Source: an uncultured bacterium
GTDB lineage: Bacteria; Actinomycetota; Acidimicrobiia; Spongiisociales; UBA5794
DNA length: 64,000 nucleotides
Direction of reading: 5' to 3'
Assembly (NCBI GenBank): GCA_963801165.1
Contig: CAWDDT010000011.1
Span: 320,001 to 384,000, forward strand
Under the pieces are notes generated by a model. It was not told where the DNA came from. It saw nothing but the letters and a program-made list of their open reading frames with translations, and did not search any database. The position numbers were made by a program, and so were the translations under genes. Position 1 is the stretch's first letter. The number at the start of each line of letters is the position of its first letter. This document shows positions 1-64,000 of the stretch, piece by piece.

Positions 1-1076
1 GGATCAAGGTGGTCACCTCCTCAGGCGACTGGGTGTGGAAGCGCTTCGGCGAGATCCAGCCCGATGAGCTGGTTCCGCTCCAGCTCAACCAGCTCATCGG
101 CGAACCGCAGATCGTCACTCTGCCTCCGCTGGCGGAAGCGTATTGGACTTCGGACTACACGACGACCGTTCCGCGCTCGATGAACACTGAGCTGGCCGAG
201 TTCCTCGGCTACTTCATGGGTGACGGCTCACTCCACAGCAAGGGCATTCGACTCGCGGTCGCACAGGACGACTTTGACGTCGTCGAGCGTCTCAAGTTTC
301 TCGGCAAGGAGCTGTTCGGCCTCGAGGCGCACACGACAGCCAAGACCGGATACACGGAGGTCGCTTTCCATTCCGTTCGACTCACGCTCTGGTGGGAAGC
401 TTGCGGTTTCGCCAAGCAGGAACCGACCGAGGGACACGGCGGCAAGGGCTACCACCCGCATATCCCAGATGCGGTGTTGCACAGCAACGATCGCCGCGTA
501 TATGCCGCGTTCGCTCGCGGCCTGTTCGAGGCTGATGGGACCGTTGCGGCGGGCGCCTACCCAAGCTGGTCAACCACCTCACTGGAGTTCTCACGCGACA
601 TGCAATCACTGTTGCTCGCGATGGGCTACCCAACGACACGTAAGCTCGATCGCACCGGCTGGGGTGACTCGGATCTCGCCGTGCTCAGAGTCCTGAACCT
701 GTCGAACAACGACGCGTGGGCGCAAGAGATCGGTTTCATGAGCACGCGGAAACAGAGCGCCATCGCAACCGGAGACCATCCACAGACGGCTCGTCACGAC
801 CACATCCCGGTTACCCGTGAGCTCATCGAAAGCCTCGCACCCGACAACGACCACCTGCGCAGAACGCTGCTCCTCAGCCTGTCGCGCATCGGGATGGTCT
901 CGCGTCGCTCCGCCGAAAAGTTGTTGGCCCGTACGGGTGATGCCGAGCTGGCCCACTTGCTGGGGTTCTTCTACGACCGGGTGGCCAGTGCAGAGCTGGG
1001 AGAGGAGCAGTACACATTTGATCTCTCAGTACCCGACAACGTCACATACGTGGCCAACGGATTCGTCTCCCACAAC
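1..1076 (+). mobile_element. Intein 1 with LAGLIDADG homing endonuclease (N-terminus lies upstream of the window)
   Basis: FLGYFMGDGS and FARGLFEADGTV endonuclease motifs; ends YTFDLSV..YVANGFVSHN followed by Thr (codon 1077-1079). Confidence 0.93.
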
Positions 1077-4055
1077 ACCATCGGCCTTTTGATGGATTGT
1101 GACACCACCGGTGTCGAGCCCGACTTCGCCCTGGTGAAGTTCAAGAAGCTCGCCGGCGGTGGGTACTTCAAGATCGCCAATCAGTCGATTGCCCCGGCGC
1201 TGCGACGACTCGGCTACTCGGACAACACGATCCAGAGCATCATCGAGTACGTGGTCGGCACCAACTCGCTGGCCCGGTCGCCCCATGTCAACATGGCGAC
1301 GCTGATCGCCAAGGGCTTCACCGCCGACGACCTCGACAAGATCGACGCGGTGTTGCCCGGTGTCTTCGAGATCGGCTTCGCCTTCAACCAGTGGACCCTC
1401 GGCCAAGACGTGATGCTGCGGCTCGGCTTCACGCCGGACCAATACAACGACCCCGGGTTCTCGATGCTGAAGGCGCTCGGGTACACCGACGCTGAGATCC
1501 AGGAAGCCAACGACTACATCTGCGGACACCAGACCATCGAAGGCGCACCGCATCTCCGTGACGAGCATCTGGCGGTGTTCGACACGGCTAACCGCAACGG
1601 CCGGATCGGCAAGCGGTTCATCCATCACACGGGTCACATCAAGATGATGGCCGCGGCACAGCCTTTCATTTCGGGCGCGATCAGCAAATGTGTCACCGGC
1701 GAGACGCTGTTGGCGACTGCAGATGGTCTGGTGAGGATCGGCGGCCTCCACCGCGGAGAAGCTCCCGACACGTTCCGCGACGAGATCGTCGAGGTGGCCT
1801 CGATCAATGGAACCCAGAAGACCGATGCGTTCTACTACGGCGGGGTGCGCTTGGTTCGGACCGCTACGTTGCGTTCCGGACATCGGGTGACGGGCACCCC
1901 CAACCATCGGCTGCTCACGGCACGAGACGGAACGCTCGTGTGGCGTCGGCTCGACGAGATCGAGGAGGGTGAGTATGTAGCTACTGCGTACGGAGCCGAT
2001 CTCTGGTCGACCACGCCATTCCGCTTCGACGACTTCGTCCCAGCCGATCCGCACGGCAACCAGAAGACCGTCGATATCCCGGTGGAGATGACCGAGGAAC
2101 TCGCCTTCCTGTTGGGCGCGTACGCGGCCGAAGGTCACACGACCAGGACCAACTGGACGATCACGATCACCAACGCCGACGAGGGTGTGCTGCAACGGGT
2201 GGCTGCGGCATGGCGCGGCGAGTTCCATGTTGAGCCGCGTATCAAGCGCCAGAGAGGCAAATGCCCGGCTGTTGTGGCTTCCTCCAAGCGAATCGTCGAG
2301 TTCCTCGAATACCTGGGCTCGGGACGAGTTGCTACCGAGAAGAGGATCCCCGACGCCGTGCTGCGGTCTCCCCGTCACATGGTGTTGTCTTTCCTCACCG
2401 GTATGTACCTCGACGGGTACACGATCGCCAAGGGCACCAACAACAAGATGGCGATCTGCGTCGCGTCCAACGGACTACTCGATGATCTCCAGGCCGTGCT
2501 CACCAACCTGGGTGTGGTCCACAACCGCATCACGAAGCACAACACCGAGTACGACAGAGACTTCGACGAGGTGATCGCTTCGGGACGCGAGGCGCGGAAG
2601 CTGGCCAAGCTCGTACCCTTCGCCGAAGTATCGAAGCGACGTCGGGCTGAAGATCTACTCCAGCAAGAGTACGCCCAGAGCACCGCCGATATCGTGCCAG
2701 GCCTCGATCCGAAGGATCTTTACGAGCTGATCCCGCACGGCCTGTCGGGTCGCAACGGGTGGGGTGAGCGGAGTCGTTTCTCTTTCCTGCTTGATCCGCG
2801 TACCAAGAATATTTCTCGCCGGACGCTCGAGCGCGTGGCGATGCTTCCGATGGTCGACTTGCCCGAGTGGTTGCATACCATCCTCGCCGACGGGCTTCAC
2901 TTCTCACCGGTCACCGCCGTGACGGACGCTGGCGAACGAGATGTGTACGACATTTCCGTACCGACAACCCACGCCTTCGTCGGCAACGGGATCGTGAACC
3001 ACAACACGATAAACATGCCCAACGAGGTGACCCGCGAGGACATCGCCGAGTCGTACAAGATGTCCTGGGAGTTGGGTCTCAAGGCCATGGCCATCTACCG
3101 CGACGGCTCCAAGGCGTCACAGCCGCTGTCGTCGCAGTCTGACGACGGGTACGCCGACGACGAGCCCGAGGAGCTCGAGGAAGCGCTCAGCGATGAGCTG
3201 GAGCTGGTCTCACATGGCAAGGTGCCCTGGCACGACATCATGCGGCCGGGAATCTCACCGACGGAGGCGTACGCCGACATCAAGCGGCCCCGCTTCTTGC
3301 TCCCCGGTCGACGTGCCGGCTACACGCAGGAGGCCCGGGTAGGTGGCCACAAGGTGTTCGTCCGCACCGGCGAGTACGAGGACGGGACGCTCGGTGAGCT
3401 GTTCATCGATCTGGCCAAAGAAGGTGCCACGTTGCGCGGCATTCTCTCCTGCTTCGCCATCGCGGTCAGCAAGGGTCTCCAATACGGCGTGCCGCTCGAG
3501 GAGTACGTGGACACGTTTACGTTCCAGACGTTCGAACCGCGCGGCATGGTCGAAGGTCACCCGAACATCAAGATGGCCAACTCGCTCATCGACTACGTCT
3601 TCCGGGCACTAGGGGTCGAGTACCTGAAGCGTGACGAACTGGCCCAGGTGCCACCCGATCGCAGCCGTGAGCTGCCCGAACCGCCAAAGGGCTTGGCCGT
3701 CGACGCCGGCATCCAGCTGGACCTCACCGACGCCGAGGCCGAGGTTGCGGTCGACGCGACCGTGGCGGCAGCCAGGTTCGCCGACGGTGAGGTGGTCGCT
3801 CCGGTGAGCGGAGGCTCCGGCAAGATCGAGACGTCGCAGGATGCCTACCGCAACAGCGGTGCGATCTCGACCGGCCCTGCGGCGGGCAATGGTGGCGTCG
3901 CCACAGCGGCGGCGATCCAGCAGAAGGCGATGCAGGTGGCAATGGCAGACAAAATGGGCGACGCCCCGCTGTGCGACACGTGCGGCGCCATCACGGTCCG
4001 CAACGGAAGCTGCTACGTCTGCCTTGGCTGCGGCGGGACCACAGGATGTAGCTGA
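1..4055 (+). CDS. nrdJ: Vitamin B12-dependent (class II) ribonucleotide reductase, 5'-partial, containing two inteins
   Basis: Extein motifs TIGLLMDCDTTGVEPDFALVKFKKLAGGG, QPFISGAISK|TINMP and GLKAMAIYRDGSK; C-terminal TSCPD-type region (GHKVFVRTGEYEDG) and CxxC..CxxC..GCS tail typical of NrdJ. Confidence 0.95.
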   Translation, partial: IKVVTSSGDWVWKRFGEIQPDELVPLQLNQLIGEPQIVTLPPLAEAYWTSDYTTTVPRSMNTELAEFLGYFMGDGSLHSKGIRLAVAQDDFDVVERLKFLGKELFGLEAHTTAKTGYTEVAFHSVRLTLWWEACGFAKQEPTEGHGGKGYHPHIPDAVLHSNDRRVYAAFARGLFEADGTVAAGAYPSWSTTSLEFSRDMQSLLLAMGYPTTRKLDRTGWGDSDLAVLRVLNLSNNDAWAQEIGFMSTRKQSAIATGDHPQTARHDHIPVTRELIESLAPDNDHLRRTLLLSLSRIGMVSRRSAEKLLARTGDAELAHLLGFFYDRVASAELGEEQYTFDLSVPDNVTYVANGFVSHNTIGLLMDCDTTGVEPDFALVKFKKLAGGGYFKIANQSIAPALRRLGYSDNTIQSIIEYVVGTNSLARSPHVNMATLIAKGFTADDLDKIDAVLPGVFEIGFAFNQWTLGQDVMLRLGFTPDQYNDPGFSMLKALGYTDAEIQEANDYICGHQTIEGAPHLRDEHLAVFDTANRNGRIGKRFIHHTGHIKMMAAAQPFISGAISKCVTGETLLATADGLVRIGGLHRGEAPDTFRDEIVEVASINGTQKTDAFYYGGVRLVRTATLRSGHRVTGTPNHRLLTARDGTLVWRRLDEIEEGEYVATAYGADLWSTTPFRFDDFVPADPHGNQKTVDIPVEMTEELAFLLGAYAAEGHTTRTNWTITITNADEGVLQRVAAAWRGEFHVEPRIKRQRGKCPAVVASSKRIVEFLEYLGSGRVATEKRIPDAVLRSPRHMVLSFLTGMYLDGYTIAKGTNNKMAICVASNGLLDDLQAVLTNLGVVHNRITKHNTEYDRDFDEVIASGREARKLAKLVPFAEVSKRRRAEDLLQQEYAQSTADIVPGLDPKDLYELIPHGLSGRNGWGERSRFSFLLDPRTKNISRRTLERVAMLPMVDLPEWLHTILADGLHFSPVTAVTDAGERDVYDISVPTTHAFVGNGIVNHNTINMPNEVTREDIAESYKMSWELGLKAMAIYRDGSKASQPLSSQSDDGYADDEPEELEEALSDELELVSHGKVPWHDIMRPGISPTEAYADIKRPRFLLPGRRAGYTQEARVGGHKVFVRTGEYEDGTLGELFIDLAKEGATLRGILSCFAIAVSKGLQYGVPLEEYVDTFTFQTFEPRGMVEGHPNIKMANSLIDYVFRALGVEYLKRDELAQVPPDRSRELPEPPKGLAVDAGIQLDLTDAEAEVAVDATVAAARFADGEVVAPVSGGSGKIETSQDAYRNSGAISTGPAAGNGGVATAAAIQQKAMQVAMADKMGDAPLCDTCGAITVRNGSCYVCLGCGGTTGCS
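1689..3005 (+). mobile_element. Intein 2 (439 aa) with LAGLIDADG homing endonuclease
   Basis: Starts CVTGETL after ISK; block B VTGTPNH; LLGAYAAEGH and FLTGMYLDG motifs; ends VYDISV..FVGNGIVNHN followed by Thr; removal restores GAISK-TINMP. Confidence 0.95.
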
Positions 4056-4101
4056 GCGGCGTGTCTCTTCGAGACACGTCAAGGAAGGCAATCCAGCTAT
4101 G

Positions 4102-4132
4102 AGTTGAGGGGCCCGTGCGGGGCCCCTCAACT
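4102..4132. terminator. Hairpin after nrdJ, possibly bidirectional terminator
   Basis: 13-bp perfect stem AGTTGAGGGGCCC-gtgcg-GGGCCCCTCAACT between convergent ORFs. Confidence 0.7.
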
Positions 4133-4148
4133 GCACTCACCACCGTTC

Positions 4149-4457
4149 TCAGAGCTTGTGGTCGAAGAGGAAGTCGAGGATCACGCCGGTCGGGTATTTC
4201 GTCCAGCGATGACCGCCGAACTCGAGCAAAACGGTCTCGACATCGGCACCGTCGGCGCAGCCGTGGTACTCGGAGATGTCGTACGCCAGGTCATCGACCG
4301 CCACCGGGTTGAGCTGACAACCATTGTGCTCCGCCCACATGTCGACATAGTCGGCGGGATTCAGTGTGATCGCTGCGACCATGGCGGTCTGGGCCTCGTC
4401 CGCTCCGAGGCGCCGCACGGATTCCGCGACAACTCCTGGTTCGGCACCCTCGAGCAA
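4149..4457 (-). pseudogene. C-terminal fragment of a PHB-depolymerase/LpqC-like alpha/beta hydrolase
   Basis: WAEHNGC and GGHRW..ILDFL resemble the C-terminal W..NGC / GGHxW motifs of this esterase family; N-terminal catalytic Ser region absent. Confidence 0.5.
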
Positions 4458-4465
4458 ACCAGGGT

Positions 4466-4813
4466 CTTGCCCCTCATGAGATCGGGACCCGTGACATCGA
4501 CTTCAGCAGCGACGGGTCGAGGATGGCGACGGTCGGAGACGATGGCTACGCCAGGGTGTGGGATCTCGAAACGCTGACGCTGCTCGATGAGATCGAGGTC
4601 GGAGGCCTGCCCACGGCTGTCGCCTTCGCCGAAGATGACACACAACTGGCGGTTGTCACCAGAGCAGGGGGCGTACGCATCTTCGACCTGGAACTCGACA
4701 AAATCCTCGATGAAGCCCAACAACGCCTCCGCCGTGGATTCACCGAGGATGAGTGCCGGGTTTACTTCCCGGACGGGGATTGCCCGACCATGCAGGAAGT
4801 CCTGGCGGGCTAG
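4466..4813 (+). pseudogene. Orphan C-terminal WD40 fragment of a STAND-WD40 protein
   Basis: HEIGTRDIDFSSDGSRMATVGDDGYARVWD repeat and RGFTEDECRVY tail matching the tails of the two full-length STAND-WD40 genes here (RDMTAEECQQY, RSLSDTECQTF). Confidence 0.7.
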
Positions 4814-4857
4814 GTACAGCCTCGGTTTTGCCAACGATTCGGGGGTGCAGAGCCATT

Positions 4858-4874
4858 TTGACGATCCTTTGACG
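4858..4874 (+). promoter_or_regulatory. TTGACG-N5-TTGACG direct repeat, putative SARP binding site
   Basis: TTGACG at 4858 and 4869 (11-bp period), about 90 bp upstream of SARP-STAND gene 1. Confidence 0.55.
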
Positions 4875-4962
4875 TCGCCAGGCGAACATCGGGCTACCGA
4901 TTGCTCTGGAAGGTGGCACGACCGTGGGCACAGCTGGCAGATCTCTCCTGTATGTTCAAAAA

Positions 4963-7900
4963 GTGGAATTCCATGTCTTGGGTCCGATAGAGGTTGTCAC
5001 CGGCGGAGAGCGGCTCGAGCTCGGCGGCCCCAAGCAACGGACCCTGCTGGCGCTCCTGGTAGCGAATGCAGGCAGGCCGATGAGCACGGATGCCCTCATC
5101 GATGGGGCCTACGGTGATGAAGCCCCGGACGGTGCTCGCCGCTCGGTTCAGACCTACATATCAAACCTTCGCTCCCTCATCGGCGACACGATTCGGTCGG
5201 TGCCTTCCGGATACCAGTTCACCCCGATCGATTCCTGGATCGATGCCGACCAATTCGTTTCCCAGGCGGAGAGCGGCCGTGCGCTGATGGAGGAGGACCC
5301 CGCGAAAGCCGGCACCGAGCTGAGGGAAGCACTGGCGCTGTGGCGGGGCCACCCATTCTCGGACGTCGAGGCCCGAGGCCATCTCGACTCCGAGATCACC
5401 CGACTCAACGAGCTGCGGCTCGTTGCGCTGGAGACCCGTATCGACGCCGACCTGGCCGCAGGAAGAGATCGTGAGCTGGTTGGCGAGCTCGAGGCGCTCA
5501 CGGCCGAGTACCCCTTTCGTGAGTCGTTTCGCTCCCAGCACATGCTGGCGCTCTATCGCTCCGGTCGGCAGGCGGACGCCCTCCGGGCTTACACCCGGAT
5601 GCGGGAGGACCTCGTAGAGCAGCTCGGAGTGGACCCGTCCCCGGATCTTCGTCTACTGGAGCAGCGAATCCTCGACCAGGACCCGACCCTGACGCTGTCT
5701 CCTCAGAGCGCAGTGAGACGCAGAGCAGTACTGGTCGTGGACCTGGCCGACATCTCAACAACCGGGCTGGCCGAACCGGATGAGCGCCGCCGGGTCCTCG
5801 CGGACATCGACCGGGCCTTGGAAACCGCGATCGCCGGGGCGAGCGGGGTGTTTGCAGCTCAGCAAGCCACCGCCACCTACAGCACTTTTGATGACGTGCA
5901 GTCTGCAATCAGAGCGGTTGCCGCAATCAGCCGTAGCGTACCGGGGCTCGATGGGCATCCTCTCGTTCGCATGGCTGTCGACGTTGGGCAGGTGGAAGAA
6001 GAACCGACCGGCGCCATCGCCGGACCAGCCGTCATTCGAGCCGCAGGCCTCGTGGCTATGTCGCATCCGGGCCAGGTCCTCTTGTCTTCCGAAGCGCAAA
6101 CGGACATTGCCGCAGATACGGACGGAGGAGCGCTGGTGCGCAGCCTGGGACGTCACCCGATTGCCCGGCTCGAGCAGCCCGAGACCATCCACCAGCTCGT
6201 CATTGACGGCCTTGCCTCCCGCTTCCCGGCGCTGCGCACCGGCGCTGAACCTCCGGGGCTGCCCACCACCGGTGTTGGCGTTCCCGGCTATGAGCTGAGG
6301 GAGGAAATCGGCCATGGCCTCTTCGGCACGGTCTACCGCGGGTATCAACCGTCAGTCGGGCGTGAGGTTGCTATCAAAGTGATCAAGCCCAATCTGGCCA
6401 ACAGCCCCGGGTTTATTCGCCGGTTCGCCGTCGAAGCCCGGATGATTTCCCAGATCGAGCATCCCAACGTGGTTCCCCTGTACGACTTCTGGAGGGGGCC
6501 GGACCGGGCGCTCCTAGTGATGCGACTCATGCGCGGCGGCAACCTAACCGACTGGAGGGAGAGCGGGGAGATGACCCGCGACGTGGCGCTCCGACTCGTC
6601 GATCAGGTGGGTGGTGCGCTGGCGACCGCTCACAAGCTCGGCATCGCCCACGGCGACGTCCAGGCCACCAACATCCTGCTGAACGACGCCGGCGACTTCT
6701 ATCTCAGCGACTTCGGGATCGCCGGCGAGATGCCAATCCTCGGTGGCGAGATGGCGCAGCAGCTGGACGTAGCCGCCTTTGCCTCGATGGTTGCCGCCAC
6801 TATGGGACCGGGTTTGCTCGGCGATGCAGAAGCCGGCGTCCTGGAGGCGGGGCGCCGTGGCGACTTCACCACGGCGGGACAGCTGTTGAGTGCGTGGCGT
6901 CTTGCGGTCGGCGCCGCCGCTGAATCGCCGACCTACACACCCAGCCGAAACCCGTACAAAGGCCTGGTCGCGTTCGGCGAGTTGGACAAGCAGGACTTCC
7001 ACGGCCGTGTTGCAGTAACTGAGGACCTGCTGGCTGCCGTCGCGGCTAAACGTCTCGTGGCCGTGGTTGGGCCGTCCGGCATCGGCAAGTCATCGGTGGT
7101 GCGTGCGGGTTTGCTCCCGGAGCTGCGGAGCGGAGGGGTCCCCGGCTCCGACCGGTGGCTGATTGCCGACTGCATTCCCGGGCCACATCCTTTCGAGCGC
7201 CTGGCCACATCGATCATGCGGGTGGCATCCACGTTCCCGCACGACCTCGAGGAATTGCTGGGTGAAAGCGATCGGGGGCTCGTCAAGACGGTCGACCGCT
7301 ACCTACCTCCGGACTCGCACCTGCTGCTCGTGATCGACCAGTTCGAGGAGCTGTTCACTCTCGCTAGGGACGAGGACACACGTGACCGGTTCCTCCGCCT
7401 GCTCGCCGCATCGGTGACCGATGAGGCGGCGTCGATACGGGTCCTGATCACTGCCCGGTCGGATTTCCTGGACCGCCCGCTGCGACACCCCGCATTTGGC
7501 GAGCTGATCCGACGAGGAACGGTCCTGGTCTCTGCCCCAACCGACGCGGAGCTACGCCTGATCATCGAACGTCCGGCAGCCAGAGTCGGAGTCGACTTCG
7601 AACCGGGTCTCGTCGAACGCATAACCAATGAGGTACACGGCGAGGCCGGGGCACTCCCGCTACTCGAGTTCACGCTCACCGAGCTCTTCGAGCAGCGCGA
7701 CTCGAATCTGCTCACGCTCGACGCCTACCGGTCATCGGGCGGAGTAACCGCCGCGCTGGGCCGCCGTGCCGAAGGTGTCTATTCGAGTTTCCAACCCGAA
7801 GACCATGACATCGTACGCCAGGTGTTCATGCGGCTCGTCACACCAGGCGCAGATGGTCGCGACACTCGAAGACGAGTCCGCGTCTCCGAGCTGGAGCTGC

Positions 7901-10501
7901 TCGACCTCGACGCAGAGACGCTCCAGCTGACTCTGACCGCGTTTGGCAAGCATCGCCTGCTCACCTTCGATCACGACGAAATCACCCGGGGCGCAACGGT
8001 GGAAGTGGCACATGAAGCACTGCTGCATGAATGGCCCCGTCTGGCAAACTGGATCGACGAGCATCGCGAGGAGCTATTGCTGCGCAGCCGGCTCGCTGTC
8101 GCCGTCGCCGACTGGGAATCCTCGGATCGGTCCGATTCGTACCTCCTGAGCCGGGGCCGCCTTGCCCAGCACGAGACTTGGACCACAGGGTCGGGTCTCA
8201 CCCTGTCGCGGGGAGAGCGGGAGCTGCTCGAGTCGAGCCGCCGTGCCGAGGATGAGCGCGCCTTGGCCCGGCGCCGTCTTCGCCGGGCAATCATGAGTGG
8301 CCTGGCTATCGCTGCCGCGGTTGGTGTCGTGTTGTCCGCCGTCGCCTTCAACGCAAGCCGGCACGCCGGTGAGAGCGAGCGAGTTGCTCTCTCCCAGGCC
8401 GCAGATGCCGAGGCAGCCCACGTTGAGGCGCAACAAAGTGCAACGCTCGCTCAGGCTCGAGAGTTGATCCTGGGAGCAGAAAAGGCCACCGCCGGCGATT
8501 CGGAGCTCGGAATCCAACTCGCCATCCGTGCGATTGAGCGTTTCGAAGCGACGGGTGACGTCCCGGGCGAAGCGGTGACCGCCCTCCGCAGCGCAATCGC
8601 CGGCAACCGCGTTGTCGCCAGGTTTCCATCGAGCCCATTCGTTGCAGCAAATCCCGACGGATCCAGCTTTGCCATCGCAAGCCAGGACGGTGGCGTCTCA
8701 ATCATCGATGCAGAGTCGTTCGAGCCGATCGACTCGCTCTCGATCGAAACCGGCCCGGCGGTGTACGCCTCGTACTCCGGTGACGGGGCGGAGATGTTCA
8801 TAGCGGGAATCAACCCGGAAGGTCGAGCGGTTATCTGGGCGGTGGACACGAAAGATGGATCTCGAGAGCTGCTGCCGGGCCCGGCAGGGGGCTTGGATGT
8901 GACCATCGATCTCAATGTCGACGTCAGCGCGACCGGTGACGTGGCAGAGCGTCGGGACGGGGTGCTAACCATGTGGGACCGCGCCACCGGCAATTCGTTG
9001 TTCGAACTCCCGGCAGCCCCGTTTAGCGGGTCCGACTTCGCCCGGGACGGGCGCCTGGCATACGTAGCACTCGACAGCGCCGGTAACCCGACGCTGAATG
9101 TCGTCGACGGGACAACGGGTGAGCAACTCGACAGCATCGCGATCAGCTCCTTTGTACCGAGTTATGTGACCTTCTCGCCGGACGGCCGTCGCGTTGCGCT
9201 GTCGGAGGACACGGGTTGGGTTGGTGTCGTCGATCTCGACACCAAAGACCAGCCCTGGCGCCCGTTCCAGCTCAACAGGGCGAATTACCCCCTATGGAGT
9301 CCCGATGGCTCGAACCTGCTGATCGGTGGGGAGCGGCCGCTCGAAGTTCTCGAAGCAGCCACCGGTCTCGAAGTCACAGAACTGGCTACCGGCTCCGGGG
9401 GCAGCCTGGCGTATGCGTGGGTCCCCGGCTCGGACCTCGTTGTCATGAACACATACGAAGACGACACTCTCGTGCTCGACCTTGCCAGCACATCCCCGGA
9501 AGCTCTAGAAAGCATCGAATCGCCGATCGGCGCCCTCGGGCTGCGCGTGACCCCGGACGGTGAGCGGATCGTCGCCCGGGAAGCGGCGTCGGGCTTCGCT
9601 ACGGTCGACCTGCGGAGCGGAGACGTTGTCTCCGGTGTCGAGCGGCGGGACCCAACGCCGGTGACGCTCGACATTGGCATGTCGATTCTCACCGCCGATG
9701 GTCAGTTCGCTTCCGCTCTCGACGATGACATGCGGTACAAGATCTGGCCGACCACCGGTGGTGAGCCCATCTACACGGCCGAGTCCGGCTGGGTCATCGT
9801 TGGATTGAACGCCGACGCGTCGCTCGCAGTACTCAAGAAGGATCAGGATCCGACTGCGCGGCTGGTCGACACCAACACCAATCGGTTGGTCGCCGAATTG
9901 GACGTGGGACCCTGGCTCCCGTTTGCGACGTTCTCGCCCGACGGTCGCTACCTCATCGGCTCGACCGATGAGACCCCCGATGCCTTCCGGGTGTTCGATA
10001 CCTCCGACGGCTCACTGGTCGCCCAATTTGGCGGCGAGACGAACGAGTACGCGAGGTCTCTGGGTCAGGTTCGTGCCGACAGGCGACACCGTCGTGGTGA
10101 CGACGCCTCGTGGCGATGTCATCATCTTCGACTTCCTCGCAATCCTCAACGGAGCCGCCACCGAGGACGCCATCACCAGAATCATCAATGCCCACGACAG
10201 TTTCGTCTTCGAACCGGCCATCTCGCCGGATGGCACGATGCTGGCGACGAACGCCCAGGGCGAGCCAGCCCGGGTGTGGGACATCGCAACCGGGCGCCTT
10301 CTCGACGAAGTCGGAACGGGCGGATCCAAGGCGGTCGCCTTCGATCCGATAAAGCCGTGGCTCTATGTCGCCGAAGGCAACACAATCACAGCCCACACCC
10401 TCGATATCGACGCTCTCGTTGCGCTCGGTCGTTCGACGCTCACCAGGGATATGACAGCCGAGGAGTGCCAGCAGTACCTGCACGGCCCCTGCGACGCCTA
10501 A
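4963..10501 (+). CDS. SARP (wHTH-BTAD) - cyclase-like - Ser/Thr kinase - nSTAND1 NTPase - TM - WD40 protein; frameshift near 10055
   Basis: FHVLGPIEV..GGPKQRTLL, MLALYRSGRQADAL (BTAD), kinase VAIKVI..DFG, RNPYKGL, Walker A GPSGIGKSS, Walker B VIDQFEELF, VEVAHEALL, hydrophobic segment, WD repeats. C-terminus continues in the 9923-10501 frame. GTG 4963 lies 6 nt after a TATGTT -10. Confidence 0.88.
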
Positions 10502-10560
10502 CGGGATTCGCGGCGTGACCAGGGGCGCAGCGATCGCCCGACCATGGAGAACCCGTCGAC

Positions 10561-13500
10561 CTAAGCAACAGGCTCGGCATTCAGCATGTCGTGGACCATA
10601 TCGAAGGCTTCTTCGAGGGTGAGGCCCGTCAGGTTCGCCACCGCCAAGACGATCAAGCAGATCGGCCCAACGCTGAGCCTCTCCGATCTCCTCCCAATGC
10701 TGGAAGCTCGCCTGTGCCATCAAGCCAGGCGCTTCTCGGGCAATCTGACGTGCGTCGTCCACCCGGCCCGTCGCCTCGAACGCCAGCGCAATCGGAAGCA
10801 ACACCTCGAAGAAAGGTGACTCGTGCCACGCCACGAGGTCCAAAGCATCAGCCAGATGGCGATGTCCATCGGCGTCGACTGCGGCAAGCAGGTCTCCGGT
10901 CCACTCCCGGCTCAGAACCAGCACGTCGCGATGCTCATCCGCATAGGAAGCCACACGAACCTGCAGAGGTGCCCTGGCCTCCCCACCGGTCTTCTCTCTG
11001 GCCTGGTGACTGCATTCAAGCGCATCCCTGAGCAGCACCTGATCGTCGAGCCCGATGGCTTCAAAGGCGACGAAGTCCCAGCAGTGCTGTTCCGAATCAA
11101 AGCGGTAGCTGGCACGGTGAAGTAGGGCTGCATCGAGGTACAACCGCACCGCGTCCGCGGAGTTGCCCGTGAGCCGCTTCGTCTCACCCCTGACCTCGAG
11201 CGCGTCGGGATCCCCCAGACCCATGGTCGCCAATGACCATGCCTCGCGCTCTGCCGCCGTCTCCAGTGCCTCGTCAAAACGACCCAGGTCCAACAAGAAG
11301 ATCGCCCGGTTCCAGAGGTATCTGTTCGCACCGGCGACCCCCGCCGCCCGCAGCTGCTCGATCGCTTCATCCAGCAGCTGCAAAGCCGAGGTATCGATCC
11401 CGTCGCGCACTGCGTCCACGACCGCCCGTCGCTGCAGAACTTCTCCTCGAGCCGCCGGGTCGTCCAATGCTTTTGTGATGGCGCCGGCTCTCTCCAATAG
11501 TTCCAAGGCATCGTCGGAGCGCTCGCCCCACAACATCCAAGCAGTATGGGCCAATGCGGTTGCGAGATGGCCGGTTGGTTGTGCTGCCGGGTGGCGCACC
11601 AGTTTCACCGCGCCATCGACAAACGCGGAGACAGCACCTTCGTTCGCAACCCTGAAACCGATTGACGCAACAATCTCGACACCGACGTCCGGTTGATCGT
11701 GGTTGAGAGCCCAGTCGATAGCAGAAAGAACGTCGGAGTGGCGATCGTGAATCCACGCCGCTGCCGACAGCGCTCTGTGCGACCAGATCTCCGCACCGAC
11801 GCGTTGCGACTCAACGGCGATCCACCGAGCCAGACGCTCGCCGACGCCGTCCAGCTCTTCGCCGGCCTCGAGCAGGTACTCGGCATATTGACGGACGGGT
11901 TCCAGCATCCGGTGTCGGCCCGACTCGTCCGTGGGTTGCACCAATGAAACGTCCACCAGACGAGCAAGAACGTCCTCGGCATGAGGGTCCTCCAGCACCG
12001 CCTCAGCGTCACGGAGCTCACACCCCCTGGGAAACACCGACAACCAGCGCAGCGCTCGCTGTTCGGCGTCCTCGAGAAGGTCGTAGCTCCAGCCCAAAGC
12101 CGTAGCGATCGAATCATGCCGCTCGCCTGAGATGCGGGATTTTCTCAACAGGGGGACGAGGTCATCGAGACGCTGCACCAGTCGGTCCAAAGGGATGGAG
12201 CGAGCCCTCGAGGCTGCGAGCTCGATAGCCAACGGCATCCCGTCGAGAGCGGCACACAACTCTTCGACCTTGCCGGAGGCCTCATCATCAAGGTTGGCAA
12301 GGTCGGCGCGATCAGCGAACAACTCAGCCGCAGTAGCAAGGTCCAGGCCACCAACCCGGATGATTGCCTCCCCGGCCAGGCCGAGTGGTTCTCGCGAGGT
12401 CGCAAGAATCCGGGTCTGTGGGCTCGAGGACAGCAGACGGTCGGCGAGCCTGGCGGCGAATTCGAGGTGGGCTTCGCACCCATCCAGGATCAGGAGGTGG
12501 GTGTGGGCTATGAGGAAGCCAACGACGACATCGGATGGGTCAACTCCGGGTGCCGGGGCCAGGCCCAGCGACCTGACCAGTGCGTCGACGATCTCGCCAT
12601 CACCGAGCGTGTCCACCACTACCCGGGTCACCGGATCCCCCCGGTGAACCTCGGCACCACGAGCAGCCTCCACCACCAGGCTCGACTTCCCGATCCCACC
12701 GGGACCGACCACCGTCACCAGACGGTCGGCAGCTATGCGTGCGGAGACTGCAGCGATCTCTTCGGCACGACCGACAAAGCTCGAGTACCGGATCGGTAGT
12801 GAACCGACGGTTGCCACCGAGGGAGTCGCCGCTAGCGGCGAGAGCGAGGGATCTTGCTGGAGAATCCTCAGCTCCAACTCCTGCAATTCCGGCGACGGAT
12901 CCAGTCCCAGATCGTCGGCGAGCTGGTCACGGAACACCTTGTAGCTGGTCAAAGCGTCTGCCTGACGCCCCGCTGCATACAGGGCTCGCATGTGCAGGGC
13001 CCTGATCCGCTCCCGCTGCGGATACTCAGACACCCGGCGATCAAGCTCGCCGACATCGCCGCCACCAGCATCAATCTCGACCCCGATTGCGGCCTCAATG
13101 GCCCCCAACTTCAGCTCGGTCAGCCGGGAAACCTCAGGACCCAGCACCTGATGTCCATCCACGCCCTGGAAAGGCTCACCGTGCCAAAGCTCGAGCGTGT
13201 CTCGAATGGTGGCGGCGGCCTCCACCGGCTCGGTGTCGAACTGCTGGTGAGCGACACGTACACGATCAACAAAGTCGACCGCATCTACCTGACCCCGATC
13301 GAGACGAGCCACATAACCGCTGCCATCTCTAACGATCACCTCCCCCAGAAGCCTGCGGAGATTGGAAACATAAGTCGAGATCGATCGCAAAGCCCCGTCG
13401 GGCACGTCATCACCCCAGACCGCCTCGATCAGCCGGTCGACCGACACCGTCTTACCAGGATCGACGGCCAGCACCGCCAAAACCGTCCGCTGCTTAGGGC

Positions 13501-13567
13501 CACCCAACGACAACCGGACCCCATCAGCCACCGCTTCAACCGGCCCCAACAACTGGATACGCAACAT
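10561..13567 (-). CDS. AfsR-like SARP-BTAD / NB-ARC ATPase / TPR regulator; probable frameshift near 10630
   Basis: IQLLGPVE..GGPKQRTVL, MRALYAAGRQADAL, LVTVVGPGGIGKS, ILATSREPL, LDGMPLAIELAA, helical repeats. A +1 shift gives the family-like ending LTLEEAFDMVHDMLNAEPVA* at 10561 instead of a long overlap with the convergent gene. Confidence 0.85.
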
Positions 13568-13679
13568 CCCGCAAACCTACCCGCCAGAAACTGCAAGTGC
13601 CCGAGTCGACGCTGCAACTGGTCGAAACCGTTTGGAGGACGGGCGGTCCTGACTCACAGCCGGGAGAGAACCGGGCTCC

Positions 13680-13696
13680 TTGACAATCCGTTGACA
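13680..13696 (+). promoter_or_regulatory. TTGACA-N5-TTGACA direct repeat, putative SARP binding site
   Basis: TTGACA at 13680 and 13691 in the divergent intergenic region. Confidence 0.55.
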
Positions 13697-13840
13697 GCTG
13701 TGGCCGATGGTTTTGCAACGACGCGTCGCTCACAAATACGGCGCAGCAGAACAAGAGGTAGGCGAACAACCGACAGACGTCGCCAGCGTGCGCACTCGCT
13801 CTGACAATGCCTCGTCAGCCTGCCGGGAAGGGAGACATCG

Positions 13841-14449
13841 ATGAATTCCATTCGAGTACCCCATAGGAAGGTCCGTCTTTCAATCGGCGTGGTGATCCTG
13901 CTGCTGGTCGCCTTGATGCCTGCCGTGGCATCGGCTGGACTGCATGACCAAGCGAACGAGGTCCTCTCGGGCGCGACCCATGACGCTGGCCACGGCTCCA
14001 TCTGGTCGGCGCTGGCCAGAGTACGCCGTGCCACCGAGCGGTTCCATGATGTCGACGCTGCGATCGAGGCCGGCTACGAGCCTGGCTACGTCAACGGTGA
14101 CGGCATCCGGATCATCGCCGGATGCATCGCAGACCCGGTCGCCGGCGCCATGGGGTATCACTACTTCAACAAGCAACTCATAGACGACCTCGAGGTCGAC
14201 CCGTTGAAGCCGGAAGGCCTGCTGTACGAACAAAGGCCCAACGGGGAACTGAAGCTAGTCGCCGTGGAGTGGGTCGTGCCGGGCGCCGGCGCCAATCCCC
14301 CCGGTGTCTCGGAGGCACCGAGCGTGCTCGGGATGGAAATGCACATACTGGTCCCGGCCGTCGGGTGGTACATCCAGCACGCATGGATCTACAAACACAA
14401 CCCTTCGGGCGTGTTTTCCGACTGGAACCCGCTGGTCCATTGTCCGTGA
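13841..14449 (+). CDS. Secreted hypothetical protein (His/Cys-motif family)
   Basis: Signal peptide (..VALMPAVASA), RBS GGGAG; motifs ATERFHDVDAAIEAGY, GAMGYHY, PEGLLYE, LVAVEW, HAW..NPSGVF..WNP..C. Confidence 0.8.
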   Translation: MNSIRVPHRKVRLSIGVVILLLVALMPAVASAGLHDQANEVLSGATHDAGHGSIWSALARVRRATERFHDVDAAIEAGYEPGYVNGDGIRIIAGCIADPVAGAMGYHYFNKQLIDDLEVDPLKPEGLLYEQRPNGELKLVAVEWVVPGAGANPPGVSEAPSVLGMEMHILVPAVGWYIQHAWIYKHNPSGVFSDWNPLVHCP

Positions 14450-14487
14450 GCCACGAGGTGGCTACCCGAGCCGCAACTTGACACGGG

Positions 14488-14519
14488 AGGGGGCGAGCCC
14501 ATGTGGGCTCGCCCCCTTT
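14488..14519 (+). terminator. Rho-independent terminator
   Basis: 13-bp stem AGGGGGCGAGCCC-atgt-GGGCTCGCCCCCT plus short T run. Confidence 0.75.
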
Positions 14520-14680
14520 CTGCGTGCACCTGAGAAGATCGTCGGGCTGTTGAACTGTCCGGCGGATCAGCGCCAGACACCGTGTCGATGGACGAGGGAA
14601 GGAGCTTGCGTTCCAAGAACCACGCTTATCTCGGTATCCGCCCTATCCCCGCAATCAGTCGCGAGCCGAACAGGGTGCGC

Positions 14681-17600
14681 TCACGCGTCCCCACGTAAGG
14701 GGCAGGTGTCCAGGTGGAGGAACGTCTGGCACTCCGTATCCGAAAGCGACCGAGTAACCCGCTCCCTCGCGATCTCGACCAGTTGGTCCGTGTCGAGGGT
14801 ATAGGTGAGCAGAATGCCGCCTTCGCCCAGCAGCGTCACGTAGGGGTCATCGGGATGAAAAAAGATATAGGGAATCCCGGCTACGAGGTTCGGGTCAAGC
14901 GAAGCCACCGGAGATCCGTCGCTGGCATCCCAAACGGTAACCGGCTCGTTTGAGCGAGAGGTCGTGGCGACGAAGCGGCCATCCGGGCTGGCAACGTGAC
15001 CTGGTTCCACCACGAGTCCTGAGGTCGCGAAAGCGCTCCAGATTGCCGCCTCAGGCAGGCTCTTACCCGCCTTGAGATCATCGAGTCTTGCCTGCCAGAG
15101 CGTGCCGTCGACGTCGACGATAGATATCGTCTGCCCGTCGGGCATCACCCGCACCGACACCCAGTCGTCGCCCTCCAGAACCAGGTGCCCGTCGTCTGCG
15201 GAAAAGATCGGGCCACCCCAGTCGAACACAAGGCGACCGTCGTAGGAGTAGAAGGGAAGCTGAATGTATTCGGTATCAAGCTCGGCAATGACTTCGCTCG
15301 TGGCCATGTTCACGATCTGGTACGGGCCGAACGCTTGTTTCCCGTCATCGGCCCGAGGATTAATCACTACGTCTCGATCCGTCCGGTGAGACCGTCCGAA
15401 CCACAAAGCCCTCCGGCGGTTCGTACAGCACGCTGCCGGTGGCTAGATCACGCACGCTCGACGATCCGTCGGTCGTGTTGGCAACCACCACCGGTCCTTG
15501 AACCCAGGTCTGGATACTGTTGAAGACAGACACAACCGGGTTCTCTACCTGCCAAATCGTCTTGCCGGTAGCCGCCGCGACGATGCGAGCGGAGGGAGGA
15601 GTCTCCGTTGTCGCTGATGAATACTCCGTCCGGAAAAGGTGCATATACCACAAAATGCGCTTCTCTGCTCCAGAATCGAATCGTGAGATCTCCGCAACAG
15701 GTCCGGCCTGTGTATTCCAGACAACAGAAGTATCGTCCCGTTTTCCTGAGGAGACCAGAGTTCCGAACCCGGGACCGAAGCCAAGGACCAGACTGGCCCA
15801 ACGTGGCCACCATTCAGCACCTCGAGGATCCCGCCAGCATCTGCACCAAGGAGCGTTATCCGCCCTCCGTCGCTGCCAACGGCGAGGCGACCGCTCGGCA
15901 ACCACTCGACCCCGGCGGGTCGATCGACCGTCGCTCGCCAGATCTCCTTGCCCGAGTCAGTCTCATAAGCTCTAACGGTGTTGTCCTCGTGAAAGGCGAC
16001 AACGAGGTTGTTGCCGTCGGGCGAGGAGCCATAGCTCCATGGCACATACGGCAAAACGAGCGTATTCACCTCTGCCCCATCACCCATATCGAAGAAGTGA
16101 AGGGCGCGGCCGTCATGATCTGTCAACACAAGTTCGTTCGTACCTGCGACAAATACCGGAGCACCTTCGAGGGGAACTATACGCTCGAGCTCGCCGGCGC
16201 CGGCCGACCAGACGTGGACACCGTCGGCCAGAGTCGCGGCTACGAGGTCACCCGAGTCGTCCCACGCCTCGAGCGGCTCTAAGCCGGAATTGGACACCGC
16301 CGGACCGTCTAGGTGCAGGTTTGTTCCGCCATCCAAATCCATGATCCACAAGGGCGTGTCGCTGACTATCCCAGACGATACCGAGCTGTCGGCCAACGGG
16401 TGAGAATTCGGCGGCGATCGAATAGCCGTCCGGTCGCTCGAATACGTCAACAATCTCCCCGGAATCGACCTCCCGAACGATGACACCGCCGTCGGGGCTA
16501 CCGCTAGCTAGCAGGACACCATCAGCGCTCACGGTCACGAACCCGCCCCCCTCGAAACGATCAACGACACGATCAGCGGCCACCGCCCTGTGCAGTGCCG
16601 TCGTCATGTCGACGAGATCGATCCCTGCTCCCCGGCCAAGCTCTACCGCCTCGAGCGCCAGCAGCACACTCCGTTCGGGGTCGACCTCAAGTTGAGTAAT
16701 AGACCGCGCAGCCAGTTCTCGTGCAGATCCGGCGTCCTGCGCCCTCTCGGCGCGGTTGCGCTGCAACGTCGCCACCACACCGAATAGGCTGGCGAAGACC
16801 GCGGCAGCTGCAAACCCAGCGAGCACCCGCCGACGGCCCTTCCGTCGTTTGTTCCGCTCGGTTTCCCTCCATGCTGCACTCCCCCTGAGGAGGTCACGTT
16901 CCGCTGATCCGAGCGACAGATCGGTCGTATCCGCCCAGTCATTCAGCTGGGCAAACCGGCTCCCGGTCAGCAGCAGGGAATCGTGCCTGCCCGACTCCTC
17001 CCAATCGTCCGTTGCCTCGAGCAACCGACGACGTGCCCGCAGGTCGCTGCGACGTTCCTCGATCCAGTCGACCAGCCGCTCCCATTCGGAGAAGATGGCC
17101 TCATGCGCCACCTCCAAAGTGGGACCGCGGGTTATCGGGTCTCGGTCTGATGTGAAAAGGCGGTGGGAGCGAAAGGCAGCAGAGACGGCGTCAACATCGA
17201 CCGGCTCCAGCCCTAGGCGATGGAGCTCAGCGACTCGCACACGGCGCTTGGTCACCCTCCCGGCGTCCGGGAGCGTAAGAAGACGGAGAAACACCTGCCG
17301 GGCCGATTCGCGCGATGCATCGTCGAGTGCCTGGTACGTCGATTCAGCCCGTCGGCCGAGGGCACCACGCACTCCACCCGACTCCTCGTAGGCGGCAACC
17401 TCAACAGCGTCTGATTTTCGGTCCCCAAACAGCTCGCTCAGCGAAAACTCGAGCAAGGGAAGCGCTCCGACCTGATCTTTCACATCGGCGACCATGCGCT
17501 CGACAAGACCCTCCTCAAAGTGCACTCCGACCGCCTTGGCAGGGACAGCGATGATCTCCCGCAAGTTCTCCTCGGTTGGAGCAGCGATCGGCACTGTCGA

Positions 17601-20147
17601 CTGCCGCAGCAGATCGCCAAACGCGCCGAACCGGAGCGGCATGTCGAAGAAGTCGGCGCGCATCGTCAACACGACCCGCACGGCGGACCTCTCATCCGTC
17701 GCCGCTGCAAGCAACTGGTCGAGAAAGGTGGCTCGAGCTTGCTCGTCGTCGACCAGAGTGAACAACTCCTCAAACTGATCAATAAACAGCAACAAGCTCT
17801 CGTTTCCCGGCAGATAACGTTTGGCAGCGCGTACCAGACCGCGTTCACTCCCCAGTAGCTCGTCTTCGAGACCCGATGCAGGCGTGGCTGACACTCGGAG
17901 CAACGCGGTCGCAAGTTCCTCAAACGGGTACATGCTCGGAACCATGTCGCTGATCAGCCAGTTCTCGGAGCCGGGAAGGGCACCGGCGCGTAGCGCCGGT
18001 ATGAGCCCCGCCCGCACCACCGAGGACTTGCCGATACCGGAAGGCCCGACGACAGCAACGAGGTTCTGTCGACCTACCGCGTCCAGCAATTGGCGAATCT
18101 CGTCGTCGCGTCCGTAGAAGTCCGTCGCATCGGCTTCGCCGAACGCACTCAGACCCTTGTATGGATTGCGGGTTGGGGTGAACCCGATTGCTGCCCGGAC
18201 CAGCCCACCGGCCCCGCTCACGTTGGCCCACGACTCCAAGAGGGCGACCAAATCGACGAAGCCATCGGCTCTCACCTCAACGAGAAACTCCTCGATCTCC
18301 GAAGCCACCTCTGCTCCCGCCAGGCACTGTTCGATCAACGACCCGAGGGCACACAGATCAGCATTCGCCGCTCTCGGATCGTGATACAACACGTCAATAG
18401 CTATCCCGAAATCGGCGAGATACGCGTTGCCATCGTCGTCGAACAAGACGTTCGACGGCTTCAAATCACGGTGCACCACACCGTTGCGATGCGCGTGGTC
18501 AAGGGCCGGTACGATCTGGGCGAGAATCGCATTGATTTCGAAGAGCTCGAGCGGCCCCCGCTCCAGCCGTTCCGAGAGGCTGCCGCCGCGCAGCCATCGC
18601 ATGACCAGGAAAGCGCCGTCGGCCTCCCTCCAGTAGTCATGAAGGGGCACGATGTGAGGATGCTCCAGACGGGCAACCAACTGTGCCTCAACCTCAAACC
18701 GGCGAATGAAGTCCGGATGATTGGCGAATTCCGGACGGATGACCTTGACCGCTACCTCTCTCCCAACCGAAGGCTGGTAGGCGCGGTGCACTACGCCGAA
18801 TACACCCGATCCAATTTCTTCTCGGAGTTCGTAACCCGGTAGACCTTTGGCTACACCAGGCAACGACGGAGGGAGCGCCGTCATTTGCAGCGGGGGAAAC
18901 TCGGTGGGCAGCCCACCGACCACCAGCTGCTGAACCGCCATCGGCTCGTCCATCCCGGCGAAGCTATGCGTCCCAAGTGACCGGATCAGCCACCCGGCCG
19001 TGCCGGCTTCCGCTAGACCTTGATGAGCTTCGGACGTCAGCAGTATCTGGCCGCCGTGGGCGGCGCCGACAAGCGCAGCACCCCGATTCACCGGCGGACC
19101 CACGATGTCCGACCCGGGCTGCGCTTCAACATCTCCGGCGGCAATCGCCATTCGCATCGGAGCGCGTTGAGTAACCAGCACAGTCTGTGCGGCGGCGGCA
19201 GCACTGCTCGCCTGCTGAACATCGTCGAATACTGCGTACATGGCGGAACCACGATGAGCAAAGACGACACCACCATGCGCAGCAACCGCTCCGGAGAAGG
19301 CAACGGTCTGGTGTTCGATCAAAACACCACGATCGGCCGGAGACATTGTCGTCAACGAGGCAGGCTCGGCGACGTCTGCCACGAGAATCGCTGCCCTACG
19401 GATGGAGGAGCGAGGTTCGAGGTTCAAATCGGGGTCTTGCCCCAATATCCGTTGCTCCAGGTCACGCAACTCCGCCGATGGATCTAGCCCCGTCTGATCG
19501 ATGAGGGTCGACCGTGCCTTCGCATAGGAACGCATCGCTTCTGCTTGTCTCCCCGACCGGTAAAGAGCGAGCATTTGTTGGGCCCAGAAATGTTCGCGGA
19601 GGGGATACTCGACGGTGAGCGCATCGAGCTCTGCCACTAGAGCTGCGTGGTGCCCCGATTCTAGGTCGGCATCGATCCGCAGCTCCGTGGCCGCAACCCG
19701 TAGTTCGTTTAGCCGCGTGGCTTCGGCCGCGAGAGCGGTGCGATCTTCAATGTCCGCGTACGGATGACCACGCCATAGAGACAGAACGGCTCGAAGTCGT
19801 TCTGCAACGGTGGTCGGACTATCGAGCGACCGAACCGCCCCTAGCTCATCCTCAAAACGGCAGGCGTCTACCGAGGCCCTCTCGGCGAGGAGTATGTAGC
19901 CCTCACCGCGCCTTTCGATGATGTCGCCAAGCTCCGATCGAAGGTTTGACACAAACGTGTGGATCGAGCGATGGGCGCGATCGGAAGCCTCGTCTCCGTA
20001 CAGACTATCGATGAGGGTGTCGACCGACACCGGTTTCCCCACCTGAGCGATCAGCAATGCAAGCACTGCTCGCTGTTTCGGACCCCCCAATGTGTACCGG
20101 TGGTCGCCCTCGACCACTTCAAGTGGGCCGAGAACACCGAATTGCAT
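14681..20147 (-). CDS. SARP - cyclase-like - Ser/Thr kinase - nSTAND1 - TM - WD40 protein, paralogue of 4963-10501; three frameshifts (about 16362, 15765, 15380)
   Basis: MQFGVLGPLEV start 6 nt after TACCGT; BTAD; HRDLKPSN..DFG; RNPYKGL; GPSGIGKSS; FIDQFEELF. WD40 region continues across ORFs 15545-16486, 15360-15905 and 14681-15406 to VTRSLSDTECQTFLHLDTCP. Confidence 0.85.
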
Positions 20148-20219
20148 GGGTCCACGGTACCCGAGGACTGCCGCACCTGGTTGTGTCGTCTGCGTCACAG
20201 GTACAGACAACCCGAGGCC

Positions 20220-20323
20220 TGTCAACAAGCTGTCAAGAACCCGGAACGAGCACCTCGGAACCAACAACGGCCGTCTTTCCGGATTTCTTGACGACTTCTT
20301 GACACTCTTGACATCGCCTTGAC
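20220..20323. promoter_or_regulatory. Clusters of TTGAC direct repeats in the divergent promoter region
   Basis: TGTCAA at 20220 and 20231 (minus-strand TTGACA, 11-bp period); CTTGAC at 20287, 20298, 20307, 20318 (spacings 11, 9, 11). Confidence 0.6.
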
Positions 20324-20367
20324 CCGCTGCCCGCGAGTGCTTGTGAGGGGTCGCGGAAGTTGTAGCC

Positions 20368-21123
20368 ATGAGCTACAAACGCACCGCACTCGCCATCGCA
20401 ACACTCGCCATCACGCTCTTGTCGGTAACCCCGGGCACACAACCGGTGGATGCCACCTCATCGGGGTACGCAGTGGTTCTGCAGGAGCAGGCTCGGCTGG
20501 CTTCACACCAACCGAGCCTGCCCACCCCCGCGCCCGCCCCGGAGCCAACAACAACCATCGGCACCGCAACCATCTACGCCAAGACCGACGGACTCGTCGA
20601 CACGGCCCGCTGGGCACTCGAGCAGTTCGTCGAGGCCGGCATACCCCTCCCCCCGGTCACCCTGTACCTGTCCGACGACCGGACCGACTGCAGCGACGAC
20701 CCCGACAAGATCGTCAACGGCTACTACACCCAGGTCAACGGCGAGAACATCGTCCACGACTGCGGCAGCCGCTCCGTCCTGGTACACGAGCTCGGCCACG
20801 TCTGGGACAAGAACTACCTCGACGACGCCACCCGGCAACGCTTCCTCGACTTCGAGGGTCTCGAGACGTGGAACAGCGACGTCTGGGATCAGGCCGGCGG
20901 CGAACATCTCGCCTCAGTCATCTCCTGGGCGCTCGACGGCACCCATCCCAGCCGGATCGGCTACTACACCGATGACCACCTCGCCGGGGCGTACGAGCTC
21001 GTCTTCGGAGCAACGCCGCCGATCATGGAGAAGCCCGTTTTCGAGCCGGTGGCTCTCGAACGTCACCCCGACGATGCAGCAGTCAGCGCTCCGCCCGCAG
21101 CAGCCTCACAGGACCCGAGTTGA
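20368..21123 (+). CDS. Secreted zincin-like metallopeptidase
   Basis: Signal peptide, Pro/Thr linker, NGYY, VLVHELGHVWD (HExxH) and downstream EHLA. Confidence 0.7.
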   Translation: MSYKRTALAIATLAITLLSVTPGTQPVDATSSGYAVVLQEQARLASHQPSLPTPAPAPEPTTTIGTATIYAKTDGLVDTARWALEQFVEAGIPLPPVTLYLSDDRTDCSDDPDKIVNGYYTQVNGENIVHDCGSRSVLVHELGHVWDKNYLDDATRQRFLDFEGLETWNSDVWDQAGGEHLASVISWALDGTHPSRIGYYTDDHLAGAYELVFGATPPIMEKPVFEPVALERHPDDAAVSAPPAAASQDPS

Positions 21124-21219
21124 TCACCCGCACCGAATTGGCCGCGGTGGGCATCCGCCGTTGGTGTGGTGACGATCGGCCCTACGGGTCCGCCGGTTGA
21201 TGCTGTATCACAGTTCACG

Positions 21220-23551
21220 ATGGACCAGAAGGAACTCCGCACGCTCGAGGAGAGGTGCATACAGGACTGTGCCCCGACGTGCACCTCGCGGTGCCCGGTT
21301 CATGTCGACGTGAAGGCGATGACCGCCGCAGTGGGGAGCGGCGACGTCTCTGCCGCCCTGGCCACCTTCATGCGCTCGGTGCCCTTCCCCGGGATCATCT
21401 CGCACGTCTGCGACCGGCCGTGCGAGGACGTCTGCATCTACAACAACATCGGCAACCCGATCGCCATCAGGGCCATAGAGCGCACCTGTGTCGAGCAGGG
21501 CCGGCGCCCCGACGGCACAGCGAACCGTCGCCCGAAGCGCTCGGAACGAGTCGCCGTCATCGGTGGCGGCATCAGCGGGCTCGCCGCCGCACACGACCTC
21601 GCTAAGAAGGGGTATCAGGTCACCGTGTTCGAATCGGGTGACCGGCTCGGCGGCAGCCTGTGGAAAGCCGGCCGTGACTACCTCCCCGCCGAAGTCATAG
21701 AAGCGGACCTCGAGATCCTCCCGATGCTCGATGTCGATGTCCGGCTCGGCGTCACGATCGACATGCCCATCGGCACGCTCGTCGGCGATTTCGATGCGGT
21801 TTACGTCGCTACCGGACCCGGTCGTGCCGCCGTCCATCGGTCTCCCCCGCGACGACAACGGCAACGTCATCGTCGACCCGGTCACCTTCGGCACGCCCGT
21901 CGATGGGGTTTTCGCAGGTGGTGGCCTGCTGTGGGGTCACGAGATGCACTCGTCGATCACTTCCATCTCCGAAGGCAGGCGAGCGGGCATCTCCATCGAC
22001 CGTTTCCTGCAAGAGGTGTCCCTAACCGCATCTCGATCCGGTGAGGGCCCATACGAGTCGTGCCTGTACACCGACCTCGAGGAAGTCGAGGCCCGGCCCC
22101 GCATCGAAATGGGCCACCCCGACGATGGCTACGAATGGTACGAGGCCATGCTCGAAGCACAGCGATGTCTCCAGTGCGAATGCATGGAGTGCGTCAAGGT
22201 GTGCCAGTACCTCGAGGACTACGGCAAGTATCCCCGCAAGTACGTGCGCGAGATCTACAACAACCTGTCCATCGTCCAGGGGACGCGCCACGCCAACAAG
22301 TTCATCAACTCGTGCAGCACCTGCGGGTTGTGCGCCGAGGTTTGCCCCACCGATGTCGATATGGGCGAAATAGTCCTCGATGCTCGCCGCACCATGGTCG
22401 AGCAGGGGCGAATGCCGCCTTCGGCGCACGACTTCGCCTTACGGGACATGCAATTCAGCAACGGCGAGAAGTTCGCCGTCGCCAAGAACCCTCCTGGCAC
22501 GGACACCAGCACCTATGTGCTCTTCCCCGGGTGCCAGCTGTCCGCTTCATCGCCGCAGCACGTCGAAAAGCTCTACGGCCATCTCACGTCGCAACTGCCC
22601 GGCGAGGACGTCGGGCTGATGCTCGGGTGCTGCGGATCCCCGGCCAAATGGGCAGGCCGCACCGACCTCTTCGACGAGACGATAAGCAAGTGGCAGGGCG
22701 AGCTCGACGCCATGGGCAACCCGACCGTCGTGCTGCCCTGCTCGAGTTGCTTCCAGGTGTTCAAGACGGCACTGCCCGACGTCGAGATCGTGTCGCTGTG
22801 GGAGTTGTTGGACGACAAAGGAATCACGCCGGAGACCATCGTCGGCGAGCCCCGCACCGTGTCGATCCACGACCCGTGCACGACGAGGCACGAGACCGGG
22901 ATACACGACAGCATCCGCCGCATGGTGGGCGACATGGGCTACGAGATCGACGAGCTGAAGGCAAGCAGAGAGAAGACAAGCTGCTGCAGCTACGGCGGCC
23001 ACACCTGGCTGGCCAACCGCGATCTGTCGACCCGCATTATCGAGCGTCGCATCTCCGAGAACGATGCCGACTACGTCACCTACTGCGCCATGTGCCGTGA
23101 CTTCTTTGCCTCCAAAGGCAAGCGCACTCTCCACGTGCTCGACCTGATGTTCGAGACCGACGTCGAGAGGCGGGCCGAGCGCACCGGGCCGGGTTACTCT
23201 CAACGGCACGAGAACCGCGCCCGGCTCAAGCGCAGGCTGTTGAAGGAGATCTGGGGAGAGACCATGGCTGGTGAGGAGCAATACGAGTCGATCATCCTGA
23301 GGCTTTCCGACGATGTGGCCGCCCGGCTCGACGACCGCCTCATCCTGATCGAGGACATCCAGCGTGTCATCGAATATGCCGAGCGAACCGGGCGCAGGCT
23401 CGCCAACCGCGAAACCGGCCACCTCCTCGCTTATCACCGGCCCGATGCCGTCACCTACTGGGTCGAGTACCTGCCCACCGACAACGGCGCCTACGAGATC
23501 TTCAACGCCTACAGCCATAGGATGGAGATCCCGGGGAGCACCGATACATGA
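21220..23551 (+). CDS. Pyridine nucleotide-disulfide oxidoreductase / dicluster / CCG-domain Fe-S protein; frameshift near 21820
   Basis: CAPTCTSRCP, ISHVCDRPCE, VAVIGGGISG; continues in the +1 frame with RCLQCECMECVKVC, CSTCGLCAEVCP, FPGCQL, CCG, HDPC, CCSYGG, YCAMC. Confidence 0.85.
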
Positions 23552-23766
23552 GTCCGGACGAGGAGACGATTCTCGGCGACGAGTCCAACTGGCTATGTGC
23601 CAACTGTGGGGTTCCACTCGAGATATCCAAGGTCAACGTTGCCTATCTCGGCAGTGGCTTTCCGGTCGATCTCGCCCGCTGCCCCAACTGCGGTCTCGTC
23701 TTCATCCCCGAGGAATTGGCGTTGGGGAGGATGCTCGACGTCGAGCAGCAACTCGAGGACAAGTGA
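23548..23766 (+). CDS. Small double-CxxC protein (DVU_1557-like)
   Basis: WLCANC..CPNCG..EQQLEDK; ATGA overlap with upstream gene. Confidence 0.8.
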   Translation: MSPDEETILGDESNWLCANCGVPLEISKVNVAYLGSGFPVDLARCPNCGLVFIPEELALGRMLDVEQQLEDK

Positions 23767-23770
23767 CGTC

Positions 23771-24520
23771 GTGGTCTCTGAGATGACAGTCAGGGTGTAC
23801 GAGCGGACCCATGCCGCCGGTCTCGTCGATGACATCATCCGTCCCGGCGGTCTGGCGCTGACCAACGCAATGGTCGACCGTGCGGGTCTCCAGGCCGGTG
23901 ACCTCGTCCTCGACATCGGGTGTGGTCCGGCCGCCAGCATCGAGCACCTCCGGAGCGACCGGGGCCTCGAGATGATCGGCCTGGATCACTCGGCGGCGTT
24001 GCTCGCTGCGGCTCGCGCCAACACGGCCGCACCGCTGGTGCGCGGCGACGGAGGCCGGCTGCCTTTCCGCGACGCCTCGATCGACGCCGTCATCGCCGAG
24101 TGCACCATGTCGCTCATGCCCGACATCAGCGGCGCGCTGAGCGAGATCAGCAGGGTGCTTCGACCCGGTGGCTCTCTGCTGTGCTCGGATATCTACGCAC
24201 GTGACCCCGACGGAGCGGCCGCCCTCCAAGCGCTCCCGTTCGAGTCGTGCATCCGCGGTGCGCTGGGCCGCGACGAGATCCTCGGGCTGGTAGCCAACCA
24301 CGGATTCGAGGTCGCGTCCTGGGAGGACCGGAGCGGGGAGCTGCGATCGTTCGCAGCGCAGCTGGTTTGGCGCGGCGGGTCGATGCGCACGTTCTGGTGC
24401 CGGACCGGGGGTGCGGGTGATCCCGACGCGGTCGAGGCGGCGGTGGACGGGGCACGACCCGGCTACTACTCGATGGTTGCAAGAAAACCAGACGATCTGT
24501 CCGCCGAGGAAAAACGATGA
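23771..24520 (+). CDS. Class I SAM-dependent methyltransferase (DVU_1556-like)
   Basis: IRPGGLALT, VLDIGCG, LPFRDASIDAVIAEC, RVLRPGG; start codon uncertain (23771 or 23783). Confidence 0.85.
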   Translation: MVSEMTVRVYERTHAAGLVDDIIRPGGLALTNAMVDRAGLQAGDLVLDIGCGPAASIEHLRSDRGLEMIGLDHSAALLAAARANTAAPLVRGDGGRLPFRDASIDAVIAECTMSLMPDISGALSEISRVLRPGGSLLCSDIYARDPDGAAALQALPFESCIRGALGRDEILGLVANHGFEVASWEDRSGELRSFAAQLVWRGGSMRTFWCRTGGAGDPDAVEAAVDGARPGYYSMVARKPDDLSAEEKR

Positions 24521-24957
24521 AGACAAGCGAACGTGTCGAAGAGCTCGGCCGCCAGGGCCTGCACTGCAGCCAGATCCTGCTGACGCTCGGTCTCGAGCTT
24601 CGCGGAGAGGAGAACCCACAGCTCGTGAAGTCGGTTGCGGGTCTGGCAGGTGGCATGGGCTTCAGCGGCAGGACCTGCGGCACGCTTACGGGCGCTGCCT
24701 GCCTGATCGGCCTCTACGCCGGCCGGGGATCGTTCGAGGACGAGGAGGACTACCGGCTCCAGCTGCTGGTCACCCAGCTGGTCGAATGGTTCGAGGACCG
24801 TTTCGGCGGCGAGTATGGCGGCACCAGCTGCGACGACATCCTCGACGGCAAGTCGAGCAACATGCTGCTGCGGTGCCCCGGCATCGTCACCGAGACCTTC
24901 CAGAAGGTCAAGGAGCTGCTGATCGAGGAAGGTTTCGATCTGGCAGGCGAACTATGA
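24517..24957 (+). CDS. C-GCAxxG-C-C family putative redox protein
   Basis: HCSQ, GLAGG, TCGTLTGA, SC..I and C..IV motifs. Confidence 0.85.
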   Translation: MKTSERVEELGRQGLHCSQILLTLGLELRGEENPQLVKSVAGLAGGMGFSGRTCGTLTGAACLIGLYAGRGSFEDEEDYRLQLLVTQLVEWFEDRFGGEYGGTSCDDILDGKSSNMLLRCPGIVTETFQKVKELLIEEGFDLAGEL

Positions 24958-26342
24958 GCGACACACCCTTTCCCGAAGCCATCTTGACAACCACAGAAAG
25001 CGTCTGTCCCGAGTGTCTGGCACGCATCCCGGGTGACAACGTTGCCGCCGGGGAGGATGTCTACCTGGCCAAGACCTGCCCCGAGCACGGCGAATTCCGT
25101 ACTGTCGTCTGGCGAGGAGCCCCCGACTTCGTGGGCTGGGCGCGTCCCAAGGCCCCCGCCTACCCGAGCTCACCGTCCACCAACCTCGACCTCGGCTGCC
25201 CCTTCGACTGCGGGCTCTGCCCCGATCACCGCCAGCAGACCTGCACCGCGCTCCTCGAAGTCACCCAGCGTTGCGACCTGCGTTGTTCGTTCTGTTTCGC
25301 CTCGGCGGGTCCGGACGGTCCCCCGGACCCGGACCTGGCCACCATCGAAAGCTGGTATCGCGGTCTGCTGGCGTCGAACGGGCCGTGCAACATCCAGCTG
25401 TCGGGCGGTGAACCGACCATGCGCGATGACCTCCCCGATATCGTTGCTCTCGGCAAATCGCTCGGTTTCGAGTTCATCCAGGTCAACAGCAACGGTCTCC
25501 GTCTGGCCCGTGACGAGGCGTACGTCAGGAAACTGGCCGAAGCCGGCCTAGCGTCGGTGTTCCTCCAGTTCGACGGAACGCGCGACGACATTCACCGCGT
25601 TACCCGGGGCAGGCGCATGCTCGCCCAAAAGATCGACGCGATCGAGCAATGCGGCGCCCACGGCATCGGTGTCGTCCTCGTGCCCACCCTCGTCCCCGGC
25701 GTCAACACGAACGACATCGGCGCGATCATCCGCTTCGCCCTCGATCGCTTCCCCTATGTACGCGGCGTTCATTTCCAACCCGTCACCTACCTCGGTCGCT
25801 ACCCGACCCCGCCGTCGGACGCCGACCGGATCACGATTCCTGAGGTGATCCGGGCCATCGACGAGCAAACCGACGGGCTCATCACCGCCGACACACTCAC
25901 AACCGGCGGTTGCGAGAACGCCCGTTGCTCGCTGCACGGCAACTACGTTGTGATGCCGGACGGTTCCCTAGCACCCTGGACCCGCCATCAGCCCGAAGCG
26001 TGCTGCACACCGAAGTCGGCGGCCGAAGGGGCAGCCCAGACCCGCCAGTTCGTCGCCGATCACTGGTCCGGAAACACGGAAGGCGCGGGGACCTTCATCC
26101 CGCTCGGCCAGGTGGGTCGCCGCCCGCTCGGTGACTGGGACGTCTTTCTGGAACGCCAGCAGACGCACACATTTTGCGTGTCGGGTATGGCGTTCCAGGA
26201 TGCGTGGACGCTCGATCTGGAACGGCTTCGCGACTGCTGCATCCACACGGTCGCCCCCGACGGTCGCATCATCCCCTTCTGTGCCTACAACCTGACCGAC
26301 AGCTTCGGGAAAGCGCTTTACCGCGGCGCAACGGTGGGATGA
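24954..26342 (+). CDS. trsS: Radical SAM protein, TrsS-like (Cys form)
   Basis: SVCPEC, KTCPEHG, GCPFDCGLCPDH, CxxxCxxC (RCDLRCSFCFA), QLSGGEPT, RLRDCCIH, IPFCAYN; context matches the Mop-accessory neighbourhood. Confidence 0.8.
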   Translation: MSDTPFPEAILTTTESVCPECLARIPGDNVAAGEDVYLAKTCPEHGEFRTVVWRGAPDFVGWARPKAPAYPSSPSTNLDLGCPFDCGLCPDHRQQTCTALLEVTQRCDLRCSFCFASAGPDGPPDPDLATIESWYRGLLASNGPCNIQLSGGEPTMRDDLPDIVALGKSLGFEFIQVNSNGLRLARDEAYVRKLAEAGLASVFLQFDGTRDDIHRVTRGRRMLAQKIDAIEQCGAHGIGVVLVPTLVPGVNTNDIGAIIRFALDRFPYVRGVHFQPVTYLGRYPTPPSDADRITIPEVIRAIDEQTDGLITADTLTTGGCENARCSLHGNYVVMPDGSLAPWTRHQPEACCTPKSAAEGAAQTRQFVADHWSGNTEGAGTFIPLGQVGRRPLGDWDVFLERQQTHTFCVSGMAFQDAWTLDLERLRDCCIHTVAPDGRIIPFCAYNLTDSFGKALYRGATVG

Positions 26343-27601
26343 GAATCACACCACTCGACCCTTGGATTGCCGAACGGATCGGCATCGGGTCGCTTGTGAC
26401 CCGCTCCGCACTCGAGACATATCAGCTCCACCGGCTCAACGACACCCTGGCACTGGCTGCGACCGGCAGCCGCTTCTACAAGGGCCGGATCCCGCAACAC
26501 GTCAACAGCCTCGACGAGCTGGCGACCCTTCCCTTCACGACGGCGGACGACATACGCAAACACCCGCTGCGATTCGTCTGCGGTTCGCAGGGTCGTATCG
26601 ACCGGGTGGTTACGCTCGACACGTCCGGCACCACCGGGCGTCCGAAGCGGATCGCCTTCACCGCCGCGGACCAGGAGCTCACCATCGACTTCTTCGCCGT
26701 CGGCATGGCGACATTCACCCGGGACGGAGACCGGGTGGCGATATTGCTCCCAGGCGGGACACCCGGGAGCGTCGGCGATCTCCTTGCGACCGCCCTCAGA
26801 CGGATCGGAGCGACCCCGCTGCTGCACGGGCCCGTCTTCGACGTGCCTGCCAGCCTGCGGCGACTCGTCGACGATCGCATCGACGTGGCGGTGGGCATAC
26901 CCACACACATGTTGGCTATGGCTCGCTACCCGGCACCACAGCCCTCCCTCCGGGAATTGCTGGTGAGCACCGACCACCTGCCGGATCCGATCCGCCACGC
27001 TCTCGAGGCCACATGGGGCTGCACCGTGTATGACCACTACGGCATGACCGAGATGGGGCTCGGCGGTGGCGTGGAATGCGGAGCGCACGACGGATACCAC
27101 ATGCGTGAAGCCGACATGGTCTTCGAGATCGTCGACCCTTTCACCGGGAGCCTGATCGGGGACGGGCAGATGGGTGAGGTCGTCCTGACCACGATCACGA
27201 GATTCGGGATGCCGCTCATCCGCTACCGGACCGGTGACGTGAGCCGGCTGCTCCCCGGCACGTGTGGCTGCGGATCCGCCGTCGCCCGGCTGCAGGGCAT
27301 CGACAGGCGGCTGGATGGGTTGGTCGAAATCGCCGGGACACCGCTCGCCATGCCCGAACTCGACGCCGTGCTGTTTTCCATCGACGGGATCATCGGCTTC
27401 GACGCAACGGTGACTACGGCAGGTACCACGGACCGCCTCACTGTCGCCGTCACCACGACGGGAACCTGGGAACCCGGTCGAATCCGATCCGCCCTCGTAG
27501 CAGATCTGCCGCAGCTATCCCTCGTCGAACTCCGCATCGAGCAGGCCGATTCCGGGGCTCCGGTGTTGGGCAAGCGCAGGATCATAGATCGCCGGTCCTA
27601 A
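26339..27601 (+). CDS. Phenylacetate-CoA ligase-like AMP-dependent ligase (DVU_1553-like)
   Basis: LPFTT, TSGTTGRPK, HYGMTE, PLIRYRTGD, CGCG. Confidence 0.88.
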   Translation: MRITPLDPWIAERIGIGSLVTRSALETYQLHRLNDTLALAATGSRFYKGRIPQHVNSLDELATLPFTTADDIRKHPLRFVCGSQGRIDRVVTLDTSGTTGRPKRIAFTAADQELTIDFFAVGMATFTRDGDRVAILLPGGTPGSVGDLLATALRRIGATPLLHGPVFDVPASLRRLVDDRIDVAVGIPTHMLAMARYPAPQPSLRELLVSTDHLPDPIRHALEATWGCTVYDHYGMTEMGLGGGVECGAHDGYHMREADMVFEIVDPFTGSLIGDGQMGEVVLTTITRFGMPLIRYRTGDVSRLLPGTCGCGSAVARLQGIDRRLDGLVEIAGTPLAMPELDAVLFSIDGIIGFDATVTTAGTTDRLTVAVTTTGTWEPGRIRSALVADLPQLSLVELRIEQADSGAPVLGKRRIIDRRS

Positions 27602-27835
27602 CAACGGTCTTTGCGATTCGGGACCATCGTCTCTAGTGAAGATTCGGTAATCAGCATATTTTGCGAGTTGGTCACCCGACCGCGGCGCGATAGGAATTCA
27701 GGCTGCAAACTTCAAAGGAGGGAGACCAGAGAAGCACCAAAAGCAGGCGCCAGGCGACCGGAAGACGCCAGCTGAGGTTCATCGCCCCGCCGCCGGTACG
27801 AGCCAAAACCAACAATTCGTCGAGGAGGAAAGCGA

Positions 27836-30571
27836 GTGCAGAACAAACCCCTCGTTGTAAACGGTCTCAAGCAGGCCGTAATCGCCGATCCCGAACAGAC
27901 TCTTGTCGATGTGCTCCGGGAGCAACTCGGCCTGACCGGCACCAAAGTCTCGTGTGACACTGGTCACTGCGGTGCCTGCTCGGTCCTGATCGACGGCAAA
28001 CTCAAACTCTCGTGCATCACCAAGATGCGCCAGGTCCCGGTTGGGGCCGCCATCACCACGGTCGAGGGCATCGGAACGCCCGAGCAGATGCATCCGATCC
28101 AGGAGGCCATCGCTGCTTACGGCGGCGCCCAGTGCGGTTTCTGCACACCCGGATTCGTTGTCTCGGCGAAGGCCCTGCTCGACCATAACGCAGACCCCGG
28201 CCGCGAAGAGGTCCGCGAGTGGTTCAGCCGTCATCACAACGCGTGCCGCTGCACCGGCTACAAGCCGATCGTCGATGCGGTCATGGATGCTTCTCGTGCG
28301 ATGCGGGGCGAGGAAACAGCCAAGCCGCTCAAGTTCGAGCTGCCTGAAGACGGCCGGATTTGGGGCAGCGAGATCCCGCGCCCGACCGCGATCGCCAAGG
28401 TCACGGGCACGTTGGACTACGGCCAGGACCTCGGCCTCAAGATGCCGAAGGACACCCTCCAGCTCGCCCTGGTGCAGGCGAAGGTCTCCCACGCCAACAT
28501 CCTGTCGATCGACACCTCCGAAGCCGAGGCAATGCCGGGTGTCTACAAGGTGCTCACGCACAAGGACGTCCAGGGCAAGAACCGGATCACCGGTCTCATC
28601 ACCTTCCCGACCAACGAAGGCGACGGGTGGGATCGTCCGATCCTCTGTGAGGACAAGGTGTTCCAGTATGGCGACGCCATCGCCATTGTCGCTGCCGATA
28701 CCGAGGCAAATGCCCGGGCAGCGGCCGACATGGTGAAGGTCGAGCTCGAGGCGCTCCCGGCGTATATGAGCGCACCCGAGGCGATGGCGGACGATGCCAT
28801 CGAGATCCACCCTGGAACCCCGAACGTCTACTTCAAACAGCCCATCAAGAAGGGCGAAGATACCAGGCCGATCATGGACAGCGCGGCTTACGTGGTGGAA
28901 GACAGCTTCTACCTGCAGCGGCAGCCGCACCTGACCATCGAGAGCGATGTGGGCTTCGCCTACTTCGATGACGAGGACAGGTTGACGATCCACTCCAAGA
29001 GCATCGGGCTGTTCCTGCATCATGCGATGATCGCTCCGGGCCTCGGTGTCGAGCCCGAAAAGCTGCGTCTGGTCCAGAATCCGGCTGGTGGCACGTTCGG
29101 CTACAAGTTCTCCCCGACGATGGAAGCGCTGCTCGGTGTCGCCGCTCTGGCGACTGGCAAGCCGGTCTATCTCGAGTACGACTACGAGCAGTACATGACC
29201 TACACCGGGAAGCGGTCGCCGTTCTTCATCGACTTGAAGCTGGCCGCCGACGAGGATGGCAAGCTGCTCGCCATGGAGAGCGACTGGTCAGTCGACCATG
29301 GTCCTTACTCCGAGTTCGGCGATCTGTTGACCCTACGTGGTGCGCAGTACATGGGTGCCGGCTACAACATCCCGAACATCCGGGGCATTGGGCGCACAGT
29401 TGCTACCAACCATGCATGGGGTTCAGCGTTCCGCGCATACGGCTCGCCGCAGGCGTTCCTGGCCTCGGAGAGTCTGATGGACGAGCTGGCCGAGAAGATG
29501 GGCATCGACCCGCTCGAGCTTCGCTACCGGAACGTCTATCGCCCGGGCGACACGACTCCAACGGGTCAAGCCCCTGAGGTGTACACGTTCCCCGAGATGA
29601 TCGACAAGATGCGTCCCCTATACGAGGAGGCGCTCGCCAAGGCCAAGGCTGAATCGACACCCGAGGTCAAGAAGGGCGTCGGCGTATCGGTCGGCATCTA
29701 CGGATGTGGTCTCGACGGTGCCGATGGCGCTGCCGCCGACATCGAGCTGACCCCCGACGGGGTAGCAGTCTACGCCACCTGGCAGGATCACGGCCAGGGC
29801 GCCGACATGGGTGTGCTGGGCACGGCCCATGAGGCATTGCGACCGCTCGGGCTGCGTCCCGAGCAGATCGAGCTGAGGCTCAATGACACGGCAACGGCCC
29901 CCAACGGCGGTCCCGCCGGCGGTAGCCGGAGCCAGGTCATGATCGGCAACGCCATCAAGGACGGCTGCGAGAAGCTGGTCGAAGCGTTGCGCTTCAACGG
30001 CGGCTTCCGCTCCTACGACGAGATGGTGACAGCCGGTCTGCCGTTGAAGTACAACGGCGCCTGGACCGCGTCGATGAACAGCAACTGCGATGCCGAGACG
30101 GCACAGGGCGACCCGTTCGCCGTCTACATGTACGGCGTGTTCCTGGCCGAGGTTGCGGTCGAGATGGCGACCGGCAAGACCATTGTCGAGGGCATCACCG
30201 CCATTTCGGACATCGGCAAGATCAACAACAAGCTCGTTGTTGACGGCCAGATGTACGGCGGCATCGCCCAGGGCATCGGTCTGGCGCTGTCCGAGGACTT
30301 CGAGGACATCAAGGCGCACTCCACCATGCGTGGCGCCGGTATCCCGATGGCCAAGGACATCCCGGACAAGATCGATCTGTACTACATCGAGACCCCTCGT
30401 GAGCACGGACCGTTCGGAGCCGCAGGCGTTGGTGAGCTGCCGCTGACCTCGCCGCATGTGGCGATCGTGAACGCAATCAAGAACGCCACCGGCGTTCGGA
30501 TCACGCATCTGCCGGCACGGCCGGAGAAGGTGCTGGCCGGTATCAAGGCGCTCGAGGGTGTAACCGTCTGA
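27836..30571 (+). CDS. mop: Molybdopterin-dependent aldehyde oxidoreductase (single-chain 2x[2Fe-2S] + Moco, Mop type)
   Basis: CDTGHCGAC, QCGFC, CRCTGY, GGTFGYK, AFRAYGSPQ, GVGELP; 911 aa with no FAD domain; RBS GAGGAGG. Confidence 0.92.
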   Translation: MQNKPLVVNGLKQAVIADPEQTLVDVLREQLGLTGTKVSCDTGHCGACSVLIDGKLKLSCITKMRQVPVGAAITTVEGIGTPEQMHPIQEAIAAYGGAQCGFCTPGFVVSAKALLDHNADPGREEVREWFSRHHNACRCTGYKPIVDAVMDASRAMRGEETAKPLKFELPEDGRIWGSEIPRPTAIAKVTGTLDYGQDLGLKMPKDTLQLALVQAKVSHANILSIDTSEAEAMPGVYKVLTHKDVQGKNRITGLITFPTNEGDGWDRPILCEDKVFQYGDAIAIVAADTEANARAAADMVKVELEALPAYMSAPEAMADDAIEIHPGTPNVYFKQPIKKGEDTRPIMDSAAYVVEDSFYLQRQPHLTIESDVGFAYFDDEDRLTIHSKSIGLFLHHAMIAPGLGVEPEKLRLVQNPAGGTFGYKFSPTMEALLGVAALATGKPVYLEYDYEQYMTYTGKRSPFFIDLKLAADEDGKLLAMESDWSVDHGPYSEFGDLLTLRGAQYMGAGYNIPNIRGIGRTVATNHAWGSAFRAYGSPQAFLASESLMDELAEKMGIDPLELRYRNVYRPGDTTPTGQAPEVYTFPEMIDKMRPLYEEALAKAKAESTPEVKKGVGVSVGIYGCGLDGADGAAADIELTPDGVAVYATWQDHGQGADMGVLGTAHEALRPLGLRPEQIELRLNDTATAPNGGPAGGSRSQVMIGNAIKDGCEKLVEALRFNGGFRSYDEMVTAGLPLKYNGAWTASMNSNCDAETAQGDPFAVYMYGVFLAEVAVEMATGKTIVEGITAISDIGKINNKLVVDGQMYGGIAQGIGLALSEDFEDIKAHSTMRGAGIPMAKDIPDKIDLYYIETPREHGPFGAAGVGELPLTSPHVAIVNAIKNATGVRITHLPARPEKVLAGIKALEGVTV

Positions 30572-30593
30572 GCGACTAGATAGCGGGTGACCT

Positions 30594-30630
30594 GGGAGGG
30601 GCGGTGGCCGTAGCCACCGCCCCTCCCTTT
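30594..30630 (+). terminator. Rho-independent terminator
   Basis: 15-bp stem GGGAGGGGCGGTGGC-cgta-GCCACCGCCCCTCCC plus TTT. Confidence 0.8.
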
Positions 30631-30743
30631 CCCTGGCCATGCGCGGGGACGTCGCCGCGACGTGTCGGTGCGATCAGAGCAGCCGGCCGTCCCCACCCTG
30701 CGGAGCGGCGCATATTTGTCCCGAGAATCTTCGGGAATCCACC

Positions 30744-31949
30744 TCAGCCGAGTTCTTCGATCTGCCCTTCGAGGAATCGCCGATCCCTGTTGTTCAGAGC
30801 GAGATCTGCGGCTCGCCGGTAGGCGGTACGCGCGGCATCGACACGGCCGAGGCGCCGCAACACCGAGCCGCGGGCCGCATGAAAGAACGGGTAGTTGTCG
30901 AGGTCTTCAGACAGTGGATCGAGGGCGGCCAAGGATGCAGCGGGCCCTTCCGACTCCGCTAGGGCAATGGCGCGGTTGAGAGCAACAATCGGTGTCGGCT
31001 GGAGGACGAGCAGATGATCGTAGAGCGCGATGATCTGCGTCCAGTCGGTTTCGTCGAATGTCCTGGCATCACAATGGACCGCCTGGATTGACGCTTGGAG
31101 TTGGTAGGGCCCTGGCTTGTTGCGGCGAACACATGCCCTGACGATGGCGTGCCCCTCGTCGATGAGAGATCGATCCCACTGCGATCGATCCTGGTCTCTC
31201 AGGACCACTACCGATCCGTCGCTCATACGTGCCGGCTGCCGAGCCTCGCCCAGCAGCATCAGCGCGACGAGACCTGCTGCCTCGGGTTCGTCTGGCATCA
31301 GCTGAACGATTGACCGCCCGAGCCGAAGAGCGTCGGCACGAAGGGAGGCCCGCTCCGGATCATCCGCCCCGGTGTTGTAGATGAGGTAAACCACCGAGAG
31401 GACCGAACGGAGACGATGCGGAAGCTCGCTAGCGGAAGGCACTCGATAGGGGATCTTGGCGGCCTTGATCTTGTACCTGGCGCGGACGAGCCGTTTCGCC
31501 ATCGCCGCCTCGCTCACCAGGAACGACCGGGCAATTTCGCCGACGCTGAGACCACCGAGGAGTCTGAGGGTGAGCGCCACCTGATGCTCGGTGCGCAACG
31601 CCGGATGGCAGCAAGTGAAGATGAGCCGGAGTTGGTCGTCTGCGACGACATCCGCATCGAGCACCTCTATGTCGGGAGGTGCCGGCTGTGTTCCCGCGGC
31701 ACCGAGTTGCTCGACGAGTTCTCGACCACGCCCTACCCGGCGGAGTTGATCGATGGCACGGTTTCGGGCGGTCGTGACCACCCAGCCGGCCGGGTTGGGC
31801 GGGATCCCGTTGGAGCGCCATCGGTCGGCGGCAACAACAAACGCATCCTGGACGGCATCTTCGGCGAGCGTGATGTCGCCGAAGATGCGAACGAGAGTCG
31901 CCACCGCCTGCCCGTAGGCGTCGCGGAAGACTCTCTCGACCTCATTCAT
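30744..31949 (-). CDS. ECF sigma factor with C-terminal TPR-like extension (ECF42-like)
   Basis: AEDAVQDAF, WVVTTARNRAID, DDQLRLIFTCCHPAL, QDRSQWD, GPYQLQA; adjacent YciI/DGPF gene. Confidence 0.9.
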   Translation of the reverse strand: MNEVERVFRDAYGQAVATLVRIFGDITLAEDAVQDAFVVAADRWRSNGIPPNPAGWVVTTARNRAIDQLRRVGRGRELVEQLGAAGTQPAPPDIEVLDADVVADDQLRLIFTCCHPALRTEHQVALTLRLLGGLSVGEIARSFLVSEAAMAKRLVRARYKIKAAKIPYRVPSASELPHRLRSVLSVVYLIYNTGADDPERASLRADALRLGRSIVQLMPDEPEAAGLVALMLLGEARQPARMSDGSVVVLRDQDRSQWDRSLIDEGHAIVRACVRRNKPGPYQLQASIQAVHCDARTFDETDWTQIIALYDHLLVLQPTPIVALNRAIALAESEGPAASLAALDPLSEDLDNYPFFHAARGSVLRRLGRVDAARTAYRRAADLALNNRDRRFLEGQIEELG

Positions 31950-32014
31950 AGTCGCGGATTCATCAGTCGCGGATTCACAGTCGCGGATTCACAGTCGCCC
32001 GGATTCACAGTCAC
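31944..32014. repeat. Tandem repeat of about 14 bp (CAGTCGCGGATTCA), 4-5 copies
   Basis: attcatagtcgcggattcatcagtcgcggattcacagtcgcggattcacagtcgcccggattcacagtcac, abutting the sigma factor start codon. Confidence 0.9.
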
Positions 32015-32035
32015 CCCGGAGCCCGGCGTCCCCCG

Positions 32036-32425
32036 TCAGCCTGCTTGGCCGACGTGATCGGCTACCCGGCCGGTTGCCCGGAATGGCCGAACCTCTATCG
32101 GATGGCCGATCGCGGCAACGACCTTGTCGGCCCATGCCAGCGCCGCATCGAGATCGTCGGCGTTGAGGACGTAGAAGCCTGCGATGTGCTCCTTGGCCTC
32201 GACGAAAGGTCCGTCGATCATGATGATGTCACCGTCGTGCGACCGAACCACGGTCGAGGCGTCGGGATCGTACAGCGCACCACCAAACACGAACGCGCCC
32301 GCATCATCCATCTCGGCTTCGAGGGCGATAACCCGCTCCATGAATCTCTGCATTTCCTCAGGCGTCGTCGCGGCACCTTCGACCTCGCCTTCAACCGCAT
32401 AGGTTGACAAAAGGTACTGGCTCAT
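32036..32425 (-). CDS. YciI/DGPF family protein
   Basis: IDGPFVEAKEHIAGFY and IEVRP motifs; RBS GAGGAG. Confidence 0.9.
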   Translation of the reverse strand: MSQYLLSTYAVEGEVEGAATTPEEMQRFMERVIALEAEMDDAGAFVFGGALYDPDASTVVRSHDGDIIMIDGPFVEAKEHIAGFYVLNADDLDAALAWADKVVAAIGHPIEVRPFRATGRVADHVGQAG

Positions 32426-32601
32426 CAGAGCTCCTCTGCTTGGGGCGGGCTCTTCCCGCTCACACCCTACCTACGAACGGGATTCGCCGATGAGGACAAC
32501 GAATTACCGATGCAGTCGGTACGCAGCGACGGCAATGTGGGGTGACCGTCTCACTCCCCGCAAGCACAGAACCAATGAGACAATAAGGGGAGGAGGGCCG
32601 C

Positions 32602-33753
32602 ATGCAGGTCATAAACGACAAGCTGAAGGTGTGGGCCAACGACCTCGACCAGGCGACTCTGGCACAGGCAGAGCGGACCGCGCGACTGCCCATCGTGACC
32701 GGGCATGTTGCCCTCATGCCGGACGCGCATCTGGGGCTCGGCGCGACCATCGGGTCTGTAGTCCCCACCGAGGGCGCGGTTATCCCGGCATGCGTTGGAG
32801 TCGACCTCGGCTGCGGCATGATCGCCGTTCACACCGACCTCGACGCCGGCGACCTACCGGACAATCTCGATCCCCTGCTCGGTCAGATCGAGAAGGCGAT
32901 TCCCGCAGGGGTCGGCCGCGGACACAAGGTGCGAGAGGCGGACGCCTGGCTCGATGGGCACCGGCCCCGAACGGACATCACCGGTCGTCTCGAGCAGAAG
33001 GCCTATGCCCAGATGGGCACGCTCGGCTCGGGAAACCACTTCGCCGAGATCAGCCTCGACGAGCACAACGAGGTCTGGCTGGTCATCCACTCCGGTTCCC
33101 GAGGCATCGGCAATCTGCTGGCGCAGTCGCATATCACCAAGGCAAAGGCTGTCGCTGCGCGTCTCAGCCTCGGGTTGGAGGACCCGAACCTGGCGTACCT
33201 GCTCGAGGGCACCACCGAGTTCGACCACTACATCGCCGACCTACGGTTCGCCCAGGCGTATGCGCTGCAGAACCGGGAGACGATGATGGACGCCATACTC
33301 GACATCGTCCTCCGTTTCGTGGGCAAGGGTCGAGAGCTGGATCGGGTCAACTGCCACCACAACTACACCGAGCAGGAGACCCACCAGGGCCGGACCCTGT
33401 GGATCACCCGCAAGGGCGCCATCAGCGCCCGGAACGGTGAGAAGGGTATTCTGCCCGGGTCAATGGGAACGGACACGTACATCGTGTCCGGCCTCGGCAA
33501 CCCCGAGTCCTACCGCTCGAGCGCCCACGGCGCGGGACGCCGGATGTCCCGGACCCAGGCCAGGAAGCAGCTGACCACCAGGTCGCTGCGCGAGGCGATG
33601 CAGGGCCGGACCTGGCTGTCCGCTCGGGCCAAGGCGCTGGTCGACGAGCACCCGGACGCGTACAAGGACGTACGGGAGGTCATCCGGCTCTCCGCCGACC
33701 TGGTGACCGTGGACCATCGTCTCCGGGCCGTCCTCAACTACAAGGGGACCTGA
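32602..33753 (+). CDS. rtcB: RtcB family RNA ligase
   Basis: MPDAHLG, GVDLGCG, GTLGSGNHF, IHSGSRG, CHHNY, RKGA, PGSMG, HGAGRRMSR, DEHPDAYK. Confidence 0.95.
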   Translation: MQVINDKLKVWANDLDQATLAQAERTARLPIVTGHVALMPDAHLGLGATIGSVVPTEGAVIPACVGVDLGCGMIAVHTDLDAGDLPDNLDPLLGQIEKAIPAGVGRGHKVREADAWLDGHRPRTDITGRLEQKAYAQMGTLGSGNHFAEISLDEHNEVWLVIHSGSRGIGNLLAQSHITKAKAVAARLSLGLEDPNLAYLLEGTTEFDHYIADLRFAQAYALQNRETMMDAILDIVLRFVGKGRELDRVNCHHNYTEQETHQGRTLWITRKGAISARNGEKGILPGSMGTDTYIVSGLGNPESYRSSAHGAGRRMSRTQARKQLTTRSLREAMQGRTWLSARAKALVDEHPDAYKDVREVIRLSADLVTVDHRLRAVLNYKGT

Positions 33754-33759
33754 CCTCCG

Positions 33760-34284
33760 CTACTTGCGGATGTGATTCGCCTTCATCGCGTGGACGTTGG
33801 CGGCAAAGACATCGTCGACGGTCACGAAGGCGTTCGGGTTCAAGGCCTTGATCACCCTGATCGCTTCGTTCTGGCGCCGGCGCGGTATCGCCAGGATCGT
33901 GAGCCGGACCTCGCCTTGACGACCCTCACCGTTGATTACGGTCGCTCCGAATCCGAGGTCCCGTAGCTCTCCGGCCACCGTCGGCGAGCCGTAGGGGGCG
34001 AGAACACGCAAGAAGACCTGGCCCGAGGCGATCAACTCGTCGAGAAAACCGCCGAGGACCGTGCCTAGCCCAAAGCCACTGGCGTATGCGACAGCCTTCC
34101 ACCATTGGTCGAGATCGGAGAGAACGAGCCCGGCGGCTATCAACCAGGTCAGCGATTCGAAGAACCCGAGCGAACCGGCAATCATGCGCCGTCCTCGCAC
34201 CAAATACTGAATACGTAGTGAGCCGATCGACACGTCGATGAGGCGGAGGGCGATGATGCCGAGGACAACGGCGGCTACATACAT
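33760..34284 (-). CDS. DUF2179-like membrane protein
   Basis: RLIDVSIGSLRI, GFFE, YASGFGLG, LRDLGFGAT..GEG, PNAFV. Confidence 0.8.
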   Translation of the reverse strand: MYVAAVVLGIIALRLIDVSIGSLRIQYLVRGRRMIAGSLGFFESLTWLIAAGLVLSDLDQWWKAVAYASGFGLGTVLGGFLDELIASGQVFLRVLAPYGSPTVAGELRDLGFGATVINGEGRQGEVRLTILAIPRRRQNEAIRVIKALNPNAFVTVDDVFAANVHAMKANHIRK

Positions 34285-34335
34285 GGCTCGGAAACTCTAG
34301 CGGCAGGCCCCGAGCTATCCCGGTTGGTCGACCCC

Positions 34336-35016
34336 TCAGTCGACCCGGACGAGCGCTGCCTCCGGGGCACGCTCGATCCCAAAACTCAACGCCGTCTCGT
34401 CGAGGATCAAGTTGAGCTGCATCCCGGGTGGTGTTGCCACCGCGGCGACCACGTCATTGGCGATGTAGAGGTCGATGATCTCCTGCCCGAAGTGCTCGAC
34501 GGGCGACAGGCCGCTGACATCCAGCTCGCTGATCTTGTCGGACAGCTCCGCGCCGACCGACTTGGCCAGGGCACGCTTGCGCACCGCCAATTTCCAGAAC
34601 GTCCGTGCCGGATCGTGCGAGCCGGCGACCTTCAGCTGTTCGTCCAGCGTGAACTCGTCTGAGATCCGTTGTGGCAACTCAACGTCGTCGCCGAGTCGTT
34701 TGGCAGCCACGCCGATGCCCTGGCGAAAAGCCGTCGCCAGAACCGCCAGGCTGCCGGTATAACTGAAGCTGAAGGACAGATCGGTGACGGGTGACACGAC
34801 TTCGTCACGGTTTGACCGGCCACCGCGCAGCCGCACCAACGACGGAGGGTAGCGAAGGTAGTCTGCCAGCGCTCGTCTCAGCCAGGTCCGCGCCACCAGA
34901 TACTCGCCGCGGCCCACCACCGAGTCGATGGTGCCGGCATGTAGTAGCTCGGACGTTGCCAGTAGCCCGCGATCGATCTCGCCGCCGCAAGCATCAGCAA
35001 CCACGATGTCCACCAT
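34336..35016 (-). CDS. Sfp-type phosphopantetheinyl transferase-like protein, degenerate
   Basis: R..YLVAR..LR..LA.YL, LSFSFSY, IGV, FW...RKRALAKSVG layout of Sfp PPTases but with catalytic residues replaced; start uncertain. Confidence 0.6.
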   Translation of the reverse strand: MVDIVVADACGGEIDRGLLATSELLHAGTIDSVVGRGEYLVARTWLRRALADYLRYPPSLVRLRGGRSNRDEVVSPVTDLSFSFSYTGSLAVLATAFRQGIGVAAKRLGDDVELPQRISDEFTLDEQLKVAGSHDPARTFWKLAVRKRALAKSVGAELSDKISELDVSGLSPVEHFGQEIIDLYIANDVVAAVATPPGMQLNLILDETALSFGIERAPEAALVRVD

Positions 35017-35194
35017 ACGAGCGAACACGCTCCACCACTCTCTGTTTAGTCTGACCACTAAGAGTAGTCTCGGCACAGGGGCGCCTGGATCCGGCCACCC
35101 AGGATGGGTCAAGCTGCAGCCACCGACCGGCGTTCGCCGGCTTGTGGCACAATGCTCCTCTCAGTCTGGCTCATCTCAGCCTGGAGGATTTCAG

Positions 35195-36046
35195 TTGGAC
35201 AAGATCGGAGCAATGATCCGCCGCGACATCCCGCCCGCAAAGGTGGTCGAGTATGCCCGCGCCATCGAGGACGGATTCGACGAGCTGTGGGTCGTCGAGG
35301 ATCTGCCGTACGCGGGCGGGATCAGCCAGGCATCGGCGGTACTCGCGGCCACGTCGTCTGTAGCCGTCGGCCACGGTGTCGCTCCTGCCCCGTTCCGCAA
35401 CCCGGCGGCGCTTGCCATGGAATGGGCCACGCTCGCCGGGCTCTACCCGGGACGGTTCATCGGCGGTATCGGTCACGGCGTACAGAAATGGATGGAGCAG
35501 GTCGGTGATCGAGTCGGCTCGCCGTTGACGCTGCTCGCCGAGACGATCACTGCGGTGCGGCAACTGCTGGCCGGGGAGTCGGTGACGGTGAACGGCAGAT
35601 ACGTTCAGATCGACGATCTGCGACTCGAGTTTCCTCCCGAGCAAGCGCCCCTGGTCCTCGCCGGTGTCACCGGTCCCAAGTCGCTGGTGGTCTCAGGTGC
35701 AGTTGCCGACGGGACGGTCATCTCGGAGGGGCACGGCCCGGACGACATCCAACGTGTCCGCGAGCTCACGTCGCGTGGAGCTCGAGAGGCGGGGCGAACC
35801 GAACCACATCAGCTCACGGTCTTCGCGGCGTTCTACGTCGGCGATCCCGAAGGTCGAGCGGAAGCCAACCCCGATGCCATAACAGGATGGGAGGCGGTCG
35901 GTGGCGACCCCGCCGGTGTGTCCGCCAGCCTCCAGACCCTCATCGACGCGGGAGCGGACTCGATTGTGCTCGTCCCTCTGGGCAAAGACACTGCTCAGCA
36001 GCTGCAACTGGCGAGAACCGAGATCATCCCGAACCTGGTGCGCTGA
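35195..36046 (+). CDS. LLM-class flavin/F420-dependent oxidoreductase
   Basis: GFDELWVVED, RNPAALAME.ATL..PGRF..GIGHG, GPKSL..SGAVADG; GGAGG before TTG 35195. Confidence 0.85.
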   Translation: MDKIGAMIRRDIPPAKVVEYARAIEDGFDELWVVEDLPYAGGISQASAVLAATSSVAVGHGVAPAPFRNPAALAMEWATLAGLYPGRFIGGIGHGVQKWMEQVGDRVGSPLTLLAETITAVRQLLAGESVTVNGRYVQIDDLRLEFPPEQAPLVLAGVTGPKSLVVSGAVADGTVISEGHGPDDIQRVRELTSRGAREAGRTEPHQLTVFAAFYVGDPEGRAEANPDAITGWEAVGGDPAGVSASLQTLIDAGADSIVLVPLGKDTAQQLQLARTEIIPNLVR

Positions 36047-36896
36047 GCTGCCGCGCTCCGAGAGCGGCGCACGAGTACGAGGCGACCCGACCGGCTGCAG
36101 CCAGGGCGTCGAACGAACTACGGCCTTCGGCGTAACGGTAATGAAGATAGGCGCCGTGCAACACATCGCCGGCTCCGGTGGTATCCACCACCTCAACCTG
36201 CGGGACCTCGATCTCGGCCAAACCATACTCATCGACCGTCGCGATCGGCTGAGGGCCGCGGCTGGCCGCGACCAGCTCCGCCCCGTATTCCTCCCGCATC
36301 CCCACCACCGCCTCTGCCGGCGTTGCCGCCTCAAGCCCTGGCGGGCGAAAAGTCGCGGTCATGACAATGTCGGTCGCCACCGGCAAGAGATCGGCGAACA
36401 CCGGACGCCAGCGACCACAGTCGAGCACGATCGGAACCCCGGCGGCTGCAGCCATCGCCGCCAGCATCGTTTGCAGCCGCGGGTAGTGCCCGTCGAGCAG
36501 GACGGCCGACACCCCTTCGAGCTGCACCAGCTCAGGCCGACCCTCGACCTCGGATCGTCTGTTGTCGGTTGAGAGGATTGTCCGCTCGCCGGTCTGATCG
36601 ATCCACACGCTTGCTACGGGCAAATCGATCGACGGCTCGTGGTCCACCACGGCCACGCCGTACCGCCGCAGACAGTCGCTCGCCTGCAACGAGAACGGCC
36701 CTGTCCCGAACACCGAGTGCACCTCCGCGTCGCTCCCCAGCAGCGCGGCGGTCACGGCAGCGTTGGCGACCGGGCCGCCCACGTCGAAGTACGAGGTAGC
36801 CGCCGTCCCCTTTTGGCCGCGCTCAGGCAGCGCGTCTGCGAAGTACGCCAGATCGAATGTCGTCAACCCGCCGCACACGAACCGGGCCACGGTCAC
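36024..36896 (-). CDS. PfkB family carbohydrate kinase
   Basis: GGPVANAA and VVDTTGAGDVLHGA signatures. Confidence 0.9.
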   Translation of the reverse strand: MTVARFVCGGLTTFDLAYFADALPERGQKGTAATSYFDVGGPVANAAVTAALLGSDAEVHSVFGTGPFSLQASDCLRRYGVAVVDHEPSIDLPVASVWIDQTGERTILSTDNRRSEVEGRPELVQLEGVSAVLLDGHYPRLQTMLAAMAAAAGVPIVLDCGRWRPVFADLLPVATDIVMTATFRPPGLEAATPAEAVVGMREEYGAELVAASRGPQPIATVDEYGLAEIEVPQVEVVDTTGAGDVLHGAYLHYRYAEGRSSFDALAAAGRVASYSCAALGARQLSAPGSG

Positions 36897-36981
36897 CTCC
36901 TCATCTCCTCGCGGCGCGGCGGAACGATCGCAGACTCACCGCTTCGATCGAGGACGCGCAGGATGCACTAGCGTGCGTTGC

Positions 36982-37410
36982 ATGCGATACTCGATAGGGC
37001 TTCTCGCCATGGCTCTTGCCGCGTGCTCCAGCGCTAGCGGCGTGCTGGCGATCAGCGATTCCTGGGCGCCGTCCATGCCACCAAACGCCCCGACCGCCGC
37101 GATCTACCTCACCATCGACAACGAGACCGGCATCGATGACCAGCTGCTTACGGTGTCCTCGCCGCGATGCGGCACCACCGAGATCCACTCCACCACCATC
37201 GATGAGAACCAGGTCATGAAGATGCGGCCCGCGACCCCCGAGCAACTGCAAATCCCGGCGGGAGACAAGCTGGAGATGATGCCTGGTGGGCTGCACGTGA
37301 TGTGCATCGACCCCACGGCACCTCTCGCAGATGGCGAGATGCTCGATGTGACGGTGACTTTCGAAAAGGCCGGCGACATCGCGATCACGACACCCGTTGA
37401 GGATCGCTGA
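36982..37410 (+). CDS. Copper chaperone PCu(A)C lipoprotein
   Basis: LAAC lipobox; AAIYL, EIH..MKMRP, PGGLHVM. Confidence 0.88.
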   Translation: MRYSIGLLAMALAACSSASGVLAISDSWAPSMPPNAPTAAIYLTIDNETGIDDQLLTVSSPRCGTTEIHSTTIDENQVMKMRPATPEQLQIPAGDKLEMMPGGLHVMCIDPTAPLADGEMLDVTVTFEKAGDIAITTPVEDR

Positions 37411-37433
37411 GAACCCGGACCGGGTGATGAAGG

Positions 37434-37892
37434 TCACGGCCTACCCAGCCTGGTCTTCGAAGTGTCGGCCGCATCGGCAACCGCTCTCAAGAACCGGGTT
37501 ATCGCTGCGAGCTCGCCGTCGGTGAACGAGTCGGCAAGGTCGGTGATGGCGTCGTTCATCGGTCGGAACAGACGCAGCAGTTCCGGCCCCCGACTTCTTA
37601 TGGGCCGGATGATCGTTCGCCGGCGATCGCCGGGATCCCGGTCACGTTCTATCCAACCGCCGTTCTCCAGCCTGTCGAGCACACCGGTGAGCGTCGCCGG
37701 ATGAATGCCGGTGCGTCCGACGATCTCGCTCGGTGTCGCTGCGCCATCGCGAGCCAGCATGTCGAGCACCGTCAGGTCCTGACCCCTCAGCTCGAGGTGC
37801 GCCCCGACCAGATGGTTGAGTGTCGACAGCCCGGCGCCGGCGGCACGGAGCGCCTCTCTCAGATCTGCTATCAACCGGGTTCGTTCAGTCAT
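37434..37892 (-). CDS. MarR family regulator
   Basis: LTGVLDRLE..GWIER.RDPGDRR. Confidence 0.9.
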   Translation of the reverse strand: MTERTRLIADLREALRAAGAGLSTLNHLVGAHLELRGQDLTVLDMLARDGAATPSEIVGRTGIHPATLTGVLDRLENGGWIERDRDPGDRRRTIIRPIRSRGPELLRLFRPMNDAITDLADSFTDGELAAITRFLRAVADAADTSKTRLGRP

Positions 37893-37942
37893 TTCGGTTT
37901 TCGTATAATATGGGATTCATAATAGATCTGAGGAGGTCACTC

Positions 37943-38398
37943 GTGAACCAGTATCGCCACACATGGTTCGCCCGTCTATTCAACCGCATCGTCACTCGAC
38001 TGATCAGATGGGGCGTTCCCATGGGACCGATGGCCCTGCTGACCGTTGCCGGTAGGAAAACCGGACTCCCCCGCAGCACCCCGATCGCGGTGGCACCGCA
38101 TCCGGACGGCTGGCGGCTTATCGCGCCGTATGGCGCGGTGCAATGGGTTCGGAACCTGCGCGCCGCCGGCACCGCGACGTTGACCAGGCGTGGCTCCACC
38201 CGGACCGTCGCAGCGTCAGAGGTCCCCGTCGATGAGGCCGGGCAGCTGCTACGGCAGAGCCTCTCGGAGACGGGCTTCATGGTCAGACGCTTGTTGTCCC
38301 CGTACTTCGAGGCGACGCTGTCAGGTGACGCCGCAGCCTGGGAAGCCGAGGCCCTCACCCACCCCGTGTTCATCCTGCAAGAGCGACCAGAGAGCTAG
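37943..38398 (+). CDS. Deazaflavin (F420)-dependent nitroreductase family protein
   Basis: LTVAGRKTGLPRSTP, WVRNLRA, HPVF; AGGAGG RBS; divergent from MarR. Confidence 0.85.
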   Translation: MNQYRHTWFARLFNRIVTRLIRWGVPMGPMALLTVAGRKTGLPRSTPIAVAPHPDGWRLIAPYGAVQWVRNLRAAGTATLTRRGSTRTVAASEVPVDEAGQLLRQSLSETGFMVRRLLSPYFEATLSGDAAAWEAEALTHPVFILQERPES

Positions 38399-38964
38399 CG
38401 ACGCCGCCGACCCGGACCGGCGGCGACACCGAGCCACCACAGAAAGCCCAGGCCGGCGAGCTCGACGAGATGCTGCGACTCTTTCACGAGCGTGCTCGCT
38501 CCGTTCACCAGGTCGATGAGCGCCGAGACGGTGAGAGCAAACGTGAAGGCGGCCGCAAACGGAACCATGCCGTAGGCGCGATCCGGCCGCCAGGCGACGG
38601 AAAGGAAAGCAAGTCCGAGCGCGACGTCGAACGCCGCCTGGTGACGCTCGAGATGGATCGCTGATCCGCTGCCGGCTGAGAACATGGCGACAATATGCCC
38701 CCCGATCAAGAGCACCGCAGCCAGGGCGAGGGCAAACCGAATCCAGCGGTGTAGCGCAAACCGCTCCGGGAGGGCCGACACCGAAACCGCCGTTGGCGAC
38801 CCGGCCGTGACGGGGTGCATCGTGGCCCGCCGCAGCCGATGCGCGGCCTCCTGCCAACTGCGACACGCGGCACAATGTGCGAGGTGGTCGCGAACGGGCT
38901 CGCCAATGGGCACGCCGACGTCTATCGCCTCCGATATCGCCAGCCGTGCCGCGTCGCACTCCAT
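38395..38964 (-). CDS. zf-HC2 (ZAS) membrane anti-sigma factor
   Basis: MEC..AR.AIS...D and HLAHCAAC (HxxxCxxC), then about four TM segments with HLERH and HLVE. Confidence 0.8.
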   Translation of the reverse strand: MECDAARLAISEAIDVGVPIGEPVRDHLAHCAACRSWQEAAHRLRRATMHPVTAGSPTAVSVSALPERFALHRWIRFALALAAVLLIGGHIVAMFSAGSGSAIHLERHQAAFDVALGLAFLSVAWRPDRAYGMVPFAAAFTFALTVSALIDLVNGASTLVKESQHLVELAGLGFLWWLGVAAGPGRRRR

Positions 38965-39019
38965 GGCGACATTCTCGCAGCAACTGGCGACACCGACCGC
39001 TCCATGGAAGACTGCCACT

Positions 39020-39547
39020 GTGGATCGGACGACAGTTCTGGCAATGCGTGCGAAGACCGGGGACCGCCGGGCTCTCGACGAGTTCGTCACGACGACCCTC
39101 CCCGACGTGCTCCGCGTGTGTCATTACCTGGGCCAACCATCGGACCCCGAAGACCTCGCCCAGGAGACCTACGCCAGGGCCTTCAGCGCCATCCACCGCT
39201 TCCGCGGTGATGGATCGGCACGCGCCTGGCTACTGTCGATCGCCCGGCGGGTCTGTGCCGACGCCACAAGACGGGAGATACGCGAGCGCCGGCTCGACCA
39301 GAAGCTCGTAGCTGATCTCATCCACGCCGACCACCACGACGAGACGTGGCTCGAAGTCGATGAGCTGCTCACCATCCTCGACGAGGACCGCCGCACCGCC
39401 TTCGTGCTCACCCAGTTCGTCGGGTTGTCGTACGAGGAAACCGCCGAGACGATGCACTGCCCCATCGGCACCGTCAGATCCCGAGTGGCACGAGCCCGCC
39501 AGCAGCTGCTCGACCACGAGCGGCCCGGCAAGGCCGACGAGCGCTGA
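39020..39547 (+). CDS. ECF sigma factor, SigC-like
   Basis: EDLAQETYARA, FRGDGSARAWLLSIARRVCAD, RTAFVLTQ..GLSYEE.A...CPIGTVRSRVARAR. Confidence 0.85.
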   Translation: MDRTTVLAMRAKTGDRRALDEFVTTTLPDVLRVCHYLGQPSDPEDLAQETYARAFSAIHRFRGDGSARAWLLSIARRVCADATRREIRERRLDQKLVADLIHADHHDETWLEVDELLTILDEDRRTAFVLTQFVGLSYEETAETMHCPIGTVRSRVARARQQLLDHERPGKADER

Positions 39548-39571
39548 CGTCGTCAGAATCTCGAGGTTCGT

Positions 39572-39599
39572 GGGAACCGCGAAGGCGGCTATTCCGACT
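39572..39599 (+). promoter_or_regulatory. SigC-type promoter GGGAAC-N17-CGACT
   Basis: GGGAAC 39572-39577, 17-nt spacer, CGACT 39595-39599, 35 nt upstream of the PCuAC start. Confidence 0.7.
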
Positions 39600-39634
39600 T
39601 GTATGCACGAGACCGCGTGCGTACGGAGGGACCA

Positions 39635-40090
39635 ATGAGAAGGGTGATTCTGCTGTTGGCCCTGCTGGGGCTGCTCGCCGGGTGCGGCGGCGGGGACGCC
39701 CTCACCGTGGCAGGCCAGTGGGCCCGCAATAGCCCGATGGCCGTAGACAGCGGCGCTGTCTACATGAACTTGACAAGCGCAGACGGCGATCGCCTTCTCT
39801 CCGCAAGCGTCGATCCGAGCGTCGCATCGACCGTAGAGGTGCACGAGACAACCCCGGTCGACGGTGAGACCGATGAGGCCGGCACGGCCATGATGACGAT
39901 GCGGCCGGTAGATTTCATCGACCTTCCGGCCGGCGAAGAAGTGCCCCTGGAACCCGGTGGATACCACATCATGCTGATCGGCCTAGCCGAGCCGCTCGTT
40001 GTCGGCGAGAAGTTCGACATCACACTGAGGTTCGAGAACTACGGCGAGAAGAGCGTCGAGGTCGAAGTAATGGAGGATGCGCCCAAGTAA
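39635..40090 (+). CDS. Copper chaperone PCu(A)C lipoprotein
   Basis: LAGC lipobox; GAVYM, EVHET..MMTMRP, PGGYHIML. Confidence 0.9.
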   Translation: MRRVILLLALLGLLAGCGGGDALTVAGQWARNSPMAVDSGAVYMNLTSADGDRLLSASVDPSVASTVEVHETTPVDGETDEAGTAMMTMRPVDFIDLPAGEEVPLEPGGYHIMLIGLAEPLVVGEKFDITLRFENYGEKSVEVEVMEDAPK

Positions 40091-40215
40091 TACAGATGAG
40101 CCATCGATCTCCGTAAGTCTTCCTACCGGCGGGGGCGAAGCCGTTATCTCCCTCACCGTTTACACGGTGCAGGTCTCCCTCCCCAAAACGGCCAACCCCC
40201 GCCGGAAGGTTGACT

Positions 40216-41220
40216 TCATGGTCGGACCGGAACCTCGTGTGCCGGACGCACCATGTCTAGGAGAACGGCGGTCACGACACCGCAAGCGCAGACCAGCACC
40301 GCGGCACCGATGAAGCGGTCGATCCAGAACGGGAGGCGGCTGGGCAGTATCGATGCCCGGAGCCAGTCCCAGCGCCGGACTCCCCAGATCACCAGTTCTG
40401 TTGCGCCAAGGAACTGGAGCGTTCGCTGAGAGCCGGCCGTCAACCGCTGCCCGCTAACCAACCCGATGGCGCTGAGTGCGAGCGCCGTCGCAGGCAATGC
40501 CCACTGCGCCCAGGGCGGGCCGGTCTCAGCTGGAACCGAGGCATATGCGGCAATGCCAACGGTCGCCGCCGACACGGCGGCGCCGATCAGGATCACCGCG
40601 ATCACCCTCCCTCGCAGGTGCAGGGCCGCAAACGCAGCCAGCAGGCCGATCGTCGCTCCGAGCACGACCGGCACACCAGAAGGGGGAGGCTGCCAGACCG
40701 ACGCCACGGTCACGTCGACGGCAACACCGTCGACTATGAGCGGGATGACACCTTCGGCTATCTCATCTCCCGGGACTTTGCCCGGGGGCCGGATCGAAGC
40801 CATCCAGTGGGTCCGGTGGTCGTGCCACGCAAAGGAACCGTCTCCGGCTACGACCATCCAGTCGGGAACAGCACCCGCATCGGCCTCGTCGGGAATCGCG
40901 ACTGCAGCGTAACGGTCACGGTTGAGGTATCGGGAGGGAGAGAGCCGGTTCTCCTCGACCGTCCCATCCGCCGAGAACCGAAGATACGGCTCGCCGGAGT
41001 AGCCGATGACATCGACCGTGACACCGCGCTCTGCGGTGAGCACAACAAACGAGTCTCCGCCCACGATCTCGACATCGATGCCCGGTACGTTTGGTTCGAT
41101 TTCGATGACGCTGCTCAGGTAGTCGGTCGGTCCCGGCGGATCGGCGGCAGCAATCGCGGCACCGGCGAGCATCCACACGATCACCAACAACCCTCCCAGG
41201 AGAAAGCGCGGCCCGCTCAC
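40216..41220 (-). CDS. Exported/membrane hypothetical protein of the copper cluster
   Basis: Signal peptide, DPPGPTDY, GYSGEPYLR, WHDHRTHWM, several C-terminal TM helices; overlaps upstream gene by GTGA. Confidence 0.75.
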   Translation of the reverse strand: MSGPRFLLGGLLVIVWMLAGAAIAAADPPGPTDYLSSVIEIEPNVPGIDVEIVGGDSFVVLTAERGVTVDVIGYSGEPYLRFSADGTVEENRLSPSRYLNRDRYAAVAIPDEADAGAVPDWMVVAGDGSFAWHDHRTHWMASIRPPGKVPGDEIAEGVIPLIVDGVAVDVTVASVWQPPPSGVPVVLGATIGLLAAFAALHLRGRVIAVILIGAAVSAATVGIAAYASVPAETGPPWAQWALPATALALSAIGLVSGQRLTAGSQRTLQFLGATELVIWGVRRWDWLRASILPSRLPFWIDRFIGAAVLVCACGVVTAVLLDMVRPAHEVPVRP

Positions 41221-41582
41221 GCCGCCACTCTGAGGACGATCCGTCCCGACGGGTGCACGGTGCAGTCCCCGATGAAAGTCCCGGGGGAGCTGAAACGCTG
41301 GCGTAGGGTTTCCCCCTTGCCAACGAAGAATGGCCCGATGAGATGGCCGCGGTCGTCCTCGTTGACAATCTCGATGACCTCGCCCACTTTCACGTCGAGC
41401 TCCTCGGGGAGGATGTCGAGCGACTCCCCCCGATCGATGGCCTCGCCCGACCCGGCGGGAATCACGTACGCATAGTCTGGAGGCCGGCGGGAGTCATCGT
41501 TGGCGAAAAGCCCGTCTTGCGCCGCGCTGCACCCCGACGCAAGCAGGGCGCCGGCTAGGACTACTGCCAGCAAGTGTCTCAC
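41217..41582 (-). CDS. Cupredoxin-like lipoprotein
   Basis: ASGC lipobox; VNEDDRGH..GPF and GDCTVHP; GTGA overlap with SCO gene. Confidence 0.7.
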   Translation of the reverse strand: MRHLLAVVLAGALLASGCSAAQDGLFANDDSRRPPDYAYVIPAGSGEAIDRGESLDILPEELDVKVGEVIEIVNEDDRGHLIGPFFVGKGETLRQRFSSPGTFIGDCTVHPSGRIVLRVAA

Positions 41583-42170
41583 GCTCGCCTCAGCAGAATC
41601 CGCAGGTCGTTGGTGATGGCTTGGGGCGCAGTGCCGAACTGCCACGTGACCTGGATCAAGCCCTGGTCGTCAACCGCGTACATGAGTGCGGTGTGCTGCA
41701 CCTCGTAATGTCCGCCGGCATCCTTGGTCACCTTGTAGTTCGCCCCGAATGCATCTGCAGCTGCTCTCAACGTGGCGTCGTCCCGTGCCCGCAGCCCGTG
41801 CGCACCGGGTATGAACGACTGCACGTAGCTCGTGATGATGGCATCCGTGTCACGATCGATATCGATCGTCTCCATCGCAAAGACGACATGCTCGGCATCA
41901 TCGCCCAATGCAGCGAGCGCCGTCTTCAGGTCCGCAAGCGTCGTGGGACAGACGTCGGGACACGACGTGTACCCGAAATAGACGAGCAGAAGCTCACCGG
42001 GAGGAGCCTTCATCAAGAATGCCGTCCCGCCGGCGCTTCCGTCGGGCAGGGCGATGTCGGCAACCGACGGCAACGGCGTGCGCACGAAGCCGGATAGCTC
42101 GTCGGGTGCGGAAGCACACGATGCCGCGCTCGAGACCCACCAGAGCGATGGCGACGATCAACCTGTGCAT
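41579..42170 (-). CDS. SCO family copper-binding lipoprotein; frameshift in signal peptide near 42137
   Basis: YFGYTSCPDVCP, DIDRD, VQHT. AGGAGG-ATG at 42170 is one base out of frame; removing one G gives MHRLIVAIALVVSSAASCASAPDELSGFVRTP. Confidence 0.85.
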
Positions 42171-42227
42171 GCCGCCTCCTTGTCCCGGCGCGCCCGCGCG
42201 TTGCCTGCGGGCGGGTCCCCCCTACAA

Positions 42228-42255
42228 GGTCGTCGCCGGACCCCGGTTAGTTCCC
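42228..42255 (-). promoter_or_regulatory. SigC-type promoter GGGAAC-N17-CGACC
   Basis: Minus strand GGGAAC (42255-42250), 17 nt, CGACC (42232-42228), upstream of the SCO operon. Confidence 0.65.
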
Positions 42256-43815
42256 GGGTGTGACAAGACCGTCGCCTCTGTGCAGGAACGCCGCCATCTC
42301 TCCCCGGGTCACCGGGTCGTTCGGGCAGAATCGGTCGTTGACCGGTGGATTACAGCCATGCGACAAGCCGGCGGCGGCGAGCCGGGTGATGGCATCCTCG
42401 AACTGCGATCCGTCGTCATCACGAAACGGGCTGTCCCCACCGGGCGGGAGATCGAGCGCACGTACCAAAAAGGAGGCCATCTGCTCGCGGGTGACGGGGT
42501 CCCCGGGACAGAAACGATCGTTGCGCGGCGGATTGCACCCCTTGGTGATGCCCGCTCGAGCGAGCCGGTCGATATCGGCGGCGAACACCGAAGTCGTCGT
42601 GTCTACGAACCTGCCGCCCGGATCGGCGGGAAGGTCGAGAAGACGGTTGAGAAACGCTGCCATCTCTCCCCTGGTCACGATACCGTCGGGGCAGAAACGA
42701 TCGTTGCGCGGGGGATTGCACCCCTTGGTGATCCCGGCGCCTGCCAGCCATTCGATATCGGCGGCGAACACCGACCCGTCGTCGTCGACGAACGTGTCAC
42801 CGTCGGGTACCAGTGCCTCGAGCAGCCCGGTGCGCCAGACGTCGGCGTCGCGGTCGTAAACGCCGAACCCGGCGCCGAACTCCCAGTAGGACCAGGCTAA
42901 CCCGCGCCGCTCGGCCTCCTGGCGCACATAACGAGTCCAGGCGATGCGGGAATCCATGTCCGCCTTCTCGTATGATCCGAACTCGCCCATCAGGATGGGC
43001 ACACCCGTCTCGGCCGACCATGCAGACGCCAGATCCATCACCTGCTCGATCGGGGTGATGTCCTCGGGCCGACCGTCCCACGTCGTTCCCAGCCACGCAT
43101 CGGAACCATCGACCCAATCGGCACCTTGATGGGTGAACTGGAACGGCTCGTACATGTGGAAGGTTGCTATGAGGGCGGGGTCGTCCGGCAGCTCCAGGCT
43201 CTCGAGCTCCCAAGCGCTGTTCCACATCCCGGGACCGACGATCACCATTCGATCAGGGTTGCTCGCCCGGACGACGGTAAGGGCGCGAGCCAGGAGATCG
43301 TTCCAGACAGTCGTGGTCAGCGCGTCGTGAGGCTCGTTCTGCAACTCGAATAACACTTCTTTGGGGGCTGCTGCGTAGTGGCGGGCGATTTGATCCCAGA
43401 TGGCGAGGAACCGATCCGTGTTGCCGGCCGGGTCGGCGTATAGGTCCTCGAAGTGGTGGAAGTCGATGATGATCGCAAGACCGGCGTCTGTCGCCAGGTC
43501 TATCAGATGATCAACCCGATCGAAGAAGACGGGATCAATCGTCCACGGGCTCATCATCGCTGCCCTGGTATCCCACCTGACCGGCAGCCGAACCGAGTCG
43601 AACCCTGCGCCGGCGATCAGCTGGAAAAAGCGGTCCTCGATATAGATGCCCCACTCCCCCTCGTAGTCGGGAGCCTCAAGTGCGTTGCCCAGGTTGACTC
43701 CGCGCCCCAACCGGGCTGCCGCATCGGGGGCGGTCCAGGTGTCCTGAGCGGACGCGGGTACGCCTACCAGAGTGCTGAAGATCAGAACGAGAGCAGTGAG
43801 AGCGGATCGGGCCAT
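42247..43815 (-). CDS. GH5 glycoside hydrolase with three C-terminal SLH domains
   Basis: Signal peptide; GVNLGNALEAP, VRLPVRW, FELQNEPH, HMYEP, MGEFG; 3x GCNPP.NDRFCP..VTR.EMA.FL. Confidence 0.9.
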   Translation of the reverse strand: MARSALTALVLIFSTLVGVPASAQDTWTAPDAAARLGRGVNLGNALEAPDYEGEWGIYIEDRFFQLIAGAGFDSVRLPVRWDTRAAMMSPWTIDPVFFDRVDHLIDLATDAGLAIIIDFHHFEDLYADPAGNTDRFLAIWDQIARHYAAAPKEVLFELQNEPHDALTTTVWNDLLARALTVVRASNPDRMVIVGPGMWNSAWELESLELPDDPALIATFHMYEPFQFTHQGADWVDGSDAWLGTTWDGRPEDITPIEQVMDLASAWSAETGVPILMGEFGSYEKADMDSRIAWTRYVRQEAERRGLAWSYWEFGAGFGVYDRDADVWRTGLLEALVPDGDTFVDDDGSVFAADIEWLAGAGITKGCNPPRNDRFCPDGIVTRGEMAAFLNRLLDLPADPGGRFVDTTTSVFAADIDRLARAGITKGCNPPRNDRFCPGDPVTREQMASFLVRALDLPPGGDSPFRDDDGSQFEDAITRLAAAGLSHGCNPPVNDRFCPNDPVTRGEMAAFLHRGDGLVTPGN

Positions 43816-44020
43816 TGCTTCCTCCGCGGCCAAGATACGCGTCTGGCGGAGCTAACCGCGGGCAAGGTCGAAACGGACTCTGCGGGAAAGGTGCCCGAAT
43901 AGCGGGCGCCGTTTCGGTAGCATCTCAGAACCGGCCTGGGAGAATAAACCCGGGAGCCTAAAGACGGTCGATTGTGGGTCCGATGCTTGTCATGGGTCCA
44001 CGAAGGGATATCGCGTGAGC

Positions 44021-45268
44021 ATGAGGACACGTTTACGCCGGCTGGGGTTGAGCGTTGCATTGACCGCCGCCTTGGTAGTCGCCGCACCGACGGCAGCGAG
44101 CGCCCAGACAACGGAGCTGCCGCCCGGCGGGACGTTTGTCGACGACGACAACAGCATCCATCAAGGAGCGATTGAGGCGATCGCGGCGATCGGGGTGACC
44201 CTGGGGTGCAACCCTCCCAGCAACGATCGCTTCTGCCCGGAGCAACCGGTGACGCGGGCTGAAATGGCCACGTTCCTCACCCGCTCCCTAAATCTCGGCG
44301 AGGCCTCGATTCACCCGTTCACCGACGTTGCGGGCTCGACACACGAGGCATCCATCAACTCGATTTATGCAGCAGGCATCACCAGAGGCTGCAACCCGCC
44401 GACGGATGACGAGTACTGCCCGGACGAGCCGATAACCCGTGAGGAGATGGCGTCGATGCTGGCGCGAGCCTTCAACCTGGCCCCCTCAACCGACACCCCG
44501 TTCACCGACATCGCCTCGTCGGTACACGCCGCCAACATCAACGCACTTGCCGCGGCGGGAATCACAAAGGGTTGCAACCCTCCTGACGACGATCACTTCT
44601 GCCCCACCCAGCTGATCACCCGGGAACAGATGGCGTCATTCCTGACGAGGGCGCTCGGTCTCGACCCGATCGATCCGCCTCCCGCACCGTTCGATCTCAT
44701 CTCCAGCTTCACCACGCATCACGCCTGCTGTCAGACACGGGTGAGCGCAGTCCAGGCTGCTGCCCGGGCCATCGACGGCATGGTGCTTTTGCCCGGAGAC
44801 ACTTTCTCCTACCTCGACGTACTCAATAATGTGGTGCACAGCGGCAACTGCCAGACCTCCACCACCCTATTCAATGCGGTCTGGTATGCCGGTCTCGACG
44901 AGGTCGAGCACCGGCCCCACAGCGTCGACTTCGCCCGTTACCCGCAGGCGATCGAATCTACGATGATCCCGTGGTCGGTAGATCTCAAATTCCGCAACGA
45001 CACCAAACATCCCCTCGAGATCCGCACCAGTTACACGGGAACGTCGGTCACCGTGGAACTGTGGGGCGACAACGACGGGCGCAGCATCGTCGGTGACTAC
45101 ACACCGGAGCACGGCACGGTCCTCGACGTGGTCAGCGAAGGCGGCCCCGACGCAAGGATCGTTGGCACCAAGACGGTGTCGAGCGGTCGCAGCTACACCG
45201 TGACCCGCACCATCACAGACGCCGACGGCTCGGAGTCCGAGAGCTGGAGCTGGACCTACGCCTACTGA
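44021..45268 (+). CDS. SLH-domain protein with VanW-like domain
   Basis: Signal peptide, three SLH repeats, then IDG.VL.PGDTFS, GNCQTSTTLFNA, EHRPHS, DLKFRND. Confidence 0.82.
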   Translation: MRTRLRRLGLSVALTAALVVAAPTAASAQTTELPPGGTFVDDDNSIHQGAIEAIAAIGVTLGCNPPSNDRFCPEQPVTRAEMATFLTRSLNLGEASIHPFTDVAGSTHEASINSIYAAGITRGCNPPTDDEYCPDEPITREEMASMLARAFNLAPSTDTPFTDIASSVHAANINALAAAGITKGCNPPDDDHFCPTQLITREQMASFLTRALGLDPIDPPPAPFDLISSFTTHHACCQTRVSAVQAAARAIDGMVLLPGDTFSYLDVLNNVVHSGNCQTSTTLFNAVWYAGLDEVEHRPHSVDFARYPQAIESTMIPWSVDLKFRNDTKHPLEIRTSYTGTSVTVELWGDNDGRSIVGDYTPEHGTVLDVVSEGGPDARIVGTKTVSSGRSYTVTRTITDADGSESESWSWTYAY

Positions 45269-45455
45269 ACCGACCTTGCGCACTGTTCGTGGCACTTAGC
45301 GTGGCGAATCCAAGGTCTCGCGTCTGAGTGGGCTCGAAGGAGCGTTCGGCGTTCGATCAGTAACACCGGTATGAGCTGGGGGATTGCGACCCCAACCACC
45401 CGCAGACATGCGTGCGACACCCGTGTCGATGCTCAACCCCTCGTGAGTACACCTG

Positions 45456-45495
45456 TTGACGGTGTCACACGCAAACACTATATTCACTATATTCA
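45456..45495 (+). promoter_or_regulatory. Sigma70-type promoter overlapped by a TATATTCA direct repeat
   Basis: TTGACG-N17-TATATT; TATATTCA at 45479 and 45488. Confidence 0.55.
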
Positions 45496-45497
45496 TT

Positions 45498-47276
45498 ATG
45501 GTTGATACCCGAGCCGACAGCGTGACCATCGCCGAACTCACGGTCGATTATCTGGCACAACGCGGGGTCCGCCACGTGTTCGGGCTCTGCGGACACACCA
45601 ACATCGCGGTCCTCAGCGCAATGGAGAAGAGCCCGATCGAGTTCGTCAACGTACGTCACGAACAGATCGCGAGCCATGCGGCAGACGGGTACGCACGAGT
45701 CACCGGCCGGGCCGGGGTCGTCCTGTCGCATCTGAGCCCCGGTCTCACCAACGCCGCGACCGGTGTTGCCAACGCCGCGCTCGACTGTATCCCGATGGTG
45801 GTCATCGCTGGTGACGTACCTTCTTTCTACTTCGGGAAACACGCACACCAGGAGGTAAACCTCCACTCCGATGGCGGCCAATACGAGATCTACCGGCCCT
45901 TCGTGAAACGCGCCTGGCGGGTGGACGATCCCCGTCTCATGGCCGAAACCCTCGAGCGTGCTTTCAACCTCGCCGAGACGGGGCAACCAGGACCGGTACT
46001 GATCGACGTACCCATGAACATCTTCTCCGAATCGGGCGACCCCGGGCTGTTCAACCGCCAAACGCAGAACGCCAAGACACTGCACAAGCCCTCGATGGAC
46101 GATGAAACCGCCACCGCGATCGTTCACATGCTGGGAGAGGCGGAGCGTCCTGTGTTGTACGTCGGCGGCGGCATCACCCTGGCGCGGGCCAGCGGCGAGC
46201 TTCGAAGTTTCGTCGACCACATGGCCGTTCCCGTGGCCCACAGCCTGATGGGAAAGGGCGCGGTCTCGGACGATCACCCGCTCGTCCTCGGCATGACCGG
46301 GTTCTGGGGAACGCAGCTCGTGAATCAGACGTGTCTCGACGCCGACGTGATCCTGGCGATCGGTGCTCGGTTCAAGGAAGCCGACAGCAGCTCCTGGTAT
46401 CCCGGGTACACATTCGACATCCCTCCCTCCAAGCTGATCCACATCGACATCGAGCCAACTGAGATCGGACGGAACTTCCCGGTGGAGCTTGGCGCCGTAG
46501 CCGACGCCAAAGCAGCTCTCGCCGCACTGACACGAGCGGCGAAGCGACTCTACCCGGAGGGTCGCTCGGCACCCGAAATCGCCGGTCGGATCGCCAAAGC
46601 ACGCCAGGAGTTCGCCGAAGCCAACCGTGCGGCCGCAACCAGCTCGGACTGGCCGATGATGCCGGAGAGGATCCTCGCCGACACAAGACACGTTCTCCCC
46701 GATGACGCCTTCCTGGCAACCGACGTCGGGTGGAACAAGAACGGAGTCGGCCAGCAGTTCCCCATTCTCGAGCCCGGCTCCTTCATCACACCGGGTGGGT
46801 TCGCCACGATGGGGTTTGGACCGGCGGCGGCAGTCGGGATCAAGTTCGCAGCGCCCGACCGGACGGTAATCGCTCTCGTGGGCGACGGCGGGTTCGGGCA
46901 GAACCCGGCCGTGCTGGCGACAGCCGTCGAGCACGACCTCGGAATCGTGTGGGTGGTGATGAACAACAACGCGTTCGGAACGATTGCAGGTCTGCAACTG
47001 GCTCACTTCGGTACCACATTCGGCACGACATTCCCAGGTCGAATCGGCGAGTCCCTCCCTGATTACGCCGCGATCGCCGACGCGTACGGAGCCGTCGGTA
47101 TACGAGTCAAGTCCGCCCAGGAATATCGCAGCGCATTGGAGAAGGCGATCGGGCTGGACCGACCCGTTGTCATCGATGTTCCGATGCGCAACAACCCGAC
47201 ACCCACGACGGGACATTGGAACATCCTCGACATCTACTCGCCAGAGGGCGGTAAATCGCACGCAGCAACGGAATGA
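45498..47276 (+). CDS. Thiamine pyrophosphate-dependent enzyme (acetolactate synthase/IolD superfamily)
   Basis: FGLCGHTNI, RHEQIASHAADGYAR, PGLTNA, TDVGWNK, TMGFG, VGDGGF..MNNN. Confidence 0.9.
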   Translation: MVDTRADSVTIAELTVDYLAQRGVRHVFGLCGHTNIAVLSAMEKSPIEFVNVRHEQIASHAADGYARVTGRAGVVLSHLSPGLTNAATGVANAALDCIPMVVIAGDVPSFYFGKHAHQEVNLHSDGGQYEIYRPFVKRAWRVDDPRLMAETLERAFNLAETGQPGPVLIDVPMNIFSESGDPGLFNRQTQNAKTLHKPSMDDETATAIVHMLGEAERPVLYVGGGITLARASGELRSFVDHMAVPVAHSLMGKGAVSDDHPLVLGMTGFWGTQLVNQTCLDADVILAIGARFKEADSSSWYPGYTFDIPPSKLIHIDIEPTEIGRNFPVELGAVADAKAALAALTRAAKRLYPEGRSAPEIAGRIAKARQEFAEANRAAATSSDWPMMPERILADTRHVLPDDAFLATDVGWNKNGVGQQFPILEPGSFITPGGFATMGFGPAAAVGIKFAAPDRTVIALVGDGGFGQNPAVLATAVEHDLGIVWVVMNNNAFGTIAGLQLAHFGTTFGTTFPGRIGESLPDYAAIADAYGAVGIRVKSAQEYRSALEKAIGLDRPVVIDVPMRNNPTPTTGHWNILDIYSPEGGKSHAATE

Positions 47277-47283
47277 GGCCGAA

Positions 47284-48690
47284 GTGTCGCGAGAGATAAC
47301 GCAAGAACAACGCGAGATGGTGGCTGAGATGGTCGCGAGGGCCAGAGCCGCAATGGCGGCAATCGCGGACTACGACCAGGAGCGCGTTGACCGACTGGCA
47401 CAAGCCATTGGCTGGGCGTTGGGCAACGAGGCGACCTTCACCCGTCTCGCCGAGATGAGTGTCGACGAGAGTGGGATCGGCGATCGAGAGGGCAGACCCA
47501 ACAAGCGCTTCAAGATCCACGGCATACTGCGTGACGTGCTCCGTCAACCCAGTGTTGGCATCATCGAGGAAGATCTCGAGAGCGGAATCGTCAAGTACGC
47601 CAAGCCCGGAGGCGTAATCGCATCGATAGTCCCCATGACCAACCCGGAGTTGACACCACCCGGGACCGCGATCAATGCGATAAAGGCCAAGGATGCGGTG
47701 ATCTTCTCACCCCATCCGAGGACGAAGCGGACGACCAACGAGGTGGTGCGCATCCTCCGTCAGGCGATGGAACGTGAAGGCGCACCGGCTGATGTGTTCC
47801 AATGCATTGAGGAACCCAGCATCCCGGTCGCCCAGGAGCTCATGTCGACTTGCGACATGACGTTGGCCACAGGCGGCCCTGCGATGGTCAGGGCCGCATA
47901 CAGCTCGGGGAAGCCGGCGTTCGGCGTGGGCGCAGGCAACTCGACGATGGTGATTGACGAGACCGCCGATATCGCGGAAGCGGCCAGGAACACCCGCATC
48001 TCAAAGACATCCGATTTCGGCTCGGGGTGCTCGGCAGACGGCAATATCCTGGTCGCCGACGAAATCTACGACCGTTTCCGCGACCAACTCATCGCCGAGG
48101 GCGGTTATCTCGCGACCGATCCGGAGAAAGCGCTCCTCGAGCGTGCCATGTGGAACGCTGATGGAACCAGGACTCTGAACACCGTAGCCCAGTCCGGGCC
48201 GAAACTGGCCGCCGAGGCCGGCTTTGCAATTCCCGACGATCGACGCTTCATCGTGGTGGAGCAGACCGAAATCGGTAAGGAGCACCGCTTCTCCGGAGAG
48301 AAGCTCACAGCTCTACTTGCCCTGTACCGATTCCACGACTTCGACCAGGCATTGGACATGGTGCGAAGGATCTACGAGGTCGGAGGCGCAGGGCACTCCT
48401 GCGGGATCTACTCCTTCGACGACGCTCACATAGACGCACTCGCCAGGGTCGCACCGGTGAGCCGGATGATGGTCCGCCAGCCGCAATCCAAGGCAAATGC
48501 CGGTTCTTTCACCAACGGCATGCCCATGACCTCGAGTCTGGGATGCGGCATCTGGGGAGGGAACGTCACCAACGAGAACATAAGCCTCAAGCACTACCTG
48601 AACGTCACCTGGGTGAGCCGACCGATTCCGGAAGATCGACCACCCGAGGAGGAGCTGTTCGGGGAGTTCTACGGAACCGAGGTGTCGTAG
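47284..48690 (+). CDS. CoA-acylating aldehyde dehydrogenase (SauS/EutE-like)
   Basis: IVPMTNP, FSPHP, ATGG..MVRAAYSSGKPA.GVGAGN, SKTSDFGSGCS, FSGEKL, SLGCG.WGGN...ENI. Confidence 0.88.
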   Translation: MSREITQEQREMVAEMVARARAAMAAIADYDQERVDRLAQAIGWALGNEATFTRLAEMSVDESGIGDREGRPNKRFKIHGILRDVLRQPSVGIIEEDLESGIVKYAKPGGVIASIVPMTNPELTPPGTAINAIKAKDAVIFSPHPRTKRTTNEVVRILRQAMEREGAPADVFQCIEEPSIPVAQELMSTCDMTLATGGPAMVRAAYSSGKPAFGVGAGNSTMVIDETADIAEAARNTRISKTSDFGSGCSADGNILVADEIYDRFRDQLIAEGGYLATDPEKALLERAMWNADGTRTLNTVAQSGPKLAAEAGFAIPDDRRFIVVEQTEIGKEHRFSGEKLTALLALYRFHDFDQALDMVRRIYEVGGAGHSCGIYSFDDAHIDALARVAPVSRMMVRQPQSKANAGSFTNGMPMTSSLGCGIWGGNVTNENISLKHYLNVTWVSRPIPEDRPPEEELFGEFYGTEVS

Positions 48691-48693
48691 ACC

Positions 48694-49551
48694 ATGACTG
48701 AACCCATCGAATTCTCATTGGCGTACCTGACCGTCATCGGCACACCACCGCTGCGCATGGTGTCGCTCGCAGCAGCCGCAGGCTACGACTATGTCGGCGT
48801 GCGTTTCAACGCAGTTGCCGACGACGAGGTCGCATTTCCGTTTCTGACCGATCGCAACCTGATTCGCGACTTCAAGGCCAGTCTGGACGCCACCGGTCTA
48901 CAGGTGCTGGATGCAGAGTTGATCCGGATCGGGCCCGACGACGATCCGGATGGATATCTGCATTTCATGGACGTGGCAAGTGAGATCGGGGCCAGACACC
49001 TGGTGGTGCAGCTCCCCGACCCCGATCGGAGCCGGGCCGCCGACCACCTGGCGCGGTTGAGCGAGCTTGCTTCCGATTACGGGCTGACCGCCAACTTGGA
49101 GTTCATTCCGTGGACACCGACGTGCGATCTGGCGGCTGCAGTGGACATCGTCACTCGTTCGGCGCACCCCAACGCGGGAATTCTCGTCGATACGCTGCAC
49201 TTCGAGCGATCCGAATCGTCGGTGTCGCAGCTGCGTGTGCTCTCGCCGGGCCTGTTCCGGCTCATCCAACTCTGTGACGCCCCGCGGGAGGTGCCCAGGA
49301 CGAACGAAGGTCTGATAAGAGCGGCCCGAGCCGGGAGAGGTCTCCCCGGAGAGGCCGGTATCGATCTGAGACCGATGGTGGAAGCCCTCCCCCGGGTTCC
49401 ATACTCGCTCGAGGTGCCGAATGAGGTAATGAGGAACGATCTGGGCGACCAAACCTTTGTGACGAGGGTCCTCGAAGCGAGCCGGCGATTTCTCGCGGCC
49501 AGTGACGAGCGCGCAGCCAGTGACGAGCGTGCAGTGAGCATCAGCCGATGA
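48694..49551 (+). CDS. Xylose-isomerase-like TIM barrel protein
   Basis: AGYDYVG, LEFIPW, VDTLH, QLCDA, LPGEAG, SLEVP; C-terminal ASDERA duplication. Confidence 0.85.
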   Translation: MTEPIEFSLAYLTVIGTPPLRMVSLAAAAGYDYVGVRFNAVADDEVAFPFLTDRNLIRDFKASLDATGLQVLDAELIRIGPDDDPDGYLHFMDVASEIGARHLVVQLPDPDRSRAADHLARLSELASDYGLTANLEFIPWTPTCDLAAAVDIVTRSAHPNAGILVDTLHFERSESSVSQLRVLSPGLFRLIQLCDAPREVPRTNEGLIRAARAGRGLPGEAGIDLRPMVEALPRVPYSLEVPNEVMRNDLGDQTFVTRVLEASRRFLAASDERAASDERAVSISR

Positions 49552-50003
49552 CTCGCAAGATACTGGTCCTCAACGGCCCGAATTTGAATCTGCTTGGGAC
49601 TCGAGAACCAGACGTCTACGGCTCGGAGACCCTCGATGACATAATCGCGGACTTGCGTGAGTATTCGGCCGCGCGAGACGCAGACGTCACCCACCTCCAG
49701 TCGAACTCCGAGTCGGATCTCATCGACGCGCTTCACGCGGCACGTAACAGCGTGGACGGCGTTGTGTTCAATGCCGGTGCGTTCACTCACTACAGCATCG
49801 CCTTGCGTGACGCCATCGCCGCGCTGGGTCTACCGGTGATCGAGACCCACCTCTCCAACGTTCATGCCCGCGAGTCGTTCCGGCACACGTCGGTGCTCGC
49901 CCCGGTGTGCTTGGGCGTCGTGGCCGGACTGGGTAGGGACAGCTACTTCGCCGCGATCGAAGGACTCCTGAGATATCTGACCCGACAAGAGGATCGACCG
50001 TGA
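49548..50003 (+). CDS. aroQ: Type II 3-dehydroquinate dehydratase
   Basis: LNGPNLNLLGTREPDVYG, QSNSE, NAGAFTHYSIALRDA, ETHLSNVHARESFRH. Confidence 0.95.
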   Translation: MTRKILVLNGPNLNLLGTREPDVYGSETLDDIIADLREYSAARDADVTHLQSNSESDLIDALHAARNSVDGVVFNAGAFTHYSIALRDAIAALGLPVIETHLSNVHARESFRHTSVLAPVCLGVVAGLGRDSYFAAIEGLLRYLTRQEDRP

Positions 50004-50076
50004 CCCACTCGACTCTCGCGGTGCTGGAGATGGCGCGGTGCGCGGGGCGTCGCACCAACGCATCAACGGGCGGCAG

Positions 50077-51054
50077 ATGAGTATGGGACACGTTGAGACC
50101 TTCCGCGGGCCCATAGACTCGGACAAGCTCGGCGCGACGCTGCTCCACGAGCACATCTTCGTGCGCAGCCCGGAATTGGAAGTGAACCTACCCGACGGAG
50201 AATGGGAGCCGTCCGATGCGGTCGCGACTGCCGTCGCCGGTCTCAGGGAGCTATACCGGCTCGGGATTCGGACCGTGGTCGATCTCACCGTCCCAGGCCT
50301 TGGCCGCGACGTGCGGCTGGTATCTCGCGTCGCGGAGCAGGTTCCGGTCAACCTCATCGCGGCAACCGGCTGGTACACGCCCAACGTGCTGCCCACTTAC
50401 TTCCAGTCCCATGGGCCGGGGCTGTCCATCGACGGTACCGATCCCCTCATCGAGTTGTTTGTCAACGATATCCGTGGCGGCATCGCAGGAACCAGCGTGC
50501 GAGCCGGCCTGCTCAAAGTCATGACCGGCCCGGAAGGCATCACGAACGACGTCGCCCGGGTGATGTCGGCGGCGGCCGTCGCACATCGGGAGACCGGGGT
50601 TGCGATCACGACCCACTCTCATCCCGCATCGCGCAATGGGCTGGCACAGCAAGCGTTCCTACAGGAGCGGGGGGTAGCGGCAGAACGAATAGTCGTCGGT
50701 CATTCCGGCGACAGCGAAGACCTCGATTACCTGCGTGCGATCTTGGACAACGGGTCGACAATCGGTATGGACAGGTTTGGCATGGAACATGTGCTCACGG
50801 ACGACCGGAGGGCCCGGACCGTCATCGCACTCCTCGAGCTCGGTTACGTGGACCGGATGATCCTGTCCCACGACGCGGCCTTCTACAGCCACGTCACACC
50901 ACCGTCCTGGCGCGCCGTGTCCGCACCGCGCTGGCGAATGGACACGATCTCCCGGCATGTCCTGCCGATGCTCCGAGATGCAGGTGTTTCCACCGACGAG
51001 ATCACCCAAATGCTGGTCACCAATCCGCGACGTCTCCTGGGAGGGACCGCATGA
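50077..51054 (+). CDS. Phosphotriesterase-like lactonase (amidohydrolase)
   Basis: TLLHEHIF, GLGRD, ATGWY, LLK, TTHS, GHSGD, MDRFG, LSHD. Confidence 0.88.
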   Translation: MSMGHVETFRGPIDSDKLGATLLHEHIFVRSPELEVNLPDGEWEPSDAVATAVAGLRELYRLGIRTVVDLTVPGLGRDVRLVSRVAEQVPVNLIAATGWYTPNVLPTYFQSHGPGLSIDGTDPLIELFVNDIRGGIAGTSVRAGLLKVMTGPEGITNDVARVMSAAAVAHRETGVAITTHSHPASRNGLAQQAFLQERGVAAERIVVGHSGDSEDLDYLRAILDNGSTIGMDRFGMEHVLTDDRRARTVIALLELGYVDRMILSHDAAFYSHVTPPSWRAVSAPRWRMDTISRHVLPMLRDAGVSTDEITQMLVTNPRRLLGGTA

Positions 51055-52022
51055 AAGCAGCAGTGCTCATCGAACCGGGAAAAATAGTGACCGACGAGGT
51101 CCCCGATCCGGAGCCGGGGCGCGGCGAGGTGAGGATCTCGGTGGGAGGAGTCGGCCTGTGCGGCTCCGATGCGAGCGTCTTCAGCGGCAAATGGAAGGCT
51201 CCGACCTATCCCTGGATCATGGGACACGAAGCGTTCGGCGTCATCGAAGCACTGGGGGCTGACGTACCGCCGGAGCGCATCGGTCAGACCGTCGTGGTCG
51301 AACCAAACGCAACTTGCTTCGACTGCGAACAGTGCCGACGGGGCTGGACTTCGGCGTGTCCCGTGCGCCAGTCGATAGGCATGAACCGCCCCGGGGCCCT
51401 CGCCGAGCGACTGGTCGTACCGAGCCGGTACGCGTGGACGATTCCGGACCTGCCCGCTCGCGACCTGGTGTGCGTCGAACCGACAACCGTGGCACAGGCG
51501 GCGCTTCGCCGCCTCGGCCCACCATCCGACCCGGCTCTCGTGGTTGGTGTTGGGGCTCAGGGTCTGATGATGACCCTTGCGCTCCTCGACCGTGGCATAA
51601 GGGTCTTTGCCCATGACGTCAACCCGGATCGGGTCACATTCGCCACCGAGCTGGGCGCACATCGAATCGAAGACAACGACACGCGGCATTTCGACCTCGT
51701 GGTCGACACGGTGGGGTCGCCACCCTCGATGGCAGTAGCACTGGATCGCGCGGAGGTGGGCGGCACAGTCCTCTGCCTGGGGCTCGACAGCCGTCAGCTG
51801 GATCTCAACGCGCAGACCCTGGTGCGACGCCAACTGATCCTGCGTGGCACGCTCACCTACGACCACCCGACGGACTTCGAGGCGTCCGTCAATCTCGTCG
51901 GCTCCGGCCGTTTTGCGCCGGGCAGGATCATCACCGATGAATTCCCATTGGAGGAGGCACAGCAGGCATTCGAACGGAGCGGATCGGCGCGTGGCAAAAC
52001 GTGGATCAGGGTTGGTAGCTGA
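51051..52022 (+). CDS. Zinc-dependent alcohol dehydrogenase
   Basis: GLCGSD, MGHE, CxxCxxC..C, VEP, VGVGAQG. Confidence 0.9.
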   Translation: MKAAVLIEPGKIVTDEVPDPEPGRGEVRISVGGVGLCGSDASVFSGKWKAPTYPWIMGHEAFGVIEALGADVPPERIGQTVVVEPNATCFDCEQCRRGWTSACPVRQSIGMNRPGALAERLVVPSRYAWTIPDLPARDLVCVEPTTVAQAALRRLGPPSDPALVVGVGAQGLMMTLALLDRGIRVFAHDVNPDRVTFATELGAHRIEDNDTRHFDLVVDTVGSPPSMAVALDRAEVGGTVLCLGLDSRQLDLNAQTLVRRQLILRGTLTYDHPTDFEASVNLVGSGRFAPGRIITDEFPLEEAQQAFERSGSARGKTWIRVGS

Positions 52023-52145
52023 TGTCGCTACCGCCTGCACCTCCGGAGCCCGTTTCGTGCCATAGACCGCATTCAAATCTTCGGAACCAGAGACTGGCAC
52101 ATAATGTCAGATCTCGTTAAGCAACGACAATCGGGAGGAGAGACA

Positions 52146-53258
52146 ATGAGCAGAGTACCTCGAATCCTCACCCTCGCGTTGGCACTCATTTTGGTGCTGG
52201 CTGCGTGCGGTGGCGATAGCGGGAGCGAGACCACGACCACGTCGGGGAGTGGCGGTGCGACGACCACCACAGCGGCTAGTGGCGGCGAGACGACAACAAC
52301 GGCGGCCGGTGGCGGTGAAACAACCACCACAGCGGCAATGCAAGAAAATGTCGAGCTCGTCCTTGCCCACAGCTATCAGGAAGGGCAGCCGCAGGTCGAG
52401 TGCGGAGCGAACGTGATCAAAGAGGTAGCCGAGTCGGCCGGTGTCGGTCTCACCATTACCATCTTCGGCGCCAGCTCCCTCGGCGGTGATGCTGACCGCA
52501 TCGAGTCGGTGATCGCGGGCGATATCGACCTCGACATCCAGGGAGCGTCGGCGCTGGCCAGCGTCTATGAGCCGATGAGCGTGGTTGACGGAGCCTTTGT
52601 GTTCGACGACAGCGACCACCTGTATCGCTACTTCACAAGCGATGCTTCCACCGCGTTGAAGGACGGGTTCCACGAGGCGACCGGCGTCCGAATCCTGGGT
52701 GCCTGGAACACGGGAGCCCGACAGTTCACCGCAAATGTGCCAATTCGTACGCCGGACGACCTCAAAGGCCTTCTCATGAGGTTCCCGCCGTCGCCCTCGT
52801 TCCTGTTGAACGCGGCTGCAATGGGCGCCGACGCGGTCGAGGTGGCGTATGAGGAGCTATACCTGGCACTTCAGCAGGGCACGGTTGACGGTCAGGAGAA
52901 CCCGATCGTCAACATCGACGCCATCAACCTCGACGAGGTTCAGGACTACATCAGCCTGTCGAGTCACCAGCTCAGCTCCAATCTTGTGATTGTCGGCCCG
53001 GTCTGGGACGAGCTAAGCCCCGAGCAGCAGCAGGCGCTCGCGGACGGTGTCGAGCAGGCGATGGTCAAAGAGCCGCAATGCTCTGCGGACGCTGAGCAGC
53101 AGATCCTCGCCGGCTGGCGCGACAGCGGCGCACTCGAGATCGTCGACGACGTCGACCGTGCGGCGTTCCGCGACAAGGTCGAGCCCTATCTACGGGACCA
53201 CTACAACGCAGACCAGATCGCAGTCCTGGAGGCGATCCGTTCCACGGCCAACGGATAA
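52146..53258 (+). CDS. dctP: TRAP transporter substrate-binding lipoprotein
   Basis: LAAC lipobox, Thr-rich linker repeats, PDDLKGL.MR, ELYLALQQGTVDGQENP. Confidence 0.9.
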   Translation: MSRVPRILTLALALILVLAACGGDSGSETTTTSGSGGATTTTAASGGETTTTAAGGGETTTTAAMQENVELVLAHSYQEGQPQVECGANVIKEVAESAGVGLTITIFGASSLGGDADRIESVIAGDIDLDIQGASALASVYEPMSVVDGAFVFDDSDHLYRYFTSDASTALKDGFHEATGVRILGAWNTGARQFTANVPIRTPDDLKGLLMRFPPSPSFLLNAAAMGADAVEVAYEELYLALQQGTVDGQENPIVNIDAINLDEVQDYISLSSHQLSSNLVIVGPVWDELSPEQQQALADGVEQAMVKEPQCSADAEQQILAGWRDSGALEIVDDVDRAAFRDKVEPYLRDHYNADQIAVLEAIRSTANG

Positions 53259-53267
53259 ACAACGGCA

Positions 53268-53295
53268 GCCGGTGCCCGGGTACCCGGGCACCGGC
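53268..53295. other. 28-bp perfect palindrome after dctP (mRNA hairpin)
   Basis: GCCGGTGCCCGGGTACCCGGGCACCGGC is its own reverse complement. Confidence 0.75.
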
Positions 53296-53372
53296 CTCGC
53301 CATCCGCCCGGCCTGTGCCCGACACGGCAGCGTTGACTACTGTCGCCACACTCGTAGGAGGATGAGATTCTG

Positions 53373-53969
53373 ATGTCCCCGCCCAACGGCCTCGAACCCG
53401 ACCACGAAAACCCGGCAGACGAGTACCAGTCTCTCGCAAACATGGAGCACCCGGAGCTACTGCCGGCGCGCGAACCGATGCGCAGAATCTTCCATGGAAT
53501 TGGAGTGATCGAGCAGGCGCTCGGCTCGCTGCTCCTGTTGGTGATCCTCTTTCTAGTTTTGACGCAAGTCGCCCAGCGCTACATCCCCGGAAGATGGCTG
53601 TGGAGCGGCGAGGTCGCTCGCTATGCCCTTGTGTGGGGCACATTTCTCATGGCCGGCTACCTAATGGCTAATCACCCGTATCACATCGCAATTCACGTCG
53701 TGGACAACGTGGTGGGCGAGCGAACGCTGGCCGTGATCAAGTTTCTGGTCAATATGGTGATCCTGCTGACCACCGTCGCCCTGTTGTACGGCAACATCGA
53801 CCTGGTAGTGAACGACATCGGGCAGGTGACGCCCGCAGCACAGATGCCGCTACGGATCGTCAACATGGTACCGCTGACCGGCCTCGTCTTGATCGTGCTG
53901 CGTGTCGTTCTCGGAATCGTGGTTGAAGACGTGCCAGCCCTCGTCAGGCGCAAGGAGAAAACAACATGA
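53373..53969 (+). CDS. dctQ: TRAP transporter small permease
   Basis: QV..RY..WSGEVARY..VW, HI, four TM helices. Confidence 0.85.
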   Translation: MSPPNGLEPDHENPADEYQSLANMEHPELLPAREPMRRIFHGIGVIEQALGSLLLLVILFLVLTQVAQRYIPGRWLWSGEVARYALVWGTFLMAGYLMANHPYHIAIHVVDNVVGERTLAVIKFLVNMVILLTTVALLYGNIDLVVNDIGQVTPAAQMPLRIVNMVPLTGLVLIVLRVVLGIVVEDVPALVRRKEKTT

Positions 53970-55240
53970 GCCTGGCACTATTACTCATCGCCATATTCGC
54001 GCTGTTCCTCCTGCGCGTCCCGATGGCGTTTGCAATCCTCGGCCCGTCCGTCATCTACTTGCTGGTCAAGGGCTACTCGACGCATCTAGCCATTCGACTC
54101 GTCATGCAGGGAATCAACAGCTGGCCGCTGCTGGCGGTTCCGCTCTTCATCCTGGTAGGGATGATCGCAACCCGGACGGAAATCGCCGACAGGTTGTTCG
54201 ACGCCGCATTGCTGCTACTTGGACCGCTGCGTGCCGGGCTGGCTTACGTCAACGTCGGCGTCAGCTTCGGCTTTTCCTGGATGAGCGGGGCCTCGCTGGC
54301 AGATGTCGCGGGCATCGGAGCTATCGAGGTCGACCAGATGCGCAAGAAGGGCTACCCGGAGTATTTCTCGGTCGGCTTGACTGCCAGTTCTGCGCTGATC
54401 AGCCCCATCATGCCTCCGAGCATCCCGGCGATCATCTTCGCATCGATTGGTGCTGTGTCCACAGGGGCTCTTTTCGCCGCCGCAGTCCTTCCGGCCATCC
54501 TCATGACCATCGCCCTGTCGATAACGATCTACTTCTGGGCAAGAAACAAACCGGAGTTCGTCGGAGAGCCGTACAACTTCACCGAACTGCGGCGCGCAGT
54601 GAGGCGTGCGCTCCCCGCATTGGGTGCGCCGGTCATCATCCTCGGCGGGATTCTCGGTGGCTACTTCACCCCCACCGAAGCGGCTGGGGTGGGTGCGCTC
54701 TACATGCTGATACTGGCAGCGTCCTATGGGTCCTTGCGCCTTCAGCAGCTGGCGGCCATCTTCCGCGACGCGGCGGTGATCAGCGCTCAGATCATGCTCA
54801 TCATCGGAGCATCTGCGCTGCTCAGCTGGGTTCTCGCTCGCGAGCAGGGGCCCCAGAAGATCGCCGAGGCCTTGCTCGGGCTGACCGACAACCCCTATGT
54901 GTTCCTGTTCATCGTGAACATCCTGCTGCTCCTCCTCGGTATGGTGCTCGAGCCAAGCTCGGCACTGGTCATCATCACACCTATCCTGTTGCCGGTGGCG
55001 ATCCAATTCGGCATCGACCCGCTGCAATTCGGGGTGATCGTCATCCTCAACCTGATGGTCGGGCTCATGACGCCACCGATGGGCGGTGTGATCTTCGTGC
55101 TCAGCTCGGTCACCGGGATTCCCATCGAGCGATGTTTCCGCGGGGCGGCGTTCTTCCTGCCGGTCATGATCGTGGTCCTGTTGCTCGTAACGTACATATC
55201 GCCGCTCACGACGTGGCTCCCGACGGCGGTCGGGCTGTGA
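53966..55240 (+). CDS. dctM: TRAP transporter large permease
   Basis: LLAVPLFIL, SGASLAD, IMPPSI, FTPTEA, GLMTPPMG. Confidence 0.92.
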   Translation: MSLALLLIAIFALFLLRVPMAFAILGPSVIYLLVKGYSTHLAIRLVMQGINSWPLLAVPLFILVGMIATRTEIADRLFDAALLLLGPLRAGLAYVNVGVSFGFSWMSGASLADVAGIGAIEVDQMRKKGYPEYFSVGLTASSALISPIMPPSIPAIIFASIGAVSTGALFAAAVLPAILMTIALSITIYFWARNKPEFVGEPYNFTELRRAVRRALPALGAPVIILGGILGGYFTPTEAAGVGALYMLILAASYGSLRLQQLAAIFRDAAVISAQIMLIIGASALLSWVLAREQGPQKIAEALLGLTDNPYVFLFIVNILLLLLGMVLEPSSALVIITPILLPVAIQFGIDPLQFGVIVILNLMVGLMTPPMGGVIFVLSSVTGIPIERCFRGAAFFLPVMIVVLLLVTYISPLTTWLPTAVGL

Positions 55241-55259
55241 GAAGGGTGGTTGTCAACCT

Positions 55260-56126
55260 ATGACGAATCGATCGGACGCAAGCTCCGCCCACCAGGGGAC
55301 GCCGACCGGGCAGGCCCACAAAGCGACATCCTGGTCAACAGCCATCACCGCGACCACCGATGATCGCGTCTTCGTACGCGGTGTGGCGCTTGATGAAGCG
55401 ATCGGCCACGAGCACTTCCCCGCAATGCTCCTCCGGCTGTGGCGTGGCGACTCGGCAACGCGGCAAGAGGCAGACCTGTTGGACGCCTGCCTGGTCGCGG
55501 CAATCGACCACGGCCCGCTGTCGCCCTCAGCGCTCGTGACTCGCACGATCGCCTCGACCCGGGCGGCCCCCATGAGTGGGCTGGCAGGCGGCATCCTCAC
55601 GTTCACAGAATTCCACGGCGCCGCAGTCACGATGGCAATGCGGATACTCGCCACCGCCCCGACAGAGGAGGAATTGACAGAGGGCGCATTGACAGAGGGG
55701 AAATTGGATGACTGGGCGAACGAGGTGTTCAACGCCGAGCGTGCAGCCGGTCGGCGCCTCCCCGGCATCGGACACCGCTGGCACCACCACGACCTACGAT
55801 CAGAACGGCTATTGGAGATTGCGGCACAGATGTCCGACGGCACGTGTGAAGCTGCGGAGCGGGCATTGGCCGCCAGAGTCAGCCACCACACTGGGAAACC
55901 GACACCGATCAACATCGACGGAGCCCTGGCGGTTGCGCTCACCGCGCTTCGTCTCGATCCGGACTACGGCGACTTTCTCTTTGCCATCGCCAGGGCGTTC
56001 GGGCTGGCGGCTCATTACGTCGAGGAGCGGACGCGGCAACGACCGATGCGCACGATCGATCCAACGATCGCCGAGTACGACGGGATCGCGATACCCCGGC
56101 ATCAATCTGAAGACACAGAGCAGTGA
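55260..56126 (+). CDS. Citryl-CoA lyase / citrate synthase family protein
   Basis: WSTAI, DHG..SPS, HGAA, PGIGH..H..D.R, NIDG, ARAFGLAAH..EE. Confidence 0.82.
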   Translation: MTNRSDASSAHQGTPTGQAHKATSWSTAITATTDDRVFVRGVALDEAIGHEHFPAMLLRLWRGDSATRQEADLLDACLVAAIDHGPLSPSALVTRTIASTRAAPMSGLAGGILTFTEFHGAAVTMAMRILATAPTEEELTEGALTEGKLDDWANEVFNAERAAGRRLPGIGHRWHHHDLRSERLLEIAAQMSDGTCEAAERALAARVSHHTGKPTPINIDGALAVALTALRLDPDYGDFLFAIARAFGLAAHYVEERTRQRPMRTIDPTIAEYDGIAIPRHQSEDTEQ

Positions 56127-56220
56127 TCGCCCCGGTGTGCGCGTGGGGTGTGCTGTTCGCGTCCTCGTAGCGAGCCACTGCTGCGGCTGCCCCGCTATCC
56201 AGACCCGGTACGCTGGTGCC

Positions 56221-57828
56221 ATGACGCCCGACCACAACCTGATTCTCACCGGATTCATGGGTACCGGCAAGACCACCGTCGGCCAGGAGTTGGCCCCGCG
56301 ACTCGGTATGGAGTTCGTGGACACAGACGAGATGATCGAGTCGCGCTACGGGCCTATCGCAACGATCTTCGCCGAGCACGGGGAGGCCCGATTCCGCGAA
56401 TTGGAGGCGCAGCTGGCGAGGGAGCTCGGACAGCGACGAGGGCTGGTGATCGCGACGGGCGGGCGGATGATTCTGGATCCGGCGAATTTCAAGGAATTGA
56501 GCCGCAACGGGCGAATCTTCTGTCTTGTGGCGACACCGGATGAGATCCACAACAGGATCATCACGGACCAGGATCGACCGGATAGACCGCTGCTCCAGGT
56601 CGACGACCCTCGCCAACGGATCATCGAGCTGATGACCGAACGACATCACGAGTACCAGCGATTCCCCCAGCTGATCACCGACCATGGAGGACCGGACGCA
56701 ATCGCCCAGGAGGTTGCCGAGCTATGGCATGGCCACAGCAGCTATACCGTCTCCAGCCCGGGGGGTGGCTACGCATACACGGTCGGTGCCGGCATCCTGC
56801 CGTTCGTTCGCCAGCTGGCGTCTATTGGCGGGCCGATGGTCGTGATCACCGATGAACGGGTTGCAGAGCTCTATCAGGCGAGCCTCGGAGAGATCGACGT
56901 CGCGGTCGTCCTTCCTGCGGGACGCGCCAGCAAAACCATCACATCGGTCCAAGCGGTTTACCGAAAGCTCCTCGCGGCGGGTGTAGACAAGTCGGCGACA
57001 GTCGTGTCGCTGGGCACGAGCATTATCGGTGACGTGGCCGGATTTGCTGCGGCTACCTATCTACGGGGCCTGGATCTTGTCCACTGCCCTACGAATCTGA
57101 TCGCGATGGTCGACACAAGCGTCGGCGGCAAGGTGGGGCTCGACGTTCCGCAAGGAAGGAACCTGATCGGGCTGTACAAACAACCTAAGGCAGTACTAGC
57201 GGATGTCGGCACTCTGCAGACTCTGCCGAGACGAGACTTTGCGTCTGGACTCGCAGAGGTGATCAAGCATGGCCTGGTCGCAAGCAGCTCGCTGCTCGAC
57301 CGTATCGAAGAGGCATCATGGGCCGATACCCCACAGCTGCTACCCGGGATGCTCACCGATATGCAGTCGCTGGTAGCCCAGGCCATCCAGATCAAGATTG
57401 CGATAGTGCAGGAAGACCCCTTCGAAGAGCGCGAACGAAGGACGGTGTTGAATCTGGGGCACACATTCGCCTACGGGATCGAACACGCCTCGAAAGGCGA
57501 GATCAACCACGGCGAAGCGGTGGCCATGGGACTCGTCGCCGCATCACGGCTGTCAGCCATGCTGGGTTACGCTCCGGCAGAGCTTGCCGACCGGGTCGAG
57601 ACGATCGTGGGACACGTGGGACTCGAGCCCCTGATGCCACCCTCTCTGGAAGTGGAAGCCGTGATCAGGGGAATGCACCACGACAAAAAGAAACGTGGCT
57701 CTCAACCACGCTTCGTTCTGCTGCGTGGCATCGGTGAGCCGTTCGTTACCGATGAGGTCAAACCCGACGACGTCTCCGTCGTGTTGAACGGGCTGAGGAG
57801 GAGACCTTCCGCCTTACGCCTGGACTAG
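56221..57828 (+). CDS. aroKB: Shikimate kinase - 3-dehydroquinate synthase-like fusion (AroK-AroB), divergent cyclase half
   Basis: LTGFMGTGKTTVG, DTD, GEARFRELE, ATGG, RPLL; then GFAAATYLRG, VDTSVGGK, AEVIKHG, LNLGHT, HGEAVA.G, DKK. Confidence 0.85.
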   Translation: MTPDHNLILTGFMGTGKTTVGQELAPRLGMEFVDTDEMIESRYGPIATIFAEHGEARFRELEAQLARELGQRRGLVIATGGRMILDPANFKELSRNGRIFCLVATPDEIHNRIITDQDRPDRPLLQVDDPRQRIIELMTERHHEYQRFPQLITDHGGPDAIAQEVAELWHGHSSYTVSSPGGGYAYTVGAGILPFVRQLASIGGPMVVITDERVAELYQASLGEIDVAVVLPAGRASKTITSVQAVYRKLLAAGVDKSATVVSLGTSIIGDVAGFAAATYLRGLDLVHCPTNLIAMVDTSVGGKVGLDVPQGRNLIGLYKQPKAVLADVGTLQTLPRRDFASGLAEVIKHGLVASSSLLDRIEEASWADTPQLLPGMLTDMQSLVAQAIQIKIAIVQEDPFEERERRTVLNLGHTFAYGIEHASKGEINHGEAVAMGLVAASRLSAMLGYAPAELADRVETIVGHVGLEPLMPPSLEVEAVIRGMHHDKKKRGSQPRFVLLRGIGEPFVTDEVKPDDVSVVLNGLRRRPSALRLD

Positions 57829-57841
57829 CCCCTCGGGATCC

Positions 57842-57861
57842 GTCGGGCTTCCCCGACTTTT
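57842..57861 (+). terminator. Short hairpin plus T-tract after aroKB
   Basis: GTCGGG-cttc-CCCGAC-TTTT. Confidence 0.45.
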
Positions 57862-57875
57862 GAATATACTCAATT

Positions 57876-58763
57876 GTGATTGGCAGGTGTCAAGTGAGTG
57901 TCCCGGAGCCAGGAGCACCAAGAGCGCAACCCACGACCGAGTCGGCGGTCGACCCAACGGAGAGGTTTGACTCTGCCCCGGAGTGGATCCGACGCGTTCT
58001 CGAGGAACGCATCATGGCCGGTGGCCTGGAACCGGGGGATCACATCGGGCTGAAGGCCGACCTCCAAAAGGAGTTCGGCGTCGCCGGCCCCACATTGGAC
58101 ATGGCGCTGAAACTGCTTGCGAATGACGGTCTCGTAGCGCTGCGGCGCGGGCCGAAGGGCGGTGTCTTCGTCGCACGCTCACAGCCAGTTCTCCGCATGG
58201 GCACAAAGCAGCTGTGGGCGAGGGATGCCCGCACGTTGGGTGAGAACATCGAACTGCGAGAGGCTTTGACATCACTGGTAGGTGTGTCTGCTGCGAGGGC
58301 CGATGATCGGGACCCGACTCTGATTGACGAACTCGTTCGCCTGGCCGACCAGCTGCGCGCTTCCGACATATCGTTCGACACTCAACGGCTCATCTGGCGC
58401 GGGCATCGCATCCTGGTCGAACTCGCCGACAGCGCGACTCTCCGCTTGATATACCTGAATCTGCTGGATGCCGCCGAGTCGTTGATCCTCAAGGTCGAGT
58501 TCCCGCAAACCGGCATCGAGGCGAAGCGGGAGAGGAACCGGATCGACGCTCACGCAAACTTATTCGCCGCAGTTGCTGACGCCGACTTGGAACTGGCCAG
58601 AGAATACGGCGACATAGTGAGGATCGTGTCTCCACTGGGGAGAGATGGCCACCTTGTCACCGTTAGCGAGTCCACACCGTCTCGAATCCGGCCGAACGAG
58701 ACCGCATCTAGTGCAACCGAACCCGGCACGATGCACCGGCGAGATAACGTCAGCCGTCGGTGA
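57876..58763 (+). CDS. GntR/FadR family regulator
   Basis: LEPGD, LQKEFGVA..T...AL..L...GLV..RRGPKGG.FV wHTH plus FCD-like region; start uncertain. Confidence 0.8.
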   Translation: MIGRCQVSVPEPGAPRAQPTTESAVDPTERFDSAPEWIRRVLEERIMAGGLEPGDHIGLKADLQKEFGVAGPTLDMALKLLANDGLVALRRGPKGGVFVARSQPVLRMGTKQLWARDARTLGENIELREALTSLVGVSAARADDRDPTLIDELVRLADQLRASDISFDTQRLIWRGHRILVELADSATLRLIYLNLLDAAESLILKVEFPQTGIEAKRERNRIDAHANLFAAVADADLELAREYGDIVRIVSPLGRDGHLVTVSESTPSRIRPNETASSATEPGTMHRRDNVSRR

Positions 58764-58789
58764 CTACCAGCATCTGGTGCATCTGACGA

Positions 58790-59887
58790 TCACTCGCAGT
58801 CGAAGCCGACGCCCTGCTGGACACCGTCTATCACCAGGTTCGGATCGGCGGTGAGACCGGTTGCTTCAACGGTGAAATCGTCGAAGTCGACGGCAACGTA
58901 GAACCCTGTCACCCTGATGCTCCCGCCACCCGCGGCCATTGCATCGCCGAGCGTGTCTCCGAGCTCCAGCCCCAAAGGTAGCTCGACGTGCTCGGGGAGC
59001 GGCCCGCCCGCTTCGGGCTGACCGGTGCCGTCGAGCTTGTAGCGCCAGCCCGCCAGACCAAGTTCCCCGTTGCCGGTATCGACCGTCCTGATGGCGGTGA
59101 GCAACGACCCCCAGCGCACCAATCGCATGTTGGGGTCGGGCAGGAAGTAGGGGCAACTCCAGGGCGTGTCCTCGGTTGGAGGTCCCAGCAGATCGGTCAA
59201 TTGGGCGACGGTGTCCTTCTCGCTCGTCCCCAGCGGGACGTCGATCAGGTCGCCGGCCGGGGTCACGACCAGGCGCGGGGAAACGTCGAGGTGGAGGGCT
59301 CGGGCGAGGAAAGTGGCCATCTGCTCCCTGGTCACCGGATCCCGAGGACAAAACAACGTGTTATCAGGCGGATTACAACCCTTAGTGATCCCCGCAGCCG
59401 CCAACGCCCCGATACTCGCCACATGCACCGAACCCGCAATATCAGAAAACGACGCCGACCCGGCAGGCAAACCCAACGCCCGCACCAAAAACGTCGCCAT
59501 CTGCTCCCTGGTCACCGGATCCCGAGGACAAAACAACGTGTTATCAGGCGGATTACAACCCTTAGTAATCCCCGCAGCCGCCAACGCCCCAATACTCGCC
59601 ACATGCACCGAACCCGCAACATCAGAAAACGACGCCGACCCGGCAGGCAAACCCAACGCCCTCACCAAAAACGTCGCCATCTGCTCCCTGGTCACCACAT
59701 CCTGCGGACAAAACAAATCATTCACAGGCGGATTACAACCCTTAGTAATCCCCGCATCCGCAATCGCCTCGATCGACCGGATATGAACCGAGTTGTCGTC
59801 GTCGGTGAAAAACCCGGAGGCGTTCGCCGGCCCGACCATGACTCCGACAATCAGAAAGACAACTAGAGCGACGAGTCGGCTACGCAT
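58790..59887 (-). CDS. Secreted SLH-domain protein with unknown C-terminal domain
   Basis: Signal peptide, three SLH repeats (GCNPP..FCP..VTREQMATFL), C-terminal domain with two Cys. Confidence 0.85.
   Translation of the reverse strand: MRSRLVALVVFLIVGVMVGPANASGFFTDDDNSVHIRSIEAIADAGITKGCNPPVNDLFCPQDVVTREQMATFLVRALGLPAGSASFSDVAGSVHVASIGALAAAGITKGCNPPDNTLFCPRDPVTREQMATFLVRALGLPAGSASFSDIAGSVHVASIGALAAAGITKGCNPPDNTLFCPRDPVTREQMATFLARALHLDVSPRLVVTPAGDLIDVPLGTSEKDTVAQLTDLLGPPTEDTPWSCPYFLPDPNMRLVRWGSLLTAIRTVDTGNGELGLAGWRYKLDGTGQPEAGGPLPEHVELPLGLELGDTLGDAMAAGGGSIRVTGFYVAVDFDDFTVEATGLTADPNLVIDGVQQGVGFDCE
59286..59776. repeat. 491-bp direct repeat copy 1 (SLH cassette, internal 180-bp period)
   Basis: Matches 61099-61589 (offset 1813) with a single mismatch by manual alignment. 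Confidence 0.92.
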
Positions 59888-59897
59888 GCGGGTCTCC

Positions 59898-61727
59898 CTA
59901 TTCGACGACGATGATATTGGCGGCGGTCACGGTCACCGAACTCGGCAACGGCAACGTCATGTTTCCCGACGACACCATGATCTCGAACCCGTATCGCGTG
60001 GTGTCCCTGGCGATCTCATCCGGCCACGCTCCCTCGGTGGGATCGATGTCGACGGCCCCGGGATCGCCTATGAAGATGCTATCCGTGAGCGCCGAGGTGT
60101 CGAGATCGACAATGAGGTAGCGCAGTTGCCCCGGGCTGCCGGCCGGGATCGTGAAGTCGACCGTTTCACCGTTGCGACTGTAGGGGACGGCCGTCTTCGT
60201 GAAGTCGTCGGCGAGCGCGGCCGCCAGCAACCCGGCGGTACCGGTTCCGATCAAGTCGCGGAGAACGTTTCGCTCGACGACCTCGACGACGATCTGGTCG
60301 CCGGCGGTGAGATATGGCAAACCGGCATCGGGAATCGGGTGCGAGAAAGTCGGGATGAACGTGGCGTTCTCGAACAGCGGACCAAGCTTGTTACGGAAGA
60401 ACATCCCGAAAGAATCGTGGATGATCGCCGTGTTGCTGTCTGCCAGTACCGGGTTGCTCGGGCTGGCGTACGTGACCAGCGGGCGGGTAGCGATCGTGAT
60501 CGACGAGAGCACGTCGACCGATGGGGTGACCCCCGACAGCGTCGGGGTTTGCTCATCGTATGCGATCTCCCAGTCCGAGCCGATGATGCCGGCCAGGTCA
60601 CCCTGACGGACCGCAGCCGACGGCACCAGATCAAGCTGGTCCCAAACACCGGGCGCCGCCTGATCGGAAAGCAGCCGGGAGCCGAGCAGCGCCCCGTCGA
60701 CATTCCAATGGGTATCGTGCTTCCAGTACAGCTGGTCGGTGGTCTGGCCGATGGTCGTCGCAAACGGCTGCCACAGATCGACACGATGCGGATCGCCCGC
60801 CGTGACCAGGGCCTTCTGCAGCAACTCTGAGTTCGTGTCCGCGCAGGATCCCGCAAAGCCAGGAGCCGTGGCGGGATAGACGACCACCTTGTTAGGAGCG
60901 ACCGCGTATGTGAAATCCCTCCCCGAGGCCGTGACGATCTGACCCGCCTTGTCGAACTCCTCCACAAGACGTGCGTAGACGTCGGCGTCGAAGCATGGCT
61001 GATCGATGGTATCGGTGAAGTAGAGCCAGTTGTCGGCTCCGATCGTTACCAGCGGGCTGGGGCTCACGGCGGGAAGCGGCGCAGGCGGCGTCAACGGATC
61101 GAGGTGGAGGGCTCGGGCGAGGAAAGTGGCCATCTGCTCCCTGGTCACCGGATCCCGAGGACAAAACAACGTGTTATCAGGCGGATTACAACCCTTAGTG
61201 ATCCCCGCAGCCGCCAACGCCCCGATACTCGCCACATGCACCGAACCCGCAATATCAGAAAACGACGCCGACCCGGCAGGCAAACCCAACGCCCGCACCA
61301 AAAACGTCGCCATCTGCTCCCTGGTCACCGGATCCCGAGGACAAAACAACGTGTTATCAGGCGGATTACAACCCTTAGTAATCCCCGCAGCCGCCAACCC
61401 CCCAATACTCGCCACATGCACCGAACCCGCAACATCAGAAAACGACGCCGACCCGGCAGGCAAACCCAACGCCCTCACCAAAAACGTCGCCATCTGCTCC
61501 CTGGTCACCACATCCTGCGGACAAAACAAATCATTCACAGGCGGATTACAACCCTTAGTAATCCCCGCATCCGCAATCGCCTCGATCGATGGCTCGTAAA
61601 CGGACCCGTTGTCATCACTGAACGTGCCGCCCGGCTCGAGAGAGGCGCCGGCGACCGGAACAACGGCGAACACCACCGCGGCAACGACGGCGGCGGCGAG
61701 GACCCGCGACGGTCGATTCGAGCGCAT
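59898..61727 (-). CDS. SLH-domain protein with AlgX/AlgJ-like SGNH O-acetyltransferase domain
   Basis: Signal peptide, three SLH repeats, G.DNWLYF, VAPNK..VYP, LYWKHDTHWN..GA, HDSF, EVVERN. Confidence 0.8.
   Translation of the reverse strand: MRSNRPSRVLAAAVVAAVVFAVVPVAGASLEPGGTFSDDNGSVYEPSIEAIADAGITKGCNPPVNDLFCPQDVVTREQMATFLVRALGLPAGSASFSDVAGSVHVASIGGLAAAGITKGCNPPDNTLFCPRDPVTREQMATFLVRALGLPAGSASFSDIAGSVHVASIGALAAAGITKGCNPPDNTLFCPRDPVTREQMATFLARALHLDPLTPPAPLPAVSPSPLVTIGADNWLYFTDTIDQPCFDADVYARLVEEFDKAGQIVTASGRDFTYAVAPNKVVVYPATAPGFAGSCADTNSELLQKALVTAGDPHRVDLWQPFATTIGQTTDQLYWKHDTHWNVDGALLGSRLLSDQAAPGVWDQLDLVPSAAVRQGDLAGIIGSDWEIAYDEQTPTLSGVTPSVDVLSSITIATRPLVTYASPSNPVLADSNTAIIHDSFGMFFRNKLGPLFENATFIPTFSHPIPDAGLPYLTAGDQIVVEVVERNVLRDLIGTGTAGLLAAALADDFTKTAVPYSRNGETVDFTIPAGSPGQLRYLIVDLDTSALTDSIFIGDPGAVDIDPTEGAWPDEIARDTTRYGFEIMVSSGNMTLPLPSSVTVTAANIIVVE
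61099..61589. repeat. 491-bp direct repeat copy 2 (SLH cassette)
   Basis: Matches copy 1; the only difference seen changes GAL to GGL. Confidence 0.92.
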
Positions 61728-61851
61728 CGCGCTCCCCTTCCTGATGTCGACCGGGACGAGACTAGTGGCGGGCGTGGGGGTACTCATAGATCTCTGCCAT
61801 CGGGTTTCGACAGAGCTGAAAATTCCCGGGCTCCTGCCGACGGGGATACTG

Positions 61852-62571
61852 ATGAGTGGCATCTCCGAGATCCAATCGCGTATCCAGACCATTCAGAGCC
61901 GGGCGGCGAGCCAGCCGTTGCCCGGCCGATTCAACGCGCTCTTCGAGGCGCAACTCGCGTCCGCAAACGCACAGTCGTCTGACTCGGTCGCCATAGCTCC
62001 TTCCGAGGGTTTTGTTGTCCAGGCGCTGGCCAATCCTGCCACCGCGACCTACGGCGCCGAAACCGTGCCTCTCGGGGTCATGCTCGGACTCACGCAGCAT
62101 CCGATGACTGCCATCAGATCTGGCACGGTGGCGACCTCGGACCAACTCTCCGCCTACCTGGACATCAACAGCATCACCGCACGCAATGGCCGCCTGGATC
62201 TATCCGAGCTGACTCCCGTTTCCGGGGCGTGGACCGGAACCGGCTACCTGCTGCCACCGGCGGCACAAGCATGGGAGGAGATGAGGGCGGCAGCGGCGTC
62301 CGACGGCGTCGACCTCCAGGCCATCGACCTGTACCGGACATGGGAAAGCCAGGACAACGCCTACCAGGCGCATTTGCGGGGAGACAAGCCTGAGAACGTG
62401 CTCCCGCCTGGGACCAGCGAACATGGGCTGGGTCTCGCCGTCGACGTGACCAACGGTCATACCGTGAACGTCGCCGATCCGGAGCATGCCTGGCTGCGCG
62501 ACAACGCTTCTCGTTTTGGCTGGTATCCGATCTCAAACGAGTCCTGGCATTGGGAGTTCCGCGGCGTCTGA
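61852..62571 (+). CDS. M15B (VanY-like) D,D-carboxypeptidase with N-terminal coiled segment
   Basis: YRTWESQ, PPGTSEHGLGLAVD, WL..NA.RFGW, ESWHWEF; N-terminus ISEIQSRIQTIQSR. Confidence 0.85.
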   Translation: MSGISEIQSRIQTIQSRAASQPLPGRFNALFEAQLASANAQSSDSVAIAPSEGFVVQALANPATATYGAETVPLGVMLGLTQHPMTAIRSGTVATSDQLSAYLDINSITARNGRLDLSELTPVSGAWTGTGYLLPPAAQAWEEMRAAAASDGVDLQAIDLYRTWESQDNAYQAHLRGDKPENVLPPGTSEHGLGLAVDVTNGHTVNVADPEHAWLRDNASRFGWYPISNESWHWEFRGV

Positions 62572-62644
62572 GCCGGGACTAGAGCAGTGCCTCGCTCCGC
62601 ACTGTGGCACCGGGCCGGAGCCCGTTTGTGCTCCAGGCGACATC

Positions 62645-62689
62645 ATGTATCCCCGCTGAATGTATCCACGCCGAATGTATCCCCGCCGA
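62645..62689. repeat. 15-bp tandem repeat x3 (ATGTATCCMCGCYGA)
   Basis: atgtatccccgctga atgtatccacgccga atgtatccccgccga. Confidence 0.85.
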
Positions 62690-62897
62690 AAGGCACACCG
62701 GGCACTCTTCCTATCGAGTCATGCTGGACTTTTCTTACCCGCTTCTTGAATTGGGCTGATAGCCTTGTGGTGTTGCAGGATTCGCCAGCGTGTCGGGTTC
62801 TGGAACGGTCACCCGGTTATCAGGTGGGAGTCTGCCCCACCGCTCTCTCCCACCTGTCCGGCCTTTCGGCGCAGTGGATCTAAGCTGCGGACACGCT

Positions 62898-64000
62898 ATG
62901 TCCGTTCTCAACACTCCCACCATCCGATTGCAGTTTCCCGCGCTGCGCCGCACCGAGAAAGGCAGACCGGTCGTCTGGCTCGACGGACCCGGTGGCAGCC
63001 AGGTGCCAGAGTCAGTGATAGCTGCGATCGGCAACTTCCTCACCCGGGGCGGCTCCAACCACGGCGGGGCATTCACCGCCAGCCGGGACTCGGAGGAAGT
63101 TCACGAGAACGCGCGCTCTGCGGTAGCAGATCTCTACGGAGCCCGCGAGGACGACTACATCTTCTTCGGGATGAACATGACCAGCCTCAACTTCGCGCTG
63201 AGCCGGGCTTTGTCTGCGGAGTGGGGGCCGGGTGACGAGGTCGTCGTCACCCGTCTCGACCACGATGCCAACATCTCGCCCTGGCTTCTTGCGGCCGCCG
63301 ACCGGGGAGCCACGGTCAAGTGGGTGCCCTTCGACACGACAACCTACCGGCTCGACATGGCCGCGCTCGAGGACGCGGTCGGGCCGCGGACCAGGATCGT
63401 CGCCGTCACCCACGCCTCGAATGCGATCGGGACCATCGTCGACGTCGCCGAAGCGGCCCGGATCGCTCACAAGGCGGGTGCGCTGAGCGTTGTCGATGCC
63501 GTCCACTACGCACCACATGGTCTCATCGATATGACGGCGATCGACTGCGACTTCCTTCTGGCCTCAGCCTACAAGTTCTTCGGCCCGCATGTGGGTGCTC
63601 TGGCCGGCCGCAGCTCGCTTCTCGAGAAGATCGATGCCTACCGGGTGCGTCCCGCACCCGACACGGGTCCTGGCAAATGGGAAACAGGTACCCAGAGCTT
63701 CGAGGCGCTGGCCGGAGTGATCGCAGCCGTCGATCACATCGCCGGAATCGCCACGCCGTCCGGGACCCGCCGCAACCGCATCGAAGAGGCATATACCGCG
63801 ATCGGGGCGCACGGCATCGCTCTCGGGGACCGTTTCCTCGCCGGCTTGCCGGATTCCGCAACGGTGTTCGGTATCACCGACGATCTGGCGGCTCGGACAC
63901 CGACGTACGCCATCGAGCTCGAGGGAATCTCCGCCCGGCGACTAGCTACTGAGTTGGGCGACCGGGGGATATATGTGACCGACGGCAACTACTACGCCAT
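62898..64000 (+). CDS. Cysteine desulfurase-like class V aminotransferase, 3'-partial
   Basis: IRLQFPAL, LDGPGGSQVP, FGMNMT, LDHDAN, VDAVHYAPH, SAYKFFGPH, WETGT; open to window end. Confidence 0.88.
   Translation, partial: MSVLNTPTIRLQFPALRRTEKGRPVVWLDGPGGSQVPESVIAAIGNFLTRGGSNHGGAFTASRDSEEVHENARSAVADLYGAREDDYIFFGMNMTSLNFALSRALSAEWGPGDEVVVTRLDHDANISPWLLAAADRGATVKWVPFDTTTYRLDMAALEDAVGPRTRIVAVTHASNAIGTIVDVAEAARIAHKAGALSVVDAVHYAPHGLIDMTAIDCDFLLASAYKFFGPHVGALAGRSSLLEKIDAYRVRPAPDTGPGKWETGTQSFEALAGVIAAVDHIAGIATPSGTRRNRIEEAYTAIGAHGIALGDRFLAGLPDSATVFGITDDLAARTPTYAIELEGISARRLATELGDRGIYVTDGNYYA

Follow-up and report, generated by a model that had tools for sequence, protein, structure and literature searches.

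Within a 64,000-nucleotide stretch of DNA (the window) from a bacterium of the class Acidimicrobiia, three large regulator genes (g1, g2, and g3) each adjoin an intergenic region in which TTGAC is repeated in direct orientation. The question that this arrangement raises is whether the repeats are operators, and if so, for which proteins. All three genes encode proteins of the SARP-STAND type, as an earlier note on this DNA had it, with an N-terminal Trans_reg_C domain (an OmpR-type winged helix-turn-helix, wHTH) and a BTAD domain fused to a STAND NTPase (Pfam). Their SARP domains match AfsR chains with E-values of 1.6e-40 to 3.9e-39 and EmbR with 1.8e-38, and the three proteins carry one type of recognition helix. 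The features of the locus are listed in Table 1.

Table 1. Genes, repeats, and predicted promoter elements of the locus (window positions)
Feature	Position	Strand	Description	Basis
Box A	4858..4879	+	two 11-bp direct repeats TTGACGATCCT, TTGACGTCGCC facing g1	sequence reading, exact-pair search, alignment with orthologous gene-facing pairs
Predicted -10, GAACAT	4884..4889	+	heptamer + 8 bp past box A 3' repeat; A at position 2, T at position 6	
g1	4963..10518	+	wHTH-BTAD-protein kinase-nSTAND1-predicted TM helix-WD40, 1851 aa	Pfam, TM prediction, ORF list
g2	9953..13567	-	wHTH-BTAD + NB-ARC-like NTPase, 1204 aa	Pfam, NCBIfam
Box B	13680..13701	+	two 11-bp direct repeats TTGACAATCCG, TTGACAGCTGT facing 202-aa protein gene	sequence reading, exact-pair search
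Predicted -10, GATGGT	13706..13711	+	heptamer + 8 bp past box B	
202-aa protein gene	13841..14449	+	N-terminal signal-peptide-like segment	judged by eye
WD40/beta-propeller fragments	14681..16486	-	two other open frames downstream of g3	
g3	16248..20198	-	wHTH-BTAD-kinase-nSTAND1-TM helix, truncated before or inside WD40 part	Pfam, TM prediction
Predicted -10, TTGTCT	20205..20210	-	identical hexamer in identical place in G002:C320 orthologue	
Box C2	20215..20236	-	two 11-bp direct repeats TTGACAGCTTG, TTGACAGGCCT facing g3	sequence reading, exact-pair search, orthologues
Array C1	20288..20329	+	four TTGAC repeats starting 20288, 20299, 20308, 20319 (steps 11, 9, 11), facing 251-aa protein gene	
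Degenerate fifth repeat, TTGTGAG	20341..20347	+	22 bp after repeat 4, 8 bp before -10	
Predicted -10, GAAGTT	20356..20361	+	6 nt ahead of 251-aa protein gene ATG	
251-aa protein gene	20368..21123	+	signal-peptide-like N-terminus, invariant HExxH (HELGH)	N-terminus by eye

Distribution of the TTGAC Repeats

The repeats are not random. The window contains five matches to TTGACNNNNNNTTGAC (TTGAC-N6-TTGAC), compared to a mean of 0.08 in 100 dinucleotide-preserving shuffles, none of which reached five and the richest of which held two. All five sit in three intergenic regions adjoining wHTH-BTAD-STAND genes. The entire genome (4.55-Mb; 4,552,639 bases, both strands) has eight such pairs, a count that favors the earlier note with five of the eight at this locus; the other three (C4:137917, C6:394165, and C11:438463) each lie within a stop-to-stop open frame of at least 100 aa, and intergenic exact pairs are found at this locus only. 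TTGAC pairs at spacings of 10, 13, and 14 number 3, 3, and 2 in this genome, and the reversed-pattern control gives one match. Over 41 genomes, TTGAC-N6-TTGAC occurs 141 times versus 54 for the reversed control.

Every motif position given earlier could be verified: TTGACG at 4858 and 4869 (+), TTGACA at 13680 and 13691 (+), CTTGAC at 20287, 20298, 20307, and 20318, and TGTCAA at 20220 and 20231, the reverse complement of TTGACA, with the 16-mer of that minus-strand pair occupying 20221-20236(-). The 11-bp spacing described there holds within each pair but not throughout the array, where the step from repeat 2 to repeat 3, and so from one pair to the next, is 9 bp, unlike the classical 11 or 22. 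Likewise, the claim that the repeats lie upstream of all three SARP-STAND genes is correct for position but not entirely for orientation, as the pair in box B, located in the upstream region of g2, points away from it and towards the divergent gene for the 202-aa protein. A degenerate-pair scan revealed no box pointing to g2 itself. The suggested autoregulation is consistent with g1 and g3, which boxes A and C2 face, and the orientations of the remaining boxes fit the proposal that they drive the genes at 13841 and 20368, which are divergent and encode secreted proteins.

The 202-aa protein matches no family in Pfam or NCBIfam, and its homologues adjoin SARP genes at five of the eight places found. 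The family of the 251-aa protein has, besides the HExxH motif, an invariant Glu and two invariant Cys, and this protein is likely a small secreted zincin-like metallopeptidase. One of its homologues is fused to a VanY domain.

Two of the regulators appear damaged. The WD40 fragments downstream of g3, orthologues of which have open frames of 1850-1979 aa, are probably its broken C-terminal sensor, and the 3' tail of g1 beyond about 10100 appears out of frame, so not all of the regulators may be functional in this genome. The protein kinase match in g1 spans the first 148 of 263 profile positions (Pfam). For g1, a GTG at 4924 is an alternative in-frame start, and for g3 the likely start is the GTG at 20198, 6 nt past the predicted -10, with the ATG at 20147 as the conservative choice.

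Promoter Geometry

SARP promoters are described as having an 11- or 22-bp periodicity and a distance of 8 bp between 3' repeat and -10 (PMC10936776, excerpt), and the window repeats form 11-bp pairs with a 22-bp step to the fifth repeat. At offset 15 from the start of the 3' repeat, 14 sites show A at position 2 of the hexamer in 10 cases, T at position 6 in 11, and both in eight, giving a summed -10 score of 21, as opposed to 1-12 across offsets 8-25. Six of the 14 predicted hexamers lack A2, T6, or both; that of g3 has no A at position 2. An in-frame ATG or GTG follows the hexamer by 6-9 nt in 10 of 13 SARP-facing pairs, which suggests leaderless mRNAs, and those of g3 and the 251-aa protein gene are probably of this kind. 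The three pairs without one include that of g1, for which a nearby in-frame start after the predicted -10 is absent. No RNA run contains the locus, and the transcription starts and -10 elements given here are predicted ones. Geometry and orthologue conservation support the proposed match to SARP/OmpR-type direct-repeat sites. The resemblance to a -35 element, by contrast, does not translate into a working one because the spacing is wrong, with 20 and 9 bp separating the two hexamers from the predicted -10.

Conservation of the Boxes and Covariation with the Recognition Helix

The closest orthologues (G007:C78, G011:C66, G016:C3, G002:C320, and G018:C80) have exact pairs in the 450 bp upstream of them, and at 10 loci, namely the window and nine others (G007:C78, G007:C24, G011:C66, G016:C3, G002:C320, L175, L199, L223, and L178), an 11/9/11 array leads into a fifth repeat at a distance of 22 bp. 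The orthologous layout, a gene-facing pair plus an 11/9/11 array directed towards a divergent gene for a secreted HExxH protein, is retained amid divergent flanks, with conservation limited to the repeats, their spacing, the hexamer, and the start codon, and different sequence in between. The repeats are thus conserved in orthologous loci and keep a fixed geometry relative to the -10-like hexamer and the start codon. The fifth repeat reads TTGTG, TTGAG, CCGAC, or a perfect TTGAC at the other loci, and the -10 place is occupied by GACGGT, GACGTT, GATGGT, GATCGT, or GATGTT. A gene at G016:C3:307896 has a TTGAC-type helix, yet no pair was found within 500 bp of it with one mismatch per repeat allowed, nor did the degenerate-pair scan find one for the close relative on G001:C228.

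Paralogous modules show this architecture too, with other box sequences. Of 85 regions upstream of SARP(-STAND) genes, 33 contain an exact direct repeat of at least 6 nt at a spacing of 11, within -200 to -30, and 52 do not, whereas every other spacing from 7 to 23 is represented in 2-7 regions each; the genomic base rate of such repeats is 0.043 per 170 bp and shows no preference for 11 bp. A replication set of 28 further regions, at loci found via the partner protein, gave 18 with a spacing-11 repeat and 0-3 for other spacings, except for 20 (eight) and 22 (five), which correspond to 11+9 and 2x11 steps. The family-wide comparison is therefore favorable to the earlier note and has been replicated.

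The repeats of paralogous SARP-STAND modules occupy the equivalent place and differ in sequence (TAAGTC, CTCTACG, AACCG, and others), and so do the helices of the adjacent regulators. TTGAC boxes go with ..RS(I/V)(Q/H)T(Y/F)(V/I)SNLR, the type to which the g2 helix aligns, CTGACAG boxes with NALQA.VSRLR, TAAGTC boxes with NALWV.IS..R, CTCTACG boxes with LVQVYVSRLR, and AACCG boxes with LQGYVHHLR. The helix differences between box groups include residues aligned to T88 and R92 of AfsR, which are described as base contacts (PMC10936776, excerpt). Box sequence thus covaries with the recognition helix, although the compared genomes are relatives, mostly metagenome bins, so that both conservation and covariation are partly co-inherited and their independence is overstated.

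A Model for the Boxes and Its Alternatives

Conservation in orthologues, SARP promoter geometry, and box-helix covariation all point to the cognate boxes that had been proposed. It is probable that the TTGAC repeats are SARP boxes, predicted operators to which the wHTH-BTAD domains of g1, g3, and probably g2 would bind side by side on the 11-bp repeats. At g1, g3, and the 202-aa protein gene, the two-repeat box would lie at about -38 to -17 from the predicted start, its 3' heptamer ending 8 bp before a weak -10, and a SARP dimer on it would replace the contact between sigma region 4 and the -35, as shown for AfsR, thereby activating transcription. At the 251-aa protein gene, the degenerate proximal repeat would take the position of the 3' repeat, with four strong repeats (11/9/11) beginning 22 bp upstream of it, and one STAND oligomer could therefore engage them with several of its SARP domains together. 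A cue sensed by the WD40 propeller beyond the single predicted membrane helix might cause the STAND NTPase to switch or oligomerise and the SARP domains to load onto the boxes, whereby the regulator would raise its own level in a positive feedback and turn on the secreted zincin-like protein. We infer DNA binding, activation over repression, the sigma-adaptation mechanism, the signal, and a role for the kinase-like domain.

OmpR-type winged helices generally read direct repeats spaced by 11 bp, and the boxes may thus belong to another such protein, for instance an OmpR/PhoB-type response regulator encoded elsewhere, or may serve only one of the SARPs, the other adjacency being incidental. AfsR and PhoP have common sites in Streptomyces (PMC10972967, excerpt), and because one box type is common to three regulators, sites cannot be assigned to proteins from sequence alone. 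The confinement of intergenic exact pairs to this locus nevertheless leaves no wider regulon, and the joint change of box and adjacent recognition helix in paralogous modules is hard to reconcile with a distant common regulator, making this possibility unlikely. It is more doubtful still that the SARP domains bind the repeats as repressing operators, whether by autorepression or by blocking RNA polymerase. In favor of this reading, the upstream hexamer (TTGACA or TTGACG) looks exactly like a -35 element, the boxes overlap the core promoter region, and the four-repeat array upstream of the proximal repeat makes roadblock or looping models conceivable. However, with weak predicted -10 hexamers and TTGAC hexamers outside the 16-18 bp range, little activity would be expected of the promoter unless an activator is present, the family description of BTAD is that of an activator domain, and the 3' repeat occupies the position described for SARP activation, where AfsR activates (PMC10936776, excerpt).

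The notion that the hexamers serve simply as sigma-70-type -35 elements in tandem or divergent promoters, without a dedicated activator, draws on TTGACA being the -35 consensus and on TTGAC-rich promoter DNA being common, as the count over 41 genomes indicates. It is very unlikely, given that a consistent -10 at 16-18 bp is absent while the signal at offset 15 is sharp, that the strict 11/9/11/22 phasing is kept across loci, and that paralogous modules have repeats unlike a -35 at the equivalent place. Finally, g1 and g3 are paralogues (47% identity), and their upstream similarity could in part be inherited; a functionless duplication remnant or chance clustering is nonetheless scarcely credible in view of the shuffling result and of how selectively the orthologous regions are conserved.

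Relation to Known Regulators

The closest known system is AfsR of Streptomyces coelicolor (SARP-NOD-TPR), in which an N-terminal wHTH and BTAD also precede a STAND-type NTPase, and whose afs box likewise consists of two 11-bp direct repeats overlapping the -35 region, the 3' repeat being 8 bp from a weak -10. That box spans -40 to -19 (PMC10936776, excerpt), close to the position predicted here, and its sequence, CGTT(T/C)ATCGNN (PMC10972967, excerpt), differs from the TTGAC(A/G) of the window. AfsR has an NOD where g1 and g3 have an nSTAND1 NTPase, and its TPR sensor is replaced by WD40 behind a predicted membrane helix and an inserted kinase-like domain. The five-repeat 11/9/11/22 array, the likely leaderless targets, and the taxonomic class further distinguish the present system. 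With NCBIfam AfsR equivalog scores of 175-210 bits against a cut-off of 1430, g1-g3 are not AfsR orthologues.

Small SARPs such as ActII-ORF4 and DnrI have about 250-300 aa and are encoded inside antibiotic gene clusters. In the present system, the SARP domain stands at the N-terminus of receptors of 1200-1850 aa, a single divergent gene for a secreted protein is the predicted target, and the genes neighboring it showed no biosynthetic cluster. The sites of these pathway-specific regulators, two or three repeats of a heptamer plus 4-nt spacer overlapping the -35 region (PMC10972967, excerpt), resemble the window boxes in their 11-bp units and placement. PimR-type SARP-LAL proteins also have a SARP domain fused to a large ATP-binding regulator and target a neighboring regulatory or effector gene. 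The PimR site has three heptameric direct repeats with 4-nt spacers, and secondary operators with non-11-bp units, and is described as not overlapping the -35 (PMC10972967, excerpt). PimR has guanylate-cyclase-like and LAL parts without WD40 or a membrane helix. EmbR of Mycobacterium tuberculosis (SARP-FHA), which is of the same SARP fold family, carries an FHA domain at its C-terminus and lacks STAND, WD40, and fused kinase parts. It is controlled by a separate Ser/Thr kinase, and a link to Ser/Thr-kinase signaling is shared with the regulators described here, in the form of their fused kinase-like domain.

TTGAC repeats and the genes that they face

The best reading of the TTGAC repeats in the window is as SARP boxes of a TTGAC type that had not been described before; through them g1 and g3 would regulate themselves, and two divergent genes for secreted proteins would be activated. 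The repeats are likewise best read as belonging to a widespread Acidimicrobiia module, in which a STAND/WD40 receptor with a SARP head (a winged helix followed by a BTAD domain) would be paired with a secreted effector-like protein. The motif sites on which this reading builds were all recovered: TTGACG at 4858 and 4869, TTGACA at 13680 and 13691, the minus-strand TTGACA copies, seen as TGTCAA at 20220 and 20231, and CTTGAC at 20287, 20298, 20307 and 20318. The earlier note also held that every pair is exactly 11 bp apart and lies upstream of a SARP-STAND gene, which holds for position but not fully for orientation. Each pair has the 11-bp step, but the steps of array C1 are 11, 9 and 11 bp, with 9 bp between repeats 2 and 3. 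Boxes A and C2 point at g1 and g3, respectively, but box B faces the 202-aa gene and not g2. Array C1 is oriented towards the 251-aa gene.

Genes, repeats and predicted promoter elements (window positions)
Feature	Position	Strand	Description
g1	4963-10518	+	wHTH-BTAD-protein kinase-nSTAND1-WD40; kinase match at profile positions 1-148 of 263
g2	13567-9953	-	wHTH-BTAD with NB-ARC-like NTPase
g3	N-terminus near 20147	-	Same make-up as g1, but ends after the NTPase
202-aa gene	13841-14449		Divergent from g2; signal-peptide-like N-terminus (by eye)
251-aa gene	20368-21123		Divergent from g3; signal-peptide-like N-terminus (by eye)
Box A	4858-4879	+	Two TTGAC-type repeats
Box B	13680-13701	+	Two TTGAC-type repeats
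Box C2	20215-20236	-	Two TTGAC-type repeats
Array C1	20288-20329	+	Four TTGAC repeats
Fifth repeat	20341-20347	+	TTGTGAG, degenerate, 22 bp after repeat 4; perfect TTGAC in related locus L178
Predicted -10 GAACAT	4884-4889	+	Heptamer plus 8 bp after box A
Predicted -10 GATGGT	13706-13711	+	Heptamer plus 8 bp after box B
Predicted -10 TTGTCT	20210-20205	-	Heptamer plus 8 bp after box C2
Predicted -10 GAAGTT (GAnnnT)	20356-20361	+	8 bp after the fifth repeat; followed by 6 nt, then the ATG of the 251-aa gene

The TTGACNNNNNNTTGAC pattern has 5 matches in the window versus a mean of 0.08 in dinucleotide-preserving shuffles, with none of 100 shuffles reaching 5. In the host genome (4.55 Mb, 64% G+C, 13 contigs), TTGAC-N6-TTGAC occurs as 8 pairs on both strands, five of which lie in the window, in line with the candidate operator that the earlier note proposed. 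Neighboring spacings not divisible by three yield 2-3 TTGAC pairs each in the same genome, and the reversed pattern has a single match. The other three genomic pairs each fall within a stop-to-stop open frame of at least 100 aa, and no exact TTGAC pair lies upstream of the genome's seven other BTAD genes (C9, C6, C7, C5, C13, C11:314405, C3).

SARP-STAND regulators

By domain order, with an N-terminal winged helix directly followed by BTAD, g1, g2 and g3 are SARP family members. Profile matches lie over the curated cut-offs for both BTAD (E 4.4e-43, 4e-31 and 7.7e-36 for g1, g2 and g3) and Trans_reg_C (5.1e-09, 1.1e-11 and 1.7e-08), and chains of the Streptomyces SARP AfsR match the SARP parts at E about 1e-40 to 1e-39, with EmbR at 1.8e-38. 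Orthology to AfsR is nevertheless excluded, as scores against the full-length AfsR equivalog NF053617 (SARP-NOD-TPR) are 182.6, 210.1 and 175.3 bits, far under its cut-off of 1430; this match extends over the SARP part only in g1 and g3, and over residues 2-571 in g2. An identity as OmpR/PhoB response regulators is excluded by the lack of an N-terminal receiver domain: Response_reg has no match in any of the three, and the winged helix begins at residue 22.

The nSTAND1 domain (PF20703) is matched by g1 at E 1.2e-118 (profile positions 1-378 of 379) and by g3 at E 2e-114, whereas g2 matches it over a 36-residue stretch only (E 1e-06) and has NB-ARC below threshold (19.6 bits versus 23.5). In a Kyte-Doolittle scan, a single, strongly hydrophobic helix of 20-27 residues is conserved between the NTPase and WD40 part. 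It lies at residues 1108-1132 of g1 and 1124-1145 of g3 (counting from 20198), and is shared by four orthologues (L002-L005). Since this helix separates nSTAND1 from WD40, the propeller may lie outside the membrane and the DNA-binding head inside. The kinase-like domain of g3 (about residues 439-600, about 18400-18830 on the minus strand) keeps, by eye, the VAVK lysine, HRDLKPSN and DFG; its activation segment and C-lobe look shortened, as the match is limited to the first 148 of 263 Pfam positions.

Promoter geometry

According to the structural study of AfsR (PMC10936776), the direct repeats of SARP promoters have a spacing of 11 or 22 bp, and 8 bp separate the 3' repeat from the -10; the afs box spans -40 to -19, with sigma region 4 sitting on the SARP dimer and not on the -35. 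Both spacings are present here: the pairs have the 11-bp step, and the array has a 22-bp step from its fourth to its fifth repeat. The 9-bp step between array repeats 2 and 3 departs from this 11/22-bp rule and is kept in 10 loci. The heptamer plus 8 bp rule of PMC10936776 was applied to 14 gene-facing TTGAC-type pairs. The hexamer predicted at this offset has A2 in 10/14, T6 in 11/14 and both in 8/14, and the summed A2+T6 count is 21 at offset 15 versus 1-12 at every other offset from 8 to 25. A canonical -35/-10 reading with spacers of 16-18 bp, tried by eye, was dropped because the scan peaks only at offset 15; the offsets that would fit a 17-bp spacer (21-25) carry no A2/T6 signal, and TTGAC hexamers 20 and 9 bp upstream of the predicted -10 leave no normally spaced -35.

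The predicted hexamer is followed within 6-9 nt by an in-frame ATG or GTG at 10 of the 13 pairs that face a regulator (6-7 nt in 9 of these), and the residues gained by these earlier starts include a recurring Y-(V/L)-R motif. No such nearby start follows the predicted hexamer at g1, G016:C3 or L176. This placement is what leaderless mRNA would look like, and leaderless starts are likely; with a start codon 6-9 nt after the hexamer, the start of g3 likely shifts to the GTG at 20198. The order of repeat 5, 8 bp, GAnnnT, 6 nt and ATG before the 251-aa gene is repeated at the other loci. This locus of an uncultured member of the Acidimicrobiia appears to share the grammar of SARP promoters: 11-bp repeats, a 22-bp step and, as predicted, 8 bp between the 3' repeat and a weak -10.

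Conservation of the boxes and of the 11-bp spacing

Proteins of the g3 type are found in 33 of 40 relatives at E 1e-30 or better, often in many copies. The closest orthologues (G007:C78, G011:C66, G016:C3, G002:C320, G018:C80) have exact TTGAC pairs just upstream. The intergenic regions compared share a plan in which TTGAC-N6-(T/C)TGAC faces the regulator and TTGAC-N6-TTGAC-N4-TTGAC-N6-TTGAC faces the divergent 251-aa homologue, while the sequence between the box elements differs. The array is also present at four loci reached via the partner (251-aa) protein (L175, L199, L223, L178), and at L172, where it precedes a second partner-gene copy with no SARP gene within 1.5 kb. In total, the 11/9/11 array occurs at 10 loci, some with one degenerate repeat (TTGGC, TTGAT, TTGAA, TTGTC, CTGAC). 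G001:C228 has no TTGAC pair, G015:C3 and G018:C70 have degenerate pairs only, and G016:C3:307896 has a TTGAC-type helix, yet no pair within 500 bp.

The 11-bp spacing extends beyond the TTGAC type. The sample comprised 500-bp stretches preceding 80 SARP N-termini in relatives (matches starting at query residue 5 or earlier, with G027 and five end-of-list rows left out) and 7 regions from this genome. Here, 5-mer direct repeats number 408 at spacing 11; spacings divisible by three give 132-186 and the remaining ones 58-128. An exact spacing-11 repeat of at least 6 nt is present in 33 of the 85 full regions (-200 to -30), with other spacings from 7 to 23 giving such repeats in 2-7 regions each. 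Genome-wide there is no 11-bp bias (1157 repeats at spacing 11 versus 1060 at 10 and 1078 at 13), and the spacing-11 rate is about 0.043 per 170 bp. The repeated words vary among paralogues (TTGACAG, CTGACAG, TAAGTCG, TGTTGAGA, CTCTACG, AACCG-type, CTTCAAGCG and others), and most boxes lie 60-110 bp before the annotated start. Among 31 boxes, NANNNT hexamers 14-17 nt past the start of the 3' unit gave 13 hits versus 0-3 elsewhere.

A second set, of 79 loci reached via the partner protein (record titles mostly Acidimicrobiia or Actinomycetota metagenome bins), has a divergent SARP N-terminus upstream in 34. A spacing-11 repeat occurs in 18 of its 28 new, non-identical intergenic regions; spacings 20 and 22 stand out with 8 and 5 regions, an excess that corresponds to 11+9 and 2x11 steps, and all others occur in 0-3 regions. 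At G001:C122:12476-25802, three kinase-bearing SARP-STAND paralogues stand in tandem, each with a TAAGT(C) pair about 80-87 bp before its start, so box types are not always gene-private.

Box sequence and the recognition helix

Across an alignment of 43 SARP heads, the type of box goes with the type of recognition helix.

Box types and the recognition helices of the regulators that go with them
Box	Helix	Carried by
TTGAC	A(R/H)RS(I/V)(Q/H)T(Y/F)(V/I)SNLR	g1, g3, orthologues; g2 = ALRSISTYVSNLR
CTGACAG	NALQA(L/V)VSRLRR	
TAAGTC	NALWV(Y/H)IS(R/A/G)(L/V)R	
CTCTACG	LVQVYVSRLR	
AACCG	LQGYVHHLR	

In AfsR, T88 and R92 contact bases (PMC10936776); these residues align with T64 and N68 of g3. The positions aligned with T64/N68 vary across the box groups, in table order, as T/N, A/R, V/R-A-G, V/R and G/H. 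Regulators of the second set repeat this pattern, with CTTAAG(T/C) boxes at those nearest to the TAAGTC group and TTGAC arrays at those nearest to the TTGAC group. This match of helix and box fits cognate recognition, and is not independent proof of it, because orthologous modules inherit both together. Two near-identical loci, L226 and L231, have the helix ARRSVQTF(I/V)SLIRK, with Leu replacing the Asn of the TTGAC group, and weakened repeats (TTGAA, TTGAC, TTGTA). They may represent a natural intermediate in box-helix divergence.

Predicted secreted partner proteins

Searches of Pfam and NCBIfam with E limits of 1 or 0.1 assigned no family to the 202-aa or to the 251-aa protein. A single-sequence search of the genome contigs with the 251-aa protein gave no relative, whereas an alignment-based scan did find relatives. 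Homologues are present in 22 of 40 relatives, and at least 16 of the 59 matches listed there stand head to head with a SARP N-terminus. H140, E141, H144 and E179, which would supply the HExxH and third ligand of a zincin metallopeptidase, are invariant in 10 sequences, together with two Cys. In fold, the predicted model (pLDDT 78.9) resembles zinc peptidases only weakly (best E 6e-3, TM about 0.3), Foldseek against PDB gives no match at E 0.001 or better, and an Atlas search returned unnamed Actinomycetota clusters only. Two marginal sequence matches of solved structures to the 251-aa alignment A1 (E 0.0056 and 0.43) were treated as noise.

At L118 (G023:C16), positions 775-2133 on the minus strand encode a 453-aa homologue of the 251-aa protein that is fused to a VanY D-alanyl-D-alanine carboxypeptidase domain (E 4.3e-11), and its promoter has the array with a perfect fifth repeat. 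This fusion hints at a cell-wall substrate for the 251-aa family. Of the 8 places where the 202-aa family occurs, 5 are next to SARP genes.

A possible bank of sense-and-secrete modules

To our knowledge, SARP activators are known almost exclusively from Streptomyces antibiotic clusters, and we know of no one who has characterized very large STAND/WD40 receptors with a SARP head. Literature on nSTAND1/BTAD proteins, on STAND, SARP and WD40 combinations and on SARP TTGAC repeats, judged from listings and from passages of PMC13581612, describes neither the module nor a TTGAC-type SARP box. A broader reading, which we offer tentatively and regard as somewhat doubtful, is that the NLR-like one-component receptors of Acidimicrobiia span the membrane and form a bank that has expanded and is diversifying (extracytoplasmic WD40, one membrane helix, nSTAND1, kinase-like domain, SARP head). 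A private helix/operator code would wire each receptor both to a leaderless promoter of its own and to a divergent gene for a small secreted protein, zincin-like or related to cell-wall peptidases. The resulting sense-and-secrete modules would be largely orthogonal and would amount to a naturally occurring library of insulated SARP-operator pairs.

The promoter geometry defines promoters that can be tested, along with likely leaderless starts, and corrects the probable start of g3. The family pattern provides a ready-made, putative specificity table for this winged-helix family, including the AfsR base-contact positions, and the family is a source of candidate activator/promoter pairs, orthogonal to each other, for synthetic biology in actinobacteria. 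It would further connect a class of bacterial NLR-like receptors with a definite transcriptional output, a predicted secreted HExxH protein, and with this link what the receptors sense becomes experimentally approachable.

Gene integrity and neighborhood

The open frames of g1 (plus) and g2 (minus) overlap convergently over 566 bp (9953-10518), where the usual high third-position G+C is absent in both frames and both tails are Arg/His-rich, like out-of-frame sequence; g1 and/or g2 may be frame-shifted here, or the assembly wrong. The g3 product is about 550 aa shorter than its orthologues, and g3 looks broken in its sensor part; the C-terminal parts of both g1 and g3 look frame-shifted. Downstream of g3, 14681-16486 (minus) contains open frames of 241 and 313 aa with WD40/PQQ-type beta-propeller matches, one of which has at its end the same Cys-rich tail as the orphan fragment described next. 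Just upstream of box A, 4460-4813 (plus) encodes an orphan fragment of about 117 aa with the last WD40 blades and a C-terminal tail (..ECRVYFPDGDCP..); as it has no upstream part in frame, this STAND/WD40-type fragment is probably a gene remnant.

After the 251-aa gene, 21166-26342 (plus) encodes an Fe-S/FAD oxidoreductase over two overlapping and possibly frame-shifted frames, a CCG-domain Fe-S protein, a SAM methyltransferase and a radical-SAM-like protein; no tie between these genes and the SARP module was seen. At the other side, 3-4055 (plus) holds a ribonucleotide reductase large-subunit gene interrupted by inteins, with profile matches to two LAGLIDADG_3 stretches, Intein_splicing and a TSCPD domain.

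Follow-up and report, generated by a model that had tools for sequence, protein, structure and literature searches.

Catabolism of myo-inositol uses the dehydrogenase IolG, the dehydratase IolE, the ThDP hydrolase IolD, and the CoA-acylating dehydrogenase IolA. Cdh, the cyclohexane-1,2-dione hydrolase, is a ThDP enzyme that cleaves a carbon ring adjacent to a carbonyl group. In the classical route for quinate and shikimate, QuiA or QsuD, QuiB/QsuC, and QuiC/QsuB lead to protocatechuate, which is then degraded with ring-cleaving dioxygenases. SauS and Xsc are a pair of enzymes from the sulfoacetate pathway. The window analyzed here is a stretch of 64,000 nucleotides from an uncultured bacterium (GCA_963801165.1) that contains a cluster of genes related in part to each of these systems. 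We tentatively read this cluster, with a probability of about 0.4, as one version of a widespread but unnamed catabolic route for a hydroaromatic carboxylate that would act at the level of 3-dehydroquinate and would not aromatize its substrate.

Layout of the cluster

Using ORF calls and family matches, we found all twelve genes named in the preliminary description on the + strand at 45456-58763, where they are co-oriented and tightly spaced. Three gene pairs (TIM/AroQ, PTE/ADH, and DctQ/DctM) overlap by 4 bases and the remaining intergenic gaps are between 3 and about 115 bases. SLH-domain (S-layer-type) genes flank the cluster on both sides. The features are:

45456..45484, + strand: promoter-like site (TTGACG, 17 nt, TATATT; 10 of 12 matches) upstream of the likely ThDP start
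45498..47276, + strand: ThDP enzyme, acetolactate-synthase-like superfamily, unnamed subfamily (three TPP_enzyme domains; longest ORF from 45456)
47284..48690, + strand: CoA-acylating aldehyde dehydrogenase (ALDH), SauS/AdhE-N/EutE-like (NF047625 468.5 bits, cut-off 600)
48694..49551, + strand: xylose-isomerase-like TIM barrel (PF01261), candidate dehydratase or isomerase on a cyclic ketone
49548..50003, + strand: type II 3-dehydroquinate dehydratase AroQ (TIGR01088 189.8 bits, cut-off 169.85)
50038..51054, + strand: phosphotriesterase (PTE)-family hydrolase, possibly a lactonase (PF02126 250.5 bits)
51051..52022, + strand: Zn-dependent medium-chain dehydrogenase, Zn-ADH (PRK10083 145 bits, IolM model 134 bits, both below cut-off)
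52104..53258, + strand: TRAP solute-binding lipoprotein DctP with a Thr/Gly-rich linker (family matches)
53267..53296, no strand: 13-bp G+C-rich hairpin directly 3' of dctP (hairpin scan)
53373..53969, + strand: TRAP small permease DctQ (family match)
53966..55240, + strand: TRAP large permease DctM (family match)
55260..56126, + strand: citryl-CoA-lyase-like protein (CCL), citrate synthase C-terminal fold (NF004869 154.6 bits, cut-off 212)
56221..57828, + strand: AroK-AroB fusion, shikimate kinase / 3-dehydroquinate synthase (TIGR01357 307.1 bits, cut-off 305)
57842..57857, + strand: terminator-like hairpin with a T-run, 3' of aroK-aroB (hairpin scan)
57876..58763, + strand: GntR/FCD-family regulator (family match)

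The most likely start of the ThDP gene is ATG 45498, since orthologues align from about that position. The promoter-like site is weak evidence because the scan found 2 sites where 2.5 were expected by shuffling. AroK-AroB starts at 56221, rather than at 55708, the head of the long ORF.

The conserved module and its enzymes

We compared the best 80 of 541 relatives of the window ThDP enzyme, which come from Acidimicrobiia and marine Proteobacteria. Because this set is limited to the closest ThDP relatives and includes many kin, the following counts overstate independence. The ThDP enzyme and the SauS-like ALDH were present in all 80 loci, adjoining each other in every locus map, the TIM barrel in 77, the citryl-CoA-lyase-like gene in 68, and DctM in 58. 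Gene order differs between Acidimicrobiia-type loci and proteobacterial loci (QuiC-CCL-...-TIM-ALDH-ThDP in the latter). Between Acidimicrobiia and Ruegeria, Roseibium, HTCC2255, Planktomarina, and a SAR116 genome, the ThDP enzyme retains 68-83% identity. The TIM barrel, ThDP enzyme, CoA-acylating ALDH, and acyl-CoA lyase form a fixed module that is kept across two phyla. No publication gives this module a function, and neither do source names or NCBIfam models.

The module is accompanied by at least one dehydrogenase, an importer for a carboxylate, and genes of the shikimate-pathway type. The preliminary description had proposed a neighborhood analysis of the ThDP family for such genes, and the outcome supports it: 76 of the 80 loci contain at least one gene for a shikimate-dehydrogenase-like, AroQ, QuiC1-like, or AroB/AroK-AroB protein. 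QuiC1-like genes occur in 54 loci, with none in the 21 actinobacterial-type loci among the 80, and shikimate-dehydrogenase-like genes in 28 (NF009201 376.8 bits, cut-off 235). AroQ was found in 14 loci by ORF clustering and 17 by tblastn, operon-linked AroB or AroK-AroB in 13, and an orthologue of the GntR/FCD regulator in 12. Many proteobacterial loci also contain IolG-like Gfo/Idh/MocA genes. The smallest gene sets consist of one dehydrogenase and the four core genes (e.g. L035, L037, L078), which fits a route that oxidizes its substrate only once before the ring is opened. PTE and Zn-ADH, previously counted as parts of the cluster, proved to be rare; the PTE gene occurs in only 4 loci (L007, L008, L014, L015), always together with Zn-ADH, and the latter in 5.

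The ThDP enzyme scored below every NCBIfam cut-off, its best score being 414.5 bits against a cut-off of 538. Its best PDB match was BbmA (261 bits), with acetolactate synthases at 231-246 bits, glyoxylate carboligase at 218, and Cdh (PDB 2pgn) at 148 over the full length. The Xsc model gave 293.3 bits (cut-off 620). The IolD model TIGR04377 was absent from the best 25 NCBIfam matches of this enzyme and the true IolD of the genome is located elsewhere (TIGR04377, 824 bits). The loop FGLCGHTN of the ThDP enzyme contains a His in common with this IolD, where the ALS of the genome has Gly. Thus, the likeness to IolD and Cdh that had been drawn does not extend to membership by score in either family. 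The scores place the ThDP enzyme nearest to acetolactate synthases, glyoxylate carboligase, and BbmA, all of which decarboxylate 2-oxo acids.

Residues 4-459 of the ALDH align to positions 2-460 of the 464 in NF047625. Most loci have no other CoA-activating gene, making the ALDH the likely thioester source. The TIM barrel gave a structure model with a pLDDT of 94.6, and the solved structures nearest to this predicted fold, IolI (Z 30.3, rmsd 2.3, 255 aligned), Lmo2234 (Z 30.2), and QuiC1 (Z 29.5), act on cyclitols or dehydroshikimate; the next match had a Z of 26.8. Against the QuiC-type model it scored only 25 bits (cut-off 1200), and the window contains no QuiC-type gene.

CCL matched the Hydrogenobacter citryl-CoA lyase 6hxp at 108.7 bits, with the same fold and length. 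In this alignment it keeps the motifs HG(G/A)A, GHR, and N(I/V)DGA, which hold the catalytic His, His, and Asp. Neither CCL nor DctM has a paralogue in its own genome by blastp. CCL is missing by tblastn from 11 loci, of which three (L053, L064, L074) have an HMG-CoA-lyase-family gene adjoining the TIM/ThDP genes (NF004283 311.2 bits, cut-off 246; next, NifV homocitrate synthase at 125.5 bits). This analogous replacement backs the earlier proposal that the route ends with a lyase acting on a CoA ester.

Proposed route and alternative readings

In the route that we propose, the TRAP system would import a ring acid, and the growth substrates are likely to be quinate, shikimate, or a close relative. 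A dehydrogenase, Zn-ADH in the window and a shikimate-dehydrogenase-like or Gfo/Idh/MocA protein elsewhere, would make 3-dehydroquinate, with AroQ linking dehydroshikimate to dehydroquinate. The TIM barrel may then remove the C5 hydroxyl to give a 3,4-dione, much as IolE and dehydroshikimate dehydratases act, and the ThDP enzyme would open the ring at C3-C4, by analogy with IolD and cyclohexane-1,2-dione hydrolase, to give an aldehyde-acid that keeps C1(OH)(COOH). The SauS-like dehydrogenase would convert the aldehyde to a CoA thioester, here called homocitryl-CoA, and the lyase would split this into acetyl-CoA and 2-oxoglutarate, the favored 2-oxo acid product. The predicted net reaction is quinate + 2 NAD+ + CoA -> acetyl-CoA + 2-oxoglutarate + 2 NADH, and it would involve neither O2 nor an aromatic intermediate. 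The preliminary description has a possible variant of this scheme, in which dehydroquinate would be cleaved directly as an acyloin and the TIM barrel would act at a later stage. Our scheme assigns no role to the PTE hydrolase or AroK-AroB. Gene context and co-occurrence partly support the non-aromatizing reading as first put forward; its chemistry is predicted, the ThDP enzyme falls outside IolD and Cdh, and the rarity of PTE and Zn-ADH counts against it. So do four features described below: the QuiC1-like protein, the likeness of the proteobacterial binding protein to 4PF6, the extradiol dioxygenase elsewhere in the genome, and the single shikimate kinase.

It is unlikely that the cluster instead degrades a 3-deoxy-2-ulosonic acid (KDO, DAH, or a related cell-wall acid of algae or bacteria). 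In its pyranose form, such an acid is an oxygen-ring analogue of quinate, and shikimate-dehydrogenase-like, AroQ, and QuiC1-like proteins would have been recruited to act on it; once opened, the chain would be broken down by the ThDP enzyme, ALDH, and lyase. The position of the ThDP enzyme nearest to 2-oxo-acid decarboxylating enzymes favors this, as does the binding protein of the proteobacterial clusters. The latter is 75% identical to PDB 4PF6 (505 bits, Z 40), whose ligand we take to be KDO, a sugar acid, and this value falls inside the 74-83% identity among the eight closest cluster-encoded binding proteins. After 4PF6, the nearest solved structures are those of SiaP proteins, which bind sialic acid and share 26-31% identity with the cluster protein. 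A sugar-acid ligand is an outcome that the preliminary description had set against its own reading. The window DctP, by contrast, shares only about 26% identity with the 4PF6-type protein. The best PDB matches of this DctP were 4p47 and SiaP at about 105-111 bits. The lyase also argues against an ulosonic acid. From its chemistry, a lyase of the citrate-synthase fold or HMG-CoA-lyase type would need a stable 3-hydroxy-3-substituted acyl-CoA, and an opened ulosonic acid would lose this center because the hemiketal collapses. Moreover, four shikimate-pathway families co-occur with the core, including the 13 loci with operon-linked AroB with or without AroK, and no NanA-type aldolase was found among the annotated ORFs, which are a minority of the flanking ORFs.

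Quite improbable, in our judgment, is a pair of unrelated units at one address, in which a dehydrogenase, AroQ, and QuiC would form an aromatizing route from quinate or shikimate to protocatechuate and the ThDP/ALDH/lyase module would serve another acid such as a sulfonate or a branched hydroxy acid. The QuiC1-like protein of the 54 loci matches P. putida QuiC1 (5hmq) over its full length at 491 bits and, from sequence, looks like a genuine dehydroshikimate dehydratase, which would aromatize. The best model for the ALDH is the sulfoacetaldehyde dehydrogenase SauS and the Xsc model recognizes the ThDP enzyme, but both scores are below cut-off. The association in 76 of 80 loci from two phyla, in different orders and with genes interleaved and partly overlapping, argues against separate units, as do the single transporter in each locus and the 21 actinobacterial-type loci that have no QuiC1-like gene. 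Three of the five carrier genomes searched contain PF00775 and/or PF02900 dioxygenases, but the genomes of L078 and L047 contain neither of these protocatechuate dioxygenase families. The genome of the window, which is 98% complete, has no match to the intradiol family PF00775 and two matches to the LigB-type family PF02900, both on contigs other than that of the window; a class III extradiol dioxygenase is encoded on contig C4 (428.7 bits to NF009901). The window itself is without a ring-cleavage dioxygenase of either family, as first described. The lack of PF00775 in this genome and of both families in two of the five carriers fits a route that bypasses protocatechuate.

The aroQ of the window is a second copy, 48% identical to the other on contig C10, and a second aroB lies on contig C6, where the canonical aroE-aroC-aroB locus is without aroK and aroQ. 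Hence, the suggestion that these might be sole housekeeping copies does not apply to aroB or aroQ. It does apply to the AroK domain of the fusion: no other shikimate kinase was found in the genome, so this domain is at least partly housekeeping. A second PF01202 match was rejected as a shikimate kinase because it is a gluconokinase/LarA-like fusion. In 12 of the 21 actinobacterial-type loci, the ThDP gene has AroB or AroK-AroB no more than 10 kb away, in several orientations; the fusion is present together with its kinase part in ten of these, L011 has only AroB, and L019 has a piece cut by the contig end. Fusion orthologues adjoin the cluster in other Acidimicrobiia loci. Among 40 sampled genomes of the same family, none encodes a ThDP orthologue or anything close to the fusion: the best match is 54% over the kinase part, and in most of these genomes aroK and aroB are separate neighbors at 32-43% identity. 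Going by this comparison and the linkage in the loci, the fusion travels with the cluster. Despite the single shikimate kinase and the incomplete locus on C6, these data and the second copies make it very improbable that aroQ and aroK-aroB are housekeeping genes beside an unrelated transporter operon by chance.

Comparison with known systems

Like SauS and Xsc, the cluster pairs an acylating ALDH of the same subfamily with a ThDP enzyme of the same superfamily. However, the scores fall short (468.5 vs 600 and 293.3 vs 620), no sulfonate-related genes were seen, and the neighbors are of the shikimate type. The proteobacterial binding protein closely resembles Roseobacter denitrificans RD1_0742, the protein in 4PF6, whereas the window DctP does not. 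Cdh belongs to the same superfamily as the window ThDP enzyme and aligns over its full length, but at 148 bits is far from the 261 bits of BbmA. CCL shares its fold, length, and three motifs with citryl-CoA lyase 6hxp and the citrate-synthase-like module of ATP-citrate lyase. Unlike these, it is in a catabolic operon without succinyl-CoA-synthetase-like partners; it also scores below NCBIfam cut-offs and its predicted substrate is an analogue of citryl-CoA.

The classical quinate/shikimate route resembles the cluster in having dehydroquinase, shikimate-dehydrogenase-like, and QuiC1-like genes beside an importer and a regulator. Corynebacterium qsuC is reportedly the sole copy of a biosynthetic gene placed in a catabolic cluster, as is the AroK of the window. 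Unlike in that route, a QuiC-type gene is absent from the window and an intradiol dioxygenase from the genome, and the cluster has four further conserved enzymes without a classical role.

The myo-inositol route differs in that the cluster ALDH is of the SauS/AdhE-N type rather than the IolA type, its ThDP enzyme falls outside IolD (TIGR04377 is not one of the best 25 matches), an acyl-CoA lyase is added, and the neighbors are shikimate-pathway genes and not iol genes. The two are alike in their order of chemistry, which in the cluster would be oxidation of a ring hydroxyl, dehydration by a PF01261 protein to a 1,2-dione, opening by a ThDP enzyme, and a CoA-acylating ALDH, and in the loop His that the ThDP enzyme has in common with the IolD of its own genome.

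Gene content and relatives of the cluster

The twelve genes between positions 45456 and 58763 all lie in one orientation, and family scans upheld the label that a preliminary description had given to each of them. Three gene pairs overlap by 4 bases and the remaining gaps are short. We placed the start of the ThDP enzyme gene at 45498 because of orthologue alignments and a promoter-like site; no operator-like inverted repeat was found upstream of this gene.

45456-45484, promoter-like site (promoter scan, total not above chance)
45498-47276, + strand, ThDP enzyme
47284-48690, + strand, SauS-like CoA-acylating aldehyde dehydrogenase (ALDH)
48694-49551, + strand, xylose-isomerase-like TIM barrel
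49548-50003, + strand, type II dehydroquinase AroQ
50038-51054, + strand, PTE-family hydrolase
51051-52022, + strand, Zn-ADH
52104-53258, + strand, TRAP binding protein DctP
53373-53969, + strand, TRAP small permease DctQ
53966-55240, + strand, TRAP large permease DctM
55260-56126, + strand, citryl-CoA-lyase-like protein
56221-57828, + strand, AroK-AroB fusion
directly after aroK-aroB, terminator-like hairpin
in the cluster, + strand, GntR/FCD regulator (family scan)

Genes encoding SLH domains are found on both sides of the cluster. There are four of these (42247-45268 and 58790-61892), predicted to encode a GH5 cellulase-SLH, a VanW-SLH, an SLH and an SLH-AlgX-like protein, and the translations of the two downstream genes (58790-59887 and 59898-61892) have near-identical repeats of about 60 aa in common.

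Scanning one genome per species yielded 541 relatives of the ThDP enzyme, from which the best 80 loci were retained with 10 kb flanks. Clustering covered every open reading frame of 90 aa or longer in the retained loci; several large clusters of antisense shadow frames were set aside. The carriers are Acidimicrobiia, Roseobacter-group bacteria, a SAR116 genome and HTCC2255. ThDP enzyme identity is 71-83% in Acidimicrobiia-type metagenome-assembled genomes and 68-73% in marine Alpha- and Gammaproteobacteria (among them Ruegeria, Roseibium/Labrenzia, Shimia, Nioella, Tropicimonas, Hoeflea, HTCC2255, Planktomarina, a Puniceispirillum chromosome and Arenicellales).

The ThDP enzyme and ALDH are encoded in all 80 loci, the TIM barrel in 77 and the citryl-CoA-lyase-like protein in 68; these loci are kin, so such counts are not independent, and many are cut by flank or contig ends, so absences are soft. 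The same clustering recovered DctM in 58 loci, DctQ in 45, DctP in 28, a QuiC1-like protein in 54, a shikimate-dehydrogenase-like protein in 28, two Gfo/Idh/MocA families in 32 each and a third in 24, AroQ in 14 (17 by tblastn), and AroB or AroK-AroB in 13. By tblastn, only 4-5 of the 80 loci combine the PTE-family hydrolase and Zn-ADH with TRAP genes. The neighborhood of the ThDP family bears out the suggested co-occurrence with shikimate-type genes: at least one of four shikimate-type families is present in 76 of the 80 loci. Four loci depart from this pattern: L012 has a length of 3.4 kb, AroQ was found by tblastn in L010, and the contigs of L007 and L008, the closest relatives of the window's cluster, end inside the cluster.

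We sorted the loci by hand into two groups from record titles and gene order. The order is regulator, lyase, ThDP enzyme, ALDH, TIM barrel in the actinobacterial-type group, and regulator, Gfo, DctPQM, QuiC, (shikimate dehydrogenase), lyase, (Gfo, ORF, Gfo), TIM barrel, ALDH, ThDP enzyme in the proteobacterial group. Between two Gfo/Idh/MocA genes, 31 proteobacterial loci (for example L056:5664-6359) have a conserved ORF of about 225 aa that matches nothing in Pfam or NCBIfam; as it overlaps the adjoining genes, it may be a real gene or a shadow frame. The smallest loci (L035, L037 and L078) contain one dehydrogenase together with the TIM barrel, ThDP enzyme, ALDH and lyase.

Assignment of the core enzymes

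The ThDP enzyme contains three TPP domains and scores under every NCBIfam cut-off; neither it nor the TIM barrel passes any model in NCBIfam release 20. Its best NCBIfam score is to biosynthetic acetolactate synthase (TIGR00118, 414.5 bits, cut-off 538), a model on which IlvB of the same genome (contig C6) scores 779.9 bits. The Xsc model NF005713 gives 293.3 bits (cut-off 620), and the IolD model TIGR04377 (cut-off 715 bits) does not appear among its 25 best NCBIfam hits, which extend down to 288 bits. A true IolD is encoded on contig C5 of the genome; it reaches 824 bits with TIGR04377 and is 26% identical to the ThDP enzyme of the window. With these scores under the cut-offs, we dropped assignment as IolD, Xsc or acetolactate synthase. 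The best relatives of solved structure are BbmA (261 bits), acetolactate synthases (231-246 bits) and glyoxylate carboligase (218 bits); oxalyl-CoA decarboxylase and 2-hydroxyacyl-CoA lyases score about 165-207 bits. Public data contain at least 7976 homologue sequence clusters at E <= 1e-100, and the source names in the best 120 of these are only 'acetolactate synthase large subunit' and 'thiamine pyrophosphate-binding protein'.

Alignment of the N-terminal loop showed CGHTN in the window's enzyme and its orthologues, invariant in the family, FGHGN in the genome's own IolD and PGGAI in its own IlvB. The loop His is therefore common to the ThDP enzyme and IolD, with Gly at this position in acetolactate synthase; a pyruvate-oxidase-like paralogue also carries it. 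We take this position to be catalytic in benzaldehyde lyase and Cdh, and as a weak hint from the alignment the His would favor a lyase or hydrolase over a synthase. Contig C4 of the source genome (439532-441514) is also predicted to encode a 660-aa protein that includes a pyruvate-oxidase-like ThDP enzyme (394 bits, below cut-off); its N-terminal 120 or so residues are not covered by any ThDP-family match and have Cys/His motifs that look Rieske-like by eye.

The best model for the ALDH is SauS (NF047625, 468.5 bits against a cut-off of 600, full-length alignment), which by sequence places it in the same subfamily as SauS and not as an equivalog. The TIM barrel belongs to PF01261 and scores 25 bits with the model of QuiC/AsbF-type dehydroshikimate dehydratases (NF042435, cut-off 1200). 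Its predicted structure (pLDDT 94.6, built with a 24-sequence alignment) is nearest to IolI (Z 30.3, rmsd 2.3 over 255 residues), Listeria Lmo2234 (Z 30.2) and P. putida QuiC1 (Z 29.5); these are followed at Z 26.8 by the next match, with IolE entries at about 24 and AsbF at 22.9. The top structural neighbors act on cyclitol ketones or dehydroshikimate, which for a modeled structure would indicate fold and neighborhood, not function. At the C-terminus of the TIM barrel (49470-49551) there is a short tandem duplication (AASDERAASDERA) that is absent from the orthologues.

The citryl-CoA-lyase-like protein has a citrate-synthase fold, with citryl-CoA lyases closest in family scans. It scores 154.6 bits on the citryl-CoA lyase NCBIfam model (cut-off 212), and its Ruegeria orthologue scores 436.8 bits against a cut-off of 261. 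Alignment with the Hydrogenobacter citryl-CoA lyase 6hxp showed that the HG(G/A)A, GHR and N(I/V)DGA motifs are kept; these presumably hold the residues His, His and Asp that are catalytic in citrate synthases. By tblastn, the protein is missing in 11 of the 80 loci, and in three of these 11 (L053, L074 and L064) an HMG-CoA-lyase-family gene directly adjoins the TIM barrel and ThDP enzyme genes, the match in L064 being partial. This gene scores 311.2 bits with NF004283 (cut-off 246); NifV homocitrate synthase follows as the second-best model with 125.5 bits. Both families cleave 3-hydroxy-3-substituted acyl-CoA esters to acetyl-CoA and a carbonyl compound. Since two unrelated folds of like chemistry fill the same slot, the pathway appears to end in acyl-CoA cleavage, and this sharing of a slot is the strongest single argument for such a terminal step. 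Most loci contain no CoA ligase or transferase, and therefore the thioester probably comes from the acylating ALDH. An exception to the lack of CoA-activating genes is L008, the second-closest relative of the window's cluster after L007 (ThDP enzyme identity 80%), which has a type III CoA-transferase (14084-15286; about 245 bits, under the cut-off, to succinate-glutarate and mesaconate CoA-transferase models) at the place taken by AroQ in the window.

Origin of the aro genes and the protocatechuate branch

AroQ is a type II 3-dehydroquinate dehydratase (TIGR01088, 189.8 bits, cut-off 169.85). The AroK-AroB fusion scores 307.1 bits with TIGR01357 (cut-off 305) and 129 bits with PF01202, and is below cut-off with bifunctional models (262.7 against 565). 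The source genome (98% complete, 13 contigs) carries another aroQ on contig C10 and another aroB on contig C6 in an alaS-aroE-aroC-aroB-pepQ-efp-pyr neighborhood, in which aroC, pepQ and efp were named by eye; the last base of aroC is 148588, and aroB begins at the next one, 148589. This canonical locus (about 141750-155000) contains no aroK and no aroQ. Because of this, and because the other PF01202 match in the genome is not AroK, the kinase of the cluster is the only shikimate kinase found. Thus, the concern that these are the genome's only housekeeping copies applies to aroK, and for aroB and aroQ it is answered by the second copies. The other PF01202 match, rejected as a second shikimate kinase, is a gluconokinase/LarA-like fusion: a 653-aa protein on contig C3 (59733-61694) joining gluconokinase to a nickel-pincer LarA-like putative hexonate epimerase (NF052594, 474.8 bits, cut-off 500).

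In most of 40 genomes sampled from the same family, aroK and aroB are separate neighboring genes, 32-43% identical to the fusion. A full-length match occurs in one of the 40, at 35%, no match exceeds 54%, and none of the 40 has a ThDP enzyme orthologue at E <= 1e-100. In 12 of 21 actinobacterial-type loci, AroB or AroK-AroB orthologues with 55-74% identity are encoded within 10 kb of the ThDP enzyme gene in several orientations; in L011, AroB alone directly follows the TIM barrel gene. This linkage, together with the lack of the ThDP enzyme in the 40 genomes, argues that the fusion is part of the accessory cluster; in the source genome it has also taken over the kinase role. An invariant (A/S)TGGR(M/L) motif is found in the kinase domain of all ten cluster-linked fusions with a kinase part (window 56221-56740, L013-L018, L020, L023 and L024) and in a partial piece in L027; canonical shikimate kinases presumably have GGG at the TGGR position. 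Contig C4 (11462-13524) has a second PTE-family gene (143.5 bits to a phospho-furanose lactonase model), immediately followed by a divergent gene of shikimate-dehydrogenase-like type (about 55 bits), with GntR-like and Gfo/Idh/MocA-like ORFs near; this may be another cyclitol or lactone cluster.

The source genome contains no match to PF00775 (intradiol dioxygenases) and two to PF02900 (LigB-type), both on other contigs; one of these is a class III extradiol dioxygenase with no substrate assigned, encoded beside a prenyl synthase. The only dehydroshikimate dehydratase match in the source genome is the 23-bit one of the cluster's TIM barrel. Among five carrier genomes, for which completeness is not given, the HTCC2255 scaffold (L078) and a 2.5-Mb chromosome (L047) have neither PF00775 nor PF02900, and the remaining three have one or both. 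Both dioxygenase-free genomes contain the QuiC1-like gene, which encodes a full-length QuiC1 homologue (491 bits). Either this enzyme does not end in a dead-end aromatic compound in these genomes or protocatechuate has another fate there.

A candidate route and its alternatives

We propose, with a probability of roughly one in four, that abundant marine Alpha- and Gammaproteobacteria and Acidimicrobiia have a widespread O2-independent route in which 3-dehydroquinate is opened by the ThDP enzyme, a new type of ring-cleaving enzyme, and a homocitryl-CoA-type thioester is cleaved by either lyase fold to acetyl-CoA and 2-oxoglutarate. Quinate would be oxidized to 3-dehydroquinate, from which the TIM barrel would beta-eliminate the C5 hydroxyl to give 1-hydroxy-3,4-dioxocyclohexane-1-carboxylate. 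ThDP-dependent hydrolytic opening between C3 and C4 would yield OHC-CH2-C(OH)(COOH)-CH2-CH2-COOH, CoA-acylating oxidation would convert this to homocitryl-CoA, and the lyase would release acetyl-CoA and 2-oxoglutarate; AroQ would admit shikimate via dehydroshikimate. This scheme balances in atoms, does not require O2, and uses exactly the enzymes of the smallest loci. The citrate-like C1 center of quinate makes an enzyme of citrate-synthase or HMG-CoA-lyase fold sensible. The non-aromatizing pathway for quinate/shikimate-like cyclitol acids put forward earlier is partly supported: comparison across loci backs its link to hydroaromatic genes and its final lyase step well, whereas the substrate and every chemical step are inferred.

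The transporter suggests a second candidate substrate. The TRAP subunits score over their family cut-offs (PF03480, 204.6 bits; PF04290, 59.1 bits; PF06808, 344.4 bits), and the window's DctP has only family-level PDB matches. The binding protein of the proteobacterial clusters (L029) matches 4PF6, R. denitrificans RD1_0742 (target EFI-510239), with 505 bits, 75% identity and Z 40, an identity within the 74-83% range among the eight closest cluster-encoded binding proteins. We take the bound ligand of 4PF6 to be 3-deoxy-D-manno-oct-2-ulosonic acid (KDO), the pyranose form of which is an oxygen-ring analogue of quinate plus a side chain. The structure was reportedly described in 2015 by Vetting et al. 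KDO could be the true substrate or a stand-in from a library used for screening. The window's DctP shares about 26% identity with the 4PF6-type protein, and other Acidimicrobiia loci have a Liv-type ABC system in place of TRAP, with a binding protein that has only weak PDB matches. We ranked a KDO-like substrate second, mainly because an opened ulosonic acid would lose the citrate-like C1 center; if such an acid is the true substrate, the cluster would be, going by the literature searches, a first gene set for its breakdown.

For 3-dehydroquinate itself, the version in the preliminary description, direct acyloin cleavage to a dialdehyde with the TIM barrel acting later, is the same idea and would require further enzymes for the C5 product. 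Routes to true citryl-CoA via a 3,5-diketone or 4-carboxy-4-hydroxy-2-oxoadipate were dropped, since they require more oxidation steps than the smallest loci provide for, although loci with three or four dehydrogenases might support them. We dropped the reverse, biosynthetic direction because the module comes with an importer and a repressor-type regulator and because ThDP chemistry presumably cannot re-close a carboxylate.

Full-text literature search gave 0 papers for 'homocitryl-CoA' and no account of the cluster or pathway, including in the available parts of PMC10041152, PMC5812351 and PMC5788505. If the proposed ring opening without aromatization takes place, four enzyme families would gain names, and the use of hydroaromatic compounds by streamlined genomes that have no protocatechuate dioxygenases would be explained. 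Plants and algae commonly produce quinate and shikimate. To our knowledge, the only established bacterial route for them is aromatization to protocatechuate followed by O2-dependent ring cleavage. The proposed route would instead connect the shikimate pool with acetyl-CoA and the TCA cycle independently of oxygen, and would be a new fate for intermediates of the shikimate pathway and a fourth way to break a six-membered carbocycle. In it, the TIM barrel step would resemble the chemistry of IolE and dehydroshikimate dehydratases, and the opening of the ring would resemble that by IolD and by Cdh, which matches the ThDP enzyme with 148 bits.
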